From positions 1 to 62,748 of the forward strand of contig JBAQFO010000003.1 in NCBI GenBank assembly GCA_049287305.1: a DNA stretch of 62,748 nucleotides, in the 5' to 3' direction. The stretch is from Minisyncoccia bacterium. GTDB lineage: Bacteria; Patescibacteriota; Minisyncoccia; Phycocordibacterales; UBA9973. Numbering within the stretch: the stretch's first letter is position 1; the number at the start of each line of letters is the position of its first letter. This document shows, piece after piece, positions 1-62,748 of this stretch. Made by a program: the position numbers and the translations under genes. The notes beneath the pieces are model-generated. The model searched no databases. It saw nothing but the letters and a program-made list of their open reading frames with translations, and was not told the DNA's origin.

Positions 1-425
<425 letters not shown>

Positions 426-695
426 AAAAGTTAAATTAATTAGAACGAAACAAAACAAAAAACAGCAATGCCAGCCCGACACGAATGTGTCATTCTGGCG
501 GGTATTTTTGCAATTAAAATCTCTCAATATGACTTATGTATTGAAGATTTCTTTGTTCCTAGCTCGTAAATTATTGTTAAGAAAACATTTGAGGACTTGC
601 TCCCGACAACTCTTGTCGGGGTTCTCAATTTATTGATTTATCAAAGAATTGTTGAAATAAAAACGCCCTATCCAAAGCGGATTAGACGCTGAAAG

Positions 696-724
696 AGTAT
701 ATACCAAGCGCCAAGCAGTGTCAA
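696..724 (-). promoter_or_regulatory. Candidate rRNA operon promoter
   Basis: The minus strand reads TTGACA (724-719), a 17-nt spacer, then TATACT (701-696), about 265 nt upstream of the 16S 5' end. Confidence 0.6.
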
Positions 725-750
725 GCATTACCAGTAACCTAATTTTGCAT

Positions 751-785
751 AGAAAAAGCCTCACAAAGACTAGCTCTGCGAGGCT
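751..785 (-). terminator. Intrinsic terminator of the GC-rich gene 895-1314
   Basis: The minus strand reads AGCCTCGCAGAG-loop-CTTTGTGAGGCT (with G:U pairs) followed by TTTTTCT. Confidence 0.6.
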
Positions 786-894
786 TGGGCGGACCTCGGT
801 CCGCACTTGTCCATGGAAACCATAGAACAAGATTTTGATGTTGGCTCTAGGCCGAGCGGGGCTTTGATAGCCCCGCCCAGCGTTGAGCGCTCCG

Positions 895-1314
895 TCACTT
901 CCGATTGATGATCTCCTGCATCGCGCCGAGAATCTGCAGAAAAGGTTTGGCGATGGCCATGCGCAGCTCCTTGTCTGCATAGTACATGACCACTCCATCT
1001 CCTCGCACGCCGAGATACATGACACCCGTCGGACGCACGGGAAGCCCCGCGATCACGCGGACTTCTCCCGCGCTGCCGGCCTTCTGTTCGGAGAGGGTGA
1101 CCGCAGGCACGTCGCTCCACCATCCCTCGGAGGAGACGGTCTTGCCGACTGGTGATGAGCCAGTGGCGAGCACCGTCTCCATGCTGTCGTAGTGCACGTC
1201 CCCCGGGCAGTCCACCGGCGGACATGCGTTGGTGGTCTGCGGAGTCGTGGCATACGCGGCGACGGGGATGATGAGAAGAATGAGAACTGCAAGAGTGCCG
1301 ATGTTTTTCTTCAT
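895..1314 (-). CDS. Secreted protein of unknown function (GC-rich cassette 1)
   Basis: I trimmed the tracked ORF to the ATG at 1314, which is preceded by AGGAG. The N-terminus MKKNIGTLAVLILLIIPVAAYA looks like a signal peptide. No family was recognised. Confidence 0.65.
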   Translation of the reverse strand: MKKNIGTLAVLILLIIPVAAYATTPQTTNACPPVDCPGDVHYDSMETVLATGSSPVGKTVSSEGWWSDVPAVTLSEQKAGSAGEVRVIAGLPVRPTGVMYLGVRGDGVVMYYADKELRMAIAKPFLQILGAMQEIINRK

Positions 1315-1341
1315 AGCTCCTGAAATTTCCTTTTCTTTTTT

Positions 1342-1405
1342 ATTTCCGGAAGTTGTTGTCCTTGCCGGAAATGAAGGCGTCACTTATCCCTCATTTCCAG
1401 CAAGG
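1342..1405 (-). promoter_or_regulatory. Two mutually exclusive hairpins in the 5' leader of 895-1314
   Basis: ATTTCCGG (1342-1349) pairs with CCGGAAAT (1365-1372). Alternatively CCTTGCCGGAAATGA (1360-1374) pairs with TCATTTCCAGCAAGG (1391-1405) at 14/15 positions. The two stems share the CCGGAAAT segment. Confidence 0.35.
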
Positions 1406-1516
1406 ACTTTTTTAACGAACAATTCATTGTAGTATATCACAAATTAATACAAAAGTCAAGTTCTTTAATCCCCTAATATCCTTATAATTAAAGCTTTTAT
1501 GTGCTAAAATATCCTT

Positions 1517-2161
1517 ATGGCAACAAAGGTAATATACTTCGTCCGACACGGGGAAACGGCAAATAATGCTCTGCATATCAAACAAGGTCCCGAGGGTCCT
1601 CTTTCAGACAAAGGCCGAGAACAGGCGCTGGCAACCGCGAAAAGATTCCCAAAAGGGTGGCGAGGCAAACCCCAACTTATAGTCTCCAGCCCCTACGAAC
1701 GCACCAAAGAAACGGCGGAAATTATCGCCAAGGAATTAAAAATGAAAGTAAAATATTCCGACCTTTTAGTGGAGAGACGGAATCCGTCGGGAGTAGTGGG
1801 ACACGACGCGGGAGACCTGGATGTGAGAAAAGTTTTGGATAGAATAGATAAAAGTTATCACTCGGATGACTTGCGGGTATCCGACGAAGAAAACTTCGCC
1901 GACCTAAAACTGCGCGCGCGGAAATTACTGAAGTTCATCAAGCGAAGACACGCGAAAAGAATAATCATGGTGACCCATAGCAGATTTCTTAAAATGATTG
2001 CAGCTTATATGACCCACGGAGAGGAGCTCACCGCTTCACAATACAATACTCTGTCTTATTTCAACAAAATAGACAACGCCGGCATGTGCATCTGCGCCTA
2101 CACTCACCACTGGTTTAAAAAAGACGAATGGAAAATTCTAGTTTGGAACGACCTTGATTAA
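1517..2161 (+). CDS. Histidine phosphatase family protein (phosphoglycerate mutase-like)
   Basis: N-terminal RHGETANN catalytic motif, and VTHSRFL later in the protein. Confidence 0.8.
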   Translation: MATKVIYFVRHGETANNALHIKQGPEGPLSDKGREQALATAKRFPKGWRGKPQLIVSSPYERTKETAEIIAKELKMKVKYSDLLVERRNPSGVVGHDAGDLDVRKVLDRIDKSYHSDDLRVSDEENFADLKLRARKLLKFIKRRHAKRIIMVTHSRFLKMIAAYMTHGEELTASQYNTLSYFNKIDNAGMCICAYTHHWFKKDEWKILVWNDLD

Positions 2162-2169
2162 AAGTCGGA

Positions 2170-2787
2170 TTATTTTTCCAGCTTTCTAGTCCACAATTTC
2201 CGAATTGTGAAAAACACGCTCGTAGCAAATATCGCGCCAAGCGTATCAGAAAGCATGTCTTTTTGCGCGTCCCAGATATCGCCCTGGCTCCCCAGATAAT
2301 TAAGAGCGTCTTCTATGGGAACTCGCGCTGCGTATATCCACTCTACGAGTTCATATGTCATGGCTATCGCTGCTATCAGAAAAACAGGATAAGTAAAAAG
2401 TAAAAACTTATTCGTTACCATCTTTTTTACAAACAGCCACTCGGCAACGGCAAAAGCGTAAAATCCGACAGAAAAATGCGCGATTCTATCAAAGTGATTG
2501 CGAGCAAAACCGAAGGATTCAGTCACGGCGTCAAAGGGCACCAGGGCGAATGTATAATGTCCGCCTATGGTATGCAGATAAATCAAAACAAACATAAAAG
2601 CATATGCTATTTTAGAAAATCTTATTTTGAGTGCGTAGAGAATTATGACTACAGCAACAATAATCCAGACCGTCAGGTTTTCCGCAAACCAAGTTTTTCT
2701 ATCTATTGGATTTATGGCGAGAACAATAAACAACACTGAGTAAATCCCCAGGAGCCAGAACAAAAACTTTGAAGATTTGTTTTCCAT
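2170..2787 (-). CDS. DUF2238/YjdF-like inner membrane protein
   Basis: Trimmed to the ATG at 2787 (MENKSSKFLFWLL). Multi-pass membrane protein with a HTIGGHYTF segment typical of DUF2238. Confidence 0.6.
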   Translation of the reverse strand: MENKSSKFLFWLLGIYSVLFIVLAINPIDRKTWFAENLTVWIIVAVVIILYALKIRFSKIAYAFMFVLIYLHTIGGHYTFALVPFDAVTESFGFARNHFDRIAHFSVGFYAFAVAEWLFVKKMVTNKFLLFTYPVFLIAAIAMTYELVEWIYAARVPIEDALNYLGSQGDIWDAQKDMLSDTLGAIFATSVFFTIRKLWTRKLEK

Positions 2788-2789
2788 AA

Positions 2790-3956
2790 TTATATTTTTT
2801 CCTCCGGCTTGTGTTTGAGGACGAGGACAAATAACACGAGTAGCACCAATCCTGCAATGCCGATGCCGAGCCATGGCAGCCATGGCATTCGTTCAGTAGC
2901 TCTGTTATCCAAGCTATCGCATATATCCCCTATTTCATCCGCATCGGTATTGGTTTGAGCGAAATTGGGAATCTGGGGACAGTTATCTTTTCCGTCCAAC
3001 ACCCCGTCACGGTCATAATCTTCGCAGGCGTCGCCTCTTCCGTTCCGGTCCCCGTCTTCCTGTGTGGGATTATAAATCGTAGAACAATTGTCCGACAAAT
3101 CCGGAATCTTATCTTCGTCCAAATCGCTAGGGCGGTATTCGGGATTCGCCGCCGATATGGAAGAACCTATTCGGATTACCCCAACATCTGAAACCAGGTC
3201 TCCGGATTCTTTATAAGGAGACTTCACATTTTTGTCCGCATCAAAGTAAATTTGGTAGACATGCCCAGGCTGAGCTAAAAAGCGCAAGTTTCTGGTGACT
3301 ATTTGCCCTCCCGACAAATCGTTGAATTGCATTTCGGTTATGCGAAGAGGTTGAACGTAATCGAAAACAATTTTCCAAGAGGTAGATGAAGTCTTTGGAA
3401 AGACTACGCCATTCTGGGCAGGTTTTATAGGAGCCAAAACCACAGTATCCCTTCCCCCAACCAAAGCACTAACTGAAATTTTCTCTGGCAAGGCCACGTT
3501 TTCATCCAAAGCGAACCGTAAAGAAGAAGCTGTGATAGACTTTTCGAAATTAAAATTTATTTGAGCTTGGCCAGAGTTTCCCGTAAGCGGGAATTCTACG
3601 AAAGAAACGTAATCGCCATCATTCAAAAAAGAGGGGTTGGAATTAGGAGAATTAGTAGAGATAAAGCTTTGCGTCTCAGACTTATCTACCACCAAAAGGT
3701 GGGGCTCAAAAGATTTGTAAGTCACATCATACACAGAGAATACCGGCAAAGATAGATATCCTTGATCAAGAGAAACTTCTACGACCGTGGGCACGGAAAT
3801 CTGAGGAGAAACGATTTTATAATACCGGAAAGCCTCCGACGCCCTATACCCATCGATACTTGAAAAAGTATACGGGACACTTCCCGCCCCTTGAGCTCCC
3901 ACCCACACCGGAAACATCACCATTATCCCTAAAAACAATTTCCAAAATAAATTCAT
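2790..3956 (-). CDS. Membrane-anchored secreted protein with thrombospondin type-3-like Ca-binding repeats
   Basis: N-terminal signal peptide. Repeated DxDxDGxxDxxD-type motifs (DEDKIPDLSDNC, DGDRNGRGDACEDYDRDGVLDGKDNC, DADEIGDICD). C-terminal transmembrane helix. Confidence 0.65.
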   Translation of the reverse strand: MNLFWKLFLGIMVMFPVWVGAQGAGSVPYTFSSIDGYRASEAFRYYKIVSPQISVPTVVEVSLDQGYLSLPVFSVYDVTYKSFEPHLLVVDKSETQSFISTNSPNSNPSFLNDGDYVSFVEFPLTGNSGQAQINFNFEKSITASSLRFALDENVALPEKISVSALVGGRDTVVLAPIKPAQNGVVFPKTSSTSWKIVFDYVQPLRITEMQFNDLSGGQIVTRNLRFLAQPGHVYQIYFDADKNVKSPYKESGDLVSDVGVIRIGSSISAANPEYRPSDLDEDKIPDLSDNCSTIYNPTQEDGDRNGRGDACEDYDRDGVLDGKDNCPQIPNFAQTNTDADEIGDICDSLDNRATERMPWLPWLGIGIAGLVLLVLFVLVLKHKPEEKI

Positions 3957-3965
3957 GTTTATATT

Positions 3966-5744
3966 TTATTGCGCTTGATAATTTTTCGGTTCTAATTCGT
4001 GTTTTTTTCTTTTAGTCAGAAAGGCCGTGCTCATAAGTAATACTCCGATAGCTAGGAATGTCACTACTCTTCCGAAGAGTTCCATGTCCCACACATCTTT
4101 AAATACCAGCCTGATAACCACAAAGGCCAAGAGCGCCATGCCGTAAGTTCGGCGGGCCATATCGTTGCCATAGAGGCCGGAGAAGTAGGCCAGCAATCCG
4201 AAAATAGTAAATATAATGAGAGTAATCATCGTTGCAATGTCCTGTTCTCCTCTCATAGATATGTGGATGAACTGCCATAGAATATAACCAATATAAAATG
4301 TTCCAAGCACGATAAACATGGAGCCCAAATTTATTTCTCCTTCTTCTTTATTTGGAGTTTCAAGGTGATTTAAGATACGTCCGGCTGAAATTAGCGCAAC
4401 CGCGACGAGCAAGAGCGCGAAGAAGTCCGCACTCCATAACTCCGCGGAGTTCGCGTAACTCATCATGCTAGATACGGACAAAACCACGGGGAAAATAAAT
4501 ACCAAAGCCGCCCTACCTGCCGCTTTCGTATCTTTGGTAAGTGACAGCACACAAAGAAGGATGAGCAGCGCTTCCATAGCAAAAGCAATGACAAGCGATG
4601 CCCCGTCGAGCTCGGCTGAAGTCGCCGCGCCGATAAATGCGATGGCTACGGACCCATAAGCGTAAAAGGGTGCCAGCTTGGAGCTGAACTTGAATGCGGT
4701 AAACGAACCAAAGGCAAACACCACAGCCCATGCCGCAAATATCATTGAACTCCATTCCGCTGGAGCGACATTATAAATCCACATAAAGAGAAACAGTCCG
4801 TTCAAAACAGCGAGCACAATCTCGGTCTCTTGTTCTTGAACTCCTTTTTTGATAACCGCAAACATTCCGGAAAGAAGATATAACATAGAGAACAAGTAAG
4901 CGAAATTTAAAATTATCGGAGCGTCATTGCTGTATCGGGAGTTAAAATAAAAATCTCCCATATACGGAACGCTATACATTCCCACAAAAAACAAACTGAA
5001 AACAATAAGCTTCCGCCAACCGGTGATTCCCGCGAGGAACAAGGTAGCGATTGATATAAATAGCAGATAGGAGAAAAGGAATACGGCGTCTGTCTGTCCC
5101 GCCGTTAGTAGCGGAGCAACGAAAGCCAGTATTTGCGCGATATACGCGAGTTGTGGAAGTTTGAATTTATAACTTGCAAATGAAACGAAAGCTACAATCA
5201 CAAAATCAAACATGACAGCAGAGACAGGAGTGAAGAACTGGTAGATGGACCGGCCGGCAAATATGGTAAGCATGGCCATGCCTGCGCCGAGCGCCATAAA
5301 TACCGCCCCTTGCGACGGATGCTTCATCATTCGCTTGAAGCCAAGTGCCATTATTATTACTCCCGCCACAATACCGATAGAGATTCTTCCTACGGGACCT
5401 ATCCAATTATTTATGAAAGCATAAGAAACAAACCATCCGAACCCGATAATAAATAGTCCGGCGCCGAGTTTCATCAGCCAGTCTTCCTTAAGCCACAAAA
5501 AGAATTTGTTTGGCTCCGCGTTATTATATTGAACAGGTTGAATAGGTTGAATAGGCTGGTTATTGGAACTTGCCACGCCCGCTGTCTGCGGAATACTCTC
5601 TGCTATGCTTGTGGGTTCCGGCTTTCTTTCTATTCCTGTTGCGCTTATCCCCTGCCTTAATTCCAGTTCTCTTACCCGCCTTGAAAGAGAGCTGTTTGCT
5701 ACCAATAAGTAAACAATCAGACCGAACCCGAGTAGTGTTGTCAT
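3966..5744 (-). CDS. DUF2339 family polytopic membrane protein
   Basis: 592 aa with more than 15 hydrophobic spans, and a QPIQPIQPVQ linker after the first transmembrane helix. The layout is typical of DUF2339. Confidence 0.65.
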   Translation of the reverse strand: MTTLLGFGLIVYLLVANSSLSRRVRELELRQGISATGIERKPEPTSIAESIPQTAGVASSNNQPIQPIQPVQYNNAEPNKFFLWLKEDWLMKLGAGLFIIGFGWFVSYAFINNWIGPVGRISIGIVAGVIIMALGFKRMMKHPSQGAVFMALGAGMAMLTIFAGRSIYQFFTPVSAVMFDFVIVAFVSFASYKFKLPQLAYIAQILAFVAPLLTAGQTDAVFLFSYLLFISIATLFLAGITGWRKLIVFSLFFVGMYSVPYMGDFYFNSRYSNDAPIILNFAYLFSMLYLLSGMFAVIKKGVQEQETEIVLAVLNGLFLFMWIYNVAPAEWSSMIFAAWAVVFAFGSFTAFKFSSKLAPFYAYGSVAIAFIGAATSAELDGASLVIAFAMEALLILLCVLSLTKDTKAAGRAALVFIFPVVLSVSSMMSYANSAELWSADFFALLLVAVALISAGRILNHLETPNKEEGEINLGSMFIVLGTFYIGYILWQFIHISMRGEQDIATMITLIIFTIFGLLAYFSGLYGNDMARRTYGMALLAFVVIRLVFKDVWDMELFGRVVTFLAIGVLLMSTAFLTKRKKHELEPKNYQAQ

Positions 5745-5804
5745 ATGGGATTCATTTTATCACTCGGCTCCCATAGCTACAAATAGTAATGTGTATAACT
5801 ATTC

Positions 5805-6164
5805 CTATATCGTTTCTTGTTTTTCAAGTTTTACCGCCGCTTCAGGAGTAGACACGGTCTTACTCATAAAGAAAAGTTTTACTATCGCAAGCGCGATAAG
5901 ATAGTAAACAAGCATAGCAAGCAACGTGCTCCACTCCAGCACGCTTCCTCCTCCTCTTGAAGTACGAAACACAGCCAAGAATGGGGCGGCAAAAACGTAG
6001 GTAACGTCATAGATAAAGTTGGAGAATCCGGCGTTCGGATTAGCTCCAAGCAATTTGAGCACAAAACGAAACATCAAGAGCGCTTCCAAGATACCCAAAA
6101 TATACCAAACGATTTGTGTGCCGCGAAAAAGAGGCTTAGTGGTCGGAGAATTAAATGAGTCCAT
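5805..6164 (-). CDS. YggT family membrane protein
   Basis: Trimmed to the ATG at 6164. LLMFRFVLKLLGANPNAGFSNFIY resembles the YggT repeat. Confidence 0.55.
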   Translation of the reverse strand: MDSFNSPTTKPLFRGTQIVWYILGILEALLMFRFVLKLLGANPNAGFSNFIYDVTYVFAAPFLAVFRTSRGGGSVLEWSTLLAMLVYYLIALAIVKLFFMSKTVSTPEAAVKLEKQETI

Positions 6165-6284
6165 AAAATATTGATTTAGCGAAATCACGTCGCGCAATCG
6201 TCCATTAAAGCGCGACGCAGTTAATAATAAAACGCCTACGTGTATTAAGACGTGGCGTTCTATTATTAATTACAATTAAAAAAT

Positions 6285-6473
6285 TTATTTCATCATTGCC
6301 TCACCGTCGGCAGCAGACATGAATTTAAACATGTTACCTCCGCAAACCGCGCAAGTTCCCTTAGCGGAATATCTGCCCTTTTCATTCTTAGTAACTACTG
6401 GATTTACCATATCTCTCATTGTCGGCTTGTTGTTGGTTCGACACTTCATGCACAAAGCTTTTAGTTCAGCCAT
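6285..6473 (-). CDS. DUF5679-type zinc-ribbon protein
   Basis: 62 aa with CMKC...CAVCG cysteine pairs and a GTCAVCGGNMFKF tail. Confidence 0.7.
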   Translation of the reverse strand: MAELKALCMKCRTNNKPTMRDMVNPVVTKNEKGRYSAKGTCAVCGGNMFKFMSAADGEAMMK

Positions 6474-6522
6474 AGTTTTATTTTCGTCTAATTAATACTA
6501 ATAATATTATTATAGCACACTT

Positions 6523-7044
6523 TTACTCTTTTGGGCCTATTACCTTGATTGCCATAACTTCCCTCCCGCCTTCGGTGTGTTCCACGGACTTAAAGCCGTG
6601 GAAATTGAGCATGTTAAATATTCCCCTGCCGCTCGGTTTCATTATATTATCCGGATGCAAAGGATTCGGAACATCTGCGCGGATAAAACCGTTTCCTTCG
6701 TCTCGTATTGTTATAATAAGCTCGTGTTTGTTTGCCTTTATGGTAACAAACACTTTTTTCTGCTTTTTTCCCGGATGCTTGGCCTGTTCCTTGAGAGCCA
6801 ACTGGGTAAGGGTATCTTCGCATCCTTTTGGTCTCTCCACTCCGAGATTCCCATGAGCTATGGCGTTGGCGAGAAGCTCCCGAAATCCGACTTGAGCATC
6901 AGTTAAGTCATCGCTGTCTTTTTCCCAGCCCGCCGCGATAAGCGTGCCCGTAAAAGACCCGATAGCTGCATCCATTAATGTAATATCAGTGGGTAAAGTC
7001 CATTCGTTCACTTCAAAATTAGGCATTGCTTCATTGCTTACCAT
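6523..7044 (-). CDS. ATP-binding protein, anti-sigma-factor-type Ser kinase fold (HATPase_c-like)
   Basis: ELLANAIAHGN (N-box-like) and IRDEGNGF (G1-like) motifs. The start is uncertain (7044 or 7026). Confidence 0.55.
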   Translation of the reverse strand: MVSNEAMPNFEVNEWTLPTDITLMDAAIGSFTGTLIAAGWEKDSDDLTDAQVGFRELLANAIAHGNLGVERPKGCEDTLTQLALKEQAKHPGKKQKKVFVTIKANKHELIITIRDEGNGFIRADVPNPLHPDNIMKPSGRGIFNMLNFHGFKSVEHTEGGREVMAIKVIGPKE

Positions 7045-7110
7045 TCTTGGTTGTTCTGCTCTCACGCCAAAAATATACCATATTCGGGTTGATAAGCACA
7101 CAATAATTAT

Positions 7111-7728
7111 TTAGTTGAAATTGTTGAAGCAAGCAAAAAGTTGTTCGTTCGGAGTCCATCCGCATTGCCCGCTCGGCTGTCTTTCACAGGCGCTGTGCTG
7201 ATAACAGGAATATTCTTTTCTGTATTCACACGTAGACATTGCACTTGGCTGGTCGGAACAAATTTGTCCGCTGCATCCACTGACAAAACATCCACCACTA
7301 TCTATGCTTGGAGGTCCTAGATACACAGGCGCGTTGCTGGTCGTATAATAACTATATCCAGGATTAGGTTCTATATAATACGAGGACGAGGTGGAATAAT
7401 AATTACGCGGAGCGGAATACGAGGAAGATGAAGAAGATTTCGCTATCGGGTACGTGACGTAGGCTTGTGCTTGATTTCTAGAATAAGCTGGATAAACGGC
7501 TGCTCCGTATGAGTTAGTCGTCAGGGTGCTCTCGGCAAAAATCTGCCCCCGAGGCGTATAGCATCGGCGAGGAAAACCTTCACTCACCGTATATCCATAT
7601 TGTTCGCATTCTATGAAATTACTAACAGACCCGCGCACCACGGCGCCTTTGGACGTATTGAAAAGCCAATATCCGAAGACAAAGAGAACGATGATGAGCA
7701 TGATTGTTCCGATTCCTTTGTTCTGCAT
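7111..7728 (-). CDS. Secreted eight-cysteine-cluster domain protein (paralog of 21406-21855)
   Basis: N-terminal transmembrane/signal segment. C-terminal GGCFVSGCSGQICSD...STCEYRKEYSCYQHSACERQPSGQCGW aligns by eye with the C-terminus of 21406-21855. Confidence 0.7.
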   Translation of the reverse strand: MQNKGIGTIMLIIVLFVFGYWLFNTSKGAVVRGSVSNFIECEQYGYTVSEGFPRRCYTPRGQIFAESTLTTNSYGAAVYPAYSRNQAQAYVTYPIAKSSSSSSYSAPRNYYSTSSSYYIEPNPGYSYYTTSNAPVYLGPPSIDSGGCFVSGCSGQICSDQPSAMSTCEYRKEYSCYQHSACERQPSGQCGWTPNEQLFACFNNFN

Positions 7729-7793
7729 ATGTTTCTTTGGATTACGCCCTATTTATTTAAACAAGGCGTTCCTCTTTTTATAATTAATAATTA

Positions 7794-7994
7794 CTAACTT
7801 CTTTTCTTTTTCGCATTTGATTTTTTTACTTTTGGCACTTTAGCCCCCGCTTTTCGCACTTCGGAAATTCCGATGGCTACGGCTTGCTTGCGGCTTTTTA
7901 CTTTCTGTCCGCTACCGCTCACCAAATCGCCATATTTCCATTCATGCATCACTTTTGCCACTTTTTTTTGAGCTTTTGGTCCGTATTTTGTCAT
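7794..7994 (-). CDS. DUF6496 family small basic protein
   Basis: Trimmed to the ATG at 7994. The sequence is YGPKAQKKVAKVMHEWKYG...KSRKQAVAIGISEVRKAGAKVP. Confidence 0.65.
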   Translation of the reverse strand: MTKYGPKAQKKVAKVMHEWKYGDLVSGSGQKVKSRKQAVAIGISEVRKAGAKVPKVKKSNAKKKRS

Positions 7995-8042
7995 ACAACA
8001 TATGACGTAAGCATCCCAATCGTGTGACAAAAATATATTTAT

Positions 8043-8116
8043 AAAAAACTGCTAGCCCCGAGATACCGACCAGGAAGAGGACCTTCATCACAAATACTGG
8101 TTTTCGCTCGGGGCTA
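8043..8116 (-). terminator. Long-loop hairpin followed by a T-run
   Basis: TAGCCCCGAG (8053-8062) pairs with CTCGGGGCTA (8107-8116). On the minus strand the hairpin is followed by CAGTTTTTTAT. Confidence 0.45.
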
Positions 8117-8156
8117 ACGTTATTTACGCCGTAACACCCAAACATTTATTACAAAA

Positions 8157-8420
8157 CTACTTCAAATCTGAAACTTGTATAGGGCTTACCACCGAAGGCG
8201 GAGTCATGTCTATGACTCCAAACTGCTTTTCGTAGTTTTCTACCTGTTTCCCCATCCACACGGATATGCTTTTCATTATTTGAGGAGTAGCGGCAAAAGA
8301 ATCCAAGTTGTTCCCGGATGTAAGCACAAATGAGAAAAATTCTTTGCCGAACGCGCCTATGGCGCCGTCGCAAAGCTTCTTTGGGAGTTGGCTTAAATTT
8401 ACCTTTTTCGGGTCAACCAT
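8157..8420 (-). CDS. DUF3467 family protein
   Basis: The C-terminal ATPQIMKSISVWMGKQVENYEKQFGVI resembles the DUF3467 consensus tail. Confidence 0.55.
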   Translation of the reverse strand: MVDPKKVNLSQLPKKLCDGAIGAFGKEFFSFVLTSGNNLDSFAATPQIMKSISVWMGKQVENYEKQFGVIDMTPPSVVSPIQVSDLK

Positions 8421-8454
8421 CTCCCTATTATATCACACCCTGGGAACATTAAGA

Positions 8455-8694
8455 TTAGGCGAGTGGAAAATCCGAAACACTGCCTCCGTTGGTAACATTT
8501 ATAAAGCCCGCTCGTTCCATTAGGGTTTTGGCCATCATAGCCCGGTTGCCGGATTCACAATATAAAATTATTTCTTCATCCTTCGGCACATCCGGAAAAA
8601 TCCCTTGCATCATATCCATGATGTCATGAAGTATCGCGCCTTCGGCGTGTCCCGCGTCATATTCTTCTTTAGTTCTCACATCTATAAGTATCAT
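8455..8694 (-). CDS. Rhodanese-like domain protein
   Basis: LIDVRTKEEYDAGHAEGA and an active-site loop YCESGNR. Confidence 0.8.
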   Translation of the reverse strand: MILIDVRTKEEYDAGHAEGAILHDIMDMMQGIFPDVPKDEEIILYCESGNRAMMAKTLMERAGFINVTNGGSVSDFPLA

Positions 8695-8696
8695 TT

Positions 8697-9281
8697 TTAT
8701 TTTATCTCCCGCATTTCTTCCAAGTTTTCCAAAATATTTTTCAAATCATCCGCGAGTGGCGACTCTGTCCATTTCCGAAGCAGTGCTCTGGCGACATTTG
8801 AATAATTCTCCAATGTTTTTTCTTTCTTCGCGTTAAATCTGTCAAAAGTTTTGTCCCCCGTTGTTTGATAATCAAGATATATTTCGGTCACGTTGGAAAC
8901 AACATCCGCTGATTTTAGAAGCACGGAGTCATTTGAAAAATGTTCTATGTGGGCGAGAGCCTGCGCTTTCCTGTCTTCCCACGGAGCATCCTTTTCTTCT
9001 TCGGTCACACTTAAAACGAGTTCCATTATATTTTCCCCGAACTTTTCTTTTATTATTTCCTTGGTAATTTTCTTTTCCTCGGCGCTGTCTTCTATCGTAT
9101 CGTGGAGAATCCCGGCGATAACCACGTCTTCATCCCCGCCAGCCTTGGCGATAATCATCCCTACCGACAAAGGATGAACAATGTAAGGAATATCCTTACC
9201 CTTTCTTTTTTGTTTCTTGTCGGTCTCGTGAGCTTGAATAGCCAAGTTTATAGCCTCTTCTACCCTTTTGGTATATATCAT
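8697..9281 (-). CDS. HD-domain phosphohydrolase (RelA/SpoT-type hydrolase-like)
   Basis: HPLSVG...AGILHDTIED HD motif. Confidence 0.75.
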   Translation of the reverse strand: MIYTKRVEEAINLAIQAHETDKKQKRKGKDIPYIVHPLSVGMIIAKAGGDEDVVIAGILHDTIEDSAEEKKITKEIIKEKFGENIMELVLSVTEEEKDAPWEDRKAQALAHIEHFSNDSVLLKSADVVSNVTEIYLDYQTTGDKTFDRFNAKKEKTLENYSNVARALLRKWTESPLADDLKNILENLEEMREIK

Positions 9282-9365
9282 AAGGTGATTCTAGCATTTT
9301 ATAGAAAATTCGCATATACGACCCAACACTCTGCCTAACACTAAATTCCAAGTTTAACTCTCCCG

Positions 9366-9392
9366 ATATCCACTTTAGTTAAGTAAAGTAGC
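9366..9392. repeat. Hairpin palindrome family, degenerate copy A
   Basis: ATCCACTTTA-GTTAAG-TAAAGT. Only the inner 6-bp arms pair. Confidence 0.5.
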
Positions 9393-9451
9393 TGGGAATA
9401 AATAATTCGCTTGGGATAATGGTTAAGTTAGGGCTGTTTTGTTTTAGTTGT

Positions 9452-9814
9452 TTAAAACCAAATTTCTATAAATACTTTTATGTCGGTTCCATCGTAAAGA
9501 TTCTCCTGGAACCTGATTTCCTTTTTTAGCGGCAGGATGTATGTCGCCGAATGCCTGTCAGGAAAAACGGAAGTTGTCCATTCGCTTTTTCCTATTTTTG
9601 CCTTGGCGTAGACCGCGCCCCAGCCCCGCCTGAGTCTTCCTGCTTGCATTTCTTTTATTTTGACGGAAATGTTCTCAGGCACCCGCGCAAAACGCCAAGC
9701 CCCCTTGTCTTCTCCGTCTCTGTATCCCTCCTTCCAGACTATAACTTTGCTTTTAAATTTAAAGGTCTTCTTCTCCGCACCATTGCCTGTTCTTTTCTTA
9801 ACTGGTTTCATCAA
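9452..9814 (-). CDS. DUF1905 domain protein
   Basis: GAWRFARVPENIS...GWGAVYAKAKIGKSEWTTSVFP pattern. Confidence 0.65.
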   Translation of the reverse strand: MMKPVKKRTGNGAEKKTFKFKSKVIVWKEGYRDGEDKGAWRFARVPENISVKIKEMQAGRLRRGWGAVYAKAKIGKSEWTTSVFPDRHSATYILPLKKEIRFQENLYDGTDIKVFIEIWF

Positions 9815-9842
9815 AATAATTTACCTCCACAATGTTTTTATT

Positions 9843-10145
9843 TTATGCCGCCTGCGCTTCTGCCTCATTTTTATTTACTTCCTTCCTTTTCAATATTTTA
9901 ACAATAAGCTTTGCGGCTTCTTCGAGTTGACCCGACATTATCAAATCATGAATATTTTTATTTTTAGGGTCATCTATCATTGCGCTGACAGTTTTAAACC
10001 GCGCCATAGTTTTTGCAAGCCATGCGTCATCTTTTTCATGTGCATCCCCTTCCCCTAGCAACTCCGCAACACGAAATTGTATGAGATTTCTGTCTTCAAG
10101 TGCGATTCTTCCAATATTGTCTGAAGGTCCTGTTTCGTGGCTCAT
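9843..10145 (-). CDS. Hypothetical protein
   Basis: 100-aa ORF. The minus strand carries TTGACA, a 19-nt spacer and TGGTATAAT just upstream (10152-10182), so the mRNA may be nearly leaderless. Confidence 0.5.
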   Translation of the reverse strand: MSHETGPSDNIGRIALEDRNLIQFRVAELLGEGDAHEKDDAWLAKTMARFKTVSAMIDDPKNKNIHDLIMSGQLEEAAKLIVKILKRKEVNKNEAEAQAA

Positions 10146-10243
10146 TTATTTATTATACCATGGCTTTTACCAAGCCTGTCAATATTCTCATATATTACAT
10201 AGTTTTCCCAAAACCTTTACCTTCCCCTTAATCAAGCTCTCAC

Positions 10244-10273
10244 CTATCCACTTTACTTAACTAAAGTGGATAG
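10244..10273. repeat. Hairpin palindrome family, copy B (perfect)
   Basis: CTATCCACTTTA-CTTAAC-TAAAGTGGATAG, with 12-bp perfect arms. Confidence 0.85.
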
Positions 10274-10369
10274 GGGGAAAAGTTGTAATGGTGAGGGTTG
10301 TGTTAGTGATGGTTGTGGTAGTTAGAGTTATGATACTTGTGATTGTTAAAGTTGAGGTTAGATGGGTAG

Positions 10370-10624
10370 TTACTTGTTTTTATTATTTTTTATTAAAACC
10401 AATTTCTGGGCTCGGGTGAGGGCTTTGATGCGGGCTTCTTCGGTTGAGGCCTTGGACCTATTTTTAAATCTTTTGGAAAAGACGATCTTAACAGGTCGGC
10501 GGGAATTGGTATATTTTGCGCCCAGCTTGGAGCTGTTGTGTTCCACCAACCTCCGCTTTAAATCGGTAGTAATCCCGGTGTATAAAGTCTTATCCGCGCA
10601 TTTTAAAATATATAAATAATACAT
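10370..10624 (-). CDS. GIY-YIG nuclease family protein (UPF0213-like)
   Basis: YYLYILKCADKTLYTGITTDLKRRLVEHN. Confidence 0.8.
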   Translation of the reverse strand: MYYLYILKCADKTLYTGITTDLKRRLVEHNSSKLGAKYTNSRRPVKIVFSKRFKNRSKASTEEARIKALTRAQKLVLIKNNKNK

Positions 10625-10626
10625 GA

Positions 10627-11124
10627 TTACCGTATGCCTGTGTCACAAGACATTTCTGTTTTTGTATACTTTCCGCTTTTCACTTCTACTGTTAGCTCGT
10701 TACATCTCGGGAAAATACCTTCATTTTCTGCACGCAAAATATATGAGCCCGGAACCAAGTCTACACTAAATTCGCCCCTGGCGTCGCTTTCTATTGTTTT
10801 TATTATTTTTGTATCACCTTCTTTAATGATGTTAATAGAGGTTGAGTAAGGCCTAGGCTCACAGCCTGGCTCCTGAGGTATGCGTTCTACCGGACAAGTC
10901 GGGCTAGTGGTAACTATTCCGGTGACACCGCTTTTGGCATCGGTTTTGGGTGGGTTTTCTTTTTCGTCCTGCGGCTCCGGCACGACATACGACACTTCCG
11001 TATATTTGTCTGGTGAATTTAATATTATATAGTTAACGACTCTTGCTACCCAAAATTTTTGCGTAAAGATTAAGCCGAGTCCAGCTATGATTAAAATCAG
11101 TAGCGCTATACGAATTGTTTTCAT
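10627..11124 (-). CDS. Secreted protein with carboxypeptidase-regulatory-like beta domain
   Basis: N-terminal transmembrane/signal segment. DARGEFSVDLVPGSYILRAE is a CarboxypepD_reg-type strand pattern. Confidence 0.45.
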   Translation of the reverse strand: MKTIRIALLILIIAGLGLIFTQKFWVARVVNYIILNSPDKYTEVSYVVPEPQDEKENPPKTDAKSGVTGIVTTSPTCPVERIPQEPGCEPRPYSTSINIIKEGDTKIIKTIESDARGEFSVDLVPGSYILRAENEGIFPRCNELTVEVKSGKYTKTEMSCDTGIR

Positions 11125-11210
11125 CCTTTCATTATACTACTTCTGTTTTAAAAAATAACCCGAACCAAAAGGATGTTGTTGATTGAGCGATAATTTGATA
11201 CGCTGGAAAC

Positions 11211-11480
11211 ATGAAAGAAATACTGGGAGGAAAAATTTCACAAAATATAGCTCAGAATTCGGGCACGAGAAATTTAGAAAACTTTAACCGCTATGCTAGA
11301 AATATTCGACTTGGCACCACCTGCACTGTCCGGGATATAGAGTTGGCGTTTAACGTAAACTGGGGACCCGCGCTTGAAGAGAAGCTGAAAAAGCGGTTCG
11401 AATATACCCGCGACGGAGAAGACAATTTTGTTTTCACTAAAGATAATGGGCCACAAAAATCCGGAAAGCCAAGGGAATAA
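11211..11480 (+). CDS. Hypothetical protein
   Basis: 89-aa ORF that is the only plus-strand ORF locally. No motif was recognised. Confidence 0.4.
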   Translation: MKEILGGKISQNIAQNSGTRNLENFNRYARNIRLGTTCTVRDIELAFNVNWGPALEEKLKKRFEYTRDGEDNFVFTKDNGPQKSGKPRE

Positions 11481-12311
11481 CTAGGGGCAGTTGAGGGCTT
11501 TGCGCCAGCCGGCGTTGAGGGCTTCGGTTTCGGAGCAGAACATTTTTTCTCCTTTGCTTTCGTCTATCACCGTCTTCGAATATGACCCGCAGCCTTCCAC
11601 GTGATAAATCTTCTCCCCGCTTGAGCTGATGTTCCCTTTTATGTTGCAGGAAGAGCCGGATGACGAGGTGGAAGTTGTTGATGCTGGTGGAGTTGTTGTT
11701 GTGGAAGAAGTCGTGGAAGAATCTTTCGTCGGACAGGCGCTCCACAGTCCCCGCTTGGCGCTTTCCGCTTCTTGTTGAGCTTTCAAAATTTGTGCCTGTC
11801 GTGATATATCTGGCGGATAGGAATATGAATACGCGAATCCTTGCTTGACCATTTCCACGTTTATAAAGCTATCACCTATGTAAATATAACGAAGAAGTCT
11901 GCCATATCTGTCTTTGTCGGTAACATCTTTCTCCATTCGCACCACCTTCCCTTCCACAAGTTCTTTATTTTTCTTGGAAGCCTCGGCGCCGAAACATTGC
12001 ACGGGTTTGCGCGGAGACACGGTCTCGGGGGTATCTATGCCTATGTATCGCACTTTCTGCCCGCCTTCAATCTCCACCGTGTCTCCGTCTATTACTCTGA
12101 CTACCTTTGCTGTTTCAAATTTTAAATCGCTTGTTCCTGTCGTTTCGCCTGCCACGGGAACCGCAGGATCAGCTAGCGTCTCCACGCTTTCTCTGGCGAC
12201 AAAAGGTGCTTCCACTATATCCGTTTTTGCCACGTCCTCGGAGCCTCCTATGCTTATCCCAATCAAAAGCATCAAAAACCCGAACAGAACCCATTTGGTA
12301 AGTTTTGTCAT
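11481..12311 (-). CDS. Thermonuclease (SNase) family protein with a C-terminal cysteine-containing domain
   Basis: VVRVIDGDTVEI...VRYIGIDTPE SNase motifs. An S/T-rich linker precedes CNIKGNISSSGEKIYHVEGC...FCSETEALNAGWRK (sunset-like domain). Confidence 0.8.
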   Translation of the reverse strand: MTKLTKWVLFGFLMLLIGISIGGSEDVAKTDIVEAPFVARESVETLADPAVPVAGETTGTSDLKFETAKVVRVIDGDTVEIEGGQKVRYIGIDTPETVSPRKPVQCFGAEASKKNKELVEGKVVRMEKDVTDKDRYGRLLRYIYIGDSFINVEMVKQGFAYSYSYPPDISRQAQILKAQQEAESAKRGLWSACPTKDSSTTSSTTTTPPASTTSTSSSGSSCNIKGNISSSGEKIYHVEGCGSYSKTVIDESKGEKMFCSETEALNAGWRKALNCP

Positions 12312-12387
12312 TACTCCGTATTATAAAACTTTAGGTCACACTTGACCATCTTGGTTTATTACTCTTTGGCTGAGTTTGCTTGAATTA

Positions 12388-13584
12388 TTATTTACTCAAT
12401 ACGTTCCACACCGCAGGGTCTTCTTCACCATCTATTTTAAATATGGCCACGCCCTTGAGCCCGAGCTCTTGCGCTAGTTTTACTTTATCTTCTATTGCTT
12501 TAGAATCGCTCCATCTTATGAAATTGAAAGTTGTGGTTTGGCCCGTCTTGTTGGCATAGGCTAGAGCCTTTTGAGCTATCATGTCGCCCTCCGAAGTCCC
12601 CGCAGGCACGGTGAGTCCAGGTAGTGCAGCGATAAGAGCATTCCTCTCCGCGGTGCCATTTACGGGCAAGTAAGAAAAGCTAAGCTCCCCGGCTTTGTCC
12701 CGAAGCGGAGTGATGTCATAGGTCGCGGCCACATCCGTGGCATAAACATGATTTAAGGATTGAACCTTTTTATAATCCTTGAACCTGTTGGGTGAAACGG
12801 TCACTATATATTCTTGTCCGTAAGTAGCCACGCCGAGCATAATCTTTTTCTTCGGAATATCTTTCATGGCAAGCTCCGCCACTTTTCGGACCCAGTCTTT
12901 GTCGGCTACGGGAATATATGGAGACCCGGCTTTGGCGTCATTTAATTTTATGTCCGCCCGCCCTTGGTCATAGGCCATGATTTCCACTTCATCGCAATGT
13001 TTACCTATGGCTTTGAAGTCATTCGCGTATTGGATATCTGTCGGCACTACCCTATACAAAGAGTCGGGCGGGGTTCGCGCTTCTATGGCGCAAGAGAGAA
13101 TTTTGTTCTTACCCAATTCTTTTTTCAGTTCTTTCAAGAAAGTAGCAAAATCACTTTTGGTTTCGGCAAGCTTCGCCTCATAGTCTATATTCACGCCATC
13201 AAACTTTTCTTTCTTTACCATGTCCATTATGGCCTTGATATGCTTCTTGCGGAGAGTTTTATCGCTTAGGATGCGCTCAATGTCGGCTCCCTGTGACCAC
13301 ATGACCGTGGGCAATATATCCACATCTTTCTTTCTAGCCAGTTTAAAAAGGTTCTGCCAAGCGGTCTTCGCTGTTTTATCTGTCGCGTTTTTGCTTACTT
13401 TAGCCAAATCGTTCAGTGTCCCGTCTGCTTTTACCGAATATCCGAAAGGATGAAGAGTGTCGAGTGTGTCCAAATGATTCTCCGCATCTTTTGCCCCAGC
13501 GACAATAGTCCAATAAGGAATCCAGCCGGAAATTTCAAGTTCCTTGGAATTGTTTGTCTCAGCCGCCAGCGCCCACCCAAGCAA
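12388..13584 (-). CDS. Glycoside hydrolase family 18 protein (chitinase/YaaH-like)
   Basis: FDGVNIDYE catalytic motif. The ORF opens at a TTG only 8 codons before an ALA|AE-like site and overlaps the 3' end of the DUF262 gene. Confidence 0.75.
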   Translation of the reverse strand: MLGWALAAETNNSKELEISGWIPYWTIVAGAKDAENHLDTLDTLHPFGYSVKADGTLNDLAKVSKNATDKTAKTAWQNLFKLARKKDVDILPTVMWSQGADIERILSDKTLRKKHIKAIMDMVKKEKFDGVNIDYEAKLAETKSDFATFLKELKKELGKNKILSCAIEARTPPDSLYRVVPTDIQYANDFKAIGKHCDEVEIMAYDQGRADIKLNDAKAGSPYIPVADKDWVRKVAELAMKDIPKKKIMLGVATYGQEYIVTVSPNRFKDYKKVQSLNHVYATDVAATYDITPLRDKAGELSFSYLPVNGTAERNALIAALPGLTVPAGTSEGDMIAQKALAYANKTGQTTTFNFIRWSDSKAIEDKVKLAQELGLKGVAIFKIDGEEDPAVWNVLSK

Positions 13585-14263
13585 TTACATTTTGGAAATA
13601 TTTCCATAATTCTTCGGCACTCGCGTCATGTTGATGCTTAGCCATGTAATCTTCTATTTTTCCGTCGTTGATCCACGAAAGCGCTGCTTCTAAGTAATCT
13701 TGACGAATCACGGACCCAGTTAAGTAATCACTTCCTATGTTATAAGCTGGGCAATTAGATTTACTAAAATGCCTTTTTGCATCAGTAAGCCACTCTCCTG
13801 TGTAAATAGCATTCCGGAGCTCTTGATCTGCAAGCTTTAATCCCGCAATATTTATAGTTTTAAACCAGTCCAATTTTTCTTTGTCATCACCCTCACAAAA
13901 ATACACCATTAATTTATAATTAAGAATTTGGTTTTTTTCAGTTTCCTCAAGATTGTGAAAATACTGAAAATTAAGTGAGAAATTACCTGCCACATATTCA
14001 CAAATACTTATAGTTCTCTGTTGCCCATCCATTACTTCAAAAGTGCCATCTTCATTTTTAGCCCAATACATTACATTTAACGGAAAATTTTTTCTAGTAG
14101 TTTCAATAACTGCATCTCTTTGCTTATCTTTGTAAACGAATTCACGCTGATATTTTGGACGAATATTCAATCTTCCCCCATAGCCAACAACCCCTTCTTC
14201 GTTGTTGTTTATATATTTATTTGAAATTTCTTTAATTGTAATTTCTTTTAGTTGTATTTTCAT
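13559..14263 (-). CDS. DUF262 (ParB/GmrSD N-terminal-like) domain protein with no DUF1524/HNH half
   Basis: MDGQQRT motif and IRPKYQREFVY N-terminal motif. 234 aa. Confidence 0.75.
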   Translation of the reverse strand: MKIQLKEITIKEISNKYINNNEEGVVGYGGRLNIRPKYQREFVYKDKQRDAVIETTRKNFPLNVMYWAKNEDGTFEVMDGQQRTISICEYVAGNFSLNFQYFHNLEETEKNQILNYKLMVYFCEGDDKEKLDWFKTINIAGLKLADQELRNAIYTGEWLTDAKRHFSKSNCPAYNIGSDYLTGSVIRQDYLEAALSWINDGKIEDYMAKHQHDASAEELWKYFQNVIAWVGAGG

Positions 14264-14273
14264 TAGTTATTTT

Positions 14274-15257
14274 CTATATTCTCTTATTTTTAATAACAAC
14301 TCTAACATAACAAGGCTTTCCTTTGATTTGCGCTAAATACTTCCCCCTTGTTTCATTAGTTGGTCCAGACAAAATACTATAACGATTAAGTCCGTCTAAA
14401 ATTTCAAATTGATCAGGACTATACTTATCTAAAAATGTAATTGGGACACCAATCGCTTCTTTGTAGTCCATGGGGATATCCTTTGTTTTATCAACATTTA
14501 TAGCATCAAAGTGGTCATATTTAAGATATTCGTTCTCGTGCCCATAATACTTTCTATAAAGAATTAAATCGTCGTGGCGTTCCTTGTAATCTAGATTAGT
14601 AAACCAGCGAACACCGTTAACTCTTACGTATTGGTCACCTTTTTCATCTATTCTTTTACTAGGAGAATGCACAATATAATGTAAAGGTACTCTGAATTCT
14701 CTATCCCCGCTATGTATACTTTGCCCCAACCAAATTTTATTATCTTTTATTAGTTTAAAAATTTCTTTATAGGTAATAGCATTTTGGTTCCCAATAATTA
14801 TAAATTTCTTATTGTATTCAAATAGTTGCGCTACATACTCTCTAAATAAAGAGAAGGGAGGATTGGTAACAACTATGTCTGCCTCTTTTAAGATTTCCAC
14901 ACACTCAGGACTCCTAAAATCACCATTTTGTTTTAGGGGAGTCTTGACTGTATCTAATTTGTTTATCTTCCCATCTTTATTCATATCTTTCGTAATCTCT
15001 AATTTATATGATGGCTTTTCTGTTTCATAATGTGTAGAGATTAACTTTTTTAATCCAAGGTGTTCAAAGTTATCGGCAAAATATTTCCAAAAATGACTTT
15101 CCTCTGGGTCATCGCAATTACAAAATATAACTTTATTTTTCAGGTGGTTTTTGTAGTTCTTTAATTCTTTTTCAATATCAGAGAGTTGTGTGTAAAACTC
15201 GTCATTCTTGGCGGCGTCTGCTTTGCGTAAATTTTTATTTGATGATCTGTTGGCCAT
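14274..15257 (-). CDS. N6-adenine DNA methyltransferase, EcoRI-methylase family
   Basis: DEFYTQLSDIEKEL near the N-terminus and the IVVTNPPFS catalytic motif. The ATG at 15257 overlaps the upstream stop (TAATG). Confidence 0.8.
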   Translation of the reverse strand: MANRSSNKNLRKADAAKNDEFYTQLSDIEKELKNYKNHLKNKVIFCNCDDPEESHFWKYFADNFEHLGLKKLISTHYETEKPSYKLEITKDMNKDGKINKLDTVKTPLKQNGDFRSPECVEILKEADIVVTNPPFSLFREYVAQLFEYNKKFIIIGNQNAITYKEIFKLIKDNKIWLGQSIHSGDREFRVPLHYIVHSPSKRIDEKGDQYVRVNGVRWFTNLDYKERHDDLILYRKYYGHENEYLKYDHFDAINVDKTKDIPMDYKEAIGVPITFLDKYSPDQFEILDGLNRYSILSGPTNETRGKYLAQIKGKPCYVRVVIKNKRI

Positions 15258-15433
15258 TATTTCTTCCAATCCTTAACAACTAAAGTTTTGCCTTTGGAAG
15301 ATACGACGACCTTTTGCCCTTCCCTCCATTTGAACTTGCGGACTAAATCTATCGGCAACGTAACAGCAAGTGAAGCTTTGCCTACTTTTGTTATCTTTCT
15401 TATATTTGTTTGTCCGATTTTGCGGGTAGGCAT
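15257..15433 (-). CDS. AbrB/MazE/SpoVT-family DNA-binding protein, 58 aa (not in the ORF track)
   Basis: My own minus-strand translation is MPTRKIGQTNIRKITKVGKASLAVTLPIDLVRKFKWREGQKVVVSSKGKTLVVKDWKK. It shows the classic swapped-hairpin motif (VGKASLAVTLP...GQKVVV). Confidence 0.7.
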   Translation of the reverse strand: MPTRKIGQTNIRKITKVGKASLAVTLPIDLVRKFKWREGQKVVVSSKGKTLVVKDWKK

Positions 15434-15439
15434 GTAAGT

Positions 15440-15459
15440 AATGTATTACGTACATTCTA
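15440..15459 (-). promoter_or_regulatory. Inverted repeat overlapping the -10 box of the AbrB-methylase operon (candidate operator)
   Basis: AATGTA (15440-15445), 5 nt, then TACATT (15451-15456). The minus-strand -10 box TAGAAT lies at 15459-15454. Confidence 0.4.
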
Positions 15460-15508
15460 TCCCTAAAAGAACCAAAAAACAAACCCTTTTTATACAACAC
15501 ATCCAACT

Positions 15509-15536
15509 TTGATAGGAGCAGAAATTAGTGTACAAT
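15509..15536 (+). promoter_or_regulatory. Promoter of the second methyltransferase
   Basis: TTGATA (15509-15514), a 16-nt spacer, then TACAAT (15531-15536), 25 nt before the ATG at 15562. Confidence 0.55.
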
Positions 15537-15561
15537 ATGGGCAGGAAGTCAAAAATCTCAG

Positions 15562-16707
15562 ATGAAAAAGCAAACCACCAAAAGCAAACAAGAAATTTTA
15601 GGGCAATATTTCACGAAAACTGAAGTGGTAGACAAGCTGCTTAACATTCTTTTTACCTATAAAAAATATAGTAAGAAATCTTCGCTTCTGGAACCTTCTT
15701 TCGGAACAGGTAATTTTATTAAAAACCTCAAAAAAAGAGGCTTCCAGAACATAGAGGGATATGAAATTGACCCAGAGCTAACGAAGGACCCGGTGGACTT
15801 TTTCACTGTGCCGACCAAGCACAAGTTTGATTTAATAGTTGGCAATCCCCCTTTCACCAAATATAACCTTGAGGAAAGCTACTATCACGCTTCCCAATAC
15901 CTCTTATCCGAAGTGAGCCCCTTGGACTATCTGAGTTCAAAAGATATAAAAAGCGACAAGCAAAAAATCGAGAACGCTTTCCTATTAAAATCCCTGAAGC
16001 ATCTGAAAAATGACGAATCCAGCATTGCGTTCATTCTCCCCGTTTCTTTTTTCATCAAAAACAAAAACAAAGACCTGAAAGAAAAGCTACTAACCAAATT
16101 TTCAACTATTATCATTTACCAAAACGACCAAGTCTGGTTCGATAGAAACATTCCTTGCTGTTTTGCTATTTTTTCCAACATTAAAAGCTTTAAAAATAAA
16201 ATTGTCGTCCTTTACGAAAACGGAAACAAGGGCGAAGACATTTTTGATATTTCCAACATTCACGAAGAGCTCATCCCCCAGGTAATCTTTAACAAAAATC
16301 ACGGACTTATCAATAACGAAAGAGGAGTCCCTTTACGGGAATATCTAGCGGAAAAGAATATTAAGGCCAAGAAATCATTTAGCCACAACAGCGTTTCGGC
16401 TAAAAATATCCTAGCCATGAGCAAAATCCCAAAGGAATCCAATATTTCCGATTACAAAATGGCCGTAGTGAGGGTGGGTAACTCAAGCGTCGGAAAATGC
16501 GGACTGGTAAACATAAAAGAAGACGTGTTGAACGACATGTTTTACGTTTTTGATTTTAAAGCAGAATATAATCAGAATAAAAGGCTGAAAGAAGAAATCT
16601 GCAAGAGCATAAACAAGAACATAGATTATTTCAAAAATATCACTTGCCGAGTAGGCAGTAAATCCATAAAGAAAGAAAACGTATACGACTTCAGGGTGGA
16701 AATCTAG
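15562..16707 (+). CDS. N6-adenine DNA methyltransferase, gamma class (TaqI/Eco57I-like)
   Basis: Motif I LEPSFGTGNF precedes motif IV VGNPPFTKY. The C-terminal ~180 aa would be the target-recognition domain. Confidence 0.8.
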   Translation: MKKQTTKSKQEILGQYFTKTEVVDKLLNILFTYKKYSKKSSLLEPSFGTGNFIKNLKKRGFQNIEGYEIDPELTKDPVDFFTVPTKHKFDLIVGNPPFTKYNLEESYYHASQYLLSEVSPLDYLSSKDIKSDKQKIENAFLLKSLKHLKNDESSIAFILPVSFFIKNKNKDLKEKLLTKFSTIIIYQNDQVWFDRNIPCCFAIFSNIKSFKNKIVVLYENGNKGEDIFDISNIHEELIPQVIFNKNHGLINNERGVPLREYLAEKNIKAKKSFSHNSVSAKNILAMSKIPKESNISDYKMAVVRVGNSSVGKCGLVNIKEDVLNDMFYVFDFKAEYNQNKRLKEEICKSINKNIDYFKNITCRVGSKSIKKENVYDFRVEI

Positions 16708-16717
16708 CTTTTTATTG

Positions 16718-17389
16718 CTAGCTTAGTAATAAAATCAAATCATCCCTGTGGTCTACCGACGAGCATGCGAGGGCTTTGGCAATTTCTATGATTGTGTGAC
16801 TTGAAGGTGCCCAATGACATTTTGCTCCCGAACCCAAAGGGGTATTGGTTTGAATATTATTGGCTACGTTTCTCAATGCTATGTTGGGGTTATTAACGCC
16901 AATCAGCACAAACATGTGCGCTGCCAAAGTAAAATCCCCAATTTTAAATGTAATTTTTACCTGGAGATTTGGATCTATGTTCTTTTCGAAAGAGTAGAAA
17001 ATTTCTTCATATTTGAAAACGGCGAAATCGTCTACTCTTTGTTCCAGCTCCTCTTTTTGCGCTTTCCTGCTGTAAAATTCGGAGTCTTTGAGCGAAGTTT
17101 TTATTTCGCTTAATTCTTTTTTGAGCTCAACTATTTCTTCCGGGGTAAGTTTTTGAGTTATCAGCTGAGACAGCTCGGCGTTCGTAATCATCCACTCTAT
17201 ATAGTGAGTGCTGAAATCAATGTTTTGAGAAGAAGGTTTAGAAATATGATTCCCGTGATTATCACAGATTCTGACACTACTGCGAGCAGAGGTTAGCTTC
17301 AGGTCCACTTCCCCGTTTGATATGGAAACCGTGGGAAATTTATTTAGTAAAAGTTCTTGAACCATGTTTAATATTTTGATTTGACTCAT
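16718..17389 (-). CDS. Hypothetical protein, a positional candidate for the cognate restriction endonuclease
   Basis: 223 aa, convergent with and 10 nt from the methyltransferase stop. A central coiled-coil-like segment is present. No nuclease motif was recognised. Confidence 0.5.
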   Translation of the reverse strand: MSQIKILNMVQELLLNKFPTVSISNGEVDLKLTSARSSVRICDNHGNHISKPSSQNIDFSTHYIEWMITNAELSQLITQKLTPEEIVELKKELSEIKTSLKDSEFYSRKAQKEELEQRVDDFAVFKYEEIFYSFEKNIDPNLQVKITFKIGDFTLAAHMFVLIGVNNPNIALRNVANNIQTNTPLGSGAKCHWAPSSHTIIEIAKALACSSVDHRDDLILLLS

Positions 17390-17464
17390 AATTTTACCAC
17401 CTTACTTCACCTGAACCCCAAACTCAATCACCCCTCCTTCACTCTCTTCTGCTTCACCACCCAG

Positions 17465-17484
17465 CCACTTTAGTTTAGTAAAGT
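17465..17484. repeat. Hairpin palindrome family, degenerate copy C
   Basis: CCACTTTA-GTTTAG-TAAAGT. The inner 6-bp arms pair. Confidence 0.5.
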
Positions 17485-17499
17485 AATTATTTAAAAAAA

Positions 17500-17817
17500 T
17501 TATTCCTTTATTATCTCAAACGTGAGTCTCTGGGCGTCAGGATGAATTGGCATTTTTAAGGCTTCCATTACATGGTCAGCGGGAAGTAGTCTATTTCTTG
17601 CACTGTCTGTACTGCTTATTCTGGGAGGCATCTCATATAAAATGGATCCGCCTAACTGAATGACCCCTTCATTGAACGGATTTTCCGTATCGGGAATGAC
17701 GATCGCTGGTCCGTTGACGCGGTCATCATTCCATTTCACTTGTCCAATTTTCGAAGAACCGCCCGGGAAGTGAACTCGAACGCGTATGTCGGCTCCTGGC
17801 CCAGCATTACCTACCAA
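17500..17817 (-). CDS. Hypothetical protein (TTG start)
   Basis: 105 aa. GGAG lies 7 nt upstream of the TTG. TTGAGT, a 17-nt spacer and TAGAAT lie on the minus strand at ~17918-17946. Confidence 0.5.
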   Translation of the reverse strand: MVGNAGPGADIRVRVHFPGGSSKIGQVKWNDDRVNGPAIVIPDTENPFNEGVIQLGGSILYEMPPRISSTDSARNRLLPADHVMEALKMPIHPDAQRLTFEIIKE

Positions 17818-17948
17818 CTCGATGCTCCAATCCGCTGGGGTTCCCCTCTTTGCGAATCCGGTGTTTTTATTTTCATGTCTATAGTTATAATTTATTAATA
17901 TTTTGGCTTAACTTTTTTATTCTACCCCAACCAACCTTCTAACTCAAT

Positions 17949-18809
17949 CTACGCTGTCTTGCTTTCGATTTTGGTAAGCCCAGAGAGCACTTCTCCGAAC
18001 GACTTAAGCTTCACGAGAAGCGGGATAGCTTGATTAGCCTGTGCAACTTCTTTGAGTTCTTTCTGCTGGTCCACCAGGGAGGCAAGCAATTTGCGGAATA
18101 TTTTGTCTTTTTTACCCATATCATTTTCCGAAAGTCCCTGATTGAGCTCATCCAGTTCCGATTCCTCCAACCCTAAATAAAACACAGGAATATTTTCCAA
18201 ATGCGCCCGCTTTAACTTCTTTTTCTTGAATCCCAACCCATAACGTATCTCTGCTCCCCCTTTTTTAGCTATCTTAAGAATTTTTTCCTTTTTTTCTTCG
18301 GCGCGGGTGCTACCGTGGACTTCATCAAATGCTCCGACAACTTCTCCTGTGGCTCTGTTTACTATCAAGTTGTCCACCCCATTTTCATAATCGTCATAAG
18401 GCGCCGTTCGCACCACCAAGAAATCTTTCCCCAGCATTTGAGAAAGGAGCACGGTCACCGCCATCTCCATCTGTCCGCTTTTCTGGCGGGATTTGCCTTC
18501 CTGCCATTTCCGAATCATGTCGTTTTCATTTTCTACCCCAGGTTGGCCTCTGTAAAATTCCGAAAACTTAACTTCAGTTTTTCGGACCACCTCTGCATCC
18601 GCCGCAAGTTCGCTTTCATTATATACATCTTTGTATCCACTTGGGTCTAGGGCTCCGTCAGAAGTAAGCAAGCCCTCCAGGCCCGATTCTTTTAACCTTG
18701 CATTTATTTCATCGGACTGGGCCCGAAGCATCTCCATAAGCATCTCGGTTGGATGCTTTTTCTTTTCTATCGTTGGCTTTATTCCCGATTGCGGTTCAAA
18801 CTGGTTCAT
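17949..18809 (-). CDS. Hypothetical protein
   Basis: 286 aa, charged and cytoplasmic-looking. No domain was recognised. Confidence 0.55.
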   Translation of the reverse strand: MNQFEPQSGIKPTIEKKKHPTEMLMEMLRAQSDEINARLKESGLEGLLTSDGALDPSGYKDVYNESELAADAEVVRKTEVKFSEFYRGQPGVENENDMIRKWQEGKSRQKSGQMEMAVTVLLSQMLGKDFLVVRTAPYDDYENGVDNLIVNRATGEVVGAFDEVHGSTRAEEKKEKILKIAKKGGAEIRYGLGFKKKKLKRAHLENIPVFYLGLEESELDELNQGLSENDMGKKDKIFRKLLASLVDQQKELKEVAQANQAIPLLVKLKSFGEVLSGLTKIESKTA

Positions 18810-18892
18810 AAAATATTCGTTAGAATTATAGGCTTATGATACTCCCCGCGGAGAATTAATCAACTAGTGCCCCAATCCCAAACTCAATATAA

Positions 18893-18930
18893 AAAAGAAA
18901 ACCGCCTCGGGGGGGTGCGCGAGGCGTTTC
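18893..18930 (-). terminator. Intrinsic terminator of 18950-19339
   Basis: The minus strand reads AAACGCCTCG-loop-CGAGGCGGTTT followed by TCTTTTTT. Confidence 0.65.
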
Positions 18931-18949
18931 CCTTTTGAAGCGGTGATAA

Positions 18950-19339
18950 CTAATGGAGCATCTTGGAGGATACCCCGAGGAGCAGCGTGGCGAGAAGAGC
19001 GTAGAACGTCCCCTTGGCCGCGAGCCAATGCCCGAGAGGCAGGAAGAGCGACGTGGTCTTCATCTGGTTCGACTGGTGGAGCTTCCACCCTAGGAAGCCT
19101 GTAGCGAACAGACAGAGGAAGAAGATTCCTCCGACCACGAGATGTGTGATATACAGAGCGCTGAAACTTTCCTGTTGCGCCCCGCGGATGGCCACGAGGA
19201 CCATCAGCACCACTCCCCAGAACATCGCGATGACTCCCCCCGCCCGATGTCGCCGGCCTCCAAGCTCCGGCACATACATCTGATGCAGAAGCACCAGAAG
19301 AACAACCCCCGAGACCACCCGAAGTCCGATGTCTACCAT
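18950..19339 (-). CDS. Four-TM membrane protein of unknown function (GC-rich cassette 2)
   Basis: 129 aa with four hydrophobic spans. Line 19141-19200 is 57% GC by hand count. Confidence 0.55.
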   Translation of the reverse strand: MVDIGLRVVSGVVLLVLLHQMYVPELGGRRHRAGGVIAMFWGVVLMVLVAIRGAQQESFSALYITHLVVGGIFFLCLFATGFLGWKLHQSNQMKTTSLFLPLGHWLAAKGTFYALLATLLLGVSSKMLH

Positions 19340-19421
19340 AGGCGCACTCTGTCCTTTCGTAAAAAGTTGATGGAAAAAGCTAAACCGAGTTCACCTTACC
19401 ACACTTCATCACAAAATCAAC

Positions 19422-19453
19422 TTACTCCACTTTACTTAACTAAAGTGGAGTAA
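19422..19453. repeat. Hairpin palindrome family, copy D (perfect)
   Basis: TTACTCCACTTTA-CTTAAC-TAAAGTGGAGTAA, with 13-bp perfect arms. Confidence 0.85.
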
Positions 19454-19505
19454 AAAAACAATCACTATTTTCCAACAAGACTACTGCGAAGACTATTACG
19501 TAAAT

Positions 19506-19757
19506 TTATTTATCCTCTATTAAAAGAAGCTTGGAAGGATGGCGATGCCCATTCACAATTCTGACATTGGAAACTGGAGTCGAAAAATACTCCGCTACTA
19601 GCTCCACGACTCGGGTATTGGCCATATTCCGTTCCGCTTTCTGCCGCACAGCCACGTCAAAATGGTCTTCGGACTCTTGCCCGGATGCCTTAGAGCGGAC
19701 GGGTTTTATCCACTCCTTCCTTGCCCCAGCTGTTACTTTCACGTGAATATATCCCAT
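19506..19757 (-). CDS. DUF167 (YggU-like) protein
   Basis: IHVKVTAGARKE...ANTRVVELVAEYFSTPVSNVRIVNGHRHPSKLLLI. Confidence 0.7.
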   Translation of the reverse strand: MGYIHVKVTAGARKEWIKPVRSKASGQESEDHFDVAVRQKAERNMANTRVVELVAEYFSTPVSNVRIVNGHRHPSKLLLIEDK

Positions 19758-19903
19758 TTGTTTATTCCTTGTTTTTCCGCCCCCTTATTCTACACCCACC
19801 CCGCCCAACTTCCACACCACCTTGCCTTTCTCCATCTTCTATTTTTTATCTTCCACCCCCACTCTTTTTTCTTTATCTTTCTCCACTTACACCACCCCCC
19901 TCG

Positions 19904-19933
19904 CTTTCCACTTTATTTAACTAAAGTGGAAAG
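19904..19933. repeat. Hairpin palindrome family, copy E (perfect)
   Basis: CTTTCCACTTTA-TTTAAC-TAAAGTGGAAAG, with 12-bp perfect arms. Confidence 0.85.
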
Positions 19934-19995
19934 TAACGAATGATTAGTTGAGTCACCATATGGAATGATTCCACCATATGGGATTATTCATTGTT

Positions 19996-20142
19996 TTAGT
20001 GAAATAATTTTTCAATAATTTTATATAGCGTAAAAATCAGAATCCCTAAAAAAATAACGTGAAGGATTGTCCCCCATAGCGGAAACCCCGCATATCCAAG
20101 CATGTTAAGAAACGGCAGGATGACTGTCGCGGGAGAAAGCAT
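19996..20142 (-). CDS. Small hydrophobic protein, 48 aa (not in the ORF track)
   Basis: My own translation is MLSPATVILPFLNMLGYAGFPLWGTILHVIFLGILIFTLYKIIEKLFH. It starts 7 nt after the upstream stop. Confidence 0.4.
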   Translation of the reverse strand: MLSPATVILPFLNMLGYAGFPLWGTILHVIFLGILIFTLYKIIEKLFH

Positions 20143-20148
20143 TATTTT

Positions 20149-21369
20149 TTATTCACTTCTTTCTAGTTTATAAATCACGCCCGCAGTGTCATCGGAAATA
20201 TAAGCCATGCCCCCGGGAAGAACCAGAATATCCGCGGGGCGTCCTGTTTTCTTGTCAGCCTCCGTCAGCCACCCGGTAATGAAGTCTTCGGTTCCCTGAT
20301 ACGCGCCCTTGGCATCCATCTTGATGCGCGCTATTTTGTAGCCTGTAAGAACAGAGCGATTCCAGGAACCGTGATAAGCCACAAGCAAATCGTCCCGATA
20401 TTCCTCCGGCCACCCTTCCTCCGACACGAACGCAAGACCAAGCGGAGCCGAGTGCGCCTGCAAATCCACAAACGAAGGAGTTTCATACGGCTCCATGCAA
20501 GGATTCCTAATGTAAGTATTTTTATCAAACTTATCGTCGTGAATATTGTTGCCGTAACAAATTGGCCAGCCGTAATTTTTCCCTTTTTCAATAATATTTA
20601 TTTCGTCAGGAGGGACATCGTCACCAAGAGTATCTCGTCCCATCTCAGTGGCAAAAACTTTCCCGTTCACGGGATTTAGCGCCAGAAACGTGGCATTCCG
20701 AAGACCTCGGGCATAAGGAGCTTTCTCTTTGGTTTTTACGTTGTAAGAAATTACGGAAGCGTATTCAGGATCTTCTTCATGACAAACGTCACACGAAGAA
20801 CCCACGGAAATAAGCAAGGTGTCGTCGTTTGGACTCGGCAAGAAAACAAGCGAACGGGTAAAGTGTCTGTCGGTCGGAGACGCCACAATGTCCACAAGTT
20901 TTTCTTCCTCACCTAGCGTCATGTCCTCAGCGTTGTAAGGAAATCTGATAAGTTTGTCTTTCTCCGCCACATAAAGAAAACATCCCTCCCGGCAATCAAA
21001 AGCCAATCCGTGCGGCTTGTTGAGTCCGCTTTTCAAAACTTTTTGCACGTCACGAGTCCCGTCTCCGTCATCATCCGAAAGAAGCGTGAGCTTGCCTCCT
21101 TCCGTCTGACTTACGACAAGGCGCCCTTTCGGGTCCATCACTAAGTCTCGGGCACCGGCAACATTGGTCGCAAAAACATTCAAAGAAAATCCGGCAGGCA
21201 AACTAAACCCCGAAAGATTTTCCACAAGATCTTCCGTTCCTTCGCCCTCCACAGTGTTCGGAACGTTTATGGTTCCTATATTATTTTTCCAAAACAAGTA
21301 GCCTCCGACTAGAAAAATAATGACAATGACCGCTATGCCCCATGTTAAGTTTCTTGTTTTTGGACTCAT
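20149..21369 (-). CDS. PQQ-dependent sugar dehydrogenase (soluble glucose/sorbosone dehydrogenase family)
   Basis: GKNYGWPICYG motif, a beta-propeller-like repeat pattern and an N-terminal transmembrane anchor. Confidence 0.75.
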   Translation of the reverse strand: MSPKTRNLTWGIAVIVIIFLVGGYLFWKNNIGTINVPNTVEGEGTEDLVENLSGFSLPAGFSLNVFATNVAGARDLVMDPKGRLVVSQTEGGKLTLLSDDDGDGTRDVQKVLKSGLNKPHGLAFDCREGCFLYVAEKDKLIRFPYNAEDMTLGEEEKLVDIVASPTDRHFTRSLVFLPSPNDDTLLISVGSSCDVCHEEDPEYASVISYNVKTKEKAPYARGLRNATFLALNPVNGKVFATEMGRDTLGDDVPPDEINIIEKGKNYGWPICYGNNIHDDKFDKNTYIRNPCMEPYETPSFVDLQAHSAPLGLAFVSEEGWPEEYRDDLLVAYHGSWNRSVLTGYKIARIKMDAKGAYQGTEDFITGWLTEADKKTGRPADILVLPGGMAYISDDTAGVIYKLERSE

Positions 21370-21405
21370 AAATTATACCGTAATGTGTTTAGATATTTCG
21401 CAAAA

Positions 21406-21855
21406 CTACTTAAGTAAAGTATCGCCCTTGGCGCTCAGACATTGCTGTAATGCCGAAGTCGCTGTCCATCCGCATTCCCCTCCACTCTGACGTTCACAGA
21501 CACCACTCTTGTAACAAGAATATTCGGGTTTGTATTCGCAAGTAGACATAACTCCCGGTTCACCGGAACAAAGCTGAGAGCTGCATCCTCCTATATAACA
21601 ACCGTCTTTCGCCACGGCGGTGCTAGGTTCTTCGGTGTTTACATCTTCCACATAAATTATGCCGTCCGGAGCCTGGCATTGGCGAGGATAAGTTTCCATT
21701 ACCGGATATCCCGCGGCCACGCAATCTTCAAAACTGGTAAGGAAAAGCGACGAGTCATCGGAAGATTTTCTTGCCTGATAAAGCCAGTATCCCAGTAACG
21801 CCAAAACTACCAAGCCTACGATAATCCATAAAGTTGTTTTATTTTTTTCTTGCAT
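21406..21855 (-). CDS. Secreted eight-cysteine-cluster domain protein (paralog of 7111-7728)
   Basis: DGCYIGGCSSQLCSGEPGVMSTCEYKPEYSCYKSGVCERQSGGECGW. The N-terminal CVAAGYPVMETYPRQCQAPDG also parallels the paralog. Confidence 0.7.
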   Translation of the reverse strand: MQEKNKTTLWIIVGLVVLALLGYWLYQARKSSDDSSLFLTSFEDCVAAGYPVMETYPRQCQAPDGIIYVEDVNTEEPSTAVAKDGCYIGGCSSQLCSGEPGVMSTCEYKPEYSCYKSGVCERQSGGECGWTATSALQQCLSAKGDTLLK

Positions 21856-21941
21856 AAAATTTTATTAATTAATAATTCTTGTCTTATTATATAACAGATG
21901 ACGGAGAATACACAGAATAGTGACGCCTTCCACCCGAAAAA

Positions 21942-22592
21942 TTAAGGATATTCCTGCGGTCGACCGCCTATGGGAATGGGTTCTCCCAAATATCGCGGCT
22001 CCCGGCGAAGGAGGATGTTCACCATGGCTTTTTCATTTGCAAATATTTCACGAATATAATTTTTAAAACGGACACGTCCGCTGTCCGAGGAGTATCCTTC
22101 CGCCCGAAGACCCAAGGCCCGAGCAATAAATACCGAACGGGGCAAATGAAAGGACTGAGTTGAAATAATTACCGAATCAACTTTGAAAATATCTCGCGCT
22201 CTATACATGGTGCTGTATGTATCAAATCCGGCGTGGTCCAGGAAAATATCATCCGCCGGAACTCCTTCGCGAACCAGGTAGTCCCGCACGGGACTGACCT
22301 CGTTATACCAAACGGTGCTGTTGTCTCCTGATACTAAAATTTTAGAAACTTTCCCCGCCCGATAAAGCTCTATGGCTCCGTCCACCCGAGCTTCAAATAC
22401 GGGAGACAGCTTCCCGCTAGAAAAAATGGCAGCTCCGGGAATGAGCGCAACGCGCGCCTCCTCCAGGTCTGCCATTTTGTCGTGAATATACGGTTTGGAC
22501 ACCGCGTAGATGCTCGCGTTTATCGTAAAGATAACAACAAACACCAGCACCGTCCCCCATTTGATAAAAATAAAAAAACTTTTTGGTTTCAT
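21942..22592 (-). CDS. SanA/YdcF (DUF218) family protein
   Basis: N-terminal transmembrane helix, then LIPGAA...ILVSGDN...FLDHAGFDTYSTMYRA. Confidence 0.7.
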   Translation of the reverse strand: MKPKSFFIFIKWGTVLVFVVIFTINASIYAVSKPYIHDKMADLEEARVALIPGAAIFSSGKLSPVFEARVDGAIELYRAGKVSKILVSGDNSTVWYNEVSPVRDYLVREGVPADDIFLDHAGFDTYSTMYRARDIFKVDSVIISTQSFHLPRSVFIARALGLRAEGYSSDSGRVRFKNYIREIFANEKAMVNILLRREPRYLGEPIPIGGRPQEYP

Positions 22593-22597
22593 TCCTT

Positions 22598-22750
22598 TTA
22601 TCGAAGTGGGTTTTCTCCTCGAATTATCCTAATTAAAAATAAAATTATAGCTATCACTAGGAGAACGTGTATGAAGTTTCCCAACACATTGAATCCCAGG
22701 AAGCCGAGAAGCCACAATACTACCAATACTGCCGCTATAGTTGAAAGCAT
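22598..22750 (-). CDS. lmo0937-family small membrane protein, 50 aa (not in the ORF track)
   Basis: My own translation is MLSTIAAVLVVLWLLGFLGFNVLGNFIHVLLVIAIILFLIRIIRGENPLR. Confidence 0.65.
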   Translation of the reverse strand: MLSTIAAVLVVLWLLGFLGFNVLGNFIHVLLVIAIILFLIRIIRGENPLR

Positions 22751-22779
22751 AATTTAATTTAAAGTTAATTTGATAATGC

Positions 22780-22989
22780 TTAGTTTGTGGGTGCTCCTTC
22801 ACTCCCGGGTGAAGGCAAGTCTACGTTTATGTCTATGCCGGGATTAGCCGGAGCCGGATTTCCTCGGAATGCAGGCAAGCCATAAGCGAAGAAAAGAATA
22901 ATCAATACAATAGCCACAAGGACTCCTATGATTACCCCTACTCCTGAGCCTTCTCCACTACCGCTCGGATTATTTATTACTGTTGCCAT
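22780..22989 (-). CDS. Small single-pass membrane protein
   Basis: 69 aa with a G/S-rich N-terminus and one transmembrane helix. Confidence 0.45.
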   Translation of the reverse strand: MATVINNPSGSGEGSGVGVIIGVLVAIVLIILFFAYGLPAFRGNPAPANPGIDINVDLPSPGSEGAPTN

Positions 22990-23237
22990 AAATTTTTTAT
23001 ACTTATACTAATAATGAACGACCACATTAATGATTTAAATCTTAATGTAAACTTAATTATACACTCTTGGAAATAAAAAGAAAGTCTCCCCCGCCCAAAA
23101 CTGTGGATAAAATAAAAATGCGTAATGAACAAACCCTCCATTCGTCATATTTTATGTAAGAAGGTAACGTGAGTTCGTTACCAGGTGTCCTTTTGTCCAA
23201 AGAGACACATTTATTATTAGTAATTAATAATTTAACT

Positions 23238-23993
23238 ATGAATAACAAAGTAGCATTGGGAGTAATATTGGGAATAGTTGTGGTAATCGCGGGAGTAATA
23301 TTTATGATGAGCAGGCCTATAGATACCGCCGAAAACAACAACTTCAACTCCGGTAGCGAACAAAGCGAAAACATTGAGGTGGGTGGGCGAGCGGTATTTT
23401 CAGTTACTGACGCGGCTGCCGATATGGGCGCGGTAAGTGAAATAAATATGCAAATAACCAGCGTGGAGGTATATAACGCAACTTCGGGATGGACAACGGT
23501 GTCCACCACTCCCAGGGTTTTTAATCTCCTTGACCTAAAAGCGCGAAACGAATCGGAACTTCTGGCTGACGCTGATTTACAAAGCGGAACTTACGACCAA
23601 ATTCGACTTATGGTAAATTCCGTGGCCGTAAAGACCAAGGCAGGCGCCATCAAGATTGCCAAGCTTCCTTCTAATCAGCTTCTTATAAATTCCAACCTGG
23701 TAGTTACGGCAGACAAAACTTCAAGTATAAATTTTGATTTTCTTGCCGACAAATCCCTACACACTACAAGCAAAGGCGAATACGTCTTCGCGCCGGTTGT
23801 TAAAACCGAAACACGAAGTAGCTCTGAAGTAACCATAACCGCAAGCGGAGTGGTAAACATCAACGGAGGAAATGTGGACGATATGAAGACGGTCGGGATG
23901 GATATAGACGGCAGTATGAAAACCAACTTCCAGTTGAAGAGCGGACAAAAGCTGAATATCAATTCCAGCAATGTAATAGAGCTGGGTCTTTAA
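23238..23993 (+). CDS. DUF4382 domain protein
   Basis: Trimmed to the ATG at 23238 (signal/TM MNNKVALGVILGIVVVIAGVIF). SGTYDQIRLMV motif. Confidence 0.65.
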   Translation: MNNKVALGVILGIVVVIAGVIFMMSRPIDTAENNNFNSGSEQSENIEVGGRAVFSVTDAAADMGAVSEINMQITSVEVYNATSGWTTVSTTPRVFNLLDLKARNESELLADADLQSGTYDQIRLMVNSVAVKTKAGAIKIAKLPSNQLLINSNLVVTADKTSSINFDFLADKSLHTTSKGEYVFAPVVKTETRSSSEVTITASGVVNINGGNVDDMKTVGMDIDGSMKTNFQLKSGQKLNINSSNVIELGL

Positions 23994-24015
23994 AAAAATT
24001 AAAGTCCGGAACAAT

Positions 24016-24045
24016 AAAACCCCCGTAAGTAGCGGGGGTTTTATT
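24016..24045. terminator. Bidirectional terminator between convergent genes
   Basis: AAAACCCCCG-TAAGTAG-CGGGGGTTTT. Confidence 0.75.
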
Positions 24046-24983
24046 TATTCGCCGCTTTTGCACACATTGGCAAGAGCTGACTTGTCGGCATCGGTAAGAG
24101 TGAGACTGTTCTCTTCGTTAAATTCATACATTATGGCCTTTGAGTCTGGGACATGGTCAATGCCAAGAGCGTGCCCAAGCTCGTGCGCCAGCACTCTAAC
24201 AAGTTTTTCTTCCGTGCTAAATTCGTATATGTCTATTCTCTTGTCCCCTCCTTCTTCCACATAAACACCTTCCTCAAAGGATTCCCCACGGGCAATATTT
24301 ATATCGTTAAACTTTTCAACAGTGAGATTCAGCGTTCCAGCCAGCCTGTTTATCGCCACAACCAAAGCATTCACCTCATCCGCCATATTATTTAAGCGGG
24401 ACTGAGCTAATTTTAAAGCCTGTGCTTCCCTATCCAACGCCAAACGTTCTTTCTCCAGCTTATTGAACTCCGCTTCGGGCGCCCCGCCTTTTTGGTTCCA
24501 AAATTTCACCTGTTCTTCGTAGGTTGAACTTCTTTTATTAAAAGCTTCCACTCGGGCACTGAAAACCAATTTCTCCTGTTCGTAGACGTTTTTCTCTTTT
24601 TCAAATCTTGCCCTAAGGCTATCGTATGAAGATTGATTGTTGTTAACGACAATACCAAGGTCGGCAAGCTTCTCCGTCGCCTGCTGTCTGTAATCATAAA
24701 CAAGATTTATTTTCAAAGCGTCCCGAGAAGAATCCTCGGGCGAGTAAATAAAAAGATTTTTACCCGCCGGCTTTTCCCAAACAGCTTCAGCCCGGAGTAG
24801 TGCATCTAAAAAATATTTTTCCGTAATATTAAAATCCTTGCTGAAATTATCAAGCGTGTATGGGATTGGCTCGGAACACGGAGATACCGACCAAAACGGC
24901 AATCGCGGATAGAGGTAAAAAGCCGACGCCCAAAGAACTCCTAGCAATACAAAAGTTTTTAAAATTCCTTTTATCAACCGCAT
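24045..24983 (-). CDS. Matrixin-family zinc metalloprotease (M10)
   Basis: HELGHALGIDH zinc motif, an N-terminal transmembrane helix and a central coiled-coil. Confidence 0.75.
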   Translation of the reverse strand: MRLIKGILKTFVLLGVLWASAFYLYPRLPFWSVSPCSEPIPYTLDNFSKDFNITEKYFLDALLRAEAVWEKPAGKNLFIYSPEDSSRDALKINLVYDYRQQATEKLADLGIVVNNNQSSYDSLRARFEKEKNVYEQEKLVFSARVEAFNKRSSTYEEQVKFWNQKGGAPEAEFNKLEKERLALDREAQALKLAQSRLNNMADEVNALVVAINRLAGTLNLTVEKFNDINIARGESFEEGVYVEEGGDKRIDIYEFSTEEKLVRVLAHELGHALGIDHVPDSKAIMYEFNEENSLTLTDADKSALANVCKSGE

Positions 24984-25979
24984 TTATTTTTCGCCCAAGG
25001 TGTAGCGATTCAAGATAGCCTCAAAGATAAGAGGGGCAACAATGGTCGCGTCGGACTCAATGACGAACATCGGCGTATCTTTCGTGAGTTTGTCCCAAGT
25101 TATTTTCTCGTTTGGAGTAGCTCCCGAATACGAACCGTAAGAAGTGGTGCTGTCGGAGATTTGGCAGAAATATCCCCAAGGACGGACAGGCTTTTTCAAA
25201 TCATACTTTATGGAAGGCACTACGCATATCGGGAAATCCCCGGAAATTCCTCCTCCAATTTGGAAGAACCCTATTCCGGGACCACCTTTGGAAAGTTCTT
25301 CGTATCGGTCATAAAGATACATCATGTATTCCACTCCGCTTTTCACCACAGAAGGATTCACTTCGCCCGACTTGCAGTATCCCGCGAAAATGTTTCCGAG
25401 AGTGGAATCTTCCCAGCCCGGCACTACCATCGGCAAATTTTTCTTGGCAGCTTCCAGCAGCCAGCAATGCTCCGGATTGCCTTCGTATTTATCTTTAAGC
25501 TCGTCAGACAAGAGCAGCTGATAAAAATATTCGTGCGGAAAATACCTTTCACCTTTGGCTTCGGCATCTTTCCACTTTTTTAAAATCATGGGCTCAATAA
25601 CGCGAAAAGCTTCTTCTTCGGGAATGGAAGTATCGGTAACTCTGCGTTCTCCCCTGTTTAAAATCGCTTCGTCGTCTTCTTTGGTGAAATATCTGTAGTC
25701 GGGATAATCCTTGTAGCTATCGTGAGCAACCAAACGGAAAATAGATTCTTCTAAGTTGGCGCCGGTGCAGGAAATGGCATGAATTTTTCCTTCTTTTATC
25801 ATTGGAGCAAGAGTCACTCCCATCTGAGCTGAAGACATGGCTCCTCCCATCGCCAAAAGCATCTTGCCGCCTTCGTCCAAATGCAATTTAAACGCCACCG
25901 TCGCGTCCTTCATCTGCCGGGCGTTAAAGTTGTGAAATAGTTTTTTAAATAAGTCCAATACCGTGATTTCGTTTTTCAT
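24984..25979 (-). CDS. Deoxyhypusine synthase family protein
   Basis: 331 aa with GGAMSSAQMG, CTGANLEE and GGGISGDFP segments typical of the DHS/homospermidine synthase-like fold. Confidence 0.7.
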   Translation of the reverse strand: MKNEITVLDLFKKLFHNFNARQMKDATVAFKLHLDEGGKMLLAMGGAMSSAQMGVTLAPMIKEGKIHAISCTGANLEESIFRLVAHDSYKDYPDYRYFTKEDDEAILNRGERRVTDTSIPEEEAFRVIEPMILKKWKDAEAKGERYFPHEYFYQLLLSDELKDKYEGNPEHCWLLEAAKKNLPMVVPGWEDSTLGNIFAGYCKSGEVNPSVVKSGVEYMMYLYDRYEELSKGGPGIGFFQIGGGISGDFPICVVPSIKYDLKKPVRPWGYFCQISDSTTSYGSYSGATPNEKITWDKLTKDTPMFVIESDATIVAPLIFEAILNRYTLGEK

Positions 25980-26002
25980 AAGAGAATTATATTACAAGTG
26001 GC

Positions 26003-26125
26003 ACAAATAGAAAAGACCTCAAGAGAAGCATTGCTTTTCTATGAGGTCTTTAGCGGGACCTCTCGGTCCGCGATTGATGATGTTTCAAAACTTCCGGAGC
26101 AGGGCGGGGATGAAACCCGCCCTGC
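26003..26125 (-). terminator. Two strong hairpins downstream of GC-rich cassette 3
   Basis: GCAGGGCGGG-N7-CCCGCCCTGC lies at 26099-26125. AAGACCTCA...TGAGGTCTT lies at 26013-26050 and is followed by TTTTCTATTT on the minus strand. Confidence 0.6.
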
Positions 26126-26140
26126 GTCTCCCAGTCAACG

Positions 26141-26542
26141 TTACTCGCTGGCTGGGCCCGGTGCTCCCAGATCACGTACTTCCTGCGGAAGCCCGGGATA
26201 CTGGTACAACGGACAGGTGGCGATCAACTTCGGGCCATTGTTCGGATCCGGAGTGTTCCACCACAGCCGGGCGCCCGTGCTCCTGGGCTCATCTTTGTGA
26301 TTCAACCACCCACGGTAACGAAAGGTGTCAACGACGCCGTCCTCACCGACAGCACGCACGTACACGTAACGGGTGTGGTCGTGAAAGTAGTTGAAGACCT
26401 CACAGTCCCCAACCCGCACCGCCTTCGGTGATTCTGTTACCTTGGGTGTGTCCGAGACGAGGTTGAACCTCTCCGCCTGGACACCGCTGGCAACCGCGAA
26501 CGAGAGGACGGTGAGAACGCACAGCGTGAACAGATTCTTCAT
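26141..26542 (-). CDS. Secreted protein of unknown function (GC-rich cassette 3)
   Basis: Trimmed to the ATG at 26542, with GGAGA upstream. Signal peptide MKNLFTLCVLTVLSFAVASGVQA. Confidence 0.6.
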   Translation of the reverse strand: MKNLFTLCVLTVLSFAVASGVQAERFNLVSDTPKVTESPKAVRVGDCEVFNYFHDHTRYVYVRAVGEDGVVDTFRYRGWLNHKDEPRSTGARLWWNTPDPNNGPKLIATCPLYQYPGLPQEVRDLGAPGPASE

Positions 26543-26603
26543 AGCTTTCAATTTCTCCGTGATGCGGTAGTCTGTGCCGCACCCCACGTTGTTGTTGTGG
26601 AAA

Positions 26604-27455
26604 TTACAGAGCAATGGGACGACCGCATTTGAGACAGGGAGCCTCTTTGTGGAGGACGACCGCGTCATCGCAGTCGCACTCCTCTTCGCCGATGGCCTCC
26701 AGGGCTTCCTCGAACGAAGAGGCGGCGATTTCCTTGCGGAAAATTCGCCACACAAGAAGCAAGCTCAGTCCCGCAACTCCCACCGATGTGTAGAGATTGC
26801 CAAAACCAAGCACTGCCTCTGACAAAGAAAGCACTCCGAACCCTCCAATGACGGAGAGCTCAACATGCTTACCCCAGAAGAACCAGGTGGCCATCTGCTC
26901 GACCGACTGGAACTTCTTCCTCCGAAGGAGGCGGGCGATGACGAGAGCGGCCTGAGCCACTACCGCCACAGTGAGTCCCGCAATCGCGAACGACAGGACA
27001 ACCTCAAGGGTCGTCCAGCGCCCGGCAATTGCTTGGGCGGCTTTCGCTGGTCCGCTCCAGAGAGCGTCCCAGCTCACCGCGAGAATTGCGATGAAACGAC
27101 GGGAGTCATCCTCCCGAAGCCCCATCACTCGCGACAGCCAGGCCGAGATGCCGAAGACCGCTTCTTTCCCCGCGGCTTCGCATACAACTTCGTATACGAA
27201 AGCAAAGACAAAAGCGAATCCGACGATTCCGAGAACCGGCGAAAGAAAAGCGAACTGCTTCCCCAGCCCCCAGAACATGTAGTACCCCACCGCTGGAAAA
27301 ACGATGTGGGTCGACATGATGGGAAGTGTCCAGTTTGTCATCCGCATTGAGCGGTCGCGAAACTTGGACACCGTCGCGATCGAAACATCAATCGCGATTC
27401 CGAGCCCCATGAGCACGGAAGGAACCCAAAAACCGAAAAAATCAAACTGATTCAC
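26604..27455 (-). CDS. Polytopic membrane protein (GC-rich cassette 3) with a weak MntP/DUF204-like two-repeat pattern
   Basis: GTG start preceded by GAGGAGG. GIAIDVSIATVSKF and LAVSWDALWSG resemble the two Asp-containing DUF204 repeats. The C-terminal tail is CDCDD...CLKCG. The functional call is weak. Confidence 0.55.
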   Translation of the reverse strand: MNQFDFFGFWVPSVLMGLGIAIDVSIATVSKFRDRSMRMTNWTLPIMSTHIVFPAVGYYMFWGLGKQFAFLSPVLGIVGFAFVFAFVYEVVCEAAGKEAVFGISAWLSRVMGLREDDSRRFIAILAVSWDALWSGPAKAAQAIAGRWTTLEVVLSFAIAGLTVAVVAQAALVIARLLRRKKFQSVEQMATWFFWGKHVELSVIGGFGVLSLSEAVLGFGNLYTSVGVAGLSLLLVWRIFRKEIAASSFEEALEAIGEEECDCDDAVVLHKEAPCLKCGRPIAL

Positions 27456-27507
27456 AGTGCCTCCTCAGGGTGTGAATGCCAGATTTTAACCTGGCGGTTT
27501 ATTGTCT

Positions 27508-27525
27508 CCAGCGTGGGCACGCTGG
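27508..27525. promoter_or_regulatory. Perfect palindrome in the leader of 26604-27455
   Basis: CCAGCGTG-GG-CACGCTGG, about 55 nt upstream of the GTG start. Confidence 0.35.
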
Positions 27526-27689
27526 TAAAATTTTCAAAGAAATACCTAATTGGGGAAAGTCTAGACAGACTAACCCCATCTTTATAATTATATCACTTTT
27601 ATAGCAAAAAGTCAATGGCAAAATAGGCCTTATTTCAAAGGATTAACCCCCTGTTTGCCTTTTAGGGTCAAATATGCGATACTGGCCAT

Positions 27690-27932
27690 ATGAGTTTAGT
27701 AGCGAACTTTCTGCCATACGCGCAGATAATCCTTTCTGTAATATTGGTAGTGGCAATCTTGCTCCAGCAGTCCGGGGCGGGAGTTGGAGGCGCGCTAGGA
27801 AGCGGCGACACGGAATCTTTTCATCATTCCAGACGAGGCTTTGAAAAGTTTCTTTTTTACTTGTCTATTGCGTGCGCAATCCTTTTTGCATTATTGGCAT
27901 TATTGTCTATAATAATAAAAGCAAACAGCTAA
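27690..27932 (+). CDS. secG: Preprotein translocase subunit SecG
   Basis: IILSVILVVAILLQQSGAGVGGALGSG. Confidence 0.8.
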   Translation: MSLVANFLPYAQIILSVILVVAILLQQSGAGVGGALGSGDTESFHHSRRGFEKFLFYLSIACAILFALLALLSIIIKANS

Positions 27933-27973
27933 ACTTTGTTTTACTCGATTTAAATCGGTTTTAAATTTCTTAT

Positions 27974-29746
27974 ATGGAAAATGAGAACAGACGGATACGC
28001 CAGTTGAAATGGACTGGTAAATTTCCCAAAAAAGATGAAATCAATAAGGCTATCGCTTTGTTTTCCCAAAAGGAAAAAATGTTTTTCGGGTTGCTGGTGA
28101 TTGTCCTCATATTCAGCACGCTTGGAATTCTCCAGATGGTAAACAGGTCCCAGATGACCCAGATTCCGCTTCACGGAGGAACAATTTCCGAAGGCGTAGT
28201 GGGCACTCCGCGTTTCATAAATCCGGTCCTGGCGAGCTCACCCGCCGACCGCGACATGGTCTCGCTCGTATATTCGGGACTAATGCGTAAAGGCGCCGAC
28301 AGGAATCTTATCCCGGACCTCGCGGAAAAATATTCGGTCTCCAAGGACGGATTGGTTTACACTTTCACGCTAAAGGAAAACATGTATTTTCAAGACGAAG
28401 AACCTGTAACCGCTGATGATATTATTTTCACCATAAAGCAAGTAAAAGATTCGGTTATAAAAAGCCCCTTCACCGCAAACTGGGAGGGAGTCATGGCGCA
28501 GAAGATAGACGATAGAGTTGTGCAATTCACTTTGCGACAAGCTTCGCCGTTGTTTTTGGAAAACGCCACCCTTGGAATAATGCCCGAACACTTGTGGAAT
28601 AATTCTCCGATAGAATTAAACGACGCGAACACCAACCCAGTAGGCTCCGGTCCATACCTGATAAAAAATATGGCTCGCGAATCTTCCGGCATTATAAATT
28701 CTTACGAACTTGAATCATTTAAAAATTTCGCCCTGGGCGAGCCGTTCATAAGAGAAATAAATATGCGCTTTTATCCGAATGAGGATGCTCTAATTACGGC
28801 ACTTGAAAACCAGGAGGTAGACCAAGTAAGCTCTATAACCCCGGACAACGCCAACGCGCTTAAGGAAAAAAATTACGAGGTAGATTCTTCAGTCTTGCCC
28901 AGAGTATTCGGACTTTTCTTTAATCAGAATAAAAACCAGCTTTTCCTAGACAAGACTGTAACCAACGCCATAGATAAAATCGTGGATAAAGACAGAATTG
29001 TCCGAGAGGTGTTGCATGGATATGGAATTGCCATAGACGACCCTATTCCGCCGAACATGATTGCCTATCAAAAACTGGGAGCGGAAAATGTCTCACCCAG
29101 AAGCGAAGTAATAAAGAAAGTGGAAGAAAGTTTGGCAAAAGCCGGATGGGTAAAAGGAGAAGATGGGTTCTTGTCAAAAACTACGACAACAAAAGGCAAG
29201 AAAACCGTCGTCCCCTTGCAGTTCTCAATCTCCACGGGAAATGCTCCTGAACTCGCCAAGACAGCGGAGCTCATAAAGAATGACCTGGCCACGGTGGGAA
29301 TGAAAGTGGAAGTAAAAACCTTTGAAGTAGGCAACTTAAACCAAAGTGTGATACGCCCAAGAGATTATGAAGCTCTCTTGTTCGGACAAATAATAAATCA
29401 CGAGTCGGACCTCTTTGCTTTCTGGCACTCTTCCCAAAGGAAAGACCCAGGACTGAATGTGGCAATGTATACCAACGCCAGGGTGGATAAAATTTTAGAA
29501 GAAGCAGTTACAACCGTTGACGAACAATCCCGAATTAAAAAATACGCCGAATTTGAAAACGAAATAAAGAAAGACATGCCCGCCGTCTTTCTTTATAGCC
29601 CAAATTTCACATACGTAGTATCCCCCAACCTGAGCGGAATCTCCATTGACCATATTATCTCCCCTGGAGACCGTTTCTCAAATATTTATTCTTGGTATAC
29701 AAAAACAGAAAATGTTTGGAAAATATTTTCTAAATATCGTTCCTAA
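27974..29746 (+). CDS. ABC transporter substrate-binding protein, family 5 (peptide/nickel type)
   Basis: 590 aa with an N-terminal transmembrane helix. The length and the PRFINPVLA / NPVGSGPY motifs are typical of SBP_bac_5. Confidence 0.75.
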   Translation: MENENRRIRQLKWTGKFPKKDEINKAIALFSQKEKMFFGLLVIVLIFSTLGILQMVNRSQMTQIPLHGGTISEGVVGTPRFINPVLASSPADRDMVSLVYSGLMRKGADRNLIPDLAEKYSVSKDGLVYTFTLKENMYFQDEEPVTADDIIFTIKQVKDSVIKSPFTANWEGVMAQKIDDRVVQFTLRQASPLFLENATLGIMPEHLWNNSPIELNDANTNPVGSGPYLIKNMARESSGIINSYELESFKNFALGEPFIREINMRFYPNEDALITALENQEVDQVSSITPDNANALKEKNYEVDSSVLPRVFGLFFNQNKNQLFLDKTVTNAIDKIVDKDRIVREVLHGYGIAIDDPIPPNMIAYQKLGAENVSPRSEVIKKVEESLAKAGWVKGEDGFLSKTTTTKGKKTVVPLQFSISTGNAPELAKTAELIKNDLATVGMKVEVKTFEVGNLNQSVIRPRDYEALLFGQIINHESDLFAFWHSSQRKDPGLNVAMYTNARVDKILEEAVTTVDEQSRIKKYAEFENEIKKDMPAVFLYSPNFTYVVSPNLSGISIDHIISPGDRFSNIYSWYTKTENVWKIFSKYRS

Positions 29747-29799
29747 TCTATCTCGCGTTAAATTAAAACTATTAACTATTATAAGAACAACAAATAAAA

Positions 29800-31800
29800 A
29801 TGACCAAAAAAACCAGACTATCTTTTAGTTCTATTACCACTTCTAATAACGACTCTGCAAGCGCTCCGTCCCAACCACACGCAAATGGAGGAAACAGCGG
29901 AGAAAACAGAAGTGAGCACCGAACAGAACGTCCGAGCGGCAGCGGACACCGAGCTCCCGCGAGAAAACATCAAAGCAAAAGCTCCACCTACCAATACGCC
30001 AAGAAAAGATTCGGGCCGAGCAAGTCTTCTTCCCGCCCATATGACTCGGGGAAAAATGCCCAAAGAACCACAAAAAGCACCAACATCCCTCCTCCCGAGA
30101 AAGGTGTAATCCGAATTATTCCCTTAGGCGGAGTGGAGGAAATAGGCAAGAACATGACCGCCATAGAAATAGACGACGACATAATAGTCATTGACGCCGG
30201 AATGCACTTCGCCAACGAAGCAACTCCCGGAATAGATTATGTTATCCCGAACACAACTTATTTGGAAGAACGCAAAGAAAAAATTCGCGCGCTGTTCATA
30301 ACCCACGGACACCTAGACCACATCGGAGGAGTGCCTCTCGTTCTCTCCCGTATAGGCAATCCTCCCGTTTACTCCCGAAACCTTTCCGTCCTTATGATGC
30401 GCAAGAGGCAAGCGGAATTTCCGCATTTGCCGGCAATGAAAGATATAATCGTGGAGAGAGACGACGTTATAACCGTTGGGAAAATAAAGGTAAGATTCTT
30501 CGGCGTTACCCACACCATCCCCGACTCCATGGGAATAATCATAGAGACCGAACATGGTTGGATTGTGACTCCCGGAGACTACAAGCTAGACCAGATAGAC
30601 GGCATCGTAACCAAAAATGAGGAAAAAGAATATTCGATTTTTGACAAAGCAAAAGTGTTACTGCTTTTAACCGATTCCACCAACATAGAAAATGAAGGAT
30701 TCTCTCTGCCTGAAATAAAAGTCCACCAAGGATTGGAAAACTTGATAAAAAGAATCCCTGGGCGCATAATCATCGCCGCTTTCGCTTCGCATATAACTCG
30801 TCTCGCCCACGTGGTTAAAACCGCCGAGGCGCTGGGTAAAAAAATAGCGCTCGACGGGCGTTCCATGAAAACCAACATTGAAGTAGCCATAGAGGCGGGA
30901 TTTTTTGAACCAAAAAAAGGCACCATTATTTCCATAGAAGAGGCGGGCAATTACCCTCCTAACAAAGTCGTCGTGCTCATGACCGGAGCCCAGGGAGAAG
31001 AATTCGCTTCGCTTAACCGCGCGGCCAACAAGACCCACACCAAGTTTTCATTACAAAAAGGAGATACTATAATTCTCTCAGCTTCTATCGTGCCTGGAAA
31101 CGAGAGAGCCGTGGAAAGAATGAAGGACGGACTGGCGCGTCAAGGAGTGCGAGTCATCAGCTACCGAACAGCGGGAGAAGATTTCGTTCACGCCACGGGA
31201 CACGGAAACAAGGAAGACGTAAAATGGCTACACCGAAAAACTCATCCGAAGTTCTTTATCCCTATCCATGGAAACCACTATCGTCTAGTGCTTCACAAGG
31301 AGCTCGCGATAGAAGTGGGCATGCCTGAAGAAAACGTAGTTGTTCCGGACAACGGTTCTATTATTGAAATCTCGGCTGATGGAGGAAAAATGGTATTACG
31401 AAAAGAAAAAGCTCCGAGCGGAGCAATGCTCGTGGACGGAGTTTCTATTTCCGATACCCAAGACGTGGTCATCCGAGACCGCGTGATGCTGGCCCAGGAC
31501 GGAATGTTTGTCATTATCGCTCTGGTTGACCAGAAAACCGGAAAATTAAAGAAATCTCCCGACCTCATTTCTCGCGGATTTGTTTACTTGAAAGAAAACC
31601 AGGAACTCTTGAGACAAGTAAGAATAATAATCAAAAAATCCATAGAAGATTCAACAGCCAACATGCCGTCGCTCGCATCCACTCAGGGTCAGATGGATTT
31701 CGACAACATCAAAGCATCTCTTGGAGAAAATATATCTAAATTCTTGTATCAGAAAACCGCAAAAAGACCTCTTGTAATTCCGGTAATATTGAGCGTATAA
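29800..31800 (+). CDS. rnj: Ribonuclease J with a ~95-aa basic low-complexity N-terminal extension
   Basis: ITHGHLDHIGG metallo-beta-lactamase motif, a beta-CASP region and HATGHG. Confidence 0.9.
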   Translation: MTKKTRLSFSSITTSNNDSASAPSQPHANGGNSGENRSEHRTERPSGSGHRAPARKHQSKSSTYQYAKKRFGPSKSSSRPYDSGKNAQRTTKSTNIPPPEKGVIRIIPLGGVEEIGKNMTAIEIDDDIIVIDAGMHFANEATPGIDYVIPNTTYLEERKEKIRALFITHGHLDHIGGVPLVLSRIGNPPVYSRNLSVLMMRKRQAEFPHLPAMKDIIVERDDVITVGKIKVRFFGVTHTIPDSMGIIIETEHGWIVTPGDYKLDQIDGIVTKNEEKEYSIFDKAKVLLLLTDSTNIENEGFSLPEIKVHQGLENLIKRIPGRIIIAAFASHITRLAHVVKTAEALGKKIALDGRSMKTNIEVAIEAGFFEPKKGTIISIEEAGNYPPNKVVVLMTGAQGEEFASLNRAANKTHTKFSLQKGDTIILSASIVPGNERAVERMKDGLARQGVRVISYRTAGEDFVHATGHGNKEDVKWLHRKTHPKFFIPIHGNHYRLVLHKELAIEVGMPEENVVVPDNGSIIEISADGGKMVLRKEKAPSGAMLVDGVSISDTQDVVIRDRVMLAQDGMFVIIALVDQKTGKLKKSPDLISRGFVYLKENQELLRQVRIIIKKSIEDSTANMPSLASTQGQMDFDNIKASLGENISKFLYQKTAKRPLVIPVILSV

Positions 31801-31803
31801 GAT

Positions 31804-32955
31804 ATGAACCATAGCCGAAAAATAATATATTTAGCGGGTTTCTTGTTTTCGCTTCCAATTGCGCTCATGATTTATATCAACTCGAGCTTTCTTTCGTCGT
31901 TCATCGGCGAGGAGTCAATGGGCTTAACATACGCGCTAGCTTCAATTGTTTCAATAATCGCTCTCTTGGTAGCCCCGAAAATATTCAGGAGAACTGGTGG
32001 ACATAAATTTTTGCTTCTAGTGATTGCCTTTGATATATTATCTATTCTATTTTTTGCGTTTTCAAAAAATGCCTGGAGTGCTGTTCCCATATTTGCAATC
32101 GGCTTTGCTCTAAATACCTTGATCGTTTTTTCTCTAGATGAGCTCTTGAAAATATTTTCAAAGGATTCTAAAACCGGAAGAATCCGCGGAATATATATCA
32201 CGATAGTCCACCTCGCTTTCATATCGTCGCAACTCCTCTTGGGAACCATTTTTGGACCTTTCTCTTTCAAGACAATCTACCTTATCGCTGCCAGCTTAAT
32301 GATGGCATTCTTTGCTCTTGCTTTCTTTGGTCTTAAAAACACACCCGATCCTAAGTATGACAATATGAAGACTTTACAATACGTAAAGAAATTTTTTGGA
32401 AACAGAAACCTGTTTCGGGTATATGGTATAAACTTTCTGCTACAATTTTTCTATGCTTGGATGGTAATCTACACACCGATATACCTATATGTCCACCTCG
32501 GCTTTTCCTGGAAGGAGCTCGGTATAATATTTGCCATAATGCTTACACCATTTGTAATTATTCCGATTCAATTGGGCAAATATTCCGACAAAATCGGTGA
32601 AAGAAAAATACTTATGTTTGGATTCGCGATAGTTTCAATATTTACTCTATCTCTCTTCTTCATCCAAGCGCACCTGGTTTGGCTATGGGCAATACTGTTG
32701 TTTACCACCAGAATTGGCGCCGCCACAATCGATGTAATGAGCGACGCTTATTTTTTCAAACATATCAAACCGGAAAATGAAGAGTTCGTTGGAGTTTATC
32801 GAAGCGCACCGCCTCTTTCCTTCATAATCGGTCCAGTCGTTGCTTCGGCAGTTCTACTCCTTGTCCCCTCTTTTAATTTTATATATCTCATCTTAGGAGG
32901 ATTCATGCTCTATGGAGTTTATTTGTCTTCCACCATCAGAAAAAGTGATAGTTAA
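31804..32955 (+). CDS. MFS transporter
   Basis: About 12 transmembrane helices in two six-helix halves. Confidence 0.7.
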   Translation: MNHSRKIIYLAGFLFSLPIALMIYINSSFLSSFIGEESMGLTYALASIVSIIALLVAPKIFRRTGGHKFLLLVIAFDILSILFFAFSKNAWSAVPIFAIGFALNTLIVFSLDELLKIFSKDSKTGRIRGIYITIVHLAFISSQLLLGTIFGPFSFKTIYLIAASLMMAFFALAFFGLKNTPDPKYDNMKTLQYVKKFFGNRNLFRVYGINFLLQFFYAWMVIYTPIYLYVHLGFSWKELGIIFAIMLTPFVIIPIQLGKYSDKIGERKILMFGFAIVSIFTLSLFFIQAHLVWLWAILLFTTRIGAATIDVMSDAYFFKHIKPENEEFVGVYRSAPPLSFIIGPVVASAVLLLVPSFNFIYLILGGFMLYGVYLSSTIRKSDS

Positions 32956-33401
32956 GATTTTTTCAGCAAGTGGTTTTTGTAAATTTTCTCTTTATATGGT
33001 TTTAGGCGCGCGATTTTTACCTTTAAACCTTTGTCTTTTAATTCCTTTTTCAAATTTTTCACATAAGCTTTCTGGTCATAGCCCAAGGCGACAATGTCCG
33101 GCCGTTCTTTTACGATATGAGGGATATGATTCGTTCTACCGGACAAAATAACCTTATCAACCAATTTGCTTTTCCTGACCAAGTCCGCTCGTGCTTGTTC
33201 GTTTTTTCGCGTATTAGTCCCTTTTATTTTAAAAACATTTTTATCGCGAGCGATTGAAACAATCAAATACGCTTCCCGCGCGAGAGCCCGAGCTTGCTTG
33301 AAAAAATTCAAATGTCCCAAATGCAAACCATCGAAGGTTCCAAAAACCATTATTTTCTTGGGTTTTTCCGGACTTTTCTTTTCCACAGGCTTTTTTGACA
33401 T
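32952..33401 (-). CDS. Cytidylyltransferase-like nucleotidyltransferase (FAD synthetase/RibL-like)
   Basis: VFGTFDGLHLGHLNFF (the HxGH motif). Trimmed to the ATG at 33401. Confidence 0.65.
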   Translation of the reverse strand: MSKKPVEKKSPEKPKKIMVFGTFDGLHLGHLNFFKQARALAREAYLIVSIARDKNVFKIKGTNTRKNEQARADLVRKSKLVDKVILSGRTNHIPHIVKERPDIVALGYDQKAYVKNLKKELKDKGLKVKIARLKPYKEKIYKNHLLKKS

Positions 33402-33422
33402 AACTTGCAATAAGTATATACT
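33395..33422 (+). promoter_or_regulatory. Strong sigma70-type promoter for the DUF4430 operon
   Basis: TTGACA (33395-33400), a 16-nt spacer, then TATACT (33417-33422). This implies a ~230-nt 5' UTR. Confidence 0.6.
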
Positions 33423-33429
33423 AAAAGAG

Positions 33430-33661
33430 TTCTTCTTAAAAATTTAGAGAAGTGATTGGGGAAACTGGTGACCTGCCTCGCGCTCATGCGCGAGTCAAGG
33501 CGGGAATTCCAGTACAGTGCCGCTACGGTAAGCCCTGCGTTTAATCGCAAGGACAAGTCCGACTACCAATCATTTAATGTTTAGTCCCGAGCAGGATAAT
33601 CCTTCATCATTGTATTTTGAAGGCCCCACAATTCTGCTCCAAAGGCGGATTTTTTTATTTT
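33430..33661 (+). promoter_or_regulatory. Structured 5' leader, a candidate riboswitch (cobalamin-like motifs, unconfirmed)
   Basis: Nested stems are TGATTGG (33453-33459)/CCAATCA (33566-33572), ACTGG (33464)/CCAGT (33509), CCTGCC (33472)/GGCGGG (33499) and the hairpin TCGCGC-TCAT-GCGCGA. GGGAA and CCGCTACGGTAA (33520-33531) resemble the cobalamin riboswitch core. Confidence 0.4.
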
Positions 33662-34156
33662 ATGTCTAAAAACTACAAAAAATTATATATAGGAATTTTA
33701 ATTACATTATGTTTTTCAGCTTTCCTGCTAATTTTCAAGTCTTCTCCCCTGGAAATTAAAAATGCCCAGCAAGCAGAAACACCCATAGTTATATCTCCAG
33801 CTCCTACCCCTTCTATAAAAGAGAGCGCAGTAAATAAAGCCGAGCCCAAAGAGCTATCGGCGCCTTTAAATAACACAGAAAATATAACCGTTATTGCAGG
33901 AGAAGAAAAAATAAGCTTATCAGTTGCGCCAAATACAACTTTTTATGATGCTTTAGTAGAGGCAGAGAATATTGGGAAATTAGCATTTTCAGGAAAGAAA
34001 TATCCGGGTCTTGGGTTTTTTGTAACTGATATTGGAACTCTCCATGCCGGAGAGGGTCTTGACCTGCTTTATTATGTTAACGGCAAAGAGGCGACTGTCG
34101 GCGTTTCTGGCTATATGCTCCAAGACGGAGATATCCTTGAATGGAAATTAGAATAA
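33662..34156 (+). CDS. DUF4430 domain protein (transcobalamin beta-domain-like), secreted or anchored
   Basis: Trimmed to the ATG at 33662. N-terminal transmembrane helix. GLGFFVTDIG...YYVNGKEATVGVSGYMLQDGDILEW. Confidence 0.7.
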   Translation: MSKNYKKLYIGILITLCFSAFLLIFKSSPLEIKNAQQAETPIVISPAPTPSIKESAVNKAEPKELSAPLNNTENITVIAGEEKISLSVAPNTTFYDALVEAENIGKLAFSGKKYPGLGFFVTDIGTLHAGEGLDLLYYVNGKEATVGVSGYMLQDGDILEWKLE

Positions 34157-34157
34157 T

Positions 34158-36524
34158 ATGAAGAAAAAAATATTTGGTTTGAGTTTCTTGTTTCTGTTTG
34201 TTTTGTTTTTTGGAAATTTTTATGCGCATACTGCAATTGCAGAAGAGGTAGTCCCGGAAGAAATAGTGGAAACTCCAGCCCCCGCAACTCTTTCTCTTAT
34301 AACGATTACTCACCCCGCTGACAAGACGGAATATGTCGTCGGAGATGCCTTGGACATCACCAGCTTGGAAGTTACAGGAACGTATAGCGACGACAGTTCA
34401 AACATTGAAAATGTAACGGAAGAAGATATTTCAGGTTTTGACAGCGCAGCTCCGGCGGTAGGTCAAGTTTTGACGATTATTGTAGGCGAACAAACAACTA
34501 CTTATACTGTAAACATAAACGCTCCAGAAGAAATCCCTGACGGTGATACTTACTTTCAAATTGAAGGAAATATTGTCCTAAAAAACGGCTGTGTAGTTGA
34601 AGATAAAGACGGAGTGGAGCATATTTTCCCGGAAACATCAGGTCCTGAATATGTGGCTATCTGTGCCCTTGAAGAAGCAATAGAAACGGGCCTCGTAGAG
34701 AATATGGAATTCGCCGACTTCGGCTTTGGACTTTTTGTAAATAGTGTTAACGACACCACAGAGGAAAATACTTATTGGAAATTAAACATAAACGACGTAG
34801 GAGCCAGTGTGGGAGCGTCTCAATTAGAAGTGGGAGCAGGCGATACGGTATCGCTTGTGCTTACTGCTTTTGACCCAACCACATTTGAAGAAACTTCGCT
34901 TGATGCTTCCGTCACTCTTACGATAGAAACGCTTAATTCTGAATTTAACAACATATCCCTTCCCGACCGTTGTTTAGTGGCAGACGGAGCGGGAGCAACT
35001 CACGAATTTCCGGAAGAAAGCTCTCCATCAGACTATCTTGCCATATGCGCTCTCGCGAGCGCCAAAGATGCGGGAAAGATAAGTGATTTCAAACTAAATG
35101 ATTCTGATTTTGGACTTTATGTGCAAAGCGTAAATAACGAAGAACCCGGCGATACTGAATATTGGGCTCTCTGGCTTAATGGTGAATTTGCAAACTGCGG
35201 AATTATATGTCTTCCTATGGTAAAGGGAGATGTGTTGTCTCTCGTCCTTTCTGACTGGATGGCGAACACAGAAAGCACAAACATAAAAATAAGAGTTGTT
35301 GGTCTTACGGCAACACCGGACGAGGAAGAAGACGAAGAAGGATCAGGAGGAGGCGAAGAAGAACCTGGAGCTCCTTCATTTAGTGTTCCGAATGCTGTAG
35401 CTTATCTTAAAAGCGCACAAAGCTCAGACGGGTCTTTTGCTGACTCTGCCCTATATACCGACTGGGCTGCTATCGCATACGGAGCGGGAAATGTTTCAGG
35501 TAGCCCACTTAGTTCCCTTCTGGAATACTTGAGTTCAAATAATTCTATAAGTTCACTTATCACTGACAATGAAAGGCGAGCGATGGCGCTCATGGCACTT
35601 GGCGAAAATCCGTATTCATTCCATGGTAAAAATTATATTGATGCCATAACCGAAGAATTTGACGGCACCCAGTTCGGAGACGAAGACCTCGTAAATGACG
35701 ACATCTTTGCACTGATTCCTTTGTTTAGTGCAGGCTACGAAGAAGACGACGAGACGGTCGTGAAAACTATAGATTTTATCCTTGAAAAACAAAGTGGAAA
35801 CGGCTCATGGGAAGGAAGCGTGGATGTCACCGCGGCCGCAGTTCAGGCGCTTGCTCCTTTTGATTCTGTGGATGGAGTAGAAGAAGCACTAGGAAGCGCT
35901 GAAACATACTTGAAAAATACACAAGCGAGTGACGGCGGATGGCAAAACGTTTCTTCTACAAGCTGGGCAATGCAAGCAGAAAGCGCCCTTGGTGGAGCTT
36001 GGATAAAGAATGGCAAAGGCGGAATGGACTATCTAGCAACACAGCAAAGTAACGCGGAAAATACCGGCGCCTTGCTTTCAGCGAGCGAAAGTTCCGAGAA
36101 CGTAATCTGGGCTACAAGTTATGCGATTCCGGCAGGACTGGGAAAACCTTGGAGCGAAATTATGGAATCATTCTCAAAACCTAAAAATGAAGATGGTGAC
36201 TCAAATAAAAACTCAGAGAAAGAAGAAGAAAAAGAGGCTGAAACAACCTCATTGCTTCCCGTTGTTCCACCAGCGAATGAAATAATTCCCGTTGTTCCCA
36301 ATATTCCTCCTGTTACTAAAAACATAGTCGTCGTTCCCACGGAAAAAATTAAAAATTCCAGTGACGCAGATTCAGAAAAAGTAGAAGAAACAGAAACCTC
36401 AGTACTTACGGCCACTGCAGCAAATGCACTACCCGAAGAAAATAATCCAGCAAGCTTGCCCATAGTTTTAGGCACAGCATCCGGACTTATTCTTCTTTAC
36501 GGAGCTTTTAAATTTTTTATCTAA
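34158..36524 (+). CDS. Large surface protein: Ig-like domain, two DUF4430 repeats, prenyltransferase/alpha-toroid repeats and a C-terminal TM anchor
   Basis: Signal peptide. Two YW(K/A)L..N....G......GD..SLVL repeats. SDGSF, GNGSWEG and SDGGWQN repeats. An acidic linker precedes the C-terminal hydrophobic helix. Confidence 0.75.
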   Translation: MKKKIFGLSFLFLFVLFFGNFYAHTAIAEEVVPEEIVETPAPATLSLITITHPADKTEYVVGDALDITSLEVTGTYSDDSSNIENVTEEDISGFDSAAPAVGQVLTIIVGEQTTTYTVNINAPEEIPDGDTYFQIEGNIVLKNGCVVEDKDGVEHIFPETSGPEYVAICALEEAIETGLVENMEFADFGFGLFVNSVNDTTEENTYWKLNINDVGASVGASQLEVGAGDTVSLVLTAFDPTTFEETSLDASVTLTIETLNSEFNNISLPDRCLVADGAGATHEFPEESSPSDYLAICALASAKDAGKISDFKLNDSDFGLYVQSVNNEEPGDTEYWALWLNGEFANCGIICLPMVKGDVLSLVLSDWMANTESTNIKIRVVGLTATPDEEEDEEGSGGGEEEPGAPSFSVPNAVAYLKSAQSSDGSFADSALYTDWAAIAYGAGNVSGSPLSSLLEYLSSNNSISSLITDNERRAMALMALGENPYSFHGKNYIDAITEEFDGTQFGDEDLVNDDIFALIPLFSAGYEEDDETVVKTIDFILEKQSGNGSWEGSVDVTAAAVQALAPFDSVDGVEEALGSAETYLKNTQASDGGWQNVSSTSWAMQAESALGGAWIKNGKGGMDYLATQQSNAENTGALLSASESSENVIWATSYAIPAGLGKPWSEIMESFSKPKNEDGDSNKNSEKEEEKEAETTSLLPVVPPANEIIPVVPNIPPVTKNIVVVPTEKIKNSSDADSEKVEETETSVLTATAANALPEENNPASLPIVLGTASGLILLYGAFKFFI

Positions 36525-36910
36525 AAGACCAAAGACATCACCCAAGGAGTAGGGATAGAAAGAAACATAAGAAGAGCGCCAATCAAGGCTAAGTTCTTGT
36601 AGAAATTAATTTGCTCCCCCATGCGAGCCATAGGATCTTCCACCTTCCAGTATGTATGCATCTTGACTAATGTCCCAAGCAAGAACACAACCAAGAGAAG
36701 CACCGAGAGCTCTATGTAAACTCCTAAGATTATTCCTAAGCCTCCGAGAAGCATCATGATTCCGCTAAGGATAACCGCCGCCTTTGGCATGGGCATACCT
36801 TTGGATTGGGCGTATCCAGTCATGCCAGCTACATTTTTAAAATGGCCATATGCGTTATGCAAAAAGAAACCTCCGACTATAACCCTGCCCAAAAGAAATA
36901 AATACTCCAT
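36521..36910 (-). CDS. DoxX family membrane protein
   Basis: LLGRVIVGGFFLHNAYGHF and four transmembrane helices. Confidence 0.7.
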   Translation of the reverse strand: MEYLFLLGRVIVGGFFLHNAYGHFKNVAGMTGYAQSKGMPMPKAAVILSGIMMLLGGLGIILGVYIELSVLLLVVFLLGTLVKMHTYWKVEDPMARMGEQINFYKNLALIGALLMFLSIPTPWVMSLVF

Positions 36911-36978
36911 GTTTTTAAAGTTAAATTTATAATGTTAATAAGACCTTAATCATACTCCAAAAGGCAACTTTTTTCAAG

Positions 36979-37497
36979 TTAGTTTTTTATATAAAATCTT
37001 AGCTTGGAAACTTTTTCTTTCAGATATTTCTTCATGAAAATTCCTCCATTGGCCTCAATAATTTTCTTTGAGCCGACGTTGTCTTCTCTGCACCCCATGA
37101 CCACCTTTTTAATACCCAACTTTTTGGCCTGCAAAAGTCCCAAACGCAACATTTCGGTTCCGTATCCTTTTCTCCTCTCAGACGTCTTTACCGCATATCC
37201 AATGTGGCTAGCGGAAGCTTCTTTCCAAAGACGATGTCTGAGGCTTAAACGCCCCACCACTTTATTCCCGACAACTGCCCAATAAAGAGTGGACGGCACT
37301 TTGCCTTTTGGAATATTTATACCCTTTCGTTTTTCCACGGCCTTTTTATTATAGGAAGAAAAATCCTTTAAAGAATAAAGGGCATCTAAACTTCCGGCAG
37401 CTCCCCTAATCCCCTCAACTTCAAACTCTCGCTCCATCTTTATGTAGGAAGCTGCATATTTTCTATTTGGCAAAATTAGTTTCAGTTTATTTTTCAT
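36979..37497 (-). CDS. GNAT family N-acetyltransferase
   Basis: RRKGYGTEMLRLGLLQAKKLG acetyl-CoA binding motif. Confidence 0.8.
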   Translation of the reverse strand: MKNKLKLILPNRKYAASYIKMEREFEVEGIRGAAGSLDALYSLKDFSSYNKKAVEKRKGINIPKGKVPSTLYWAVVGNKVVGRLSLRHRLWKEASASHIGYAVKTSERRKGYGTEMLRLGLLQAKKLGIKKVVMGCREDNVGSKKIIEANGGIFMKKYLKEKVSKLRFYIKN

Positions 37498-38102
37498 CTC
37501 TTGTATTCTACTATTTTTCCGGCCGTGATTTCAATCTGGTCCGCCTTGCGGAGTTTTTTAGTGTAAGATTTCGGTAAAATATCATAATGTTTTATTTTAT
37601 CTAATTCTTCGTCTATCCCCCACAAATCGCCTTCCAAGGTTACCCACCCTTTTTCAAAATCTTTCAAGTTAAGCAGAACTGAGTATTGCCGTAACGTTTT
37701 CTCTCCGTTATTTAAAAAATATTCGTGAAAATAAGACACCGCCAACTCGCGGATATTTTTATAAACAGGCTCTCTGAAGCGGAGCACAGCGTGATTGGTT
37801 TTGGATAATGCACCCCAGAATTTTCCAATTTTGAAAGGGACTACCACATGGTCATAATCCCCCCTGCTTGCCTTTAAGTGCATCAAATAAGGCTTGAAGC
37901 CGTGCTGGGAGAGCACGTAAGCCCCAAGAAGAGCACCTTCCAGACAGTGGGCCTTCTTGTTCCTCAGGGTAAAAAGAGGGCTTGTAAGGGTCACCCCGTC
38001 TGTCTCAAAATTAAACCGAAGTTTATTCAGAAAACCCTGCACTTTAGCGGGAGTGTTTAATTTCCTGATCAAACCTTTTTCTTTTTTGGAAAAAAATTGC
38101 AT
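37494..38102 (-). CDS. Hypothetical protein (possible Cys-His-Asp papain/transglutaminase-like fold)
   Basis: Trimmed to the ATG at 38102, just after the guaA stop. AHCLEGALL...DYDHVVV spacing. The functional call is weak. Confidence 0.5.
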   Translation of the reverse strand: MQFFSKKEKGLIRKLNTPAKVQGFLNKLRFNFETDGVTLTSPLFTLRNKKAHCLEGALLGAYVLSQHGFKPYLMHLKASRGDYDHVVVPFKIGKFWGALSKTNHAVLRFREPVYKNIRELAVSYFHEYFLNNGEKTLRQYSVLLNLKDFEKGWVTLEGDLWGIDEELDKIKHYDILPKSYTKKLRKADQIEITAGKIVEYKR

Positions 38103-38103
38103 T

Positions 38104-39639
38104 TTATTCGAACTCGGTTGTAGCCGGCGGCTTACTTGTCCAGTCAAAAAATACGCGGACTATTTTCGGATGCTTAATAAGGGCACTGGTGATTTCTTCA
38201 CAAATTTCTTTATTCAGGTAGTATCCTTTCACTGTCATGAAATCTGATGTCTCCACGGTGCGCACAACCAAAGAATGCCCGTAGACTCGCCCGTCGCCTT
38301 TGACCCCGACGGTGTTTACCCCGAGAAGCCCCACAATCGTTTGAGAAATTTTGTCATAGACATTATGCTTCCTTAAAATTTCAGCAACTTCGTGGTCAGC
38401 GTCACGGACGATAGTTAAAAGTTCCGGGGTAACGGGAGTCCCGATAATTCGCAAATAAAGCCCCGGACCAGGGAAAGGCTGTCTGCTTGAAACAAGTTCC
38501 TCAAGCCCTACTTCGCGCGCCAAAGCTCGCACCTCAAACTTGAAAAAGTCGGATAAAGGCATAATTTCTTCAAGCCCTAAGTCCAAACCCACGTTGTGGT
38601 GGGTCTTTATAAGGGCGGAATTTCCAGCGCTCCCTGACTCTATGAGGTCGGTAGCTAAAGTGCCTTGGAGCATGTGAGTCGCGTCGTAGCTTTTTGCCAC
38701 TTCTTTGAAAACCTCGCCGTAAACTTTACGGAATGCTGCTCTCTTTTCTTCGGCATCTATGGTTTTACTAATATTTTCTATGAATTTATTTTTATATCTT
38801 TCAATTACTTCCAGGGGTATACCTGCCTTATGCGCTATTTCTTTTACCCTTTCAACTTCATTTTTACGCATGCCTCCGGTGTCTATCATGAACGCCTTTA
38901 ATTTGTCTCCAAGCGCTGGCGCCAGGATGGCGGCAAGAGCCGTGGAATCCACGCCACCAGAAACGCCAATTATCGCTGTGCCGTTTCCCAATATTTTTTT
39001 CGTATTTTTCCTGATTTCCTCTATCACATCCCTGTGGTCATAGTCTTTCACCGCGCCGCAAATCTTCTCGGCAAAATTATTCAAAATAATATTTTCATCC
39101 TCCGTATCTTCCACTTCGGGGTGAAACTGCACTGCCCATATTTTCTTGGAAGCACATTCCATCGCTTCTATAACTGTTCCATTTTTTGAGGTAGCAACAA
39201 CACTGAAACCCGCGGGAGCTTTCTTCACAGAATCGCCGTGACTGGACCAGGCTTTTATTTTTTCGCCCAATCCTCCGAACAATTGTCCCCCTGAGAGTTC
39301 CACCTCCACAGGACCATAGGACTTTCCTTCTTTGACTGCCTGAATAGAATCTTTATCGTTTATGTATGCGAGCCATTGCATACCGAGACAAATCCCCAAT
39401 ATCGGAACGCCAAGATTTAAAATCTCTTTCGGAATGTTGGGCATGTCTTTATCGTAAACACTCGCGTTACCTCCGGAGAGAATTACTCCCTTAGGATTAT
39501 TCTTTCTTATCCACTCAAGGGACGCACTGGACGTAACAATAACAGAATGAAAACCTAAATACCGCAAGCTGCGCCTGATTATTTCCGTATACTGAGAACC
39601 TAGGTCAATTATTAATATTTGGGGTCGGCTAGCGTTCAT
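38104..39639 (-). CDS. guaA: GMP synthase (glutamine-hydrolysing)
   Basis: GATase GICLGMQ...HPE motifs, the SGGVDS PP-loop and the C-terminal KPPATTEFE. Confidence 0.95.
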   Translation of the reverse strand: MNASRPQILIIDLGSQYTEIIRRSLRYLGFHSVIVTSSASLEWIRKNNPKGVILSGGNASVYDKDMPNIPKEILNLGVPILGICLGMQWLAYINDKDSIQAVKEGKSYGPVEVELSGGQLFGGLGEKIKAWSSHGDSVKKAPAGFSVVATSKNGTVIEAMECASKKIWAVQFHPEVEDTEDENIILNNFAEKICGAVKDYDHRDVIEEIRKNTKKILGNGTAIIGVSGGVDSTALAAILAPALGDKLKAFMIDTGGMRKNEVERVKEIAHKAGIPLEVIERYKNKFIENISKTIDAEEKRAAFRKVYGEVFKEVAKSYDATHMLQGTLATDLIESGSAGNSALIKTHHNVGLDLGLEEIMPLSDFFKFEVRALAREVGLEELVSSRQPFPGPGLYLRIIGTPVTPELLTIVRDADHEVAEILRKHNVYDKISQTIVGLLGVNTVGVKGDGRVYGHSLVVRTVETSDFMTVKGYYLNKEICEEITSALIKHPKIVRVFFDWTSKPPATTEFE

Positions 39640-39673
39640 TTATGGATTGTATCATATCATTTTTGGAAAAAAC

Positions 39674-39705
39674 AAAAATCTCGAGCCTGTTGCTCGAGAT
39701 TTTTT
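39674..39705 (-). terminator. Intrinsic terminator (usable in both directions)
   Basis: AAAAATCTCGAGC-CTGTT-GCTCGAGATTTTT. Confidence 0.7.
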
Positions 39706-39801
39706 AATTATTTCTTCTTTGCTTTCTTCGGCTTCTTTACATCTTTTCTATACGCGTTGTTTCCCTTTCCCATAGATTTTTTTGATTAGCTTGTAATAAC
39801 T

Positions 39802-40356
39802 TTAAACTTCTTTCTTGTAAAAGTGGGCTACGGCAAGCAAGGTTAACAGGGCGAAGAATGAGGTAAGCGCCATCATTGGTATGGATATATATCCTCCGAA
39901 TTCCGAAACCAGCCGTTGATAACACGATATGCCTGAAGCGTCGCAAGGCAAGCCCGCACTATCCCCGAAATAATAAAAGAAATTATGATAAACCGAAATC
40001 AGAAACCCTACGGAAAGAAGCGGGGCGGCATAACGAACGACGGATTTTTCTTTGTTCCATAAAGCTATCGCGAACAGAAACATCGCGGGGAACATAAACA
40101 CCCTCTGCCACCAACACAAAGCGCACGGAAGAAAGCCGATTATTTCAGAATAAACCAACGGGAATAATGCTGAGAACACGGATATGGCAAAACTTAAAAT
40201 CAGAAAATGTTTTTCTATAAAATCCAAATAGGCATTCTTTTTGTTTCCGCTCGGCCTGAAAAATAAAATAAGGAGAGCCAGCACCGAGAACACCTGAAGG
40301 GCGATTGTACCCAACCCGAGAACAACATTAAGATAGTGAATTGTGACTGGATTCAT
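39802..40356 (-). CDS. Disulfide bond formation protein B (DsbB/BdbC family)
   Basis: LPCALCWWQRVFMFP, a second Cys pair LPCDASGISC, and four transmembrane helices. Confidence 0.75.
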   Translation of the reverse strand: MNPVTIHYLNVVLGLGTIALQVFSVLALLILFFRPSGNKKNAYLDFIEKHFLILSFAISVFSALFPLVYSEIIGFLPCALCWWQRVFMFPAMFLFAIALWNKEKSVVRYAAPLLSVGFLISVYHNFFYYFGDSAGLPCDASGISCYQRLVSEFGGYISIPMMALTSFFALLTLLAVAHFYKKEV

Positions 40357-40361
40357 AAAAT

Positions 40362-40769
40362 TTATTCTGGAACGCTTTCTCCCGGAAGAACGCAGGAAGT
40401 TTTCTCAGCTAATTGAGCAAGTGGAATTTCTCCGTTCAACTTAGAACCATCTGCGAATTCCCATGTGGGGTAGCTGGTAATTCCTTTCTCTATGCACGCC
40501 TGAGTCTGTCCGCGTCCATCGGCTGTGGAGCATTCCACATAAGGAAGCAATTTCTGGGAAGAACCGAAGAGTTTTTTCTGTGATTGGCAATGAGGGCACC
40601 AAAACGCACCATAAAAAACAGCTCCTTTGTCTTTCAGGCAAGTTGCGAATTCGTCATAAATTCCGGGACCAGCGGAAGCTCCTCCGCCAGACCTGAGCAT
40701 CGCCAAAAGTGCTACTCCCACGACTAAAACTGCCACAACTCCAGTAAAAATTTTTGCGTTTTTATCCAT
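40362..40769 (-). CDS. Thioredoxin-fold protein, membrane-anchored
   Basis: FWCPHCQ active site and an N-terminal transmembrane helix. Confidence 0.75.
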   Translation of the reverse strand: MDKNAKIFTGVVAVLVVGVALLAMLRSGGGASAGPGIYDEFATCLKDKGAVFYGAFWCPHCQSQKKLFGSSQKLLPYVECSTADGRGQTQACIEKGITSYPTWEFADGSKLNGEIPLAQLAEKTSCVLPGESVPE

Positions 40770-40789
40770 GATATTACAATGATATCAAT

Positions 40790-41182
40790 TTAGAAAACTT
40801 TAGGCAAGAAAACAATAAGACCTATGGCAATAGCCACAAATACCGCAAGAAGCACGGCGGCGGCGGCAACGTCTTTGGTGTCTCGCGCAAACGGATGATA
40901 CTCAGGTGAAGTCAGATCTATGTCTATTTCAATTGAAGTATTGAAGGCTTCGGAAACCAGAACAAAACCTATAGCAAAAACTATGGCAATCCATTCCAGG
41001 GCGGAGATATTAAAATAAAACCCCATAGCTATGGCAAGCAACGCCGAACCCAGATGAATAAGGGCATGCCTGGTAGTTTTAAAAACAATATACATACCGC
41101 GGAAGGCATTCAAAAACCTCTGGCTATATTTCACGCTCCGCCAGGCTCTCTGCTCTTTTTGCGTCTCTTCTTTAGAATCCAT
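40790..41182 (-). CDS. Diacylglycerol/undecaprenol kinase family protein (DgkA-like)
   Basis: FRGMYIVFKTTRHALIHL...VSEAFNTSIE pattern and three transmembrane helices. Confidence 0.7.
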   Translation of the reverse strand: MDSKEETQKEQRAWRSVKYSQRFLNAFRGMYIVFKTTRHALIHLGSALLAIAMGFYFNISALEWIAIVFAIGFVLVSEAFNTSIEIDIDLTSPEYHPFARDTKDVAAAAVLLAVFVAIAIGLIVFLPKVF

Positions 41183-41183
41183 A

Positions 41184-41642
41184 TTATTGAACTACAAGCG
41201 TGCCTTTCATGCCCATATCTCGGTGGGTGCCCACAGAGCAGTAGTATTCAAAGCTGCCAGCTTTATCGGCGGTAAATTCCAAAATTTCGGTAGCGGGAGC
41301 TTTTGCCTGCTTGGTGGCTAGGCCATATTCGTCTATGACAAAATCATGAAAACCTGCGGTGTTTTCAAAAACTATTTTCACCTTATCCCCCTTTTGAACG
41401 GTTATCAAAGACGGGGAAAAAGAGAAATTCTTACCAGAAATTACAAATTCTTTGACTTTGGGCGCTTGTTCTACCGGAGTAGCTGTCGCTGTATCCGTTT
41501 CTGTCTGTATCTGTGTCTGTGTATCTGTTTGCGTTTGCGTATCCGATATAGGCGCTTCGGCTTTCTTGCCCGTTCCGGACAAGAAAATTCCCCCAACTAT
41601 TAACAGAACTAAAACTATTATGATTATGTATGAATTTTTCAT
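41184..41642 (-). CDS. Cupredoxin (plastocyanin/halocyanin-like) copper protein
   Basis: Trimmed to the ATG at 41642. Transmembrane/signal segment and a (TQ/TD)n linker. Copper ligands GFHDF...YYCSVGTHRDMGM. Confidence 0.75.
   Translation of the reverse strand: MKNSYIIIIVLVLLIVGGIFLSGTGKKAEAPISDTQTQTDTQTQIQTETDTATATPVEQAPKVKEFVISGKNFSFSPSLITVQKGDKVKIVFENTAGFHDFVIDEYGLATKQAKAPATEILEFTADKAGSFEYYCSVGTHRDMGMKGTLVVQ
41491..41547 (-). repeat. Imperfect hexamer repeats encoding the TQTQTDTQTQIQTETDT linker
   Basis: Runs of GTATCTGT/GTGTCTGT/GTTTGCGT lie inside the cupredoxin CDS. Confidence 0.7.
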
Positions 41643-41673
41643 CTTATTTTTATTAATAATTAATAATAAAATT

Positions 41674-41955
41674 TTACCCTCTTCGTTTATACGGCTGGTC
41701 GTCACCGAAAGGAGAGGCGTCATCCTCGCTTGACCAAAATTTTCTTTCCTGTTCTTCAAACATTTCCACCTTATGTCTTATATTTTCGTCTTTTAAAACA
41801 CCTGTATCTAAATCTCTCCGTGCTTGTCTAAATAAAGCTTTTTCCTTTTGACTATAAGCGTTAAAAACTTTTTCCGGAATTTCAGAAACCCCGCTAAAGT
41901 CAAAATCTATTTGCTTTGCGGCGCCCATTTGATGTTCTATTCCTGACATGTTCAT
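41674..41955 (-). CDS. Hypothetical protein
   Basis: 93-aa charged ORF. No motif was recognised. Confidence 0.45.
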   Translation of the reverse strand: MNMSGIEHQMGAAKQIDFDFSGVSEIPEKVFNAYSQKEKALFRQARRDLDTGVLKDENIRHKVEMFEEQERKFWSSEDDASPFGDDQPYKRRG

Positions 41956-41970
41956 ATTATACCATATAAT

Positions 41971-43119
41971 TTACTGATATTGGATATAAATGGGGCGGGG
42001 ATTCAATTTTAGGAGGGTTTCTGGGGTCATTAGGGTGGTGCCTGGGTCAAACACGTCGTTCTTGTAGAATAATTTAAACCCCGTAAATTGCACCGGTTCG
42101 GGATAAATAAAGTTCTTGTAAGTGCCAATTTTTTTCGCTTGCCCACCCCAACCATCCATATGCATGATAATTTGCACTTCGGGTAAGGGTTTTATTTGCT
42201 TGTAGTTGGTAACCATTTTTTTCGTATACCTGTGAACTATAAGAATTTTCGGAGGAAGATTATTCTCACGCACGAGCTTGGCCAAATAATTCGTTGCAAA
42301 ATTTATATCAGTAGCATCCATTGTTCCTACCACCTTCCCTGGCCGCATGGTTCCCTTCATGGAAAATTCAGGATCAAGTCCGAGGTGCACGTTTGGCATC
42401 TTAAGGTATTTTTCAAAAATAGGAACTTCGGTAGCCACGGTTGAGAAACCAACTTGAATATCAAGAAAAACGATAGCGTTTATCTTGGCGGCCATAGCCA
42501 ACACTTTATCTATTTCGGATGAAGGCATGCGGGCTCTGTATTTACCATCTGTCCCCGCGCTTCCTTGGGCAACTACCGCTATGTAATGAAGGGCGGGAAT
42601 CACAGGGGTAGCGGGGTCGGCTAATTCCCATTTTTTTACTTCCGCATTAAGCCTGGAAAACATTTCCGCCTCGGGATATTGTCCCAACACTCCCATTTTG
42701 GTGGAATACAAATTTCCATAATAAGCAATTATACGATGAAATGGCAAAATAGCTCCAGCGTTCGGATAAACCGTTTTGACCGGCCAGAGGTTTGGCTTGG
42801 GCGGAGGAGGAGGTATTTCGTTCCCGTTTTCGTCTATTTTCGGAGCTACTATTTTCGAAATAGGATTATTAGCCAATTCTTCCATCTTGCTGTCGTAAAG
42901 CAGAGTATCTAGTTTCGGGATAACGGGTTTTTTGTTTTCATTGGGTATAATTTTGCTGATTGCCTGGTCCCCTTTGCTATAGCTTACTACCCCACCGAAA
43001 AGTCCCGGAAAGAAAAACAGGAGGAAGGCCACACAAAAAAGAGCACCAAATAAAAATCGGACATATCTATTTGAGAAAATACTTTTTCCATCAGAGGCTT
43101 TATCCTTTTTCATTACCAT
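41971..43119 (-). CDS. Secreted/anchored hypothetical protein (possibly a TIM-barrel glycosidase-like fold)
   Basis: N-terminal transmembrane helix. IVFLDIQVG...HLGLDPEFSM segment. The functional call is weak. Confidence 0.5.
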   Translation of the reverse strand: MVMKKDKASDGKSIFSNRYVRFLFGALFCVAFLLFFFPGLFGGVVSYSKGDQAISKIIPNENKKPVIPKLDTLLYDSKMEELANNPISKIVAPKIDENGNEIPPPPPKPNLWPVKTVYPNAGAILPFHRIIAYYGNLYSTKMGVLGQYPEAEMFSRLNAEVKKWELADPATPVIPALHYIAVVAQGSAGTDGKYRARMPSSEIDKVLAMAAKINAIVFLDIQVGFSTVATEVPIFEKYLKMPNVHLGLDPEFSMKGTMRPGKVVGTMDATDINFATNYLAKLVRENNLPPKILIVHRYTKKMVTNYKQIKPLPEVQIIMHMDGWGGQAKKIGTYKNFIYPEPVQFTGFKLFYKNDVFDPGTTLMTPETLLKLNPRPIYIQYQ

Positions 43120-43157
43120 GCAGTATAGCAGATATTAACATTCGGCAACATTATAAA

Positions 43158-43904
43158 TTATTTTAGAAAATCTTTAATTTTTTCTAAAGATACGGGAAAG
43201 GCAACCGGTCCTAAAACCCCGGGTCCTATTTCATACTGGCTGAAAAACATAACCAAAAAATTTTCTTCCAAAGACCAGTTTGTAAAGGATTCAAATTTTA
43301 AATTATCTACTTCCTCTGGAAAGACCCCCGACGGACCGCCCTCCGGCCTCCAATCTTTAAGCTCTTTTTTGATATATTCGGTAAAAGCACCTTCTTTGCC
43401 TGCTGTAATAATATCCGAAAGGGATAAAATTCTTCCGTCTTCCGCGCTAGCGGTGATAACTTTATAGGCGCTGTTGCCATGCGCCCCTCCTGTGTAAGTA
43501 TATATGCTTATAATAATTGATTCCGATTTTTCCCCCACTACCCGAGAAGCTCTAATTTCTATGGAATAATTAGCCGAAGGATTATCGGCGCCAAATTCCG
43601 CTCGCATGTCCGGCACATCTCTGTCCGCTTGGATTCGAAATTCAGAGATTGTTGTTTGTATATATTCTTCCGCCTTCTCTGCCAGGATACTACTCCCTGA
43701 CACGCTTGCAACACTCCCGCTAAAATTTTCTTCATTTATTTCTTTGTCAGTGATAGAAATAGGAGAACTGCCCGCTTTTTCTTCCAAGGTTACGTCCAGA
43801 ACAACAGTGTCCTTGTTTTTCAAATAATATCCACCCAAAAAAATAATAATTAGCACAATTAAAAAACCTAAGGTTCTGCCGAAGTAAAATTTTTTTAGCT
43901 CCAT
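43158..43904 (-). CDS. DUF3298/DUF4163 domain protein
   Basis: N-terminal transmembrane helix. YTYTGGAHGNSAY motif. Confidence 0.65.
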   Translation of the reverse strand: MELKKFYFGRTLGFLIVLIIIFLGGYYLKNKDTVVLDVTLEEKAGSSPISITDKEINEENFSGSVASVSGSSILAEKAEEYIQTTISEFRIQADRDVPDMRAEFGADNPSANYSIEIRASRVVGEKSESIIISIYTYTGGAHGNSAYKVITASAEDGRILSLSDIITAGKEGAFTEYIKKELKDWRPEGGPSGVFPEEVDNLKFESFTNWSLEENFLVMFFSQYEIGPGVLGPVAFPVSLEKIKDFLK

Positions 43905-43978
43905 TCGTGTATTATAGCATGAAATTTATAGGACATATCGGCTTGATACCACGCCTAAAAACTGATATTATAAGGTTC

Positions 43979-45253
43979 ATGTTTAATATCTTTTTAATTA
44001 TTTCCCTCATACTGATAAACGGCATTTTCTCCATGAGTGAAATAGCCATGGTTTCTTCCCGAAAATTCAAGCTTGAAACCGCAAGTAAAAATGGTAGCAA
44101 GCGCGCCAAGCAGGCTCTTGAGCTGGCTAATAATCCAAATCGTTTTCTTTCAACTATCCAAATAGGCATCACCCTTATTGGTATCGCCATAGGTATACTT
44201 TCCGGAGAAAGTTTGTCCGGAAAATTATCCGAATTTATTTCCTCAATCCCAGTTCTGAGCCAATATGCTTATTCCATATCCATAGTTCTGATAGTTATAA
44301 TCATTACTTTTTTCTCAATTGTCTTTGGCGAGCTCATCCCAAAGCGCATAGGTCTCCTGTTCCCGGAAAAAATAGCCTCGGTGGTCGCGGGCCCAATGCA
44401 CTTACTTTCCCAAATTGCTTCGCCTTTCATATGGCTGCTTAGTTCCACAAATGATTTCTTTTTAAACGTATTCGGAATTAAAAACGGACCGAAAGAAATG
44501 ATAACCGAGGAAGAAATCCGCGCCATTATCCAAGAAGGAACTACGGGAGGTGAAATACAGGAAATAGAACAGGATATCGTGGAGAGAGTTTTTGTGCTCG
44601 GAGACCGCAAGGTGGCGGAGCTTATGACGCACAAGAACGACATGGTCTGGTTTGACATCCGCGATTCAATAACGGAAATCCAAAGAAAAACCCAGCCCGA
44701 ACCACATTCCGTGTATCCTGTCGGCGACGGCACTATTGATAAACTCCTCGGTGTCGTGAGCGCAAAAGATTTATTTACCGGTCTTGGAAATATAAAGTTT
44801 TCACTCCCCGCCTACATAAGGAAGCCTCTTATTGTGCATGAAAACACCCCCGCTTATCGTCTTTTGGAAAAGTTTAAAAAGGCGAGGTGGCATACCGCTC
44901 TTGTGGTAGACGAATACGGAGCACTTCAGGGAATAGTATCAATGGATGACGTCGTAGACGCTCTTTTGGGGGATGTTTCGGAATACAACCAGCAGGAATA
45001 CACGATAACAAGCCGCGATGATGGCACATGGCTGGCGGACGGACAAGTCCCCTACTTTGAATTTTTACATTACTTTGACCTGCCGGACGCGGACGGCGAA
45101 CAAGAATTTAACACAATAGCAGGACTGATACTTGAAGCAGGGGGCCGCATTCCTTCCACCGGAGATAAAATTAATTGGAGCGAATTTACTTTTGAGATTG
45201 TGGACATGGACGGCTCCCGCATTGATAAGGTGCTAATCACTCGCGTAAAATAA
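43979..45253 (+). CDS. Hemolysin/CNNM family protein (DUF21 + CBS pair + CorC_HlyC)
   Basis: Trimmed to the ATG at 43979. INGIFSMSEIA, GELIPKR, a CBS region, and the C-terminal IDKVLI. Confidence 0.8.
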   Translation: MFNIFLIISLILINGIFSMSEIAMVSSRKFKLETASKNGSKRAKQALELANNPNRFLSTIQIGITLIGIAIGILSGESLSGKLSEFISSIPVLSQYAYSISIVLIVIIITFFSIVFGELIPKRIGLLFPEKIASVVAGPMHLLSQIASPFIWLLSSTNDFFLNVFGIKNGPKEMITEEEIRAIIQEGTTGGEIQEIEQDIVERVFVLGDRKVAELMTHKNDMVWFDIRDSITEIQRKTQPEPHSVYPVGDGTIDKLLGVVSAKDLFTGLGNIKFSLPAYIRKPLIVHENTPAYRLLEKFKKARWHTALVVDEYGALQGIVSMDDVVDALLGDVSEYNQQEYTITSRDDGTWLADGQVPYFEFLHYFDLPDADGEQEFNTIAGLILEAGGRIPSTGDKINWSEFTFEIVDMDGSRIDKVLITRVK

Positions 45254-45267
45254 TTGTATTTTGATAA

Positions 45268-45783
45268 CTATTGAGATTTAAATTCGGTAAAAACAACCGC
45301 GGACGGCAATTCAAATCTTGAGTCTTCGGGGGTCCAAGCCTGGCAATCATAGTCGCCCACTTGTTCCGCGCTCCAGCTGTAAGTGCCTTGGGCTTCCGCT
45401 TCGACAGCTGCTTCGGTTTTTATTTTTATTCCCATGTTAGGCGCAAAAGATGACCAGTTATACATGTATCCGTCTTTCATTACAAAATAGCTTTCCATTG
45501 TTGTCCCTTCCGCGACAGTGCTAAATTGTCCGCTTAATTTGTTACCACTCATATACACTGTTCCGGAATTTTCAAAATCACTCATGCTTTGCTTAACTTC
45601 ACACTTATAGGAACCTCCTTGCTTCACAAGTTCGCTAAACGCCATTTTCTTTCCCGATGCATCTTTGACAGCTTCTTCGTTCTGAGCTGGTGGATTTTCA
45701 ACGGGAGACTTGGATTTTAACGCAAGGTATCCTCCGACAACCACCGCTGCAACCAAAACTACTGAAATTAATGTTTTAGACAT
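45268..45783 (-). CDS. Secreted hypothetical protein
   Basis: Signal/TM segment MSKTLISVVLVAAVVVGGYLA. No family was recognised. Confidence 0.5.
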   Translation of the reverse strand: MSKTLISVVLVAAVVVGGYLALKSKSPVENPPAQNEEAVKDASGKKMAFSELVKQGGSYKCEVKQSMSDFENSGTVYMSGNKLSGQFSTVAEGTTMESYFVMKDGYMYNWSSFAPNMGIKIKTEAAVEAEAQGTYSWSAEQVGDYDCQAWTPEDSRFELPSAVVFTEFKSQ

Positions 45784-45853
45784 AAATTTTATATTGTTAT
45801 AATTAATAATATTATTGTAACACAGGCGAATCTTTTACATTTAATATCACAGC

Positions 45854-46273
45854 CTATCTTTCGGACCTTAAAGCTATCAGCGCCAGAACCAATATGTAAA
45901 TTATGTGTTCGTCAATAAGCGGGTTGTTTTCGGGCATAAGCAGTGAAAGATACATGAAAAACATCATAAGCGCCCCCGCGGCACAGCCCCACTTTATAAA
46001 CTTACTGAATATGAGAGTGACACCGACAAAGAAAAGTCCGAGCATAAACAGCCAGTCCACCAGAGCTACGCCCGACAAGCTGTTAAAAATTTCCATAAAC
46101 GGACCGCGAACCGCCGAAGAAAGGAAGCCGGCAGTCGGAGAGACACCGTTAATCCAGGAATTTTCCGCCTGTGTGGCAAAACCCAGTCCAAATGTTTTAT
46201 CTAAAAACGCCCATAGAAAAATAAATCCCATTGATAAACGCAACCCCGTCATTACGATTTTTTGTTTACTCAT
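45854..46273 (-). CDS. DoxX/DoxD-like membrane protein
   Basis: LRLSMGFIFLWAFLDKTFG and four transmembrane helices. Confidence 0.55.
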   Translation of the reverse strand: MSKQKIVMTGLRLSMGFIFLWAFLDKTFGLGFATQAENSWINGVSPTAGFLSSAVRGPFMEIFNSLSGVALVDWLFMLGLFFVGVTLIFSKFIKWGCAAGALMMFFMYLSLLMPENNPLIDEHIIYILVLALIALRSER

Positions 46274-46320
46274 ACTTGTAAAAATTAAAAGCCTATTCCA
46301 GTTTATTGTTAATAAAATTT

Positions 46321-46506
46321 CTATTGCTTAAGCGATACGACAATTATGTATATCGCCAAAATTACCCCAATAACAGCCAAAATAAAACTGTATCGGAAAA
46401 ATATCTCTCCCCAAAATGCCCCTATCGCGACACCAATAGCAAGCAGGGCCAATTTAAATATCCCTATTTGCCACCAGCTATAGGTATAATTTTTAAAAAT
46501 TTTCAT
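46321..46506 (-). CDS. Small two-TM membrane protein
   Basis: 61-aa hydrophobic ORF. Confidence 0.4.
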   Translation of the reverse strand: MKIFKNYTYSWWQIGIFKLALLAIGVAIGAFWGEIFFRYSFILAVIGVILAIYIIVVSLKQ

Positions 46507-46535
46507 TTTTATATTATACCACCAATATTCGCGGT

Positions 46536-46886
46536 CTAGGCAACGGAATTGTCGCTCACTCCTTTTTCAATCTCCGAAATCTCCTCGGCTGTGGGTGAAG
46601 TGTTTTTTGCAAAAACCGTTAATTCCTTTTGTTTGCGCAACTCCTCCGCTAAATTCTGATTTTCCTTTTTTAAACTTTTATATTTAAAATAGTTGCTTAT
46701 AAATTCCGGAAGCAACAGGAAAACCGCAATCATTAACCCCGAGGTCATGGCCAGCAATAAAACCAGCGCCAAGGACCCAGTCAGCTGCCAAGAGAAAAAA
46801 TTTACGGTAATAACCGCAATATTTTGCAAAGCGAAAACGACAGACACCGCGCCGAGCAATAAACCAAGGATAAAAAGTATAATCAT
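46536..46886 (-). CDS. LapA-domain (DUF1049) membrane protein
   Basis: GAVSVVFALQNIAVITVNFFSWQLTGSLALVLL. Confidence 0.65.
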   Translation of the reverse strand: MIILFILGLLLGAVSVVFALQNIAVITVNFFSWQLTGSLALVLLLAMTSGLMIAVFLLLPEFISNYFKYKSLKKENQNLAEELRKQKELTVFAKNTSPTAEEISEIEKGVSDNSVA

Positions 46887-46950
46887 TTACCTATTATATC
46901 ACATATCACACTTATGCCGGCTAATAGCCCGGAGCCACAACGGAATCATT

Positions 46951-47751
46951 TTAATTTATTTTCAATATATCCTTTTTAAAATGCTTCAGGTAAGCGACTA
47001 AAATGAAGCTTATTATAACCATCAAAAACCATGAGGTTATTTTTTGAGTGGAGACAACGGTCCAGGTGTGAATTTGGTCGGGATATTTCCAGGCACCCAG
47101 AGCGGTGGATATATTTTCAGCAACCCATATAAAAAATGCGATAAGAATAAATCCCAGATTTAACGGCATGAATCGAGGGATATTCGTCACCGTAAAATAA
47201 ACTCTGGTCTTCCAAAAGAAAATAAAAACGAAAGCTATCAAAAATGTTCTGAAATCGTAAATATAGTGATTAGTGAAAAAATTTACATAAATTAGCAAGC
47301 ACAGAAAAACACTTAGCAGGTAATGTTTGTAGTTCGTTAGTTCGAGTTTAAATATTTTCCACGCTTGGCTGATATAGCTTCCGACAGCCGCATACATGAA
47401 TCCGCTATATAACGGCACGGTGGCAATTTTGAAAAATCCGCTTTCGGGATAACTCCAGGAGCCAACTCCGGGACTTGTTTTATAGAGCTCCAGCACCAGC
47501 CCAATAAAATGGAACAACAAAATAACTTTCACTTCGTCTTTAGTTTCTAGTTTTGTGAAGTAAAGCACTGCTTGTATTAAGACAGCGGCTAGAAAAAGAA
47601 AATCATAACGCGCCAGCCCAAAAAGAGGGATGTGATTGGAAATGAAAAGAAGAACAAAAAACGACCCCGCAAATATTGCCGCTCGGGCCTGCTTGAAACC
47701 GAAAACCAAAAATTCTTTTCCCCATAATTTTAGTAAGTTTGTTAAATTCAT
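46951..47751 (-). CDS. DUF817 family integral membrane protein
   Basis: Trimmed to the ATG at 47751. FGFKQARAAIFAG...ARYDFLFLAAVLIQ...LLFHFIGLVLELYKT...GSWSYPE...PLYSGFMYAAVGSY. Confidence 0.75.
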   Translation of the reverse strand: MNLTNLLKLWGKEFLVFGFKQARAAIFAGSFFVLLFISNHIPLFGLARYDFLFLAAVLIQAVLYFTKLETKDEVKVILLFHFIGLVLELYKTSPGVGSWSYPESGFFKIATVPLYSGFMYAAVGSYISQAWKIFKLELTNYKHYLLSVFLCLLIYVNFFTNHYIYDFRTFLIAFVFIFFWKTRVYFTVTNIPRFMPLNLGFILIAFFIWVAENISTALGAWKYPDQIHTWTVVSTQKITSWFLMVIISFILVAYLKHFKKDILKIN

Positions 47752-47764
47752 GAATATTTTCGGA

Positions 47765-47823
47765 GCAAGATATCGGGGCTCAATCCGCCAGACTCTTATT
47801 GCTAATTTTCTATACAAGGCTGG
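47765..47823. repeat. 59-bp direct repeat, left copy (attL-like)
   Basis: Matches 49266-49324 at 58 of 59 positions (A at 47772 versus G at 49273). Confidence 0.9.
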
Positions 47824-47951
47824 CCTCATCGGTCGTAAAGTCCGAGACCTTGCCCCACAAGGGCAGTTTGGCTGATTTCATTTTACCATAACGACGCTCC
47901 TCGGAACGACTAAAAAGCGACAAATGCGACACTAACCCCACCCCGCAATGC

Positions 47952-47980
47952 TGGACAGAACAGCGAGTTTATGTTAAAAT
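47952..47980 (+). promoter_or_regulatory. Promoter of the island two-gene cassette
   Basis: TGGACA (47952-47957), a 17-nt spacer, then TAAAAT (47975-47980). Confidence 0.45.
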
Positions 47981-48000
47981 AATCTATGAAAGGGGGGCTT

Positions 48001-48372
48001 ATGGCCTCATTGAAAACAGAAGACGTCCAACGCTTTAAAGGCGGACGGATTCAAATCGAAAACGCAAACGAGGGTCATCTCTACTATGGGCAAGTGGAGA
48101 CGATTCACGTCGACGAAGGCGACGGCGAAAAGATGCTGGTGATCACGTTCACTTGGCTGGCGGAAGGCCAGGGGTACCCGCCGACTGCCCGTAAGTGGGT
48201 GGTCAAGCGTGATCTTCTCACCTACGACGCCAACCTGGAAATCTACCAGGTCAAGACGACCAGCAGTCACTGCATCACTCTCACTTCATGGATGAACGTG
48301 GATGAAGTGACGCTCCATGTGCCCAGCTGTGCAATCATCCCACTTAACCCCTCCGACGTCGAGGGTCTGTAA
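48001..48372 (+). CDS. Hypothetical protein, 123 aa (GC-rich island gene A)
   Basis: The ATG at 48001 is preceded by AAAGGGGGG. No family was recognised. Confidence 0.6.
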   Translation: MASLKTEDVQRFKGGRIQIENANEGHLYYGQVETIHVDEGDGEKMLVITFTWLAEGQGYPPTARKWVVKRDLLTYDANLEIYQVKTTSSHCITLTSWMNVDEVTLHVPSCAIIPLNPSDVEGL

Positions 48373-48423
48373 GTGCAAGTCGCGTAAGTCAACCAACAAC
48401 CAACTTTCAACAGGAGGTCTCCG

Positions 48424-48672
48424 ATGCAGGGAAGCAAGCAACAACTGCGTATCCATGCCCAAGGTTCTGTGGTTGCGGACGGTACTTTGTCTGACATCGT
48501 CACGAAGGTCCTCGAAGGTGTCGGTGGCACCATTGCCGGAACCGATGTCACCACTGTCATCGTGTATGTCGAAGTCGACATTCCCGATGGTGCCCCCAGG
48601 AAGAAGCTGAATCCGGACATTGCACGGCTCCGCAAAGAGCTCGGTCGCAATGTCACCGCAATCCACTTCTAA
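48424..48672 (+). CDS. Hypothetical protein, 82 aa (GC-rich island gene B)
   Basis: The ATG is preceded by AGGAGG at -11. No family was recognised. Confidence 0.6.
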   Translation: MQGSKQQLRIHAQGSVVADGTLSDIVTKVLEGVGGTIAGTDVTTVIVYVEVDIPDGAPRKKLNPDIARLRKELGRNVTAIHF

Positions 48673-48790
48673 CGGTGCAACTCCGATGCGGGCGGCAAAC
48701 ACTCCGCCGTGAGTTGACCGGCGGAGTGGAGCTCATGAGTTCTTTAAAAATCGTGTTAGTAAAACGCGAACCTTATAGGGTTCCGTATGA

Positions 48791-48831
48791 GCCCTGTGAG
48801 TAAAAGAACTCTCGCAGGGCTTTTTCTTTTT
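48791..48831 (+). terminator. Intrinsic terminator of the island cassette
   Basis: GCCCTGTGAG-N10-CTCGCAGGGC followed by TTTTTCTTTTT. Confidence 0.75.
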
Positions 48832-48864
48832 CAATTTACACTATTGACAGATGTGGATAACTCG

Positions 48865-48894
48865 TTGCATTGTTTTTTACGATCATGATATAAT
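48865..48894 (+). promoter_or_regulatory. Promoter for the candidate ncRNA
   Basis: TTGCAT (48865-48870), an 18-nt spacer, then an extended -10 box TGATATAAT (48886-48894). A perfect DnaA-box 9-mer TGTGGATAA lies at 48852-48860 just upstream. Confidence 0.45.
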
Positions 48895-48899
48895 ACTCA

Positions 48900-49123
48900 C
48901 AGTTCTTTTCATGAAAAAAGTTTACACCTTACTCTCTTCGGAGAGCAGATAGTCCCGACCGAAAGGCCACTGTGTCAAAAAAATTTCTAGAGGGGTTATC
49001 GTAAGGATTACGCATTAAAGTTATAAGTTGTGGGGTCACCGCACTAAAAAATAATTTAGAACAGATCGTAATCAAGGCTTAATAAACATTCGACCGTTTA
49101 TTGACTCTTGATTGCGATTTTTT
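48900..49123 (+). ncRNA. Candidate ~220-nt non-coding RNA of unknown class
   Basis: It lies between the promoter above and a long hairpin with a T-run (ATCGTAATCAAG 49065-49076 / CTTGATTGCGAT 49107-49118, then TTTTT). It includes a CTCTC-TTCG-GAGAG tetraloop hairpin (48933-48946). The only ORF is 13 codons long. Confidence 0.35.
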
Positions 49124-49265
49124 GGTAATTAGACAAAAAATCAAATCTAGTGAAAAGAACTAAATTATTAATTAGTAATTTAGTTCTGTATGAAAAACAA
49201 AAAATTGGTTTGGGTAACGGAGAAGAGGTGTGTGAAAGATTTACTGCCGTTCAAGCAAAATCCTC

Positions 49266-49324
49266 GCAAGATGTCGGGGCTCAATCCGCCAGACTCTTAT
49301 TGCTAATTTTCTATACAAGGCTGG
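49266..49324. repeat. 59-bp direct repeat, right copy (attR-like), overlapping the tRNA-Gln 3' end by 4 nt
   Basis: See 47765-47823. Confidence 0.9.
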
Positions 49325-49391
49325 GAGACTAGGATTCGAACCTAGATAATATCCTCCAGAGGGATATGTCCTACCATTAGACGATCTCCCA
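49321..49391 (-). tRNA. tRNA-Gln (anticodon CUG)
   Basis: The reverse complement is TGGGAGA-TC-GTC..GAC-A-TATCC-CTCTGGA-GGATA-TTAT-CTAGG-TTCGAAT-CCTAG-TCTCCCA-G. U1:A72 and G73 match bacterial tRNA-Gln. Confidence 0.9.
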
Positions 49392-49541
49392 GCTTTGAAT
49401 ACAAAACAACAGCAATTTATTTCCCTCAGCCTCGCCCGTAGGCTACGGCCGAAGGACAACCTCGCAGTATTTTTGACTTATTCTCCTAAACTTAGCATAC
49501 TCTGCCTAGAATACAAAGAAGATATTTGATATAATGGCGAA

Positions 49542-49823
49542 ATGAAAGACCAACAGGAAATAAGCGTGGACATGCTGAAGCACCTAGAGAATCTTTCAAA
49601 TAAAGTAAACAAACTGATGGCGAATCGCGCCAAAAACGTATTTCAAAGGTATCCCATTACTTTCGGATTGCTTATATTGTTCGGAGTAATTTCTCTCCAC
49701 GAAGGACTCAAGGGCGCAATGAAAGAACTTGGATTGCTGGATTTAAATCCGTGGTATCTCCTGGTAACGGGCCTGGCGATCCTTGCGATTACCGGTAATT
49801 TGTATAAAAAATTAGAAAAATAA
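49542..49823 (+). CDS. Small membrane protein
   Basis: 93 aa with two hydrophobic helices after a charged N-terminus. Confidence 0.5.
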   Translation: MKDQQEISVDMLKHLENLSNKVNKLMANRAKNVFQRYPITFGLLILFGVISLHEGLKGAMKELGLLDLNPWYLLVTGLAILAITGNLYKKLEK

Positions 49824-49836
49824 TTCTATAGTAAAA

Positions 49837-50202
49837 ATGGCAAAATTCAGAACCGACGAAATGGAGCAAAAATATCTGAAGTATCGCAAAGATGGGCACA
49901 TGAGCAAGGTTTGCAATCTGTGTGAAAAAGCTGCCAGTGTAATAGAGTTTAATCACTGGAAAATTGTTGAAAATATTTTTCCCTGGGACCGAATTGCTAA
50001 AATCCACCATATGATAATCCCTAAAAGACATATAGCTTATGAACAGCTGAACGAAGAAGAGAAGAACGAATTCGACGAAATAAAACTGGGACACATTGAA
50101 CCAAGGTATGAATTTATAATGGAGGCCACAACTAGAATAAAATCAATTCCGCAGCATTTCCATCTTCACTTGATAACTATGAAAGAAGAAACTAAGAAAT
50201 AA
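49837..50202 (+). CDS. HIT-family-like protein
   Basis: Histidine-triad-like PQHFHLHLI near the C-terminus, and HHMIIPKRH. Confidence 0.6.
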   Translation: MAKFRTDEMEQKYLKYRKDGHMSKVCNLCEKAASVIEFNHWKIVENIFPWDRIAKIHHMIIPKRHIAYEQLNEEEKNEFDEIKLGHIEPRYEFIMEATTRIKSIPQHFHLHLITMKEETKK

Positions 50203-50220
50203 CTTAAAAGTCACGGGACT

Positions 50221-50254
50221 AAAAACAAGCACAACAATTGTGCTTGTTTTTTTA
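50221..50254 (+). terminator. Intrinsic terminator
   Basis: AAAAACAAGCACAA-CAA-TTGTGCTTGTTTTTTT. Confidence 0.75.
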
Positions 50255-50475
50255 TTAGAACACACATTAAATTGTCATTAAAATCCTAATGGGACGGCTC
50301 ATTCATTAGGGAGGGGTAGGTCGACTGTTTCTTAAATTATAAAGACTTGTTTTATTCAACTTAAAAACTTGCTTATAACAGCCTTCCTGTCGTTTTTCCG
50401 GAATACGCCGGAAAAATTATAAAAAGAAACTTACTTAAATTATTAAACATTACAAAGATTAATTAAATAAAAATT

Positions 50476-52167
50476 ATGAAAACAATGAAATTAGCAAAAA
50501 AATCACTGGCGGTATTTGCGTTGTTCGCATTTGCTGTCAGTTCGTTCGGAATTCCTGGAAACTTCTCAAAAGTAGCCAACGCGGCGACAACTTGGGACGT
50601 CTCAGGAGCGGGCGACTTAATTATGAGTTTTGAAGGTTCAGACTATACCCATAATGTAAACCTCACCCAGAGTGGTGCAGGTGCCATAGATGGTACTGGA
50701 ACTTCCGGAGCGTATGCTTGGGATATAACTTCTGGCTCAATAGAAGACAATGATCTTACTTTTGACGCCAACTACACAGCAACGGCAGATGCGGTAACTC
50801 CTCAAACAGTTCTTCACGTAGAAGCAACTATCGCACCAGACGGCTCTTTGTCGGGAACATGGTCAGACAACTATCAAGGAGGTGCTAGGTCTGGAGAAGT
50901 ATCCGCAGCAGCTGGATTTGCCACTGAACTCGCTGGTAGCTTAGCCGCTGAAGACTTTGGTGTCATGGATGCAAGCGGAGTAAAGGGCTACACTGCAGGG
51001 TTTGGTTTGACTGATGCGACTTTTGAAGACGCTCAGTCTGTAATAATCAAATTATACTCTGGAGCTACCTTGCTACAAACCAACACATTAAACGGACCAA
51101 ATGCGTCTTCAATAACAGGAGCACAGATATCTTCCCCTTTTGACGTATTCGGAACATTTGATTATGTAGCAGACGGATACTGGAGCAACGCAAGAGAAGC
51201 AGAATACGGACAAACTCTTGTCCCTACTAAAGTAGTAGCAACTGTTGTGCTTGAAAACGGCAAAGAAGTAACAGCTGAAAATACAAATTTAACAGGTGAC
51301 CCTGAAACTATTTTCCCTGAAGGTCCTGCTACAGTAAAAGTTACAATCATGAAACACATTGACGGAGCGATGGCAACTGCCCTATCTGCCAACAACACTA
51401 GCTTCCCTATGGTTTCTAGTTGGGACGCTGAAAATATAGGTGCAGGCTCAGGAAGCTACTCGTTGGCTGCTGGCAACCCAACCGCCTACACAGCTGTCAC
51501 AGCAGACATGACTTCCGGGGCAGACTACTCTACCAACGAAGTCACTGACACTGATGCTGTAGGCACAAGCTGTTTAGTAGAAGGGACAGATTACGCGCTT
51601 ATAGGCTATACCACTGGGGACACTATGTCTGCCGCCGAGGAAGCAACCCCAAGCATGACATCTCCTGCTTTCACAAATATTACTTCAGACAAGTTCGTAA
51701 TTGTTTGGAATGATAATTGTGCGACTGACGGCGACGTTGGTGGCGACATTGGTGGAGACGTAGTTTCCGGAGACGGAGTTTTGGAAGTTACATCTATTGA
51801 AACACTAGACTCTTCAGCCATCGCCAACGGCAACTTTGAAGATGGTTGGGAATATGTATTCAATATAACCGTTCCATCGGATGAACCGGACCTAGCAATG
51901 AAATTCTCCAACTGGTTAAGAACAGGAGGAAGTGAAACAATTCCTGCTGCAAACAATATTAGAATTTCTTCTCCTCAGGCAAATAATGGTGGAGCAACGG
52001 TTCTTATAACCGCGGCAGATACCTACTCTTCTCCTGACTTGCACATGACCGGAGACCTTAACCCATCATTGGATGGAAAACAAATACAAGTTAAAGTGGA
52101 AGTTAGAATTCCTGTCGGAACTACAAATGGATCTTACGCCACTCATTACGGAGTCCAATCTCTCTAA
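50476..52167 (+). CDS. Large secreted protein of unknown function
   Basis: Signal peptide MKTMKLAKKSLAVFALFAFAVSSFG...ANA. T/S/G/A-rich and beta-like. No family was recognised. Confidence 0.65.
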   Translation: MKTMKLAKKSLAVFALFAFAVSSFGIPGNFSKVANAATTWDVSGAGDLIMSFEGSDYTHNVNLTQSGAGAIDGTGTSGAYAWDITSGSIEDNDLTFDANYTATADAVTPQTVLHVEATIAPDGSLSGTWSDNYQGGARSGEVSAAAGFATELAGSLAAEDFGVMDASGVKGYTAGFGLTDATFEDAQSVIIKLYSGATLLQTNTLNGPNASSITGAQISSPFDVFGTFDYVADGYWSNAREAEYGQTLVPTKVVATVVLENGKEVTAENTNLTGDPETIFPEGPATVKVTIMKHIDGAMATALSANNTSFPMVSSWDAENIGAGSGSYSLAAGNPTAYTAVTADMTSGADYSTNEVTDTDAVGTSCLVEGTDYALIGYTTGDTMSAAEEATPSMTSPAFTNITSDKFVIVWNDNCATDGDVGGDIGGDVVSGDGVLEVTSIETLDSSAIANGNFEDGWEYVFNITVPSDEPDLAMKFSNWLRTGGSETIPAANNIRISSPQANNGGATVLITAADTYSSPDLHMTGDLNPSLDGKQIQVKVEVRIPVGTTNGSYATHYGVQSL

Positions 52168-52194
52168 GGTAAGATAGTTGAAAATTTCCGCAAC

Positions 52195-52224
52195 AAAAAA
52201 ATCCGCACTTCGCGGATTTTTTTG
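52195..52224. terminator. Bidirectional terminator between convergent genes
   Basis: AAAAAAATCCGC-ACTTC-GCGGATTTTTTT. Confidence 0.75.
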
Positions 52225-52242
52225 TTTATTTATTTTGAATTT

Positions 52243-52794
52243 TTAAAAGGCTAAGTTCGGCATTCCTATTGGGATACTTACCTCTGATTCTTTGTAAATA
52301 GACTTCAAAGCTTCAAGTCCCCGATGAACCTGAACAGCGATAGTATTTCTGGATTGGCCGGTTCGAGCGGAAATTTCTTCAAGGCTTAAATCTTCCACAT
52401 AGCGCATGCGCATAACTTTTTGGTATTTTTCGGGTAATTTTTCTATCAGAATCACCGCCACCTGTCCGTCTAACAAATTAACTATGCTTGAGGTATAGTC
52501 TATGCTCGGTTCATAGCCCTTTTCAACCATTACATCCAAGGATGTTGCTTTGTGTTTTCTGTATTCATCTATAATGACGTTATTAAGGATATGATAAAGG
52601 AAGGCTTTCATTGTTTCTATTCTTCCCCCTTTAACAAGATAGTTCCACGTCTTCATAAAGGTTTTCTGAACAAGGTCTTCAGAGAGCGAATGGTCGTTCA
52701 CCTTGTAAAACGCCCTGGCCTTCAGCTCTTTGGAGTAGCTGTTGTGAGCCTCCGATAGTAACATTTTTAGTTTTATTTCTTGTTGTATTGTCAT
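52243..52794 (-). CDS. RNA polymerase sigma factor, sigma-70/ECF family
   Basis: A region-2-like segment (EDLVQKTFMKTW) and a region-4 HTH (LSLEEISARTGQSRNTIAVQVHRGL). Confidence 0.8.
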   Translation of the reverse strand: MTIQQEIKLKMLLSEAHNSYSKELKARAFYKVNDHSLSEDLVQKTFMKTWNYLVKGGRIETMKAFLYHILNNVIIDEYRKHKATSLDVMVEKGYEPSIDYTSSIVNLLDGQVAVILIEKLPEKYQKVMRMRYVEDLSLEEISARTGQSRNTIAVQVHRGLEALKSIYKESEVSIPIGMPNLAF

Positions 52795-52952
52795 CGCTTT
52801 TTTATTATGTTGATAATATGTATGTTTAGATATTTAATCTAATTTTAATATTATACAGGAATAGAAAAAGGAGTCAATAAAAAAACCCATATAAAATGGG
52901 ATAAAATGTGGATAACCTGTTTATAACTTTAATATAAACTTAATATTACTAA

Positions 52953-54569
52953 CTAAGCACGCAATCGCCCTACGGGTAAAATAACACTGAAAATACTGCC
53001 TTTGTTCTGTTCGCTTTTTACGCTTACGCTTCCCTTATGTATTTCCGCCACCCATTTTACTATGGAAAGTCCGAGCCCGGTGCCTTCGCCTTGCACTGAA
53101 CTATGGGACTTGTCTCCCCTGTAGAACCTTGCGAATACATGCGGTAAATCTCCTTTGGTTATCCCAATGCCGTTATCCGACACAGTTAGTGTGATAAATT
53201 TTCCCGATTTCTTCGCGGCAATACTCGTATATCCGTTTTGTTTGCCGTAATTAATTGAATTTTTTATAAGATTTATTAGCATCTTTTCCAGATACACCTT
53301 ATTGCCCCGCATTACGATATCCTCTCCGAAATTAATGGTGATGGAAATATTTTTATGCTGGGCAAGCGTTGTAAATCTACCTGCAACATCCTTTATTATC
53401 GCCCTTAGGCTAACCTTACTTGTAGTAATTTCATTCTGTCCGTTATTTTTCTGGGAAGTAATTAGCGCCAAATCGGAAATAATGTTTGATAAGTGGCGGG
53501 TTTCTTCGTCTATGTCTTTAATGATGCTTTTGAACGACTTTAGGTGCTTACCGCTTCTCTTGGCTAGGTCTACATTGCCTTTAATGATAGCAAGCGGAGT
53601 GCGAAGTTCATGGGTGGCATCAGCGATAGATTCCACCTTTAGCTTCTCTTCGGCGAGCTGTTTTTCGGCTTTCTCGGCTTCTCTAAGTTTCTTGTGCTCG
53701 GTTATATCTCGTATGTTCACCACTATACCTCCATCTTCCGAAGTGTCGGGCATCTTGGATGAAATTGATTCGAAAAACAAAATGTCTCCTTTTTTCGTCT
53801 TATGCTGAAATTCCTCTACGTGGCGTTTGTTCGGATTATTTATAATTTTTTTTATATAGTTTGAGGTCTTCAAAGCCCCTGTGTTTTTAGCAAAGACCGA
53901 TAAGTTTTTTCCTATCAAGTTTTTTGCGGCTACTCCTAGTATTTTTTTAACCGATGGGCTAACGTATAAAATTTTACCCCTGCTGTCCAAATGAACTATA
54001 ATTTCATAACTATTTTCAATGAGCGCTTGGAAATGTGTCTTCTGTTTTTCCGACAAAATTCTGGCTTTTTGTTCATTTCCTATAAGCCTTCGGATTGTTT
54101 TGGCTTGAGCGGCGGCATTTCCTATTGCTTCCGCCAAGGTCAGTTCATCCAAATTGAAATCATGCTGTTTTTTATAGCACAATACCAGATTTCCATAAAT
54201 GTAATTACGATAAAAAATAGGGATGATGATATAGCTTTTCAGGTATCTCAAAATATCAAACTGATAGTTTTCTTTTTTTATGTTGCTGTCAAAAAAAGGT
54301 TTTTTCGTTTTAAAAGCGATTTGATTTCCCGCATTCTTCCGGGGCGCCGTGGGTGTATAAGGAGTATTGGGTGTCTTATAAGCAAGCTTGTATTCTTGAT
54401 TTTCCTTAAACTTCCACCAAGCCCAGCCGAAATCGGCTTCTAAAATTTCAATACTCGCATTTGTAAAATTCTTAATAATACTCTTTCGGTCTTTTTCAAC
54501 CATCGAATCCAAGATGGTTTTGTTCAATAAAGTTATCTTTTGCGCGAATGTCGCGAGTGTTGGTTTCAT
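52953..54569 (-). CDS. Sensor histidine kinase (GAF-like + PAS + HisKA + HATPase_c), cytoplasmic
   Basis: H-box ATHELRTPL, N-box LINLIKNSINYG and G-boxes DNGIGI / GTGLGLSIV. Confidence 0.85.
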   Translation of the reverse strand: MKPTLATFAQKITLLNKTILDSMVEKDRKSIIKNFTNASIEILEADFGWAWWKFKENQEYKLAYKTPNTPYTPTAPRKNAGNQIAFKTKKPFFDSNIKKENYQFDILRYLKSYIIIPIFYRNYIYGNLVLCYKKQHDFNLDELTLAEAIGNAAAQAKTIRRLIGNEQKARILSEKQKTHFQALIENSYEIIVHLDSRGKILYVSPSVKKILGVAAKNLIGKNLSVFAKNTGALKTSNYIKKIINNPNKRHVEEFQHKTKKGDILFFESISSKMPDTSEDGGIVVNIRDITEHKKLREAEKAEKQLAEEKLKVESIADATHELRTPLAIIKGNVDLAKRSGKHLKSFKSIIKDIDEETRHLSNIISDLALITSQKNNGQNEITTSKVSLRAIIKDVAGRFTTLAQHKNISITINFGEDIVMRGNKVYLEKMLINLIKNSINYGKQNGYTSIAAKKSGKFITLTVSDNGIGITKGDLPHVFARFYRGDKSHSSVQGEGTGLGLSIVKWVAEIHKGSVSVKSEQNKGSIFSVILPVGRLRA

Positions 54570-54639
54570 ATTTTAAGTAAATTTTTTAGTGCTGCGCGGG
54601 GGGAGAGATGGGGTCACCTCTCCTCCCGCTAGCGCCTGA

Positions 54640-55422
54640 TCACGCTGCCGTAATTCTAAACAGCGTGTATTTCTGGTGGAAGTAGTTGTGCTGTCCAACT
54701 ACTTTGATGCTAGGAAGCAGCCCTGGCACTGCTTCATTCATTTCAAACTCAAGCCCGGCAAAAAGCTCTTCGTCTGTCCAGGGAATGGTGTGCCTCCACT
54801 CTACTGTGCCCTCGGGATTGTCTTCCCCGCGAGCATGTATGATGAAGGCTACTCGGCGAGAGAACGGAGGCGTGGCTAGAAAATTCCCCAACCACCGCAT
54901 CATGAGCCACTTACGATCGCCTGTCTCGTTTTGGAAAATCTGGCTCGCGATGATGACGTTGGTCTTTTTCGGGTTTATTTTTCTGCTCGCCCAAGCGTTC
55001 AAGATGTCGGCTTGCCTTACCGTCACCTTGCCGGCGAGACCTTCCTCTTCGACGAACTCGGTAGCATTTTTACACGCTACCGTGCTGCAATCAGTGATGG
55101 CAACAGAGTGCCCTTTAGCAACTGCTTTTGGGACTAACTTCTTACCGTCTCTGCCCAACCCCCACCCAAAATACTCAATGTGCCCAGGTTTTATCTTGCG
55201 AACTTCCTGCCAGAGTTTCTGACCCCACCGTCTCTCCCAGCGCTCGTTTTCCCACGCATAGTATGCAGGGTTGACGAGTCCTTTTTCCAGAAGGTCTTTT
55301 GGGGCCAGAGGATATGGATTTTCGTCGCTTGGGCTAAGCGCGAAATCCCAGTTGTAATCCAAAACCTGAAACATACTCTGATTCATGTCCTGGCTCAATG
55401 CGATTCCACGACTTAGCGTCAA
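54640..55422 (-). CDS. Putative class I SAM-dependent methyltransferase-fold protein (moderately GC-rich cassette 5)
   Basis: The TTG start at 55422 lies 6 nt after AAGGAGG. FGWGLGRDG (motif I-like), AITDCS and RQADIL. The functional call is weak. Confidence 0.5.
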   Translation of the reverse strand: MTLSRGIALSQDMNQSMFQVLDYNWDFALSPSDENPYPLAPKDLLEKGLVNPAYYAWENERWERRWGQKLWQEVRKIKPGHIEYFGWGLGRDGKKLVPKAVAKGHSVAITDCSTVACKNATEFVEEEGLAGKVTVRQADILNAWASRKINPKKTNVIIASQIFQNETGDRKWLMMRWLGNFLATPPFSRRVAFIIHARGEDNPEGTVEWRHTIPWTDEELFAGLEFEMNEAVPGLLPSIKVVGQHNYFHQKYTLFRITAA

Positions 55423-55485
55423 GATACACCTCCTTCCTTTCTCTTCATACCACAAATAATAGAAAAAGGCAACTTTAATAAAGAT

Positions 55486-56190
55486 TTAACGTGAACTATT
55501 TTGGGTTTTGGTATTTTCGTGTGCGTGTTGTTTATTGAAAATGAAATAGTCCCCTTCTCCAACTACCCCTACTTTCCCATCTATTACTTTAAGCGCTGTC
55601 TGATCTCCGAGAGCATACAATGGCTTCTTTATTTTTTCAGCAACTTCCGCTAAAACTTTCTCAGCGGCGTTAGGGAATGCGGGAGAATTGAAGTGCGGAC
55701 GAGTATAAAAATCTATTAAATCCAACCCTTTCCCCGCATCGTATCTAAATTGTTCTTTATACGAATTTACTTTTGTCGGATTGCTCAACGCGAGTGTTGG
55801 AGAAGCTATTACGCTTCCGGCGCTGATCGCTGCATATACTTTTGTTTTTAAAAGGTTTGGCAATAGTTCTTTTAGTCCGGATTCTTCCACCCAGCGCATC
55901 AGGTGCGGAGAATTTCCGCCCGAAAAAAATAATACATCCGCTGCTTCAAGACGTGGCAGCCAAATCTCTTTTGGTAACGCGGAAATATCCACGATATCAA
56001 CCATTTTGTATTTTTGTTGCTTTAATTGATACAGATTGTCTATATACCAGCTCTTGTCATTCCTATCCACATTAACCGCCGTCGGAATAAAAGCCACGCT
56101 GATTTCATCAGCTTTCTTGCCAACCAAATCTAAAAGCGCATCAGCTATTTTTTTATTTGTTATTCCCGCTGATGTAAGTAGTAGTTTCAT
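55486..56190 (-). CDS. Peptidase S51/type 1 glutamine amidotransferase-like protein (peptidase E family)
   Basis: MKLLLTSAGI..., FFSGGN and ISAGS nucleophile-elbow-like motifs. Confidence 0.7.
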   Translation of the reverse strand: MKLLLTSAGITNKKIADALLDLVGKKADEISVAFIPTAVNVDRNDKSWYIDNLYQLKQQKYKMVDIVDISALPKEIWLPRLEAADVLFFSGGNSPHLMRWVEESGLKELLPNLLKTKVYAAISAGSVIASPTLALSNPTKVNSYKEQFRYDAGKGLDLIDFYTRPHFNSPAFPNAAEKVLAEVAEKIKKPLYALGDQTALKVIDGKVGVVGEGDYFIFNKQHAHENTKTQNSSR

Positions 56191-56278
56191 TATGTTAAGT
56201 TTGGATTAAAATTAATTATATTCTTTTGCCCAGCACAAGTCAACACACAAGGCTGTCCTTGTGTGGTCTAATACAAAT

Positions 56279-56947
56279 CTACTCTTTTAACACAAAACCA
56301 ACCCCTCTCACCGTATGTATCAATGGTTTGTTTTTCCCTCCGTCAATCTTGGCGCGGAGATACCTTATGTGAACATTTAACTCATTATTTGTTTCTCGGA
56401 AAGTAGGTCCCCAGGCATGATCTATCAGCTTGCGTCTATTTATCGCCTCTCCTGGGCTTGTTATCATAGTATCTAGTAGTTTGTATTCTTTGGGGGTAAG
56501 AGGAATTACCTTACCAGCGCGAGTGACCTCGTGCTTTTTCCTGTCTATTATCAAGTCCGCAACTTTTGTAATATTAGACTCCGTTGTTTTCGGACGGCGC
56601 AACACAGCTCGGACACGGGCAAATAATTCGTTAAGTCCGAAAGGTTTTATAAGGTAATCATCGGCGCCTACATCTAATCCAGTTACTCTGTCCTCCACGC
56701 TTCCTCTGGCGGTGAGCATTATTACAGGGGTATGAATTTGATGCTGGCGCAATTCCTTGCACACAGCAAAGCCATCTTTTTTCGGCAACATTATGTCCAA
56801 AATTATGAGGGCATAATTATTTTTCATCGCTTTTTCCAAACCTTCTTCTCCATCATAGGCCACATCCACCGAATAGCGCTCTCCTTTGAGGGCCCTCTTT
56901 AATATATCCACCAACTTTTTTTCGTCTTCAACAATTAAGATTGACAT
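56279..56947 (-). CDS. Response regulator transcription factor, OmpR/PhoB family
   Basis: Trimmed to the ATG at 56947 (MSILIVEDE). ILDIMLP receiver Asp, and a winged-helix C-terminus ending VRGVGFVL. Confidence 0.85.
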   Translation of the reverse strand: MSILIVEDEKKLVDILKRALKGERYSVDVAYDGEEGLEKAMKNNYALIILDIMLPKKDGFAVCKELRQHQIHTPVIMLTARGSVEDRVTGLDVGADDYLIKPFGLNELFARVRAVLRRPKTTESNITKVADLIIDRKKHEVTRAGKVIPLTPKEYKLLDTMITSPGEAINRRKLIDHAWGPTFRETNNELNVHIRYLRAKIDGGKNKPLIHTVRGVGFVLKE

Positions 56948-56989
56948 ACCCGTATTATACCACAAAAAGGCAAATTCGCTAATGAATAT

Positions 56990-58642
56990 CTACTTCTTTT
57001 TACCGATACAAGCTTTAATGAAAGCCGTAAAAAGCGGATGCGGAGTAAGAGGTCTCGCCAAGAATTCCGGGTGAAACTGTGTCCCCAGGAAAAACGGATG
57101 CTCTTTTTTGGACAATTCGGCGATTTCCATAAGTCGGCCGTCCGGAGATTTGCCGGAGAAAACCAGCCCGCTATTTTCAATTTGAGAAATAAACTCTGGG
57201 TTAACCTCATATCGATGCCTATGTCGTTCCACAACTTCCTTTTTTCCATAACTATTTCGCGCGATAGTGCCATCTCGTAAAAACGCCCTGTAAGCTCCCA
57301 GCCTGTTAGTGCCCCCGTATAATTTATTTTTCAAATTCTCTTTCTGTGATTCCATTACGTCAATTACTCTGGCGGAGCTTTTCGGATTTACTTCGCTAGT
57401 ATTCGCGTCTTTTAACCCCAAGACATTCCGGGCATATTCTATTACCATCATCTGCATTCCGTAACAAAGTCCAAAATACGGAATTTTATTTTCGCGGGCA
57501 AACTTCACTACCTTCAAATTTCCCTCCACCCCCCTTGAGCCGTAACCCCCAGGAACGACTATTCCATCGTAGTTTTTTAGCTCCGCAAGTCTTGACGGGT
57601 CCTTTTCGTAATCCACGGAATTCAGCCACGAAATAATGGGTTTTCTGTTTTGAGAATAGGTGGAATATTTGATTGCTTCTATCACCGACAAATACGAATC
57701 TGACAGCATAAAATCCCCTGTTTCAAAATATTTACCCACCATCGCTATCTTCACCGTTTCTTTGCCGTTATGGGCATGATGAGCAAACTTCTTCCACGCG
57801 TTCCAGGAAGCAACACTGGGCTTATTGGCCTTAATTCCTAAAATTTTACAAAGTCGATCCGACAATTTTTCTTTTTCAAAATTAAGCGGAATATCGTAAA
57901 TGCTTTTCACGTCCGGAGCGGAGATTATGCAATCCGCCGGAATATTACAAAACATGGAAAGTTTTTCTTTTCTTTTTTCATCCATGCTGGTTTCCCCTCT
58001 TGCCAGCAATATGTCCGGCTGGATTCCAGAAGAGTTCAAAGTTCGCACGGCGTATTGAGTAGGCTTCGTTTTCATCTCTCCGATGTTGCCTGGTGTCGGC
58101 AAATAAGAAACCATGACAAAAGCCACGTTCTCCGGATGTTCGTTTTTCATCATTCTCGCGGCTTCCAAGAAAAGCAAATTTTGGTATTCGCCTATAGTGC
58201 CGCCTATCTCCACAATTACAACGTCTGCCTTGGCTATATCGCCCGCTTTTTTGATTCTGCCGATTACTTCAAGAGGAATATGCGGAACAACTTCCACACA
58301 CTTGCCGCTATATTCCAAATTTCTCTCTTTGGCTATAACCGTCTGATACACCCGTCCAGTCGTCATATAGTTGATGCGTGTTAAATCCAAATCCAAAAAT
58401 CTCTCGTAGTTGCCCATATCTTGGTCGGTTTCATCGCCATCCGCCAAAACAAAAACCTCACCGTGTTCGGTGGGGTTCATAGTGCCGGCGTCAACATTTA
58501 TATAAGGGTCAATTTTTAGGGCGGTTACGTGCAGACCTCGGTTCTTCAAAATAAGTCCTATGGATGAGGCGGTAATACCCTTTCCTACTCCGGAAATTAC
58601 GCCACCCACAACGAAAATATATTTTGTTTCTTTTTTGCTCAT
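56990..58642 (-). CDS. pyrG: CTP synthase
   Basis: KYIFVVGGVISGVGKG, the GATase GLCYGMQ motif and HRHRYEVN. Confidence 0.95.
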   Translation of the reverse strand: MSKKETKYIFVVGGVISGVGKGITASSIGLILKNRGLHVTALKIDPYINVDAGTMNPTEHGEVFVLADGDETDQDMGNYERFLDLDLTRINYMTTGRVYQTVIAKERNLEYSGKCVEVVPHIPLEVIGRIKKAGDIAKADVVIVEIGGTIGEYQNLLFLEAARMMKNEHPENVAFVMVSYLPTPGNIGEMKTKPTQYAVRTLNSSGIQPDILLARGETSMDEKRKEKLSMFCNIPADCIISAPDVKSIYDIPLNFEKEKLSDRLCKILGIKANKPSVASWNAWKKFAHHAHNGKETVKIAMVGKYFETGDFMLSDSYLSVIEAIKYSTYSQNRKPIISWLNSVDYEKDPSRLAELKNYDGIVVPGGYGSRGVEGNLKVVKFARENKIPYFGLCYGMQMMVIEYARNVLGLKDANTSEVNPKSSARVIDVMESQKENLKNKLYGGTNRLGAYRAFLRDGTIARNSYGKKEVVERHRHRYEVNPEFISQIENSGLVFSGKSPDGRLMEIAELSKKEHPFFLGTQFHPEFLARPLTPHPLFTAFIKACIGKKK

Positions 58643-58647
58643 ATTCC

Positions 58648-59574
58648 CTACTTATTCTTCAAATATCTCCTGGCCGCCAAGTAACTTGAAATTATCCCTA
58701 GGATTATACCTGATAATAAAAGTATTGTAAAAATTTGCAAGAAGTTGGCCATGTAATAGCTATACATGTTTATACCTAGAAAATTCGTCATATTGCTTCC
58801 CACCCAGGCTGTTGCTGGCCAGAAAAGGATTGAGGTGATGAGTGTCGCCACCACGCCGTATATGGCGCCTTCTATCATGAATGGTCCCCGAACGTGCATC
58901 TTTGACGCTCCCACCAGGCGCATCACCGAAATTTCTTCTTTGGAGATAAAAATAGTCAGCCGAATAGTGTTGAAAGTTATAATTATGGAAATAACAACCA
59001 AAAGGAGCGTGATAAGAAAGCCAAGTTTTTGCGCCCCGGATATTATTGTATTTAATCTGTCTATAACTAATTTATTTTGATGATAATTAACCTTATCAAT
59101 TATGGAAGCGGACCCAAGCACCAACGCATTATCCGATTTCATAAAATTCGCTATGCTTTCATATTGCGAAACTTCCTGTGCCTTAACATTCAGATATGCC
59201 CCAAGAGGATTCTCCCCTATTTCGTCCAGCGCCTGAATCGTCGGATAGTCGCCCTTGTGTCTCTCTCGGAAAATTTTCAATGCTTCGTCAGAACTTGTGT
59301 AGGACACTTCCCTGACTTCGGGTAGCTTCTCAAGCGAAGTTTGAAGAGCCTTTATTTTTTCTTCTGGCGCTCCGACTGTGAAATAAATTGTCACATCCAC
59401 TTTGTCCCGGATCTGACTCAAAGAGAAATTCAATATTGCCTGCAAGAAAATGATAAGCGTGATAACAGAAAGAGTAATAGTAACCACAAGGACAGCCGCC
59501 CAAGAAACCAAACCACTCCTTCTGAAGTTCAGAAACCCAGCTCTTATAATTCGTCTTAAAATGGTTATGGTCAT
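58648..59574 (-). CDS. ftsX: Cell division permease-like protein FtsX
   Basis: An N-terminal transmembrane helix, a periplasmic domain and three C-terminal transmembrane helices, directly downstream of ftsE. Confidence 0.8.
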   Translation of the reverse strand: MTITILRRIIRAGFLNFRRSGLVSWAAVLVVTITLSVITLIIFLQAILNFSLSQIRDKVDVTIYFTVGAPEEKIKALQTSLEKLPEVREVSYTSSDEALKIFRERHKGDYPTIQALDEIGENPLGAYLNVKAQEVSQYESIANFMKSDNALVLGSASIIDKVNYHQNKLVIDRLNTIISGAQKLGFLITLLLVVISIIITFNTIRLTIFISKEEISVMRLVGASKMHVRGPFMIEGAIYGVVATLITSILFWPATAWVGSNMTNFLGINMYSYYMANFLQIFTILLLSGIILGIISSYLAARRYLKNK

Positions 59575-59597
59575 GGTTTTATGGAATTATATCACAA

Positions 59598-60278
59598 TTA
59601 TTTATTGTGCTCTTTGTGGTGCTTTGTATCTCTTATTATCTTTCCATTTTCCATGGTAATAACTCGCTTGCTTAGAGATTCTATGACTCCTCGGTTGTGG
59701 GTAGTCAGGATAATAGTGGTGCCCAGGTCGTTTATTTTTTTCAATATCTGCACTATCTCATGCGTATTTACGGGGTCAAGATTCCCGGTAGGTTCATCGG
59801 CGATAATAAGCTCGGGCTGATTGATTATGGCTCTGGCTATGGCTAACCGCTGCTGTTCCCCCCCCGATAATTGGTTAGGAAAATGCATATGCCTATGGCT
59901 CAAATCTACAAGTTCCAGCACGTGTGGAACATCACTTTTTATTTCTTCATCGGTTTTACCAACCGCCTCCATAGCAAAAGCTATGTTTTCATAAGCTGTT
60001 TTGTTGGGAAGTAGTCTAAAATCCTGGAAAACCATACCGATGCGCCGGCGGAGGTTGGTTAAATCGTTGTTTTTAAGCCCATGAACGTTAATTGATTCAA
60101 AAAACACCGTTCCTTCCGTTGGGTTTTCATCCGCCAAAATCATTTTAGTAAGCGTGGTCTTGCCGGCGCCGGAGTGTCCAACAATAGACACAAATTCACC
60201 AGCCTCTACTGTAAACGTTACGTCTTCCAAGGCTGTGGCGTCTCTATAAATTTTTGAAACATTGTTAAAGTAAATCAC
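59598..60278 (-). CDS. ftsE: Cell division ATP-binding protein FtsE
   Basis: Walker A GHSGAGKTT, signature LSGGEQQR and Walker B IIADEP. I propose the GTG start at 60278 (MIYFNNVSKIY) rather than the upstream in-frame extension. Confidence 0.85.
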   Translation of the reverse strand: MIYFNNVSKIYRDATALEDVTFTVEAGEFVSIVGHSGAGKTTLTKMILADENPTEGTVFFESINVHGLKNNDLTNLRRRIGMVFQDFRLLPNKTAYENIAFAMEAVGKTDEEIKSDVPHVLELVDLSHRHMHFPNQLSGGEQQRLAIARAIINQPELIIADEPTGNLDPVNTHEIVQILKKINDLGTTIILTTHNRGVIESLSKRVITMENGKIIRDTKHHKEHNK

Positions 60279-60291
60279 GTTCTTAATGATA

Positions 60292-61209
60292 TCATAAATT
60301 CTTCTCAGCCTCAATAAAAATTTCAATACCCCCCTCCAACACATCGTCAACTTTCGCTGTTTCAGCGTCTGTTCTGTGGTCCTTAACCATTTTATATGGA
60401 TGCAGGACGTAGGAGCGTATCTGACTGCCCCATTCTATCTCCGTATTCTTGGTATGCTTCATTGACTCTTCCACGTCACTTTTTTCTTCTTCCGCGTATT
60501 TAAAAATTTTCGCCCGAAGCATGGCAAGTGCCAGTTCGCGGTTCTGTTCCTGAGAACGTTCGGTGGAAACATGCACCGAAATGCTGGTGGGAATATGAGT
60601 AATGCGGACCGAGGTCTCCCTTTTGTTCACGTTTTGTCCGCCAGGGCCTCCCGACTTCGCGAACTCAATTTTTAAATCTTGGGGAGGAAGAACAATGTCT
60701 TTTTCTTCAAGTTTTGAAAACTTAGGCAGAACTTCCACCAGCGAAAAAGAAGTGTGTCTGAGCTTTTTAGCGTTAAACGGAGAAACCCGCACCAGTCTGT
60801 GGACTCCGCTTTCGTGTTTTAGTTGTCCGTATACACCAGCCTCGCCAAGTCTAGGCGGGTTTTTGCCGGCAATTTCCACCGTTATGAATCGGTATCCTCC
60901 GTGGTCGTTTTTGTGTTCGTTGACGAGAGATATCTCCCATTTTTTCTTTTTGGCATATTTGGCATACATTTCAAAAAGCATGTGGGAAAAATCTTCGGCG
61001 TCGTCTCCTCCGGCGCCGGAAATTATTGAAAGAATAGCATTACCTTTATCGTATTTCCCCATTCCCTCTTTTTTATTCTTAAGCTCGGCGAGTTCGCGTA
61101 AAATTTCTTGCGCTTTGTATTTATCGGCCCAAAAATCAGCTTGGAGCATAAGCGCCTCCAATCTACCTATTTCTGCTTCCAGGTCTTCCGTTTTTTCATT
61201 AATACCCAT
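60292..61209 (-). CDS. prfB: Peptide chain release factor 2 (short N-terminus, single frame)
   Basis: SPF tripeptide (VRVSPFN), GGQ (SGGPGGQNVNK) and DHRT. Confidence 0.85.
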   Translation of the reverse strand: MGINEKTEDLEAEIGRLEALMLQADFWADKYKAQEILRELAELKNKKEGMGKYDKGNAILSIISGAGGDDAEDFSHMLFEMYAKYAKKKKWEISLVNEHKNDHGGYRFITVEIAGKNPPRLGEAGVYGQLKHESGVHRLVRVSPFNAKKLRHTSFSLVEVLPKFSKLEEKDIVLPPQDLKIEFAKSGGPGGQNVNKRETSVRITHIPTSISVHVSTERSQEQNRELALAMLRAKIFKYAEEEKSDVEESMKHTKNTEIEWGSQIRSYVLHPYKMVKDHRTDAETAKVDDVLEGGIEIFIEAEKNL

Positions 61210-61255
61210 AAACCTACTTTATCAAAAATCAAAGTTATTTGCTATAATTATACGC

Positions 61256-61969
61256 ATGGAATCTGGCTCTAGAATAAACAAAAATTATGTTCATCATCAG
61301 AAGTCTTCCGTGGCAAATGTTTTCAAGGAGGTAATTTTCGGCATGGAAGATGGCATGGTGTCCACCCTCGGGTCTATCACGGGTATCGCTATAGGAAGCG
61401 GCAATCATTCTGTTGTGGTGCTGGCAGGAGTAGTTATCATCTCGGTGGAAGCCTTCTCTATGGGTATAGGGTCTTATATTTCCAACCTTTCGGAAGAGGA
61501 AATGAATAAGAGAAAAATAGAAGAAGAGCGGGAAGAACTCAGAAATTTTCCCGAAGAAGAGAAAGAAGAGTTATATCAAATATATTTAAAAGAAGGCTGG
61601 CCGCAAGCTTTGGCATCACAAATGTCCGAGGAAGCAGCTAAAAACGACAATTTAATTCTAAGAGAAATGACTCTTCATGAATTAAAAATAGCCACTGACG
61701 ACGAATCAATTTCCGTGAAAGGGGGGGTTTTTATGTTTTTCGCTTATGTCCTGGGAGGACTTGTTCCCCTTCTTTCTTATTTGATTTTTTCAATCAAAAC
61801 CGCTATTCCATTATCTATTGTTGTGACATTGGCTGGTCTCTTTGTTCTCGGGATAAGCACCACAAAATTTACCAAACAACCTTTGGTTAAATCCGGACTC
61901 CGCATGCTAATCGTCGGCGGAATAGCGCTAGCGGTAGGACTCACCGCCGGCTTGTTAATGGGTCAGTAA
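61256..61969 (+). CDS. VIT1/CCC1 family iron/manganese transporter
   Basis: Trimmed to the ATG at 61256. FGMEDGMVSTLGSITG, a central acidic helix region and C-terminal transmembrane helices. Confidence 0.75.
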   Translation: MESGSRINKNYVHHQKSSVANVFKEVIFGMEDGMVSTLGSITGIAIGSGNHSVVVLAGVVIISVEAFSMGIGSYISNLSEEEMNKRKIEEEREELRNFPEEEKEELYQIYLKEGWPQALASQMSEEAAKNDNLILREMTLHELKIATDDESISVKGGVFMFFAYVLGGLVPLLSYLIFSIKTAIPLSIVVTLAGLFVLGISTTKFTKQPLVKSGLRMLIVGGIALAVGLTAGLLMGQ

Positions 61970-61974
61970 TTCTG

Positions 61975-62045
61975 AGCCGAGAGTGGGAATCGAACCCACG
62001 TTCCTACTTTACGAAAGTAGTGTTCTGCCACTGAACTATATCGGC
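61975..62045 (-). tRNA. tRNA-Thr (anticodon CGU)
   Basis: The reverse complement is GCCGATA-TA-GTTC-AGTGGC-AGAAC-A-CTACT-TTCGTAA-AGTAG-GAAC-GTGGG-TTCGATT-CCCAC-TCTCGGC-T. There is one acceptor-stem mismatch. Confidence 0.85.
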
Positions 62046-62491
62046 AAGACTCTTTTTAATAAACGTCCTTCTTTCGTTCTTTTACTTACAACCCTATTTT
62101 TTCTACCATTTCCTCTGTTGGATCCAGAGTAAGTTGGAGTTAAAGAATCACAATTGGGACAAATTAAGCGTAAGTTGTTTTCCACATTATTCCGCCAATT
62201 ACCATCAATGTGGTCTGCAACTAATGGGACCAGCCCAGTTTTTTTATTAATCCTTGACCAACCACATAAACAACATTTATTGTTATACTTTTCACGCAAA
62301 TAAATTTTTACGGAAGTAGAAACAATACCTAAACTTTGTAATCCACTCACCTTCCCTTCTTTCCATTTTTTTAAATAACAATCACGCTGATAAGAAATTT
62401 GACATTTATTGCTGCAATACTTATATCTAGCACGTGCTGTTACTTTTCTACACTTTAAACACTTTTCTCTGCTCATTTTAGGCAGTGACAT
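62036..62491 (-). CDS. HNH endonuclease with N-terminal zinc-ribbon-like Cys pairs
   Basis: ADHIDGNWRNNVENNLRLICPNCD HNH motif. CLKC...CSNKC and CCLCG. The stop overlaps the tRNA-Thr 5' end by ~10 nt. Confidence 0.75.
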   Translation of the reverse strand: MSLPKMSREKCLKCRKVTARARYKYCSNKCQISYQRDCYLKKWKEGKVSGLQSLGIVSTSVKIYLREKYNNKCCLCGWSRINKKTGLVPLVADHIDGNWRNNVENNLRLICPNCDSLTPTYSGSNRGNGRKNRVVSKRTKEGRLLKRVLPI

Positions 62492-62512
62492 ACATAAATT
62501 ATATAAAGCACA

Positions 62513-62543
62513 ACAACCACTGTCAAACTTTAAAAGTGGTTGT
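62513..62543. repeat. Hairpin palindrome upstream of the HNH gene, possibly a distant member of the CCACT...AGTGG family
   Basis: ACAACCACT-N13-AGTGGTTGT. Confidence 0.4.
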
Positions 62544-62748
62544 AAATTACCATGTTCTACCTAAAACAAATCTGGGAGTGCTTATTAAACTCCGCTCGAA
62601 CCTACTTTACTAAAAATCCAACATCATTGCCATAAATGTAAATGCGGACTCGGTTTTGCGAAAACTTAATTCTTTGGGAAAATGATTCGCAAAACCTCGA
62701 CTAATGTTTTCTTAAATTCGGCGAGATTCGGAATTCTGCCCGCAGGAG

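Follow-up and report, generated by a model that had tools for sequence, protein, structure and literature searches.

The window analyzed in the current study (62,748 nt of a contig from a Minisyncoccia bacterium) contains five copies of the interrupted palindrome CCACTTTA-N6-TAAAGTGG when up to three mismatches are allowed, all of them at the positions given in the original prediction. Three matches are perfect (10248-10269, 19427-19448 and 19908-19929) and two are degenerate (9370-9391, one mismatch; 17465-17486, two mismatches). Shuffled windows (n = 100) gave 0.42 +/- 0.67 matches, and none of the 100 reached five.

Copy A (9366-9392; core ACTTTAGTTAAGTAAAGT at 9372-9389, PWM score 36.0) lies 60 nt past the stop codon of a DUF1905 gene and 91 nt ahead of the start of its candidate target, a minus-strand gene for an HD_4 protein (8697-9281; PF13328, 3.1e-16). 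One of its arms is degenerate, with GTAG replacing GTGG, a mismatch that is G.U-compatible on the minus (sense) strand. The HD_4 domain is an HD domain of the (p)ppGpp-hydrolase type. Copy B (10243-10274; core 10250-10267, PWM 37.8) is a perfect palindrome with complementary 13-bp arms, CCTATCCACTTTA-CTTAAC-TAAAGTGGATAGG, and its RNA is predicted to fold at -22.1 kcal/mol (z -5.2). It is found about 97 nt past the stop of a GIY-YIG gene and 67 nt upstream of the -35 box of a 100-aa gene, whose own minus-strand promoter reads TTGACA-19-TGgTATAAT-6-ATG (-35 at 10182-10177, -10 at 10157-10152). This gene (9843-10145) and the DUF1905 gene (9452-9814) form a candidate target pair on the minus strand between copies B and A (9452-10145).

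Copy C (17465-17486; core 17467-17484, loop GTTTAG, PWM 28.9) pairs only over 6-bp arms and two positions that are G.U-compatible on the minus strand. This copy is situated 16 nt past the stop of a 105-aa ORF and 78 nt ahead of its candidate target, a minus-strand gene for a 223-aa protein (16718-17389) that had no match in Pfam; TTTAAA-17-TAAAGT on the minus strand is a possible promoter at this copy. Copies D and E belong to a candidate target unit on the minus strand (18950-19757), consisting of a DUF167 gene (19506-19757) and a gene for a 129-aa membrane protein with four TM segments (18950-19339), and closed by a canonical GC-rich hairpin and U-run terminator at approximately 18893-18930. 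Copy E (19904-19933; core 19910-19927, loop TTTAAC, PWM 34.5, RNA fold -18.5 kcal/mol) is a perfect palindrome with 12-bp arms at the head of the unit, 147 nt upstream of the DUF167 start. Copy D (19422-19453; core 19429-19446, PWM 37.8) is internal, between the DUF167 stop (19506) and the start of the membrane protein gene (19339), and has perfect 13-bp arms (RNA fold -18.1 kcal/mol, z -5.8). In one relative (G014), tandem boxes precede the start of the DUF167 orthologue by 42 nt. The bracketing of genes, previously described as cassette-like, is better read as operators that head, or lie within, small operons.

Several copies border long tracts rich in G and poor in C. A G/T-rich tract runs off copy B on the plus strand (10275-10384; of the 60 nt that begin 4 nt past the core, 25 are G and none is C), and a G-rich, C-poor tract leaves it on the minus strand (10179-10242) and enters the promoter of the 100-aa gene. 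Similar minus-strand tracts connect copy C with the ATG of the 223-aa gene (17379-17463; 29 G and 2 C over the same interval) and copy E with the DUF167 start (19780-19903, nearly free of C; 27 G and 1 C).

The whole 830-kb genome holds 11 copies, so that the family is real and extends beyond the window. All 11 are intergenic, as predicted for those in the window, even though approximately 93% of the genome is coding. Their PWM scores (26.7-37.8) set them apart as a discrete family, since the next best genomic site scores 14.1. The looser relative proposed at 62513-62543, with 8-bp arms, a 13-nt loop and a score below 14, is not a member.

The perfect copies carry outer arms that differ from copy to copy and yet remain complementary, and this claim of the original prediction held outside the window as well. 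Compensatory pairs were found at C14:101101 (CTAC/GTAG and TAG/CTA), at C11:33791 (ATAC/GTAT) and in other genomes, where stems reach up to 16 bp. Solo copies in this genome and in two other lineages have covarying, copy-specific outer arms of 11-16 bp. Solo copies (36, drawn from 13 genomes) gave a covariation score of 0.245, against 0.145 +/- 0.018 for shuffled data, and none of 500 shuffles reached it. Mismatches compatible with G.U pairing on the sense strand outnumbered the opposite case by 7 sites to 1 (hand count). Neither the covariation nor this strand bias is predicted by protein binding alone.

The identity of the motif is suggested by a published operator. In Firmicutes, Actinobacteria and Synergistetes, HisR (YerC), a member of the TrpR family, recognizes the consensus cacTTTAnnnnnnTAAAgtg (Ashniev et al. 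2022, PMC9413887), which was validated in vitro with R. gnavus HisR and histidine; hisR was found to be autoregulated in 183 genomes (PMC9413887). The inner 8 bp and 6-bp spacer of the window motif are identical to this consensus. A gene of the HisR branch is present outside the window, on the minus strand of contig C14 (90918-91286). Its 122-aa product matches PF01371 (2.7e-19), the closest relatives of known structure are 3FRW, 3G1C and 3KOR of the HisR branch, and the recognition helix is conserved (GLSSTTIAR against GASTATISR).

Motif copies adjoin the gene of the regulator orthologue in all 11 genomes in which this was inspected, and lie directly upstream of it in 10, mostly as two or three abutting copies. 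Tandem boxes were found directly upstream in G000, G002, G013, G015, G020, G027, G130, G166, G051 and G289; in G270 two boxes closely follow the gene and a single degenerate one precedes it. In several genomes the upstream boxes overlap the -35 and -10 boxes of the regulator gene. Judged by sequence, such boxes are a classic mark of autoregulation. In the genus sample the motif occurred in 6 of 6 genomes with the orthologue versus 5 of the 35 lacking it (Fisher p = 1e-4). Six congeners that lack the gene (G199, G102, G145, G228, G053 and G241) have 0-1 matches each, and across the order multiple copies were found only in genomes with the regulator gene. Evidence against an operator comes from five genomes that carry 1-3 boxes and no detectable orthologue, among them G007 (100% complete) and G018 (99% complete).

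These results make it probable, with good though not full confidence, that the palindromes are operators of a homodimeric HisR/YerC-type repressor of the TrpR family encoded at C14:90918-91286, and hence, as far as sequence can indicate, an ordinary kind of gene switch. The original prediction favored a hairpin over a fixed protein half-site; the exact agreement of the inner 8 bp and spacer with the HisR/YerC operator, and the tandem motifs on the promoter of the cognate regulator in many genomes, speak against that reading.

In the proposed mechanism, the helix-turn-helix of each monomer would read one (c)cACTTTA half-site, with the 6-bp centre as spacer. At its own gene the protein would autoregulate through two to three abutting boxes that cover the promoter, so that one box has the -35 (TTGAyT) at its centre and the next has the -10 (TAAAGT) as its right arm. 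Only 6-10 nt separate the -10 from the ATG, which suggests a leaderless or almost leaderless mRNA. The five boxes of the window would link the HD_4 hydrolase, the 100-aa/DUF1905 pair, the 223-aa gene, and DUF167 with the 129-aa membrane protein into one regulon. The window sites may act as promoter-operator modules, in which the TAAAGT arm serves as -10 and transcripts begin with G-rich leaders, or, at 86-161 bp upstream of the start codons, as distal, roadblock or looping operators. The most clear-cut sigma-70-like promoters are not overlapped by these boxes, as illustrated by the distance of copy B from the -35 of the 100-aa gene. The co-repressor in Firmicutes is histidine. The regulon without histidine genes and the long C-free, G-rich tracts beside the palindromes are left unaccounted for by the operator reading.

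The strongest competing explanation, which we nevertheless consider improbable, is that the palindromes act mainly as RNA or ssDNA hairpins (U-less terminators, attenuators, processing or stabilizing stem-loops, or insulators of transcription units) and that their likeness to HisR boxes is secondary. It would account for the strong folding of the three perfect copies (z -5.2 to -5.8), for the covarying outer stems and for the G.U-compatible mismatches. Stem positions 7-12 are paired in 44-72% of solo copies versus 6-41% of the tandem copies next to the regulator, where position 7 alone is paired in 65%. Moreover, all solo copies are located 3' of a stop codon, and two boxes (C14:101101 and G027:C1:14074) are flanked by convergent genes, a setting that hardly suits a promoter operator. 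The genome has no Rho, so that hairpins must do the terminating, and copy D is the top-scoring terminator-like site. However, canonical GC-rich hairpin and U-run terminators follow both the 129-aa gene, a member of the same gene string, and the regulator gene, and the boxes of G014 come after a canonical terminator. The view that the copies are not standard terminators was upheld; the absence of a flanking U-run was confirmed for four of the five window copies but not for copy D, which has a partial one (UUGAUUUUGU) 3' of the stem on the minus strand. Conservation falls on the loop-proximal sequence and not on pairing, abutting tandem boxes at the regulator promoter are inexplicable as terminators, and the palindromes had no match in Rfam.

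The age of the sites also bears on the outer arms, which binding does not require. Conservation across four species was seen for a single solo site, the one in the glyA-tmk neighbourhood (G005, G013, G015 and G018), and its stems measure only 3-7 bp, whereas the long-stem copies, including those in the window, are species-specific. Since this demonstrably old site is armless and the gene string has canonical terminators of its own, a recent fold-back origin is tentatively favored over a selected hairpin. In our view the outer arms most likely mark young sites made or extended by fold-back (template-switch), which would erode with time until the selected core is left; the arms may also act as an RNA or DNA hairpin. 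Quasipalindrome correction and extension by template switching, a fold-back mutagenesis of the Ripley type, would perfect a palindrome and extend it outward with copy-specific complementary sequence, exactly the pattern of the young solo sites. Unlike an operator, it is a mutational process and no functional system, and it is linked to these sites by inference only.

Spread of a small mobile or copy-generating repeat in the accessory genome, in the manner of REP/RAYT, a MITE or attC, with the operator carried along or mimicked by chance, is more doubtful still. Like REP/RAYT and attC elements, the copies are short intergenic palindromes, some bracketing single genes, and clustered in a variable region (5 of 11 in 10.6 kb of an accessory/defence island). 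Those in the window are species-specific, and copy number leaps in single species (G000 11, G270 12, G027 6). The lineage-specific outer consensus in G027, (CC)GTTCC...GGAAC(GG), and in G270, GCTnC...GnAGC, suggests a copied unit longer than the protein site. In this genome, by contrast, no unit longer than about 24 bp is shared, since the outer arms differ between copies, and the leaps occur exactly where the regulator gene is present. A search of the genome for a RAYT/Y1 transposase found none, the copy numbers are tiny beside those of REP families, and the core is a transcription-factor half-site. The attC comparison fails on perfect 30-bp palindromes with a 6-nt loop and without attC-type bulges or extrahelical bases. 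Target-site duplications are absent, and strain-level contigs were identical, with no filled-versus-empty site.

Mollicutes MraZ boxes read AAAGTG[T/G], and the mraZ promoter of this genome (C8, approximately 8989-9087) carries AAGTGGG repeats, but binding of the AAAGTGG arms by MraZ instead of a TrpR-family protein is highly implausible, as MraZ binds direct repeats with spacing of about 10 bp and not inverted repeats with a 6-bp spacer, boxes at the regulator promoter often end in AAAGTA, and across genomes the boxes follow the HisR-like gene and not mraZ, being largely absent from relatives that encode MraZ but have no HisR-like gene.

The operator reading thus places the system beside HisR (YerC), with which it shares the 20-bp operator of the same consensus (cacTTTA-N6-TAAAgtg), the protein branch with a similar recognition helix, and a site at the regulator's own promoter. 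Unlike the known cases, the host belongs to the Patescibacteria (CPR), a phylum outside the published survey (PMC9413887), and a literature search found no paper tying HisR to it. There is no hisD in the genome, and none of the 11 boxes, which are spread over 830 kb with five clustered in the accessory island, adjoins a histidine gene; many solo sites have the covarying arms and the C-free, G-rich tracts described above. E. coli TrpR (trp, aroH and trpR operators) differs in operator sequence (TGTAcTnGTnnACnAgTACA) and half-site spacing, and the gene here that resembles it is a separate one beside trpS (C14:81305-81556), with no box upstream. It shares with the proposed regulator the fold family, dimers on a palindromic operator, tandem dimers on abutting sites, overlap of operator and promoter, and autoregulation. 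Some copies of the palindrome are longer and more perfectly symmetric than the regulator protein requires.

The palindrome CCACTTTA-N6-TAAAGTGG was found five times in the window with up to three mismatches (starts at 9370, 10248, 17465, 19427 and 19908, here called boxes A to E), whereas shuffled versions of the window gave 0.42 ± 0.67 matches and none of 100 shuffles reached five. These are the copies of the original prediction, which had given both their positions and their outer arms correctly; the looser relative that it added at 62513-62543 differs in geometry, scores below membership with the position weight matrix (PWM), and does not belong to the family. The genome-wide search that it had also proposed covered the source genome (830 kb in 14 contigs, 99% complete, the window being the entire contig C3) and gave 11 copies, six of them outside the window (C11:33791; C12:90343; C14:64367, 91296, 91352 and 101101). 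Genome-wide, the core reads ACTTTA-[C/G]TTAA[C/G]-TAAAGT, and the copies fit the longer form tCCACTTTA-N6-TAAAGTGGa. In the PWM scan of the genome the 11 sites scored 26.7–37.8 and the next best site 14.1. All 11 are intergenic, although about 93% of the genome is coding.

On contig C14, the spacer between two divergent genes contains two boxes and a third, degenerate one, the nearest ending 10 nt before the ATG of a minus-strand ORF of 122 aa (C14:90918-91286) that matches the Pfam family Trp_repressor (PF01371, 2.7e-19). Sequence comparison with the PDB placed this regulator nearest to 3FRW, 3G1C (E. eligens HisR) and 3KOR, all of the YerC/HisR branch, with which it shares a conserved recognition helix. 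The HisR operator consensus common to Firmicutes, Actinobacteria and Synergistetes is cacTTTAnnnnnnTAAAgtg, a 20-bp palindrome of the form cacTTTA-N6-TAAAgtg that is distinct from the TrpR motif; R. gnavus HisR was validated in vitro on the HisR operator, with histidine required for binding, and roughly half of the genomes in that study have an operator site upstream of hisR itself (Ashniev et al. 2022, PMC9413887). The window palindrome is this published consensus. The conserved core is thus a protein half-site, contrary to the earlier proposal of a hairpin rather than a fixed protein half-site, and it is, with high confidence, the predicted binding site of the C14 regulator. Judged from sequence, the window palindromes are predicted to be HisR/YerC-type operators and this regulator to be their cognate, autoregulated repressor, a known kind of system placed here in a phylum, Patescibacteria, for which no report of a HisR-type system was found in the literature. 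A second TrpR-family gene (C14:81305-81556), closest by sequence to E. coli TrpR, lies directly downstream of a trpS-like gene and has no HisR-type box upstream; the same arrangement is repeated in several relatives (loci in G013, G018 and G006).

The distribution of the boxes largely follows that of the regulator gene. The 18-mer was present, at one mismatch, in 11 of 41 sampled relatives, and a reversed control gave one match. At a threshold of E < 1e-30, regulator orthologues were detected in the source genome (G000) and in G002, G013, G015, G020 and G027; the motif occurs in all six of these, versus 5 of the 35 genomes without an orthologue (Fisher's exact test, p = 1e-4). In these six genomes the boxes lie just upstream of the regulator gene, mostly as two or three abutting copies with an 18-bp period (for example, ACTTTACTTGACTAAAGT directly followed by ACTTTAGTTTGCTAAAGTagccgtATG in G013). 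Boxes adjoined the regulator gene in 11 of 11 genomes examined, directly upstream in ten and mostly two or three abutting; in G270 they are found mainly just downstream.

In an order-wide sample of 251 genomes, single matches were at noise level, and the multi-copy genomes were G270 (12 matches), G000 (8), G027 (6), G166 (3) and G130 (2). All five carry the orthologue with adjoining boxes, as do G051 and G289, whereas zero or one match was seen in members of the same genus or family that lack the gene (G199, G102, G145, G228, G053 and G241), indicating that the regulator gene and its boxes are gained and lost together. One to three boxes with no detected orthologue occur in G005, G007, G009, G014 and G018, two of which (G007 and G018) are near-complete. 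G007 (100% complete, with no HisR-branch orthologue detected) has three good boxes on its contig C3, at 54765, 62223 and 62635, two of them inside a 412-bp tandem duplication. These boxes could be orphans that outlived a lost regulator, or could be bound by a different protein.

As read from the sequences, the promoter of the regulator gene is embedded in the boxes: the -35 element TTGACT forms the centre of box 1 and, after a 17-bp spacer, the -10 element TAAAGT forms the right arm of box 2. In several genomes the regulator ATG follows the -10 box by only 6–10 nt, which implies that the mRNA would be leaderless or near-leaderless. The same geometry recurs in the window at 10145-10182 (minus strand) and at HisR-like gene promoters, and suggests that leaderless mRNAs may be common in the source genome. 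At solo sites (single boxes away from the regulator gene), a sigma-70-type -35 element was sought 17 bp upstream of TAAAGT, and a decent one (TTTAAA) was found only at box C, so that promoter function of the solo boxes is putative. Box B is followed, at a distance of 67 nt, by a strong promoter that belongs to the 100-aa gene itself (TTGACA-19-TGgTATAAT-6-ATG). A DnaA-box-like 9-mer, TTATCCACA, occurs 24 times in the genome against about 9 expected, for example at C14:91344 (regulator promoter), at C8:8981 (mraZ promoter) and at 52907, 48852 and 23102 in the window. In several cases it lies 37–41 nt upstream of a TATAAT-like -10 box, and it is kept about 20 nt upstream of the HisR-like operator array in G000, G013 and G027, with TTATCCCCA at this place in G020. 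Possible readings are a promoter-upstream element common to the lineage and regulation by DnaA.

All five window boxes are located between genes of a minus-strand string, in an accessory/defence region that encodes HD_4, DUF1905, a GIY-YIG mini-gene, SNase, GH18, GmrSD_N, two DNA methyltransferases, DUF167 and a GSDH-like protein. The box centres are 86–161 bp upstream of the next start codon, which belongs to the HD_4 gene for box A (~95 bp), the 100-aa gene for box B (~113 bp), a 223-aa gene for box C (~86 bp), the gene of a 129-aa membrane protein for box D (~98 bp) and the DUF167 gene for box E (~161 bp). Canonical GC-rich hairpins with a U-run follow the 129-aa gene and the regulator gene, which is not bracketed by boxes; with such terminators at unit ends, DUF167 and the 129-aa gene seem to form a single unit, headed by box E and with box D in its interior.

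Among the window targets, only DUF167 is backed by comparison with relatives. In G014 the orthologous gene lies in the same GSDH-DUF167 neighbourhood; tandem boxes stand 42 nt before its start codon, behind a canonical terminator, and their TAAAGT arm is in a good position to act as a -10 box. Among the 28 genus genomes with an orthologue, a good box within about 250 nt upstream was found only in G000 and G014, and the G001 locus has one box about 700 nt from the gene. Recurring sites are limited to autoregulation, the glyA-tmk neighbourhood (four relatives) and DUF167 (G000 and G014). Just upstream of box E on the minus strand (19954-19990), two CACCATATGG motifs with starts 18 nt apart flank the inverted repeat GGAAT-G-ATTCC, and could serve another regulator of the DUF167 unit.

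The source organism cannot make histidine, and hisD was not found in its genome. The box-flanking genes encode HD_4, DUF1905, DUF167, APH, zinc-ribbon solenoid paralogues and unknowns, with no recognisable histidine gene among them. The system therefore shares with HisR the protein and motif family, the regulator branch and the autoregulatory site, and would work alike, but the HisR regulon includes genes of histidine biosynthesis or uptake, no histidine gene was recognised in the candidate regulon here, and the physiological role is probably different. The HD_4 protein carries the HDTIEDS signature of (p)ppGpp hydrolases, which could suit an amino-acid-responsive regulon. Transcriptional regulation in Patescibacteria is almost uncharted, and a regulator-operator pair with an 11-site candidate regulon is concrete and directly testable. 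The candidate targets (the (p)ppGpp-hydrolase-type HD protein, DUF167, DUF1905, an APH-type kinase and several uncharacterised genes) may be genes switched by amino-acid supply in a host-dependent ultra-small bacterium.

The genome has only 18 tracts of at least 70 nt in which 20 or more G stand against no more than 2 C (or the complement). Four of the longest adjoin window boxes (box B on both sides, box C and box E), and in every case it is the strand running outward from the box that is rich in G. G-rich, C-free sequence is also found at C12:90343 and in the regulator intergenic region. Outward GC skew over all collected boxes averaged +0.16, with 51 of 78 flanks positive; a positive skew is not universal. 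If the TAAAGT arm served as a -10 box, the G-rich tracts would be 5' leaders. Translation of the C-rich and G-rich tracts revealed no consistent ORF or run of His codons that would indicate a leader peptide. A role of GGA-rich leaders as CsrA targets was rejected, as no CsrA was found (tblastn with an approximate E. coli CsrA query), and C-rich tracts toward the palindromes were ruled out as rut sites because the genome has no Rho. The 84-aa GIY-YIG mini-gene (10370-10624) adjoins box B, and its stop codon is immediately followed by a C-free tract (10275-10384). On C12, small zinc-ribbon ORFs are preceded by a perfect 30-bp palindrome, TACGTAATGTATTACGTAATACATTACGTA (C12:90420-90449), which is about 60 nt downstream of the HisR-type box with its G-rich tract and is a candidate operator for another regulator.

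Outside the core, the three perfect copies extend to arms of 13 bp (10243-10274 and 19422-19453) or 12 bp (19904-19933), with RNA folding energies of -18 to -22 kcal/mol (z-scores -5.2 to -5.8); the folds of the two degenerate copies were not outstanding. At stem positions 7–12 from the loop, the paired fractions were 0.72, 0.56, 0.69, 0.69, 0.56 and 0.44 in solo copies (n=36, 13 genomes), and 0.65, 0.12, 0.29, 0.24, 0.06 and 0.41 in tandem or regulator-proximal copies (n=17). The solo alignment had a covariation score of 0.245, compared with 0.145 ± 0.018 after shuffling (reached in 0 of 500) and 0.08–0.14 in slid controls, and 61 cells changed on both sides, compared with 37.8 ± 6.4 (0 of 500), a significance that is overstated because the shuffle ignores relatedness and the outer sequence common to copies within a genome. 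Outer arms are (CC)GTTCC...GGAAC(GG) in G027 and GCTnC...GnAGC in G270, where all four base pairs occur at n; in the source genome those of boxes B, D, E and C14:101101 are all different and all complementary. The chance of at least three extra pairs in at least three of the nine solo copies of the source genome is 4e-4, and the longest stems reach 16 bp (G027, C1:14074; G270, C3:48337). The original prediction that the outer arms differ yet stay complementary therefore holds, also outside the window and with covariation, while its suggestion of a selected hairpin fared less well.

Covariation of the outer arms is not predicted by a homodimer contacting about 20 bp. The best-placed explanation, to which we give an even chance, is that the arms arise as a by-product when sites are born or extended, the operator palindrome seeding a fold-back or template switch. 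A selected second function as a hairpin or roadblock is doubtful. The only demonstrably old solo site (glyA-tmk; G005, G013, G015 and G018) has stems of just 3–7 bp, long-stem copies are limited to single species, and canonical terminators are used beside long-stem palindromes. An RNA-level role is favoured by the lack of Rho, by two long-stem copies between convergent genes, and by mismatches at positions 7–8, which in co-directional contexts were compatible with G.U pairing on the sense strand at 7 versus 1 sites (hand count); transcription-linked C-to-T mutation bias could mimic the latter pattern. Some other cause of the outer arms is fairly unlikely. Also unlikely is a broader reading in which the Patescibacteria HisR-type box would be dual-purpose and self-renewing: born as long perfect fold-back palindromes seeded by the operator hairpin, it would wire newly acquired accessory genes into an amino-acid-sensing regulon, and young copies would also act as RNA or DNA hairpins or as protein roadblocks that, with the neighbouring C-free, G-rich tracts, mark transcription-unit boundaries. 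If true, this would be a transcription-factor site with the population dynamics of a repeat element. From complementary flanks around a palindrome alone, neither a structured RNA nor a hairpin that moves can be deduced; in this family the conserved part is a protein half-site, and the flanks could simply reflect how recently the site arose.

A mobile operator keeps a slim chance: some single species show jumps in copy number, a stretch of 10.6 kb contains five of the 11 copies and the outer consensus is specific to lineage, but these jumps are seen where the regulator gene is present. NCBI and Logan contigs for the same proteins were 99.97–100% identical to the window, so that no empty site was seen. 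Intrinsic terminators consist of a GC-rich stem directly followed by a U-run; the stems here are A/T-rich, so that the earlier exclusion of standard terminators stands, except that box D does have a partial U-run. Rho-dependent termination needs a C-rich rut tract, a pause hairpin and Rho, and the genome has no match to the Rho factor family (PF07497). REP/RAYT systems comprise a Y1 transposase and tens to hundreds of copies, often clustered (BIMEs); this earlier suggestion is not supported, as the transposase (PF01797), detected in control genomes, is absent and there are just 11 copies. An attC site is an imperfect inverted repeat of 57–141 bp (R''-L''/L'-R') with extrahelical bases, located at the 3' end of a cassette downstream of intI, and the proposed likeness is contradicted by perfect 30–32-bp palindromes with a 6-nt loop and zero bulges. 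No Rfam family was detected at the palindromes (window at gathering thresholds; 9.0–20.3 kb at E <= 1).

MraZ boxes were rejected as the identity of the palindromes, since across genomes the boxes go with the HisR-like gene and not with mraZ, and MraZ binds direct repeats spaced by about 10 bp. AAGTGGG direct repeats (MraZ-box-like) precede mraZ in a C-poor tract at C8:8989-9087, and resemble the AAAGTGG arm of the box. Paralogous proteins of about 560 aa, cysteine-rich and capped by a zinc ribbon, end in ...NKEVY*; at C11:33791, at C14:101101 and in G009 a box sits 3 nt past the stop codon of such a gene, and the box may have been duplicated together with these paralogues. The window also holds the 5' part of a 16S rRNA gene at the contig start (1-428, minus strand) and a cobalamin riboswitch at 33409-33588 (plus strand).

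Follow-up and report, generated by a model that had tools for sequence, protein, structure and literature searches.

PabI-type enzymes are a rare kind of restriction enzyme, in which a base is removed instead of the backbone being cut. The characterised members of the family all cut GTAC, the roles of R32, E63, H211 and D214 have been described for PabI, and its Y68F mutant is defective in base excision (PMC10273834, PMC7806768). A second system relevant here pairs an EcoRI-family methylase with a DUF262-HNH nuclease, termed "adenine-specific methyltransferase EcoRI family protein" and "DUF262 domain-containing protein" by PGAP. This pair is also present on plasmids of cultured bacteria, and we found no link between the family and a named REBASE prototype or recognition sequence. 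Like the Type IV enzymes GmrSD, BrxU and SspE, the full-length nucleases of these pairs have an N-terminal DUF262 domain (ParB-like, DGQQR) followed by a His-Me finger nuclease. They differ in having the PF01844 HNH domain instead of DUF1524, in being much shorter (360 aa) and in being almost always paired with a methylase. This pairing implies that unmodified DNA is attacked and that methylation blocks the attack, which is the opposite of Type IV logic.

We analysed a stretch of 62,748 nucleotides (the window) from a probable Patescibacteria (CPR) genome. A preliminary description had placed in it an AT-rich restriction-modification (R-M) island in which two methyltransferase modules directly adjoin each other, and the results support such an island, horizontally acquired. 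All five ORFs are present at the coordinates it gave, with the TAATG overlap, the 10-nt gap and the DGQQRT and NPPF motifs as described (Table 1). Gaps of 10 nt are found at 14264-14273 and at 16708-16717. In terms of composition, the reported low GC is borne out, with 35.6% at positions 13559-17389 vs 42.7% for the whole window. Only 0.5% of same-length sliding windows are as GC-poor, every one of them overlapping the island, and the flanking genes have 46-47%. The 22-40% per line, counted by hand, was approximate in its range, since 60-nt lines go from 15% to 52%. The window has 58 other large ORFs, and none of them was identified as an R-M gene. Two independent Type II R-M modules are probable, and it is quite likely that the island consists of a known R-M module in decay beside a variant of the PabI family.

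Table 1. Features of the island and its flank, in window coordinates.
Feature	Position	Strand	Details
GH18 glycosyl hydrolase, flanking host gene	12388..13584	-	Pfam Glyco_hydro_18 E 5e-27
DUF262 protein	13559-14263	-	234 aa, motif VMDGQQRTIS
Proposed deletion/recombination junction	13565..13584	.	nuclease codon ~231 joined to GH18 signal-peptide end
EcoRI-family methylase	14274-15257	-	327 aa from ATG, NPPF at residue 132
AbrB/MazE-like protein	15257-15433	-	58 aa
Divergent intergenic region	15434..15561	.	promoter-like site and two GTAC sites
Gamma-class methylase	15562-16707	+	381 aa, NPPF at residue 95
223-aa ORF, module 2 restriction component	16718-17389	-	divergent PabI-family (half-pipe), predicted restriction DNA glycosylase

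In module 1, the EcoRI-family N6-adenine methylase (331 aa if counted from an upstream TTG) is full length. It matches Pfam EcoRI_methylase over model positions 1-345 of 345 (E 2e-129) and PADLOC MTase_II PDLC03297 (E 4e-125), and is up to 84% identical to relatives. A different picture is seen with the DUF262 ORF. Pfam assigns it GmrSD_N/DUF262 (E 2e-21), and the PADLOC model REase_II PDLC03418 (E 1.8e-86) is covered at positions 1-242 of 372 only. More than 100 relatives with 75-85% identity are 360 aa long and carry PF03235 and PF01844. Both alignment and tblastn place the end of the nuclease homology, up to 85% identical over the first 230 residues, at residue ~230-232 (position 13568-13574). 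The DUF262 domain (ParB-like, DGQQRT) and part of a helical linker are retained, and the last ~128 aa, HNH domain included, are missing. There is no HNH remnant in any frame of the window, and reading through the ORF with UGA as glycine yields no HNH; TGA is the stop codon in 8 of 58 long ORFs. Judging from these alignments, the 234-aa ORF is the 5' two-thirds of a gene for a 360-aa DUF262+HNH Type II nuclease. Its product would be unable to cut DNA, leaving the methylase effectively an orphan.

The relatives show what the complete module looks like. Among 82 other loci, 79 contain a full-length nuclease and two more are cut by a contig end, with the EcoRI-family methylase upstream of the DUF262-HNH gene in 81. 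As in the relatives, the methylase of the window copy comes before the nuclease, on the same strand and closely spaced. We propose that module 1 is what remains of a mobile pair with a very wide distribution, in which the methylase would be followed by a nuclease with a ParB-like, NTP-binding DUF262 domain and a C-terminal HNH domain. Loss of the nuclease with retention of the methylase as an orphan would be the usual route of R-M decay, and HpyAXII is a documented case (PMC2588503).

The preliminary description had instead read the 234-aa protein as a stand-alone DUF262 which, with the methylase and the AbrB-like protein, might form a separate kind of defence module linked to methylation. With the TAATG overlap and the 10-nt gap, the three genes lie close together and are apparently transcribed as one unit, the DUF262 ORF is unbroken and little degraded, and an 84%-identical AbrB-like gene precedes another methylase cluster (locus L091). 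Even so, this reading is largely refuted, and we regard it as highly improbable. The supposed stand-alone protein is a 3'-truncated copy of the 360-aa nuclease, the triad recurs in none of the 82 other loci, and PADLOC classes the DUF262 protein and the methylase as a Type II REase and MTase. Truncation, lack of co-occurrence and membership of a known system were the three outcomes the preliminary description had named as telling against its proposal. Database entries that look like "242-aa DUF262-only" proteins come from genes that UGA=Gly coding splits in two, and the HNH ORF follows directly. With its HNH domain deleted, module 1 is thus not a new defence system.

The neighbouring gene points in the same direction, as the junction that truncates the nuclease also decapitates the GH18 gene, which argues for accident and not design. 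The GH18 ORF begins at 13584, immediately past an in-frame TAA. Alignment offsets and the N-terminal sequences of its relatives show that these have ~10-25 extra residues, a signal peptide, without counterpart in the window copy. The gene is thus missing its start codon and the greater part of its signal peptide, both lost at this junction. We read this as a single deletion that took both the last ~128 nuclease codons (HNH included) and the start and signal peptide of the GH18 gene.

A chimeric assembly, with an intact DUF262-HNH gene in the real genome, would give a similar picture. The source is a metagenome-assembled genome, and GC changes abruptly at the junction (45.9% in the GH18 gene vs 34.8% in the adjoining DUF262 gene), but the border of an acquired island would be expected to show such a change. 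Furthermore, the junction is identical in an NCBI MAG contig of 64.5 kb and in a Logan contig that was assembled independently, the two being 100% identical over 7 kb, albeit possibly from the same reads. Both partners are truncated at one exact point, with a short ORF overlap that is typical of a real deletion. Mis-assembly is unlikely at this junction, and a chimera hiding an intact gene is barely credible.

As for the fate of the fragment, 4 of 128 highly conserved columns are changed, whereas the relatives have a median of 1 change and at most 6. These weak signs of relaxed constraint suggest either that the truncation is recent or that the fragment keeps some role. It could be useful without its nuclease domain, for example by binding NTP or DNA in the manner of ParB-like proteins, or by acting as a dominant-negative decoy when copies of the same nuclease come in. 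The ORF is intact over 230 residues and retains DGQQR and most of the invariant positions, with only those four changes, and it is still placed for co-translation behind the methylase. Against this, the fragment is found in one genome only, and with four changes it ranks in the family's top ~6%, in line with early decay. The cut apparently falls inside the linker helix and not at a domain boundary, although the model here is poor (pLDDT 60.8). We consider a retained function improbable.

The last member of the triad is the 58-aa protein, which matches Pfam PF04014 MazE_antitoxin (AbrB/SpoVT fold, E 1.7e-6) and whose stop overlaps the methylase start (AAA-TAATG-GCC). It is probably a small DNA-binding regulator, translationally coupled to the module 1 methylase. 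A similar arrangement, with a small DNA-binding protein heading a translationally coupled operon, is known from R-M systems with C-proteins and from MazE/AbrB antitoxins. Unlike C-proteins it does not have a helix-turn-helix, and unlike the antitoxin genes its gene is not followed by a toxin gene. Nor is it conserved with the module 1 family: it is missing from 81 of the 82 loci, and in the remaining one it lies downstream of the nuclease gene. No conserved regulator was found upstream of the methylase in intact relatives. The 22 AbrB-like homologues found head unrelated operons (a MTase cluster, DUF4406/MazG/helicase, NUDIX). This gene would then be a locus-specific leader or regulator, outside the R-M system.

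Module 2 is intact. Its methylase is a full-length TaqI-like gamma-class N6-adenine MTase (Pfam Eco57I E 3e-9, N6_Mtase E 5.5e-9; PADLOC MTase_II E 1.9e-22), with M.TaqI as the nearest solved structure. Of 55 loci of the 223-aa family, 43 have a homologue of this methylase as a convergent direct neighbour and 6 more have one elsewhere in the locus, giving linkage in 49/55. M.HpyAXII is likewise a TaqI-like gamma methylase, and the adjoining of such a gene is a point of likeness with that system, as is the low-GC, island-like placement described for PabI. The convergent gene order is a difference from the PabI family. In contrast to module 1, the loci of the 223-aa relatives often contain a classical HTH_3 C-protein.

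The 223-aa protein is recognised by no Pfam or PADLOC model, RE_R_Pab1 included, and the earlier remark that it has no recognisable nuclease motif was correct. Structure prediction, suggested along with that remark, gave a confident half-pipe model (AlphaFold2, pLDDT 92.5). With this model, Foldseek retrieves R.PabI and R.CcoLI only (E 8e-12 to 3e-4, probability 1.0, TM ~0.6), and the next match is at E 0.16. The homology extends over the full length at the profile level, both for the family profile against the PabI sequence (E 3.9e-5) and with hhalign (97.3%, E 2.3e-11), at ~20% identity. [quoted passage not shown] R32, E63, H211 and D214 of PabI correspond to R40, E65, H214 and D217, which are invariant in 42 sequences; the wedge loop is conserved, and every invariant residue of the family is present in the window protein. 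From predicted fold and profile alignment, we assign it to the half-pipe (PabI) superfamily as a divergent member, predicted to be a restriction DNA glycosylase. Nuclease motifs would be missing because this glycosylase family does not have the classical ones. The hosts are CPR bacteria and DPANN archaea, and not Campylobacterales or hyperthermophilic archaea as in the known family.

In the proposed mechanism, a homodimer would bend DNA at a short palindrome, most likely GTAC, flip the adenine out and hydrolyse its N-glycosidic bond, except where the methylase has converted it to m6A. Host AP endonucleases would then break the abasic sites left behind, or these would break spontaneously.

Two differences concern the chemistry. 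The catalytic Tyr68 of PabI is replaced by an invariant Asn (Asn70 in the window protein), and a 7-residue deletion removes the loop with Lys73, the equivalent of the AP-lyase Lys71 of CcoLI. These two changes lead us to expect a monofunctional glycosylase that has hardly any AP-lyase activity or none. In glycosylases of the MUG/TDG type, an Asn is the catalytic residue and positions the water. As Tyr68 is not conserved and Y68F is defective in PabI, the chemistry may differ. The protein might even be a half-pipe without glycosylase activity, one that binds DNA or that acts as a nuclease by other chemistry, a reading that the invariant Asn, the absent loop and the Y68F defect would all fit. 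We find this unlikely, given that R32, E63 and the triad's His and Asp do not vary in the family, and that so strict a partnership with an adenine methylase implies an activity that is toxic and sensitive to methylation.

Lastly, in terms of the recognition site, GTAC is the most depleted of the 256 tetranucleotides in the window, with 18 observed vs 104 expected (O/E 0.17). Strong avoidance of GTAC in host DNA is a further likeness to the PabI family. In the host contigs of the 223-aa family the O/E is 0.64, vs 0.80 in control genomes, and GTAC ranks 1st to 4th most depleted in 10 of 26 long host contigs. The depletion is uneven among the other hosts, and two long contigs (L098 and L156) have none. 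The segment that aligns with the beta8-beta9 base-recognition loop of PabI has a different sequence, so the site may not be GTAC. The enzyme would then recognise another sequence, and GTAC depletion would be a trace left by a different system encoded elsewhere in the genome; the window is likewise depleted of GATC, TCGA and GGCC, for which no corresponding gene was seen. We hold this as a possibility, though a doubtful one, considering the rank of GTAC in the window and in host contigs, the conserved wedge loop and R32, and the shared GTAC specificity of all characterised members.

GTAC also occurs between the two modules. A promoter-like TTGATA-16-TACAAT (15509-15536, plus strand, 10/12 matches) is a candidate for the module 2 methylase by consensus match only, and its -10 box overlaps the GTAC at 15530. 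An inverted repeat AATGTA-N5-TACATT (15441-15457), likewise a consensus match only, holds the GTAC at 15450.

The preliminary description of the window placed five ORFs in an AT-rich restriction-modification (R-M) island, and all five were found at the coordinates that it reported. The TAATG stop/start overlap, the 10-nt gap (the island has two such gaps), the DGQQRT motif and both NPPF motifs were each verified in the sequence, and its domain calls agree with Pfam. The island has 35.6% GC against 42.7% for the window and is the lowest segment of its length, with flanking genes at 46-47%. Its reading as an R-M island stands. The unexpected content is the 223-aa ORF, which matches no Pfam model and is a candidate divergent restriction glycosylase.

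Coordinates of the island genes, of neighbouring features and of two features in related loci
Feature	Position	Strand	Description
GH18 glycosyl hydrolase gene	12388-13584	-	
DUF262 protein	13559-14263	-	234 aa; Pfam GmrSD_N, E 2e-21; motif VMDGQQRT
EcoRI-family methylase	14274-15257	-	327 aa from ATG; NPPF; Pfam and PADLOC MTase_II
AbrB/MazE-like protein	15257-15433	-	58 aa; AbrB fold by Pfam
Gamma-class methylase	15562-16707	+	381 aa; NPPF; TaqI-like
223-aa ORF	16718-17389	-	no Pfam match
GTAC sites in or beside the island	14687, 15450, 15530, 17609		
24-nt palindrome copies	17464-17487, 19426-19449, 19907-19930		all intergenic
Tandem methylase genes, locus L052	3051-4022		EcoRI-family
AbrB-like copy, loci L091/L092	3501-3677		84% identical

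We modelled the 223-aa protein with AlphaFold2 from 42 sequences (pLDDT 92.5, pTM 0.85). Against the PDB, Foldseek retrieved only R.PabI (E 8e-12 to 1e-7) and R.CcoLI (2e-8 and 3e-4), with a probability of 1.0 and a TM of about 0.6; the next match had an E of 0.16. As modelled, the protein has the half-pipe fold of these restriction DNA glycosylases. In terms of sequence, the family profile matched PabI over its full length with hmmsearch (E 3.9e-5), and hhalign gave a probability of 97.3% (E 2.3e-11, 180 columns).

This relationship surfaced only through the family profile and the predicted structure. Searches of Pfam, NCBIfam, PADLOC and, with the single sequence, the PDB were all empty for the 223-aa protein, which was the sole member put to PADLOC and NCBIfam. 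As for the Pfam model RE_R_Pab1 (PF09522), it matches none of the 42 family members at E <= 10; PabI itself, as positive control, matches it at E 1.7e-10.

The residues whose roles are known in PabI (PMC10273834, PMC7806768, PMC7229829) were compared with their counterparts in the family. The catalytic triad is two-thirds conserved, with His and Asp kept and Tyr not, and we therefore file the protein as a PabI variant. It is not a plain member of the PabI family, since one of the three catalytic residues differs and the family models are blind to it. Enzymes of the PabI family excise adenine independently of Mg2+, with or without AP-lyase activity. With the loss of the lysine loop (Lys73 in PabI, Lys71 in CcoLI), AP-lyase activity of the 223-aa protein is predicted to be weak or absent.

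Functional residues of PabI and their counterparts in the 223-aa family
PabI	Role	223-aa family
R32	essential for cleavage; sequence-specific DNA binding	R40, invariant
E63	essential for cleavage	E65, invariant
H211	catalytic triad	H214, nearly invariant (at least 90% of 42 sequences)
D214	catalytic triad	D217, nearly invariant (at least 90% of 42 sequences)
Wedge loop TRPTSKIR (P27/T28)	into minor groove	kept as T-S-P/A-R-S-K/S-V-R; A for P in the window
Y68	catalytic triad (Y52-H222-D225 in CcoLI)	N70, invariant Asn
Seven residues after Y68, incl. K73	lysine loop; K73 = AP-lyase K71 of CcoLI	deleted
K154	K154A is a weak cutter	Gly
~K152-Q161	taken to include the base-reading beta8-beta9 loop	different sequence

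To our knowledge, only one family of restriction enzymes removes a base rather than cutting the backbone. A 2023 review places this PabI family in Helicobacter/Campylobacter and a few hyperthermophilic archaea (PMC10273834), and the literature on it mentions Campylobacterales, a few thermophilic archaea and bacteria, and sporadic Brachyspira, Mycoplasma and Mucispirillum. Our literature search listed no paper on PabI in CPR or DPANN organisms; the one listed paper in which “PabI” occurs concerns metallo-beta-lactamase-like genes. REBASE may already list putative homologues. The family of the 223-aa protein contains about 84 clustered proteins, all of 181-221 aa except one partial of 124 aa. 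Where the source is named, these are hypothetical proteins of CPR bacteria or DPANN archaea. GenBank phage records and IMG/VR gave no phage carrying the family.

Like M.HpyAXII, the 381-aa methylase of the window belongs to the TaqI-like gamma class of N6-adenine enzymes, and its gene is convergent with the 223-aa gene, 10 nt apart. We retrieved 80 further metagenomic loci of the family. A homologue of this methylase is convergent and adjacent in 43 of the 55 loci with enough flank, and in 6 more it is found at another place in the locus. Of the other six, four have an N4/N6 methylase adjacent instead. The family is thus tightly linked to methylases, as expected of a restriction component.

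Many relatives have a second, nested R-M system (L085-L087, L096-L098, L100, L115, L118-L122). In these loci an HTH_3 C-protein is followed by a protein of ~200 aa (PADLOC REase_II PDLC03460, E 2e-12) whose gene overlaps the PabI-like start codon, and the gamma methylase is followed by an N4/N6 methylase. The ~200-aa neighbour was considered as a heterodimer partner. It shows no similarity to the 223-aa relatives (hhalign probability 0.2%) and matches a different Type II REase model, so these loci are read as two nested R-M systems and not as a heterodimer.

GTAC, which PabI-type enzymes recognise unless it is methylated to GTm6AC, is the most depleted of the 256 tetranucleotides in the window, with 18 observed against 104 expected (O/E 0.17). 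In the pooled contigs that host the 223-aa family its O/E is 0.64, compared with 0.80 in 82 control loci, and it ranks first to fourth in depletion in 10 of the 26 long host contigs. The window's other 58 large ORFs contain no further detectable R-M gene. As for GTAC being the site of the 223-aa protein, the depletion is indirect evidence, and the recognition-loop region differs from that of PabI; we rate the chance that GTAC is the palindrome bound as slightly better than even.

GATC (O/E 0.28), TCGA (0.37) and GGCC (0.55) are also strongly depleted in the window, and a matching R-M gene is not visible outside the island. This suggests that the genome holds further R-M systems outside the window, or that there was an exposure in the past. 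Four of the 18 GTAC sites of the window lie in or beside the 3.8-kb island, and two of these four are inside the 128-nt divergent promoter region. Such a placement agrees with a recent acquisition of the DNA, or with a regulatory role of the sites. Upstream of the 381-aa methylase there is a promoter-like site with a -10 box that overlaps a GTAC, and we speculate that this overlap could give methylation-dependent autoregulation.

Module 2 (the gamma-class methylase and the 223-aa protein) is intact and, judged by its sequences, would work like PabI systems. The 223-aa protein would dimerise and bend DNA at a short palindrome. An adenine would then be flipped out and its glycosidic bond hydrolysed unless N6-methylated, with Asn70 taking on the water-positioning role of Tyr68. 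In the absence of the lysine loop, strand breaks would come from cellular AP endonucleases or spontaneous beta-elimination. Mutations in xth and nfo, which encode the two AP endonucleases, likewise suppressed restriction by R.PabI in E. coli at 37 °C. We see an even chance that the clade consists of unrecognised base-excision restriction enzymes, with more than 100 metagenomic members in CPR and DPANN, an Asn-His-Asp site and no AP-lyase lysine loop.

If this is true, restriction glycosylases reach far beyond the niche of Campylobacterales and hyperthermophiles described so far. The clade would be pure glycosylases, with the victim's AP endonucleases breaking the DNA, and its sites may extend beyond GTAC. 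Finding a divergent branch of the PabI family among ultra-small CPR bacteria and DPANN archaea widens its known distribution and provides a natural active-site variant (Asn for Tyr, no lysine loop) in which to study the coupling of glycosylase and AP-lyase. A family so far annotated only as “hypothetical protein” gets a name. Furthermore, because such enzymes would be invisible to Pfam, PADLOC and similar tools, R-M counts in CPR and DPANN lineages are probably underestimates.

In the case of module 1 (the DUF262 protein, the EcoRI-family methylase and the AbrB/MazE-like protein), the combination had been proposed as a distinct, methylation-linked defence module. The analysis does not support this, on three grounds. 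PADLOC assigns the DUF262 protein and the methylase to known Type II R-M components (REase_II and MTase_II models). The three genes do not co-occur: in the neighbourhood check, an AbrB-like gene is present in 1 of 82 loci, and there it is downstream of the nuclease. Lastly, the DUF262 protein, described as stand-alone, is a truncated copy of a DUF262-HNH nuclease of ~360 aa.

The truncation is seen both in the model match and in the alignment. The DUF262 protein matches the PADLOC Type II REase model PDLC03418 (E 1.8e-86) at positions 1-242 of 372 only. In the homologue search, the best 120 of thousands of relatives are 75-85% identical, and nearly all have 360 aa with PF03235 and PF01844. The window protein tracks its relatives to residue ~231 and then ends, with the last ~128 residues and their HNH motif absent. 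A tblastn search with four full-length relatives found no HNH remnant in any frame of the window. Given the 234-aa length, the end of homology at ~231 and the missing remnant, we consider the window copy a decayed, non-functional member. The truncated ORF has 4 deviations at conserved positions against a median of 1 in relatives, a weak signal of relaxed selection, and the truncation is probably recent.

Without an HNH domain, the 234-aa protein would, from what its sequence holds, have no known way to cut DNA. The intact EcoRI-family methylase is left as an orphan, and methylation would be the sole function of module 1 still operating. Loss of the nuclease with the methylase kept is the same pattern as in HpyAXII, where 92% of strains keep methylase activity but just 19% have a working nuclease (PMC2588503). 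Near 45.4 kb, a possible second DUF262 gene was rejected as spurious, the tblastn match being weak (E 0.02) and on the opposite strand to the sole ORF there. An AlphaFold2 model of the full-length nuclease, from a 40-sequence alignment, reached a pLDDT of only 60.8, the aligned sequences being too alike (~80% identity), and it was left out of the fold search.

The nuclease breakpoint, at ~13568-13574, coincides with the start of the flanking GH18 ORF (13584, right after an in-frame TAA). All GH18 relatives have ~10-25 extra N-terminal residues, which form a signal peptide, and the window ORF keeps only the tail '..WALAAE'. Since the breakpoint is shared by both genes, a single event deleted the nuclease gene's 3' end together with the 5' end of GH18. 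An NCBI MAG contig and a Logan contig show an identical junction, which is unlikely to be an artefact. As for GH18 itself, the nuclease-truncating deletion removed its start codon and signal peptide, and the enzyme has probably lost its secretion or function.

Genetic code 25 was rejected as the cause of the truncation, as reading through UGA as Gly yields no HNH and TGA is a stop codon in the window. The code does bear on similar database entries. A 242-aa “DUF262-only” protein (P0113, locus L176) comes from a gene split by an in-frame UGA, with the HNH ORF directly after it. Neighbouring genes in L176 are split too, and this genome seems to use code 25, in which UGA means Gly, as Gracilibacteria do. 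Three further proteins of 242 aa with the same end point (P0030, P0093, P0100) are assumed to have the same cause. Read as products of code-25 split genes, these 242-aa proteins do not speak for a short form that occurs naturally.

The census of the nuclease-methylase pair covers 82 independent loci from Patescibacteria, DPANN archaea, Bacteroidota, Firmicutes, Proteobacteria, Cyanobacteria and others. Of these, 79 have the nuclease at full length and 2 have it cut by the contig end; in the remaining one (L043) the match breaks off at residue 282, before the contig ends. The methylase is upstream on the same strand in 81, and immediately adjacent in ~75. Module 2 genes accompany the pair in none of the 82 loci. 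Plasmids of cultured bacteria carry the pair too, annotated with generic PGAP names. In the window, the methylase is upstream of the nuclease gene, 10 nt away, and matches PADLOC MTase_II PDLC03297 (E 4e-125, protein 5-330 against model 1-329/332) and the whole of its Pfam model (1-345/345).

No conserved regulator was found 5' of the methylase among intact relatives. About half have no ORF there, two have an XRE-like HTH (by sequence only) and one has HTH_17. The conserved unit is the methylase plus the full-length nuclease. In terms of recognition site, the 82 host loci (668 kb) avoid no specific word and show just the usual GGCC and GATC depletion. The literature and plasmid search returned generic names only, with no REBASE prototype or paper naming the DUF262-HNH family.

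Like GmrSD, the window's DUF262 protein has an N-terminal PF03235 and the DGQQR motif. Unlike GmrSD, it lacks DUF1524; it has no C-terminal domain at all, and its full-length relatives have the PF01844 HNH. GmrSD is stand-alone and modification-dependent, with no cognate methyltransferase, whereas the module-1 family has a methylase upstream in all but one locus. Module 1 is a known kind of system, a decayed Type II R-M system, and not GmrSD.

Some variation was found among the relatives. Locus L052 has two tandem EcoRI-family methylase genes 5' of the DUF262-HNH nuclease. Across bacterial and archaeal phyla (L003-L084), the nuclease is 60-85% identical and its methylase partner 46-84%. The nuclease is thus the better conserved of the two, the reverse of the usual pattern, which suggests rapid horizontal spread or strong constraint.

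The AbrB-like protein has 22 detectable homologues, which head unrelated operons (a methylase cluster, DUF4406/MazG/helicase, NUDIX). We read the gene as not part of the module-1 R-M system, and as a portable or locus-specific small DNA-binding protein. If it were a MazE/AbrB antitoxin, a cognate toxin (MazF, PIN, Doc) should sit downstream, but the EcoRI-family methylase does. The homologues, unlike toxin-antitoxin pairs, are followed by a methylase, DUF4406 or NUDIX gene. In C-protein-controlled R-M systems an HTH C-protein is conserved with the pair, whereas the module-1 leader has the AbrB fold instead. The copy in L091/L092 heads an unrelated cluster that encodes an N4/N6 methylase, an unknown protein of 288 aa, a D12-class methylase and a T5orf172 protein, and a PF1765-like gene lies a few kb upstream, as it does in the window. 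These neighbours hint at a variable region, open to R-M genes, that the AbrB-like gene marks in related genomes.

Module 1 serves as a caution. What looked like a new defence architecture, a “domain-only” protein beside a methylase, was left behind by a deletion, and database entries that look alike arise artificially from UGA=Gly coding. Homologue length must be checked in domain-architecture screens of CPR genomes.

Outside the island, one large ORF matches the PADLOC model “mad3” (E 1e-33) and another “mad8” (1.6e-12). Neither is among the ten largest, and these may be generic domain matches. Lastly, a perfect or near-perfect palindrome of 24 nt (TCCACTTTAyTTAACTAAAGTGGA) occurs in two copies, with a third, related one just upstream of the 223-aa gene. 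It may be a host operator or a terminator-like element.

Follow-up and report, generated by a model that had tools for sequence, protein, structure and literature searches.

Directly downstream of a tRNA-Gln(CUG) gene, between it and a gene for a DUF817 membrane protein, the window (the whole stretch of 62,748 bp analysed here) carries a clean and recent insertion of foreign DNA with both junctions intact, which is bracketed by a 59-nt direct repeat of chromosomal origin and contains no recombinase gene. On balance, the insert is probably a small cassette resembling a cis-mobilizable element (CIME), without a recombinase of its own, that entered the tRNA-Gln trailer at a Paceibacteria hotspot through reciprocal recombination, the catalyst being supplied in trans. 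The host belongs to the candidate phyla radiation (CPR), bacteria with tiny, streamlined genomes in which gene gain is little known. If the cassette does excise and re-integrate without its own enzyme, it would provide a simple and testable model of CPR gene flow; if it does not, it is one more decayed islet. As genomic islets go, the insert itself is fairly ordinary, but the family of its main gene is undescribed and recurs in similar islets.

A repeat-bounded insert of foreign composition

The 59-nt direct repeat described in the sequence-only reading was recovered by a repeat search of the window, with the two copies identical at 58 of 59 positions (98%) and spaced 1501 nt apart (Table 1). 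The lone mismatch falls at repeat position 8 and leaves an exact shared block of 51 nt (47773-47823 and 49274-49324), the sole repeat of at least 25 nt in the window; after it in length comes a palindrome of 24 nt. The 59-nt repeat is more than twice as long as any other in the window, and chance is excluded as its origin. The right copy shares the last 4 nt of tRNA-Gln by Rfam bounds, as had been noted, or the last 6 by ARAGORN bounds, and the left copy lies, again as described, immediately upstream of the DUF817 ORF start at 47751, with a gap of 13 nt. The limits of the repeats are exactly the limits of the compositional anomaly. Predicted folding of both copies, on either strand, is no better than that of shuffled sequence (z +0.3 and +1.2), and in an Rfam search of 47600-49500 at a lenient threshold the tRNA was the sole match, leaving the repeat without an Rfam family. 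No microhomology was seen at the insert junctions in the window.

Table 1. Features of the tRNA-Gln / DUF817 locus, in window coordinates
Feature	Position	Strand	Remarks
DUF817 membrane-protein gene	46951..47751	-	Pfam PF05675, E 3.6e-94; conserved right-hand hotspot anchor
Left repeat copy	47765..47823		DUF817-proximal; A at 47772, the base of the L011 trailer there (alignment A1)
Insert	47824..49265		1,442 bp; 1,501-bp unit with one repeat copy
Sigma-70-like promoter for ORF1-ORF2 (putative)	47952..47980	+	TGGACA-17-TAAAAT with upstream TG; 10/12 consensus matches; consensus match only
ORF1	48001..48372	+	123 aa; unannotated CPR small-protein family; motifs GGQxEIQN, EGYLYRGEI, WLAKGEGYPP, LDPSxVEGL
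ORF2	48424..48672	+	82 aa, near-orphan
GC-rich hairpin right after ORF2	48700..48728	+	inverted repeat CACTCCGCCG / CGGCGGAGTG; conserved in L003
Predicted intrinsic terminator of the ORF1-ORF2 operon	48789..48832	+	12-bp stem and U-run, -21.1 kcal/mol, z -4.5
AT-rich non-coding tail	48833..49265		about 435 bp, 29-44% GC, host-like composition
Long nested hairpin and T-run, terminator-like	49063..49123	+	58-nt hairpin, -26.1 kcal/mol, z -6.8
32-nt palindrome	49156..49187		z -2.8; followed on the minus strand by UUUUC
Right repeat copy	49266..49324		tRNA-proximal; G at 49273; tRNA-proximal 24 nt homologous to the L011 tRNA-Gln trailer
tRNA-Gln(CUG)	49321..49391	-	Rfam 63.1 bits; ARAGORN 49319-49391; left-hand hotspot anchor

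The repeat comes from the chromosome. Over its first 24 nt it shows homology to the tRNA-Gln trailer in a relative, L011 (z 6.9), a match that identifies the repeat as native trailer rather than tRNA body. At the mismatch position it is the DUF817-proximal copy that has the base of L011, as would be expected if that end were chromosomal and the other end had come from the element. The attL/attR geometry of a tRNA-targeting integrative element, proposed from the sequence, holds insofar as a repeat-bounded insertion lies beside a tRNA gene, but not in its usual form, as the repeat is native trailer containing 4-6 nt of tRNA instead of a duplicated tRNA 3' end. No further tRNA-Gln fragments were found in or next to the insert. 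Descent of the trailer from a decayed pseudo-tRNA-Gln was considered and set aside, with significance reached in one relative, L045 (p < 0.0005), and neither in the window (p 0.27) nor in L011 (p 0.15); such an origin is only hinted at.

The insert consists of two parts. The first, about 1 kb in length, has 53-57% GC (52-57.5% in 200-nt windows, 48000-48800) against a host level of about 40%, most flanking 200-nt windows falling at 31-44%, and it contains a promoter-like site, two coding genes and a strong terminator. ORF1 has 54% GC and a GC3 of 68%, and ORF2 has 55% and 61%, in comparison with a GC3 of 35-47% in seven host genes; by GC3, the cargo is foreign. Shine-Dalgarno-like GGGGGG and AGGAGG are located upstream of the two ATGs. 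Two GC-rich genes (45-62% against some 37% nearby) with their own promoter, Shine-Dalgarno sites and terminator had been read from the letters alone; the composition is confirmed, and the expression elements are present as sequence signals. A second GC-rich islet is found in the window at 26.0-27.5 kb; it was rejected as an instance of the same architecture, having no flanking repeat.

The second part is the AT-rich tail. Its earlier description as about 430 bp of AT-rich, repeat-dense non-coding DNA stands for composition and coding content, while 'repeat-dense' is only mildly true. The motif TAATTTAGWWCT is clustered, with three occurrences in 49052-49187, a count not above chance for the window. 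The tail has no ORF with a Pfam match, no Rfam family and no similarity to any fetched locus. Because of the UUUUC that comes after it on the minus strand, the 32-nt palindrome could stop read-through from tRNA-Gln. A small RNA between an extended -10 (~48885) and the hairpin at 49063 was also considered and rejected, its body folding like shuffled sequence (z 0.28).

Searches for the machinery of movement agree with the sequence-only reading that the insert has no integrase, excisionase, transposase or replication gene. ORF1 and ORF2 contain no recombinase, transposase or replication domain (Pfam, PHROGs, PADLOC), and the other small ORFs of the insert show no such domain or integrase remnant in any frame by Pfam. 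A tyrosine-recombinase signature, sought by a crude regular expression, was absent from the window and from about 100 fetched loci, including 18 relatives at the hotspot, and the two ends of the insert are not linked by an inverted repeat. The insert proteins gave no PHROG match at E <= 0.01, blastn of the whole unit found nothing among INPHARED phages and PLSDB plasmids, and when the repeat core and an ORF2 3' motif were sought as exact patterns in JGI metagenome contigs and in IMG/VR, nothing turned up either. A Logan unitig of 1,510 bp (L001) is identical to window 47794-49303: it spans the insert and runs k-1 bases into the exact 51-nt repeat at either end. The idea that it is a circular form found no support, because its ends are exactly those expected of a k=31 unitig bounded by a 51-nt repeat, and the unitig is uninformative on this point.

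The interval between tRNA-Gln and DUF817 in relatives

Relatives of the DUF817 gene numbered 459, and the comparison covers the best 80 of them, from CPR/Paceibacteria MAGs. tRNA-Gln is located upstream of DUF817 on the same strand in 18 related loci, with gaps ranging from 5 nt to 5.5 kb. DUF817 follows the tRNA after 5-13 nt in L018, L010 (whose tRNA-Gln is 94% identical to that of the window) and L021, and after 69 nt in L045; with one repeat copy, the spacing in the window would be 68 nt. The order of tRNA-Gln, one repeat and DUF817 that had been presumed ancestral is thus upheld by the relatives as one of tRNA-Gln, a short spacer and DUF817. In other loci, the interval contains AbiTii, KAP NTPase, Schlafen/AlbA_2 and NUDIX genes, with no mobile-element gene visible. 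As tRNA-Gln abuts DUF817 in some relatives and unrelated accessory genes occupy the interval in others, the comparison indicates that this interval is an accessory-gene hotspot, collecting defence-type genes across Paceibacteria, and that the content of the window is an insertion. Inside the gaps there are also partial copies of the tRNA-Gln 3' end (19 nt in L023, 17 nt in L025 and 15 nt in L022), and the pseudo-tRNA of L045 lies in its gap.

ORF1 is present in none of the best 80 of the 459 related DUF817 loci. The sequence-only reading would have failed had all relatives shared an identical arrangement and had the inner genes shown native codon usage; neither was found. In the relatives in which DUF817 starts 7-13 nt after the tRNA, it is probably co-transcribed with tRNA-Gln because of that proximity, and the insert probably uncouples DUF817 from tRNA-Gln transcription in the window.

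Cargo genes and the ORF1 family

Protein searches assign ORF1 to a CPR family and recover one fragment for ORF2, with nothing in phage and plasmid collections. ORF1 has 138 remote homologues by full HMMER, 113 proteins are found by profile search, and phmmer of ORF1 against multiple members gives E values of 1e-10 to 1e-16. It fits the family traits, namely a length of about 115-130 aa and the motifs GGQxEIQN, EGYLYRGEI, W(L)AKGEGYPP..P..WV and LDPSxVEGL, and residues G15, G30, W52 and W66 are invariant in the family alignment A2. The profile derived from A2 scores the window ORF1 at E 6.9e-45, a value that is partly circular given that ORF1 itself is a row in A2. No relative was found in Pfam, PHROG, NCBIfam, PADLOC or PDB, and the single-sequence AlphaFold2 model, all-beta, is too low in confidence to use (pLDDT 47). 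By sequence comparison, these are undescribed, conserved, CPR-specific proteins of about 120 aa, and the idea of ORF1 as an orphan cargo gene is ruled out by a conserved CPR family recurring in similar islets.

In seven of eight independent loci, the ORF1-family gene is about 9-26 GC points above its flanks, and in three of the seven loci with enough upstream sequence a tRNA (Gln, Ala, Leu) precedes it at a distance of no more than 350 nt. Locus L089 has a copy of the tRNA-Ala trailer (~65 nt) on either side, the two having diverged, and at L095 the flanking repeat is made of 15 nt from the tail of the upstream terminator; a repeat is absent from four of the eight loci. All the islets examined are small and without a recombinase. 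Their non-coding parts differ from one islet to another, so there is no shared att-like sequence that would indicate one dedicated recombinase. Members of the 128-aa clade are 72-89% identical and yet occupy differing chromosomal contexts, which argues that the gene moves horizontally; the family thus appears to travel between CPR genomes as GC-rich islets, often near tRNAs. One member, L096, has native composition and is tightly packed among housekeeping genes. Tblastn of a family member against INPHARED phages and plasmids, together with a scan of IMG/VR with the clade profile, returned nothing. The flanks of L088 and L089 are nearly the same, and what separates the two loci is a segment of 148 nt whose limits coincide exactly with 19-nt copies of the tRNA-Ala 3' end. 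This shows that CPR populations in nature gain or lose DNA precisely at repeats of this kind.

The sole relative of ORF2 is a 54-aa fragment on L003, a 520-bp contig of 62% GC from another metagenome. The fragment is 92% identical to ORF2, and the 3' part of ORF2 is 91% identical to the contig, with homology extending over 48517-48726. Across 51 codons, the two differ by 10 synonymous and 4 non-synonymous changes, so ORF2 is a real coding sequence. Its single-sequence AlphaFold2 model (beta-alpha-beta-alpha-beta, pLDDT 64.5) is too weak to use, and Foldseek found no match to it at E <= 0.001.

Origin of the insert and comparison with known systems

The preferred explanation begins with a circular unit of 1,501 bp containing one 59-bp copy of the trailer. 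By a reciprocal, Campbell-type exchange, this circle would recombine with the same trailer sequence in the chromosome, where it separates tRNA-Gln from DUF817, leaving one trailer copy on each side of the insert, and the same repeats would permit precise loss of the cassette. The catalyst would not be cassette-encoded and might be a trans-acting site-specific recombinase, from the host or a helper element, or host homologous recombination; the cargo delivered would be the operon of two genes, rich in GC and equipped with a promoter and terminator of its own. Several points count against this course of events: neither an excised circle nor a same-species empty site nor a recombinase acting in trans was observed, nearly all of the identity block falls beyond the tRNA gene, an uncommon arrangement for tRNA-targeting integrases, and the ORF1-family islets share no att-like sequence.

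It is possible, if rather unlikely, that the insert is instead a remnant of a larger tRNA-Gln-targeting island or prophage, the integrase and most of the cargo having been lost by internal deletion. CIMEs have been described as arising in this way (PMC5704250). The partial tRNA-Gln 3' ends and the pseudo-tRNA in the gaps of relatives show integrase-type events at the locus, and the host-like AT-rich tail could be leftover backbone; however, no integrase fragment was detected in any frame of the insert, the crude test found no integrase at the hotspot in 18 relatives, and, since the repeats are 58/59 identical, little time has elapsed for such decay. In addition, the other ORF1-family islets examined, all small and recombinase-less, would fit poorly with independent decay on each occasion.

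At three loci, the repeats are drawn from local sequence that closely follows a tRNA or terminator, with lengths of 59 nt (window), ~65 nt (L089) and 15 nt (L095). They could mean a duplication made at insertion, and this also weighs against the cassette explanation. The 59-bp repeat would then be a target-site duplication from homology-independent insertion, by staggered-break repair or by template switching at the tRNA or terminator structure, and ORF1-family cassettes would enter behind structured RNA ends, the length of the duplication varying between loci. A foreign cassette is indeed not expected to arrive with the trailer of each locus already in it. Nevertheless, this account is improbable: no bacterial mechanism is known for duplications varying from 15 to 65 nt, the trailer copies of L089 differ by a swapped hairpin and look like two alleles rather than a fresh duplication, the window junctions have no microhomology, and half of the family loci have no repeat.

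An assembly loop, in which the chromosome would have an empty site and a separate 1.5-kb circle sharing the 51-59-bp sequence would have been threaded in by the assembler, is a shade more improbable still. As L001 ends k-1 bases (k=31) into the 51-nt repeat on both sides, the graph branches there, a topology that fits the integrated form and a circle with an empty site alike, and for a second run containing the organism (SRR28062869, L007) no contig with the insert proteins is recorded. Against it, the 51-nt repeat is shorter than the read length and the usual final k, and the integrated form occurs in two contigs with differing ends, the window and JBAQNI010000018.1 (offset 346 nt); even so, a real element sharing the trailer sequence would be needed, and the biology would be little changed. 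A native arrangement of resident genes, with the repeat a local duplication of regulatory or structural role, has a parallel in L096 and is hardly credible in view of the absence of ORF1 from the 80 related loci, the foreign GC3, the lack of a predicted fold or Rfam match for the repeat, and the abutment of tRNA and DUF817 in relatives.

A broader proposal, doubtful at present, would treat ORF1-family cassettes as a distinct class of CPR/Patescibacteria mobile mini-elements. Each would measure about 0.6-1.5 kb, carry one or two genes but no recombinase, be GC-rich against an AT-rich host, insert just after a tRNA gene or intrinsic terminator and gain repeats of 15-65 nt from the local trailer. 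They would spread without an element-encoded enzyme, for example by DNA uptake and host recombination or by the integrase of a helper, and the ORF1-type small beta-protein would be a selected payload or a targeting/addiction factor.

Among known systems, insertion sequences and MITEs differ in that the insert has no terminal inverted repeats or transposase and its duplication is 59 nt rather than of a short fixed length, and prophages or phage satellites differ in that there is no PHROG match, no INPHARED match by blastn or tblastn and none in IMG/VR. The attC site of integrons, historically the '59-base element', is imperfectly palindromic and folds in single-stranded form; the shared number is a coincidence. 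Integron cassettes likewise are small units of one or two genes without their own recombinase that move in trans as a circle, but the present repeat has no attC-like fold and is homologous to native trailer, the operon has its own promoter, and no integron integrase or cassette array is nearby. IMEX also integrate without encoding a recombinase, via host XerCD, although their target is the dif site and not a tRNA trailer.

Integration hotspots at core genes or tRNAs with defence genes share the interval of 5 nt to several kb and the AbiTii, KAP NTPase and Schlafen-like genes; however, homologous recombination in flanking core genes alone makes no 59-bp repeat around an insert. In classical tRNA-targeting elements, the identity block starts in the anticodon loop or the T-loop and extends as far as the 3' end of the gene. 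Tyrosine-integrase islands and prophages resemble this locus in the use of the tRNA 3' side, in foreign DNA of unusual composition flanked by a direct repeat some tens of bp long, and in partial tRNA 3'-end copies at the same locus in relatives, and are unlike it in that the insert has no integrase or excisionase and its repeat, with 4-6 nt of tRNA, rebuilds no tRNA 3' part.

CIMEs, known from the ICE/IME systems of Firmicutes, keep attL and attR and have no integration genes (PMC5704250). No CIME-type parent element or integrase was found in the window or in the 80 related loci (crude searches in both), or in phage, plasmid, viral and metagenome collections, and the host, a CPR bacterium, has no known related ICE, IME or integrase; the repeat here is in a tRNA trailer instead of a gene 3' end, and the unit is very small at 1.5 kb. 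With CIMEs, the insert shares its position between direct repeats in attL/attR geometry beside a tRNA gene and the lack of integration, excision and transfer genes, and like them it would depend on a recombinase supplied in trans.

Flanking repeats and composition of the insert

The 59-nt direct repeat described in the sequence-only reading is borne out by repeat search (58 of 59 positions; spacing 1501), and its 51 nt of exact identity form the sole repeat of at least 25 nt in the 62,748-bp window. According to the tRNA-Gln coordinates, the right copy consists of the final 4 nt (Rfam) or 6 nt (ARAGORN) of tRNA-Gln plus 53-55 nt of trailer, and the left copy, as had been proposed, directly precedes the DUF817 gene. 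The 24 tRNA-proximal nt of the repeat show clear homology to the sequence trailing tRNA-Gln in L011, a relative carrying DUF817 (z 6.9; alignment A1 of the repeat copies with that trailer), and the remainder aligns less strongly; this homology identifies the repeat as native chromosomal trailer rather than element-borne sequence. In the same alignment, the DUF817-proximal copy has the L011 base at the mismatch. After a Campbell-type crossover, the left copy would be chromosomal at its DUF817 side and the right copy element-derived where it meets the insert, a prediction with which this base is weakly but consistently in accord. The repeat is not significantly similar to tRNA-Gln itself (p 0.27), no fold is predicted for its 59 nt, and no further tRNA-Gln fragment is present.

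Features of the insert and its borders in the window
Feature	Position	Description	Basis
Repeat, left copy (DUF817-proximal)	47765-47823	A at 47772	repeat search
Repeat, right copy (tRNA-proximal)	49266-49324	G at 49273	repeat search
tRNA-Gln(CUG)	49321-49391 (Rfam) or 49319-49391 (ARAGORN)	minus strand	two predictors
DUF817 gene		ATG 13 nt from left repeat copy	Pfam, E 3.6e-94
Promoter-like site	47952-47980	TGGACA-17-TAAAAT, TG upstream	motif match
ORF1	48001-48372	123 aa	
ORF2	48424-48672	82 aa	
GC hairpin	48700-48728		inverted-repeat search
Strong intrinsic terminator	48789-48832		z -4.5
AT-rich non-coding tail	48833-49265	29-44% GC, host-like	
Nested hairpin with T-run	49063-49123	58-nt hairpin	z -6.8
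Palindrome	49156-49187	32 nt; UUUUC after it on minus strand	

The contrasts first noted between the insert and its surroundings hold on measurement. Its GC-rich part extends from 47824 to about 48830, with 52-57.5% GC in 200-nt windows at 48000-48800 against 31-44% in most flanking windows (whole window, 42.7%), and GC3 is 68% in ORF1 and 61% in ORF2, with values of 35-47% for seven genes of the host. The two genes possess the predicted signals of their own, namely a promoter-like site, Shine-Dalgarno-like purine-rich motifs ahead of each and a terminator hairpin, and the AT-rich segment of about 430 bp is likewise found. As this tail is host-like, AT-rich CPR genomes may have been the past home of the cassette backbone, with the GC-rich operon as a later payload. 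An Rfam scan returned no family besides tRNA, ORF1 and ORF2 have no domain by Pfam, PHROGs or PADLOC, and Pfam domains are absent from the other small ORFs; therefore, no recombinase remnant is visible in the insert, in agreement with the earlier claim that integrase, transposase and replication genes are lacking.

Small GC-rich acquisitions seem to be scattered over the rest of the contig as well. A second islet at 26000-27460 (55-62% GC over 1.4 kb), between AT-rich housekeeping-like genes, carries two genes on the minus strand (204 and 283 aa), of which the latter resembles a multi-pass membrane protein, and no long direct repeat flanks it. Three more GC-rich patches, all short, lie at 700-1300 (up to 66%), close to the 16S rRNA gene on its upstream side (5' end at 428) and overlapped by an apparently secreted 162-aa protein (895-1383, minus); at 18800-19400 (up to 59%), overlapped by an apparent 129-aa membrane protein (18950-19339, minus); and at 54600-55100 (up to 54%). 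The longest repeat after the 59-mer, the 24-nt palindrome TCCACTTTAYTTAACTAAAGTGGA, occurs three times (10247-10270, 19426-19449, 19907-19930) and may be a shared terminator or REP-like element. A cobalamin riboswitch at 33409-33588 (Rfam 36.8 bits, above the gathering threshold) is a surprise for a CPR genome of reduced size; the gene downstream may encode a B12-related transporter. From translations only, the cluster at 13559-16707 resembles a system for restriction-modification or DNA modification, including a ParB/DUF262-like protein with a KYQREFVY motif and methyltransferase-like ORFs.

The tRNA-Gln/DUF817 interval

Scanning GTDB species genomes with DUF817 gave 459 relatives; the best 80 loci (protein identity at most 89%) come nearly all from Paceibacteria/Nomurabacteria-type CPR MAGs, and 18 of these loci have tRNA-Gln upstream on the same strand. 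The gap is only 5-13 nt in L018, L010 and L021, the latter two with DUF817 beginning MKEFL directly after the tRNA, and 69 nt in L045, close to the 68 nt that would remain in the window if only one repeat copy were present. The ancestral order envisaged at the outset (tRNA-Gln, one repeat, DUF817) is thus supported by relatives with an empty-like site, and an ORF1 homologue occurs at none of the 80 loci. The remaining gaps measure 0.4-5.5 kb and contain unrelated genes, such as the defence-type genes AbiTii (L015), KAP-family NTPase (L030) and Schlafen/AlbA_2 (L043), besides NUDIX (L022) and, in L023, a methyltransferase-like gene, with no integrase visible in the interval of relatives L008-L059. 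The gaps of L023, L025 and L022 contain fragments of the tRNA-Gln 3' end (19, 17 and 15 nt, respectively), and in L045 the spacer can be recognised as a pseudo-tRNA-Gln (p < 0.0005). Together, these loci identify the interval as a recurrent insertion site, the window content being one particular, lineage-specific insertion. Across Paceibacteria (L008-L059) the interval is variable, and some of its units consist of a single gene with tRNA-end repeats at its borders; in L023 the methyltransferase-like gene forms a 774-nt unit between 19-nt repeats.

In L010 and L021, DUF817 starts 7-13 nt after tRNA-Gln, which leaves no space for a promoter and makes co-transcription likely. In the window, the two genes are 1.5 kb apart, separated by opposite-direction transcription and a minus-strand terminator-like palindrome, and the minus strand just ahead of DUF817 shows no promoter-like site; DUF817 expression may thus have been altered by the insertion.

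The region is 100% identical to JBAQNI010000018.1 (GCA_049303715.1). Because coordinates are offset by 346 nt, the window is not a slice of that record, and the integrated arrangement thus occurs in no fewer than two assembled contigs. From SRR28062879 there is a Logan contig of 1,510 bp that is identical to window 47794-49303, the exact k=31 unitig expected from a graph branching at the 51-nt exact repeat; as its ends are those of that unitig, it does not discriminate between a circle and the integrated form. The same organism is also present in SRR28062869 (metagenome contig L007).

The ORF1 family and its islets

ORF1 appeared orphan-like in a word-indexed search, and a full HMMER scan retrieved 138 remote homologues, mostly of 115-130 aa, whose alignment (A2) contains the motifs GGQxEIQN, EGYLYRGEI, W(L)AKGEGYPP.P..WV and LDPSxVEGL. 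A profile search collected 113 proteins, for which the only name given is 'hypothetical protein'; where a source organism is named, it is a Patescibacteria or Paceibacterota MAG. The family has no relative in Pfam, NCBIfam, PHROG or PDB and is absent from INPHARED, PLSDB and IMG/VR. ORF2 has a single relative, a 54-aa fragment on L003, a 520-bp contig of 62% GC from another metagenome. The 10 synonymous and 4 non-synonymous codon changes between them mark ORF2 as a real gene. The homology is confined to 48517-48726 and ends inside ORF2 at 48517, so the window and L003 have alternative ORF2 N-termini; on L003, the upstream neighbour of the 3' half is a 68-aa cysteine-rich ORF (32-238, minus) with weak zinc-ribbon matches. 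Single-sequence structure predictions of both proteins were too weak for use.

Among eight independent loci examined, the ORF1-family gene lies about 9-26 GC points above its flanks in seven (in L088, 63% in a 40% genome), with native composition in L096 only. Seven loci have upstream sequence of sufficient length, and in three of them a tRNA precedes the gene at a distance of no more than 350 nt; these tRNAs are Gln in the window, Ala in L088, L089 and L090, and Leu in L094. Assuming about 45 tRNAs per 1-Mb genome, roughly 1.6% of a genome is that near downstream of a tRNA, so chance is unlikely to explain three of seven (on the order of 1e-4, a rough estimate). Called genes and Pfam labels reveal no recombinase gene in any of these islets. 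In L094, a gene with weak Pfam HNH and HNH_3 matches (4209-4718), probably an HNH endonuclease, lies between tRNA-Cys and tRNA-Leu, directly upstream of the latter, which precedes the cassette.

In L089, the cassette sits between two diverged tRNA-Ala trailer copies, and ahead of it stands a 19-nt repetition of the tRNA-Ala 3' end. A segment of 148 nt, delimited precisely by two such 19-nt copies, is missing from the near-identical strain L088 (L088 4795-4813 vs L089 4647-4813; ends GAATCTCCTCGGGTCCAC), a natural precise gain or loss at tRNA-end repeats beside an ORF1-family cassette. In L095, the 15-nt repeat GGTCTTTTGTGTTCT, the tail of the upstream terminator, flanks the cassette, its right copy restoring TTGACA for the downstream promoter. 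Members of a 128-aa clade share 72-89% protein and 74-86% DNA identity, the DNA similarity covering only the ORF and about 90 nt of terminator (in one pair also about 100 nt of promoter), in unrelated chromosomal contexts; similar genes in such contexts show that the gene moves horizontally.

Origin of the islet and relation to known systems

Reciprocal recombination is the simplest explanation of a foreign segment with a native trailer copy on either side. A circular form bearing the 59-bp sequence would recombine with the chromosomal trailer, and the catalyst, not being cassette-encoded, would be a site-specific recombinase in trans or host homologous recombination on 51-59 bp of identity. 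No tyrosine recombinase was found by a crude motif search of the window and about 100 fetched loci. Decay of a larger island is possible, but it left no trace in the insert and poorly fits a family in which all islets are small. Duplication made at insertion by a homology-independent process finds a hint in the local-sequence repeats at three loci, but we know of no mechanism that makes such duplications. An assembly loop would still require a real element sharing the trailer, and a native arrangement is opposed by both relatives and composition. The more novel reading, that enzyme-less mini-cassettes form a class of their own in CPR, is improbable. The islet, which occupies a CPR hotspot and has no recombinase, is regarded as real, recent and well preserved; added interest lies in the mobile family of small proteins, so far undescribed, and in the position of the repeat within a tRNA trailer.

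An integron cassette was rejected since the repeat lacks an attC-like fold, an IS or MITE since terminal inverted repeats are absent and the duplication is 59 nt, and the insert is not phage-like. In classical tRNA islands, the 3' portion of the tRNA is restored by the repeats, whereas here the identity block lies almost wholly in the trailer, and two defining features of a tRNA-targeting integrase island are missing. The nearest concept is the cis-mobilizable element (CIME), which retains attL and attR with integration genes absent (PMC5704250); of its three defining features the insert has two, attL/attR-type borders and no integration genes, while the third would be a cognate relative that carries an integrase. 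In its location, it resembles the hotspots between core genes that gather defence genes.
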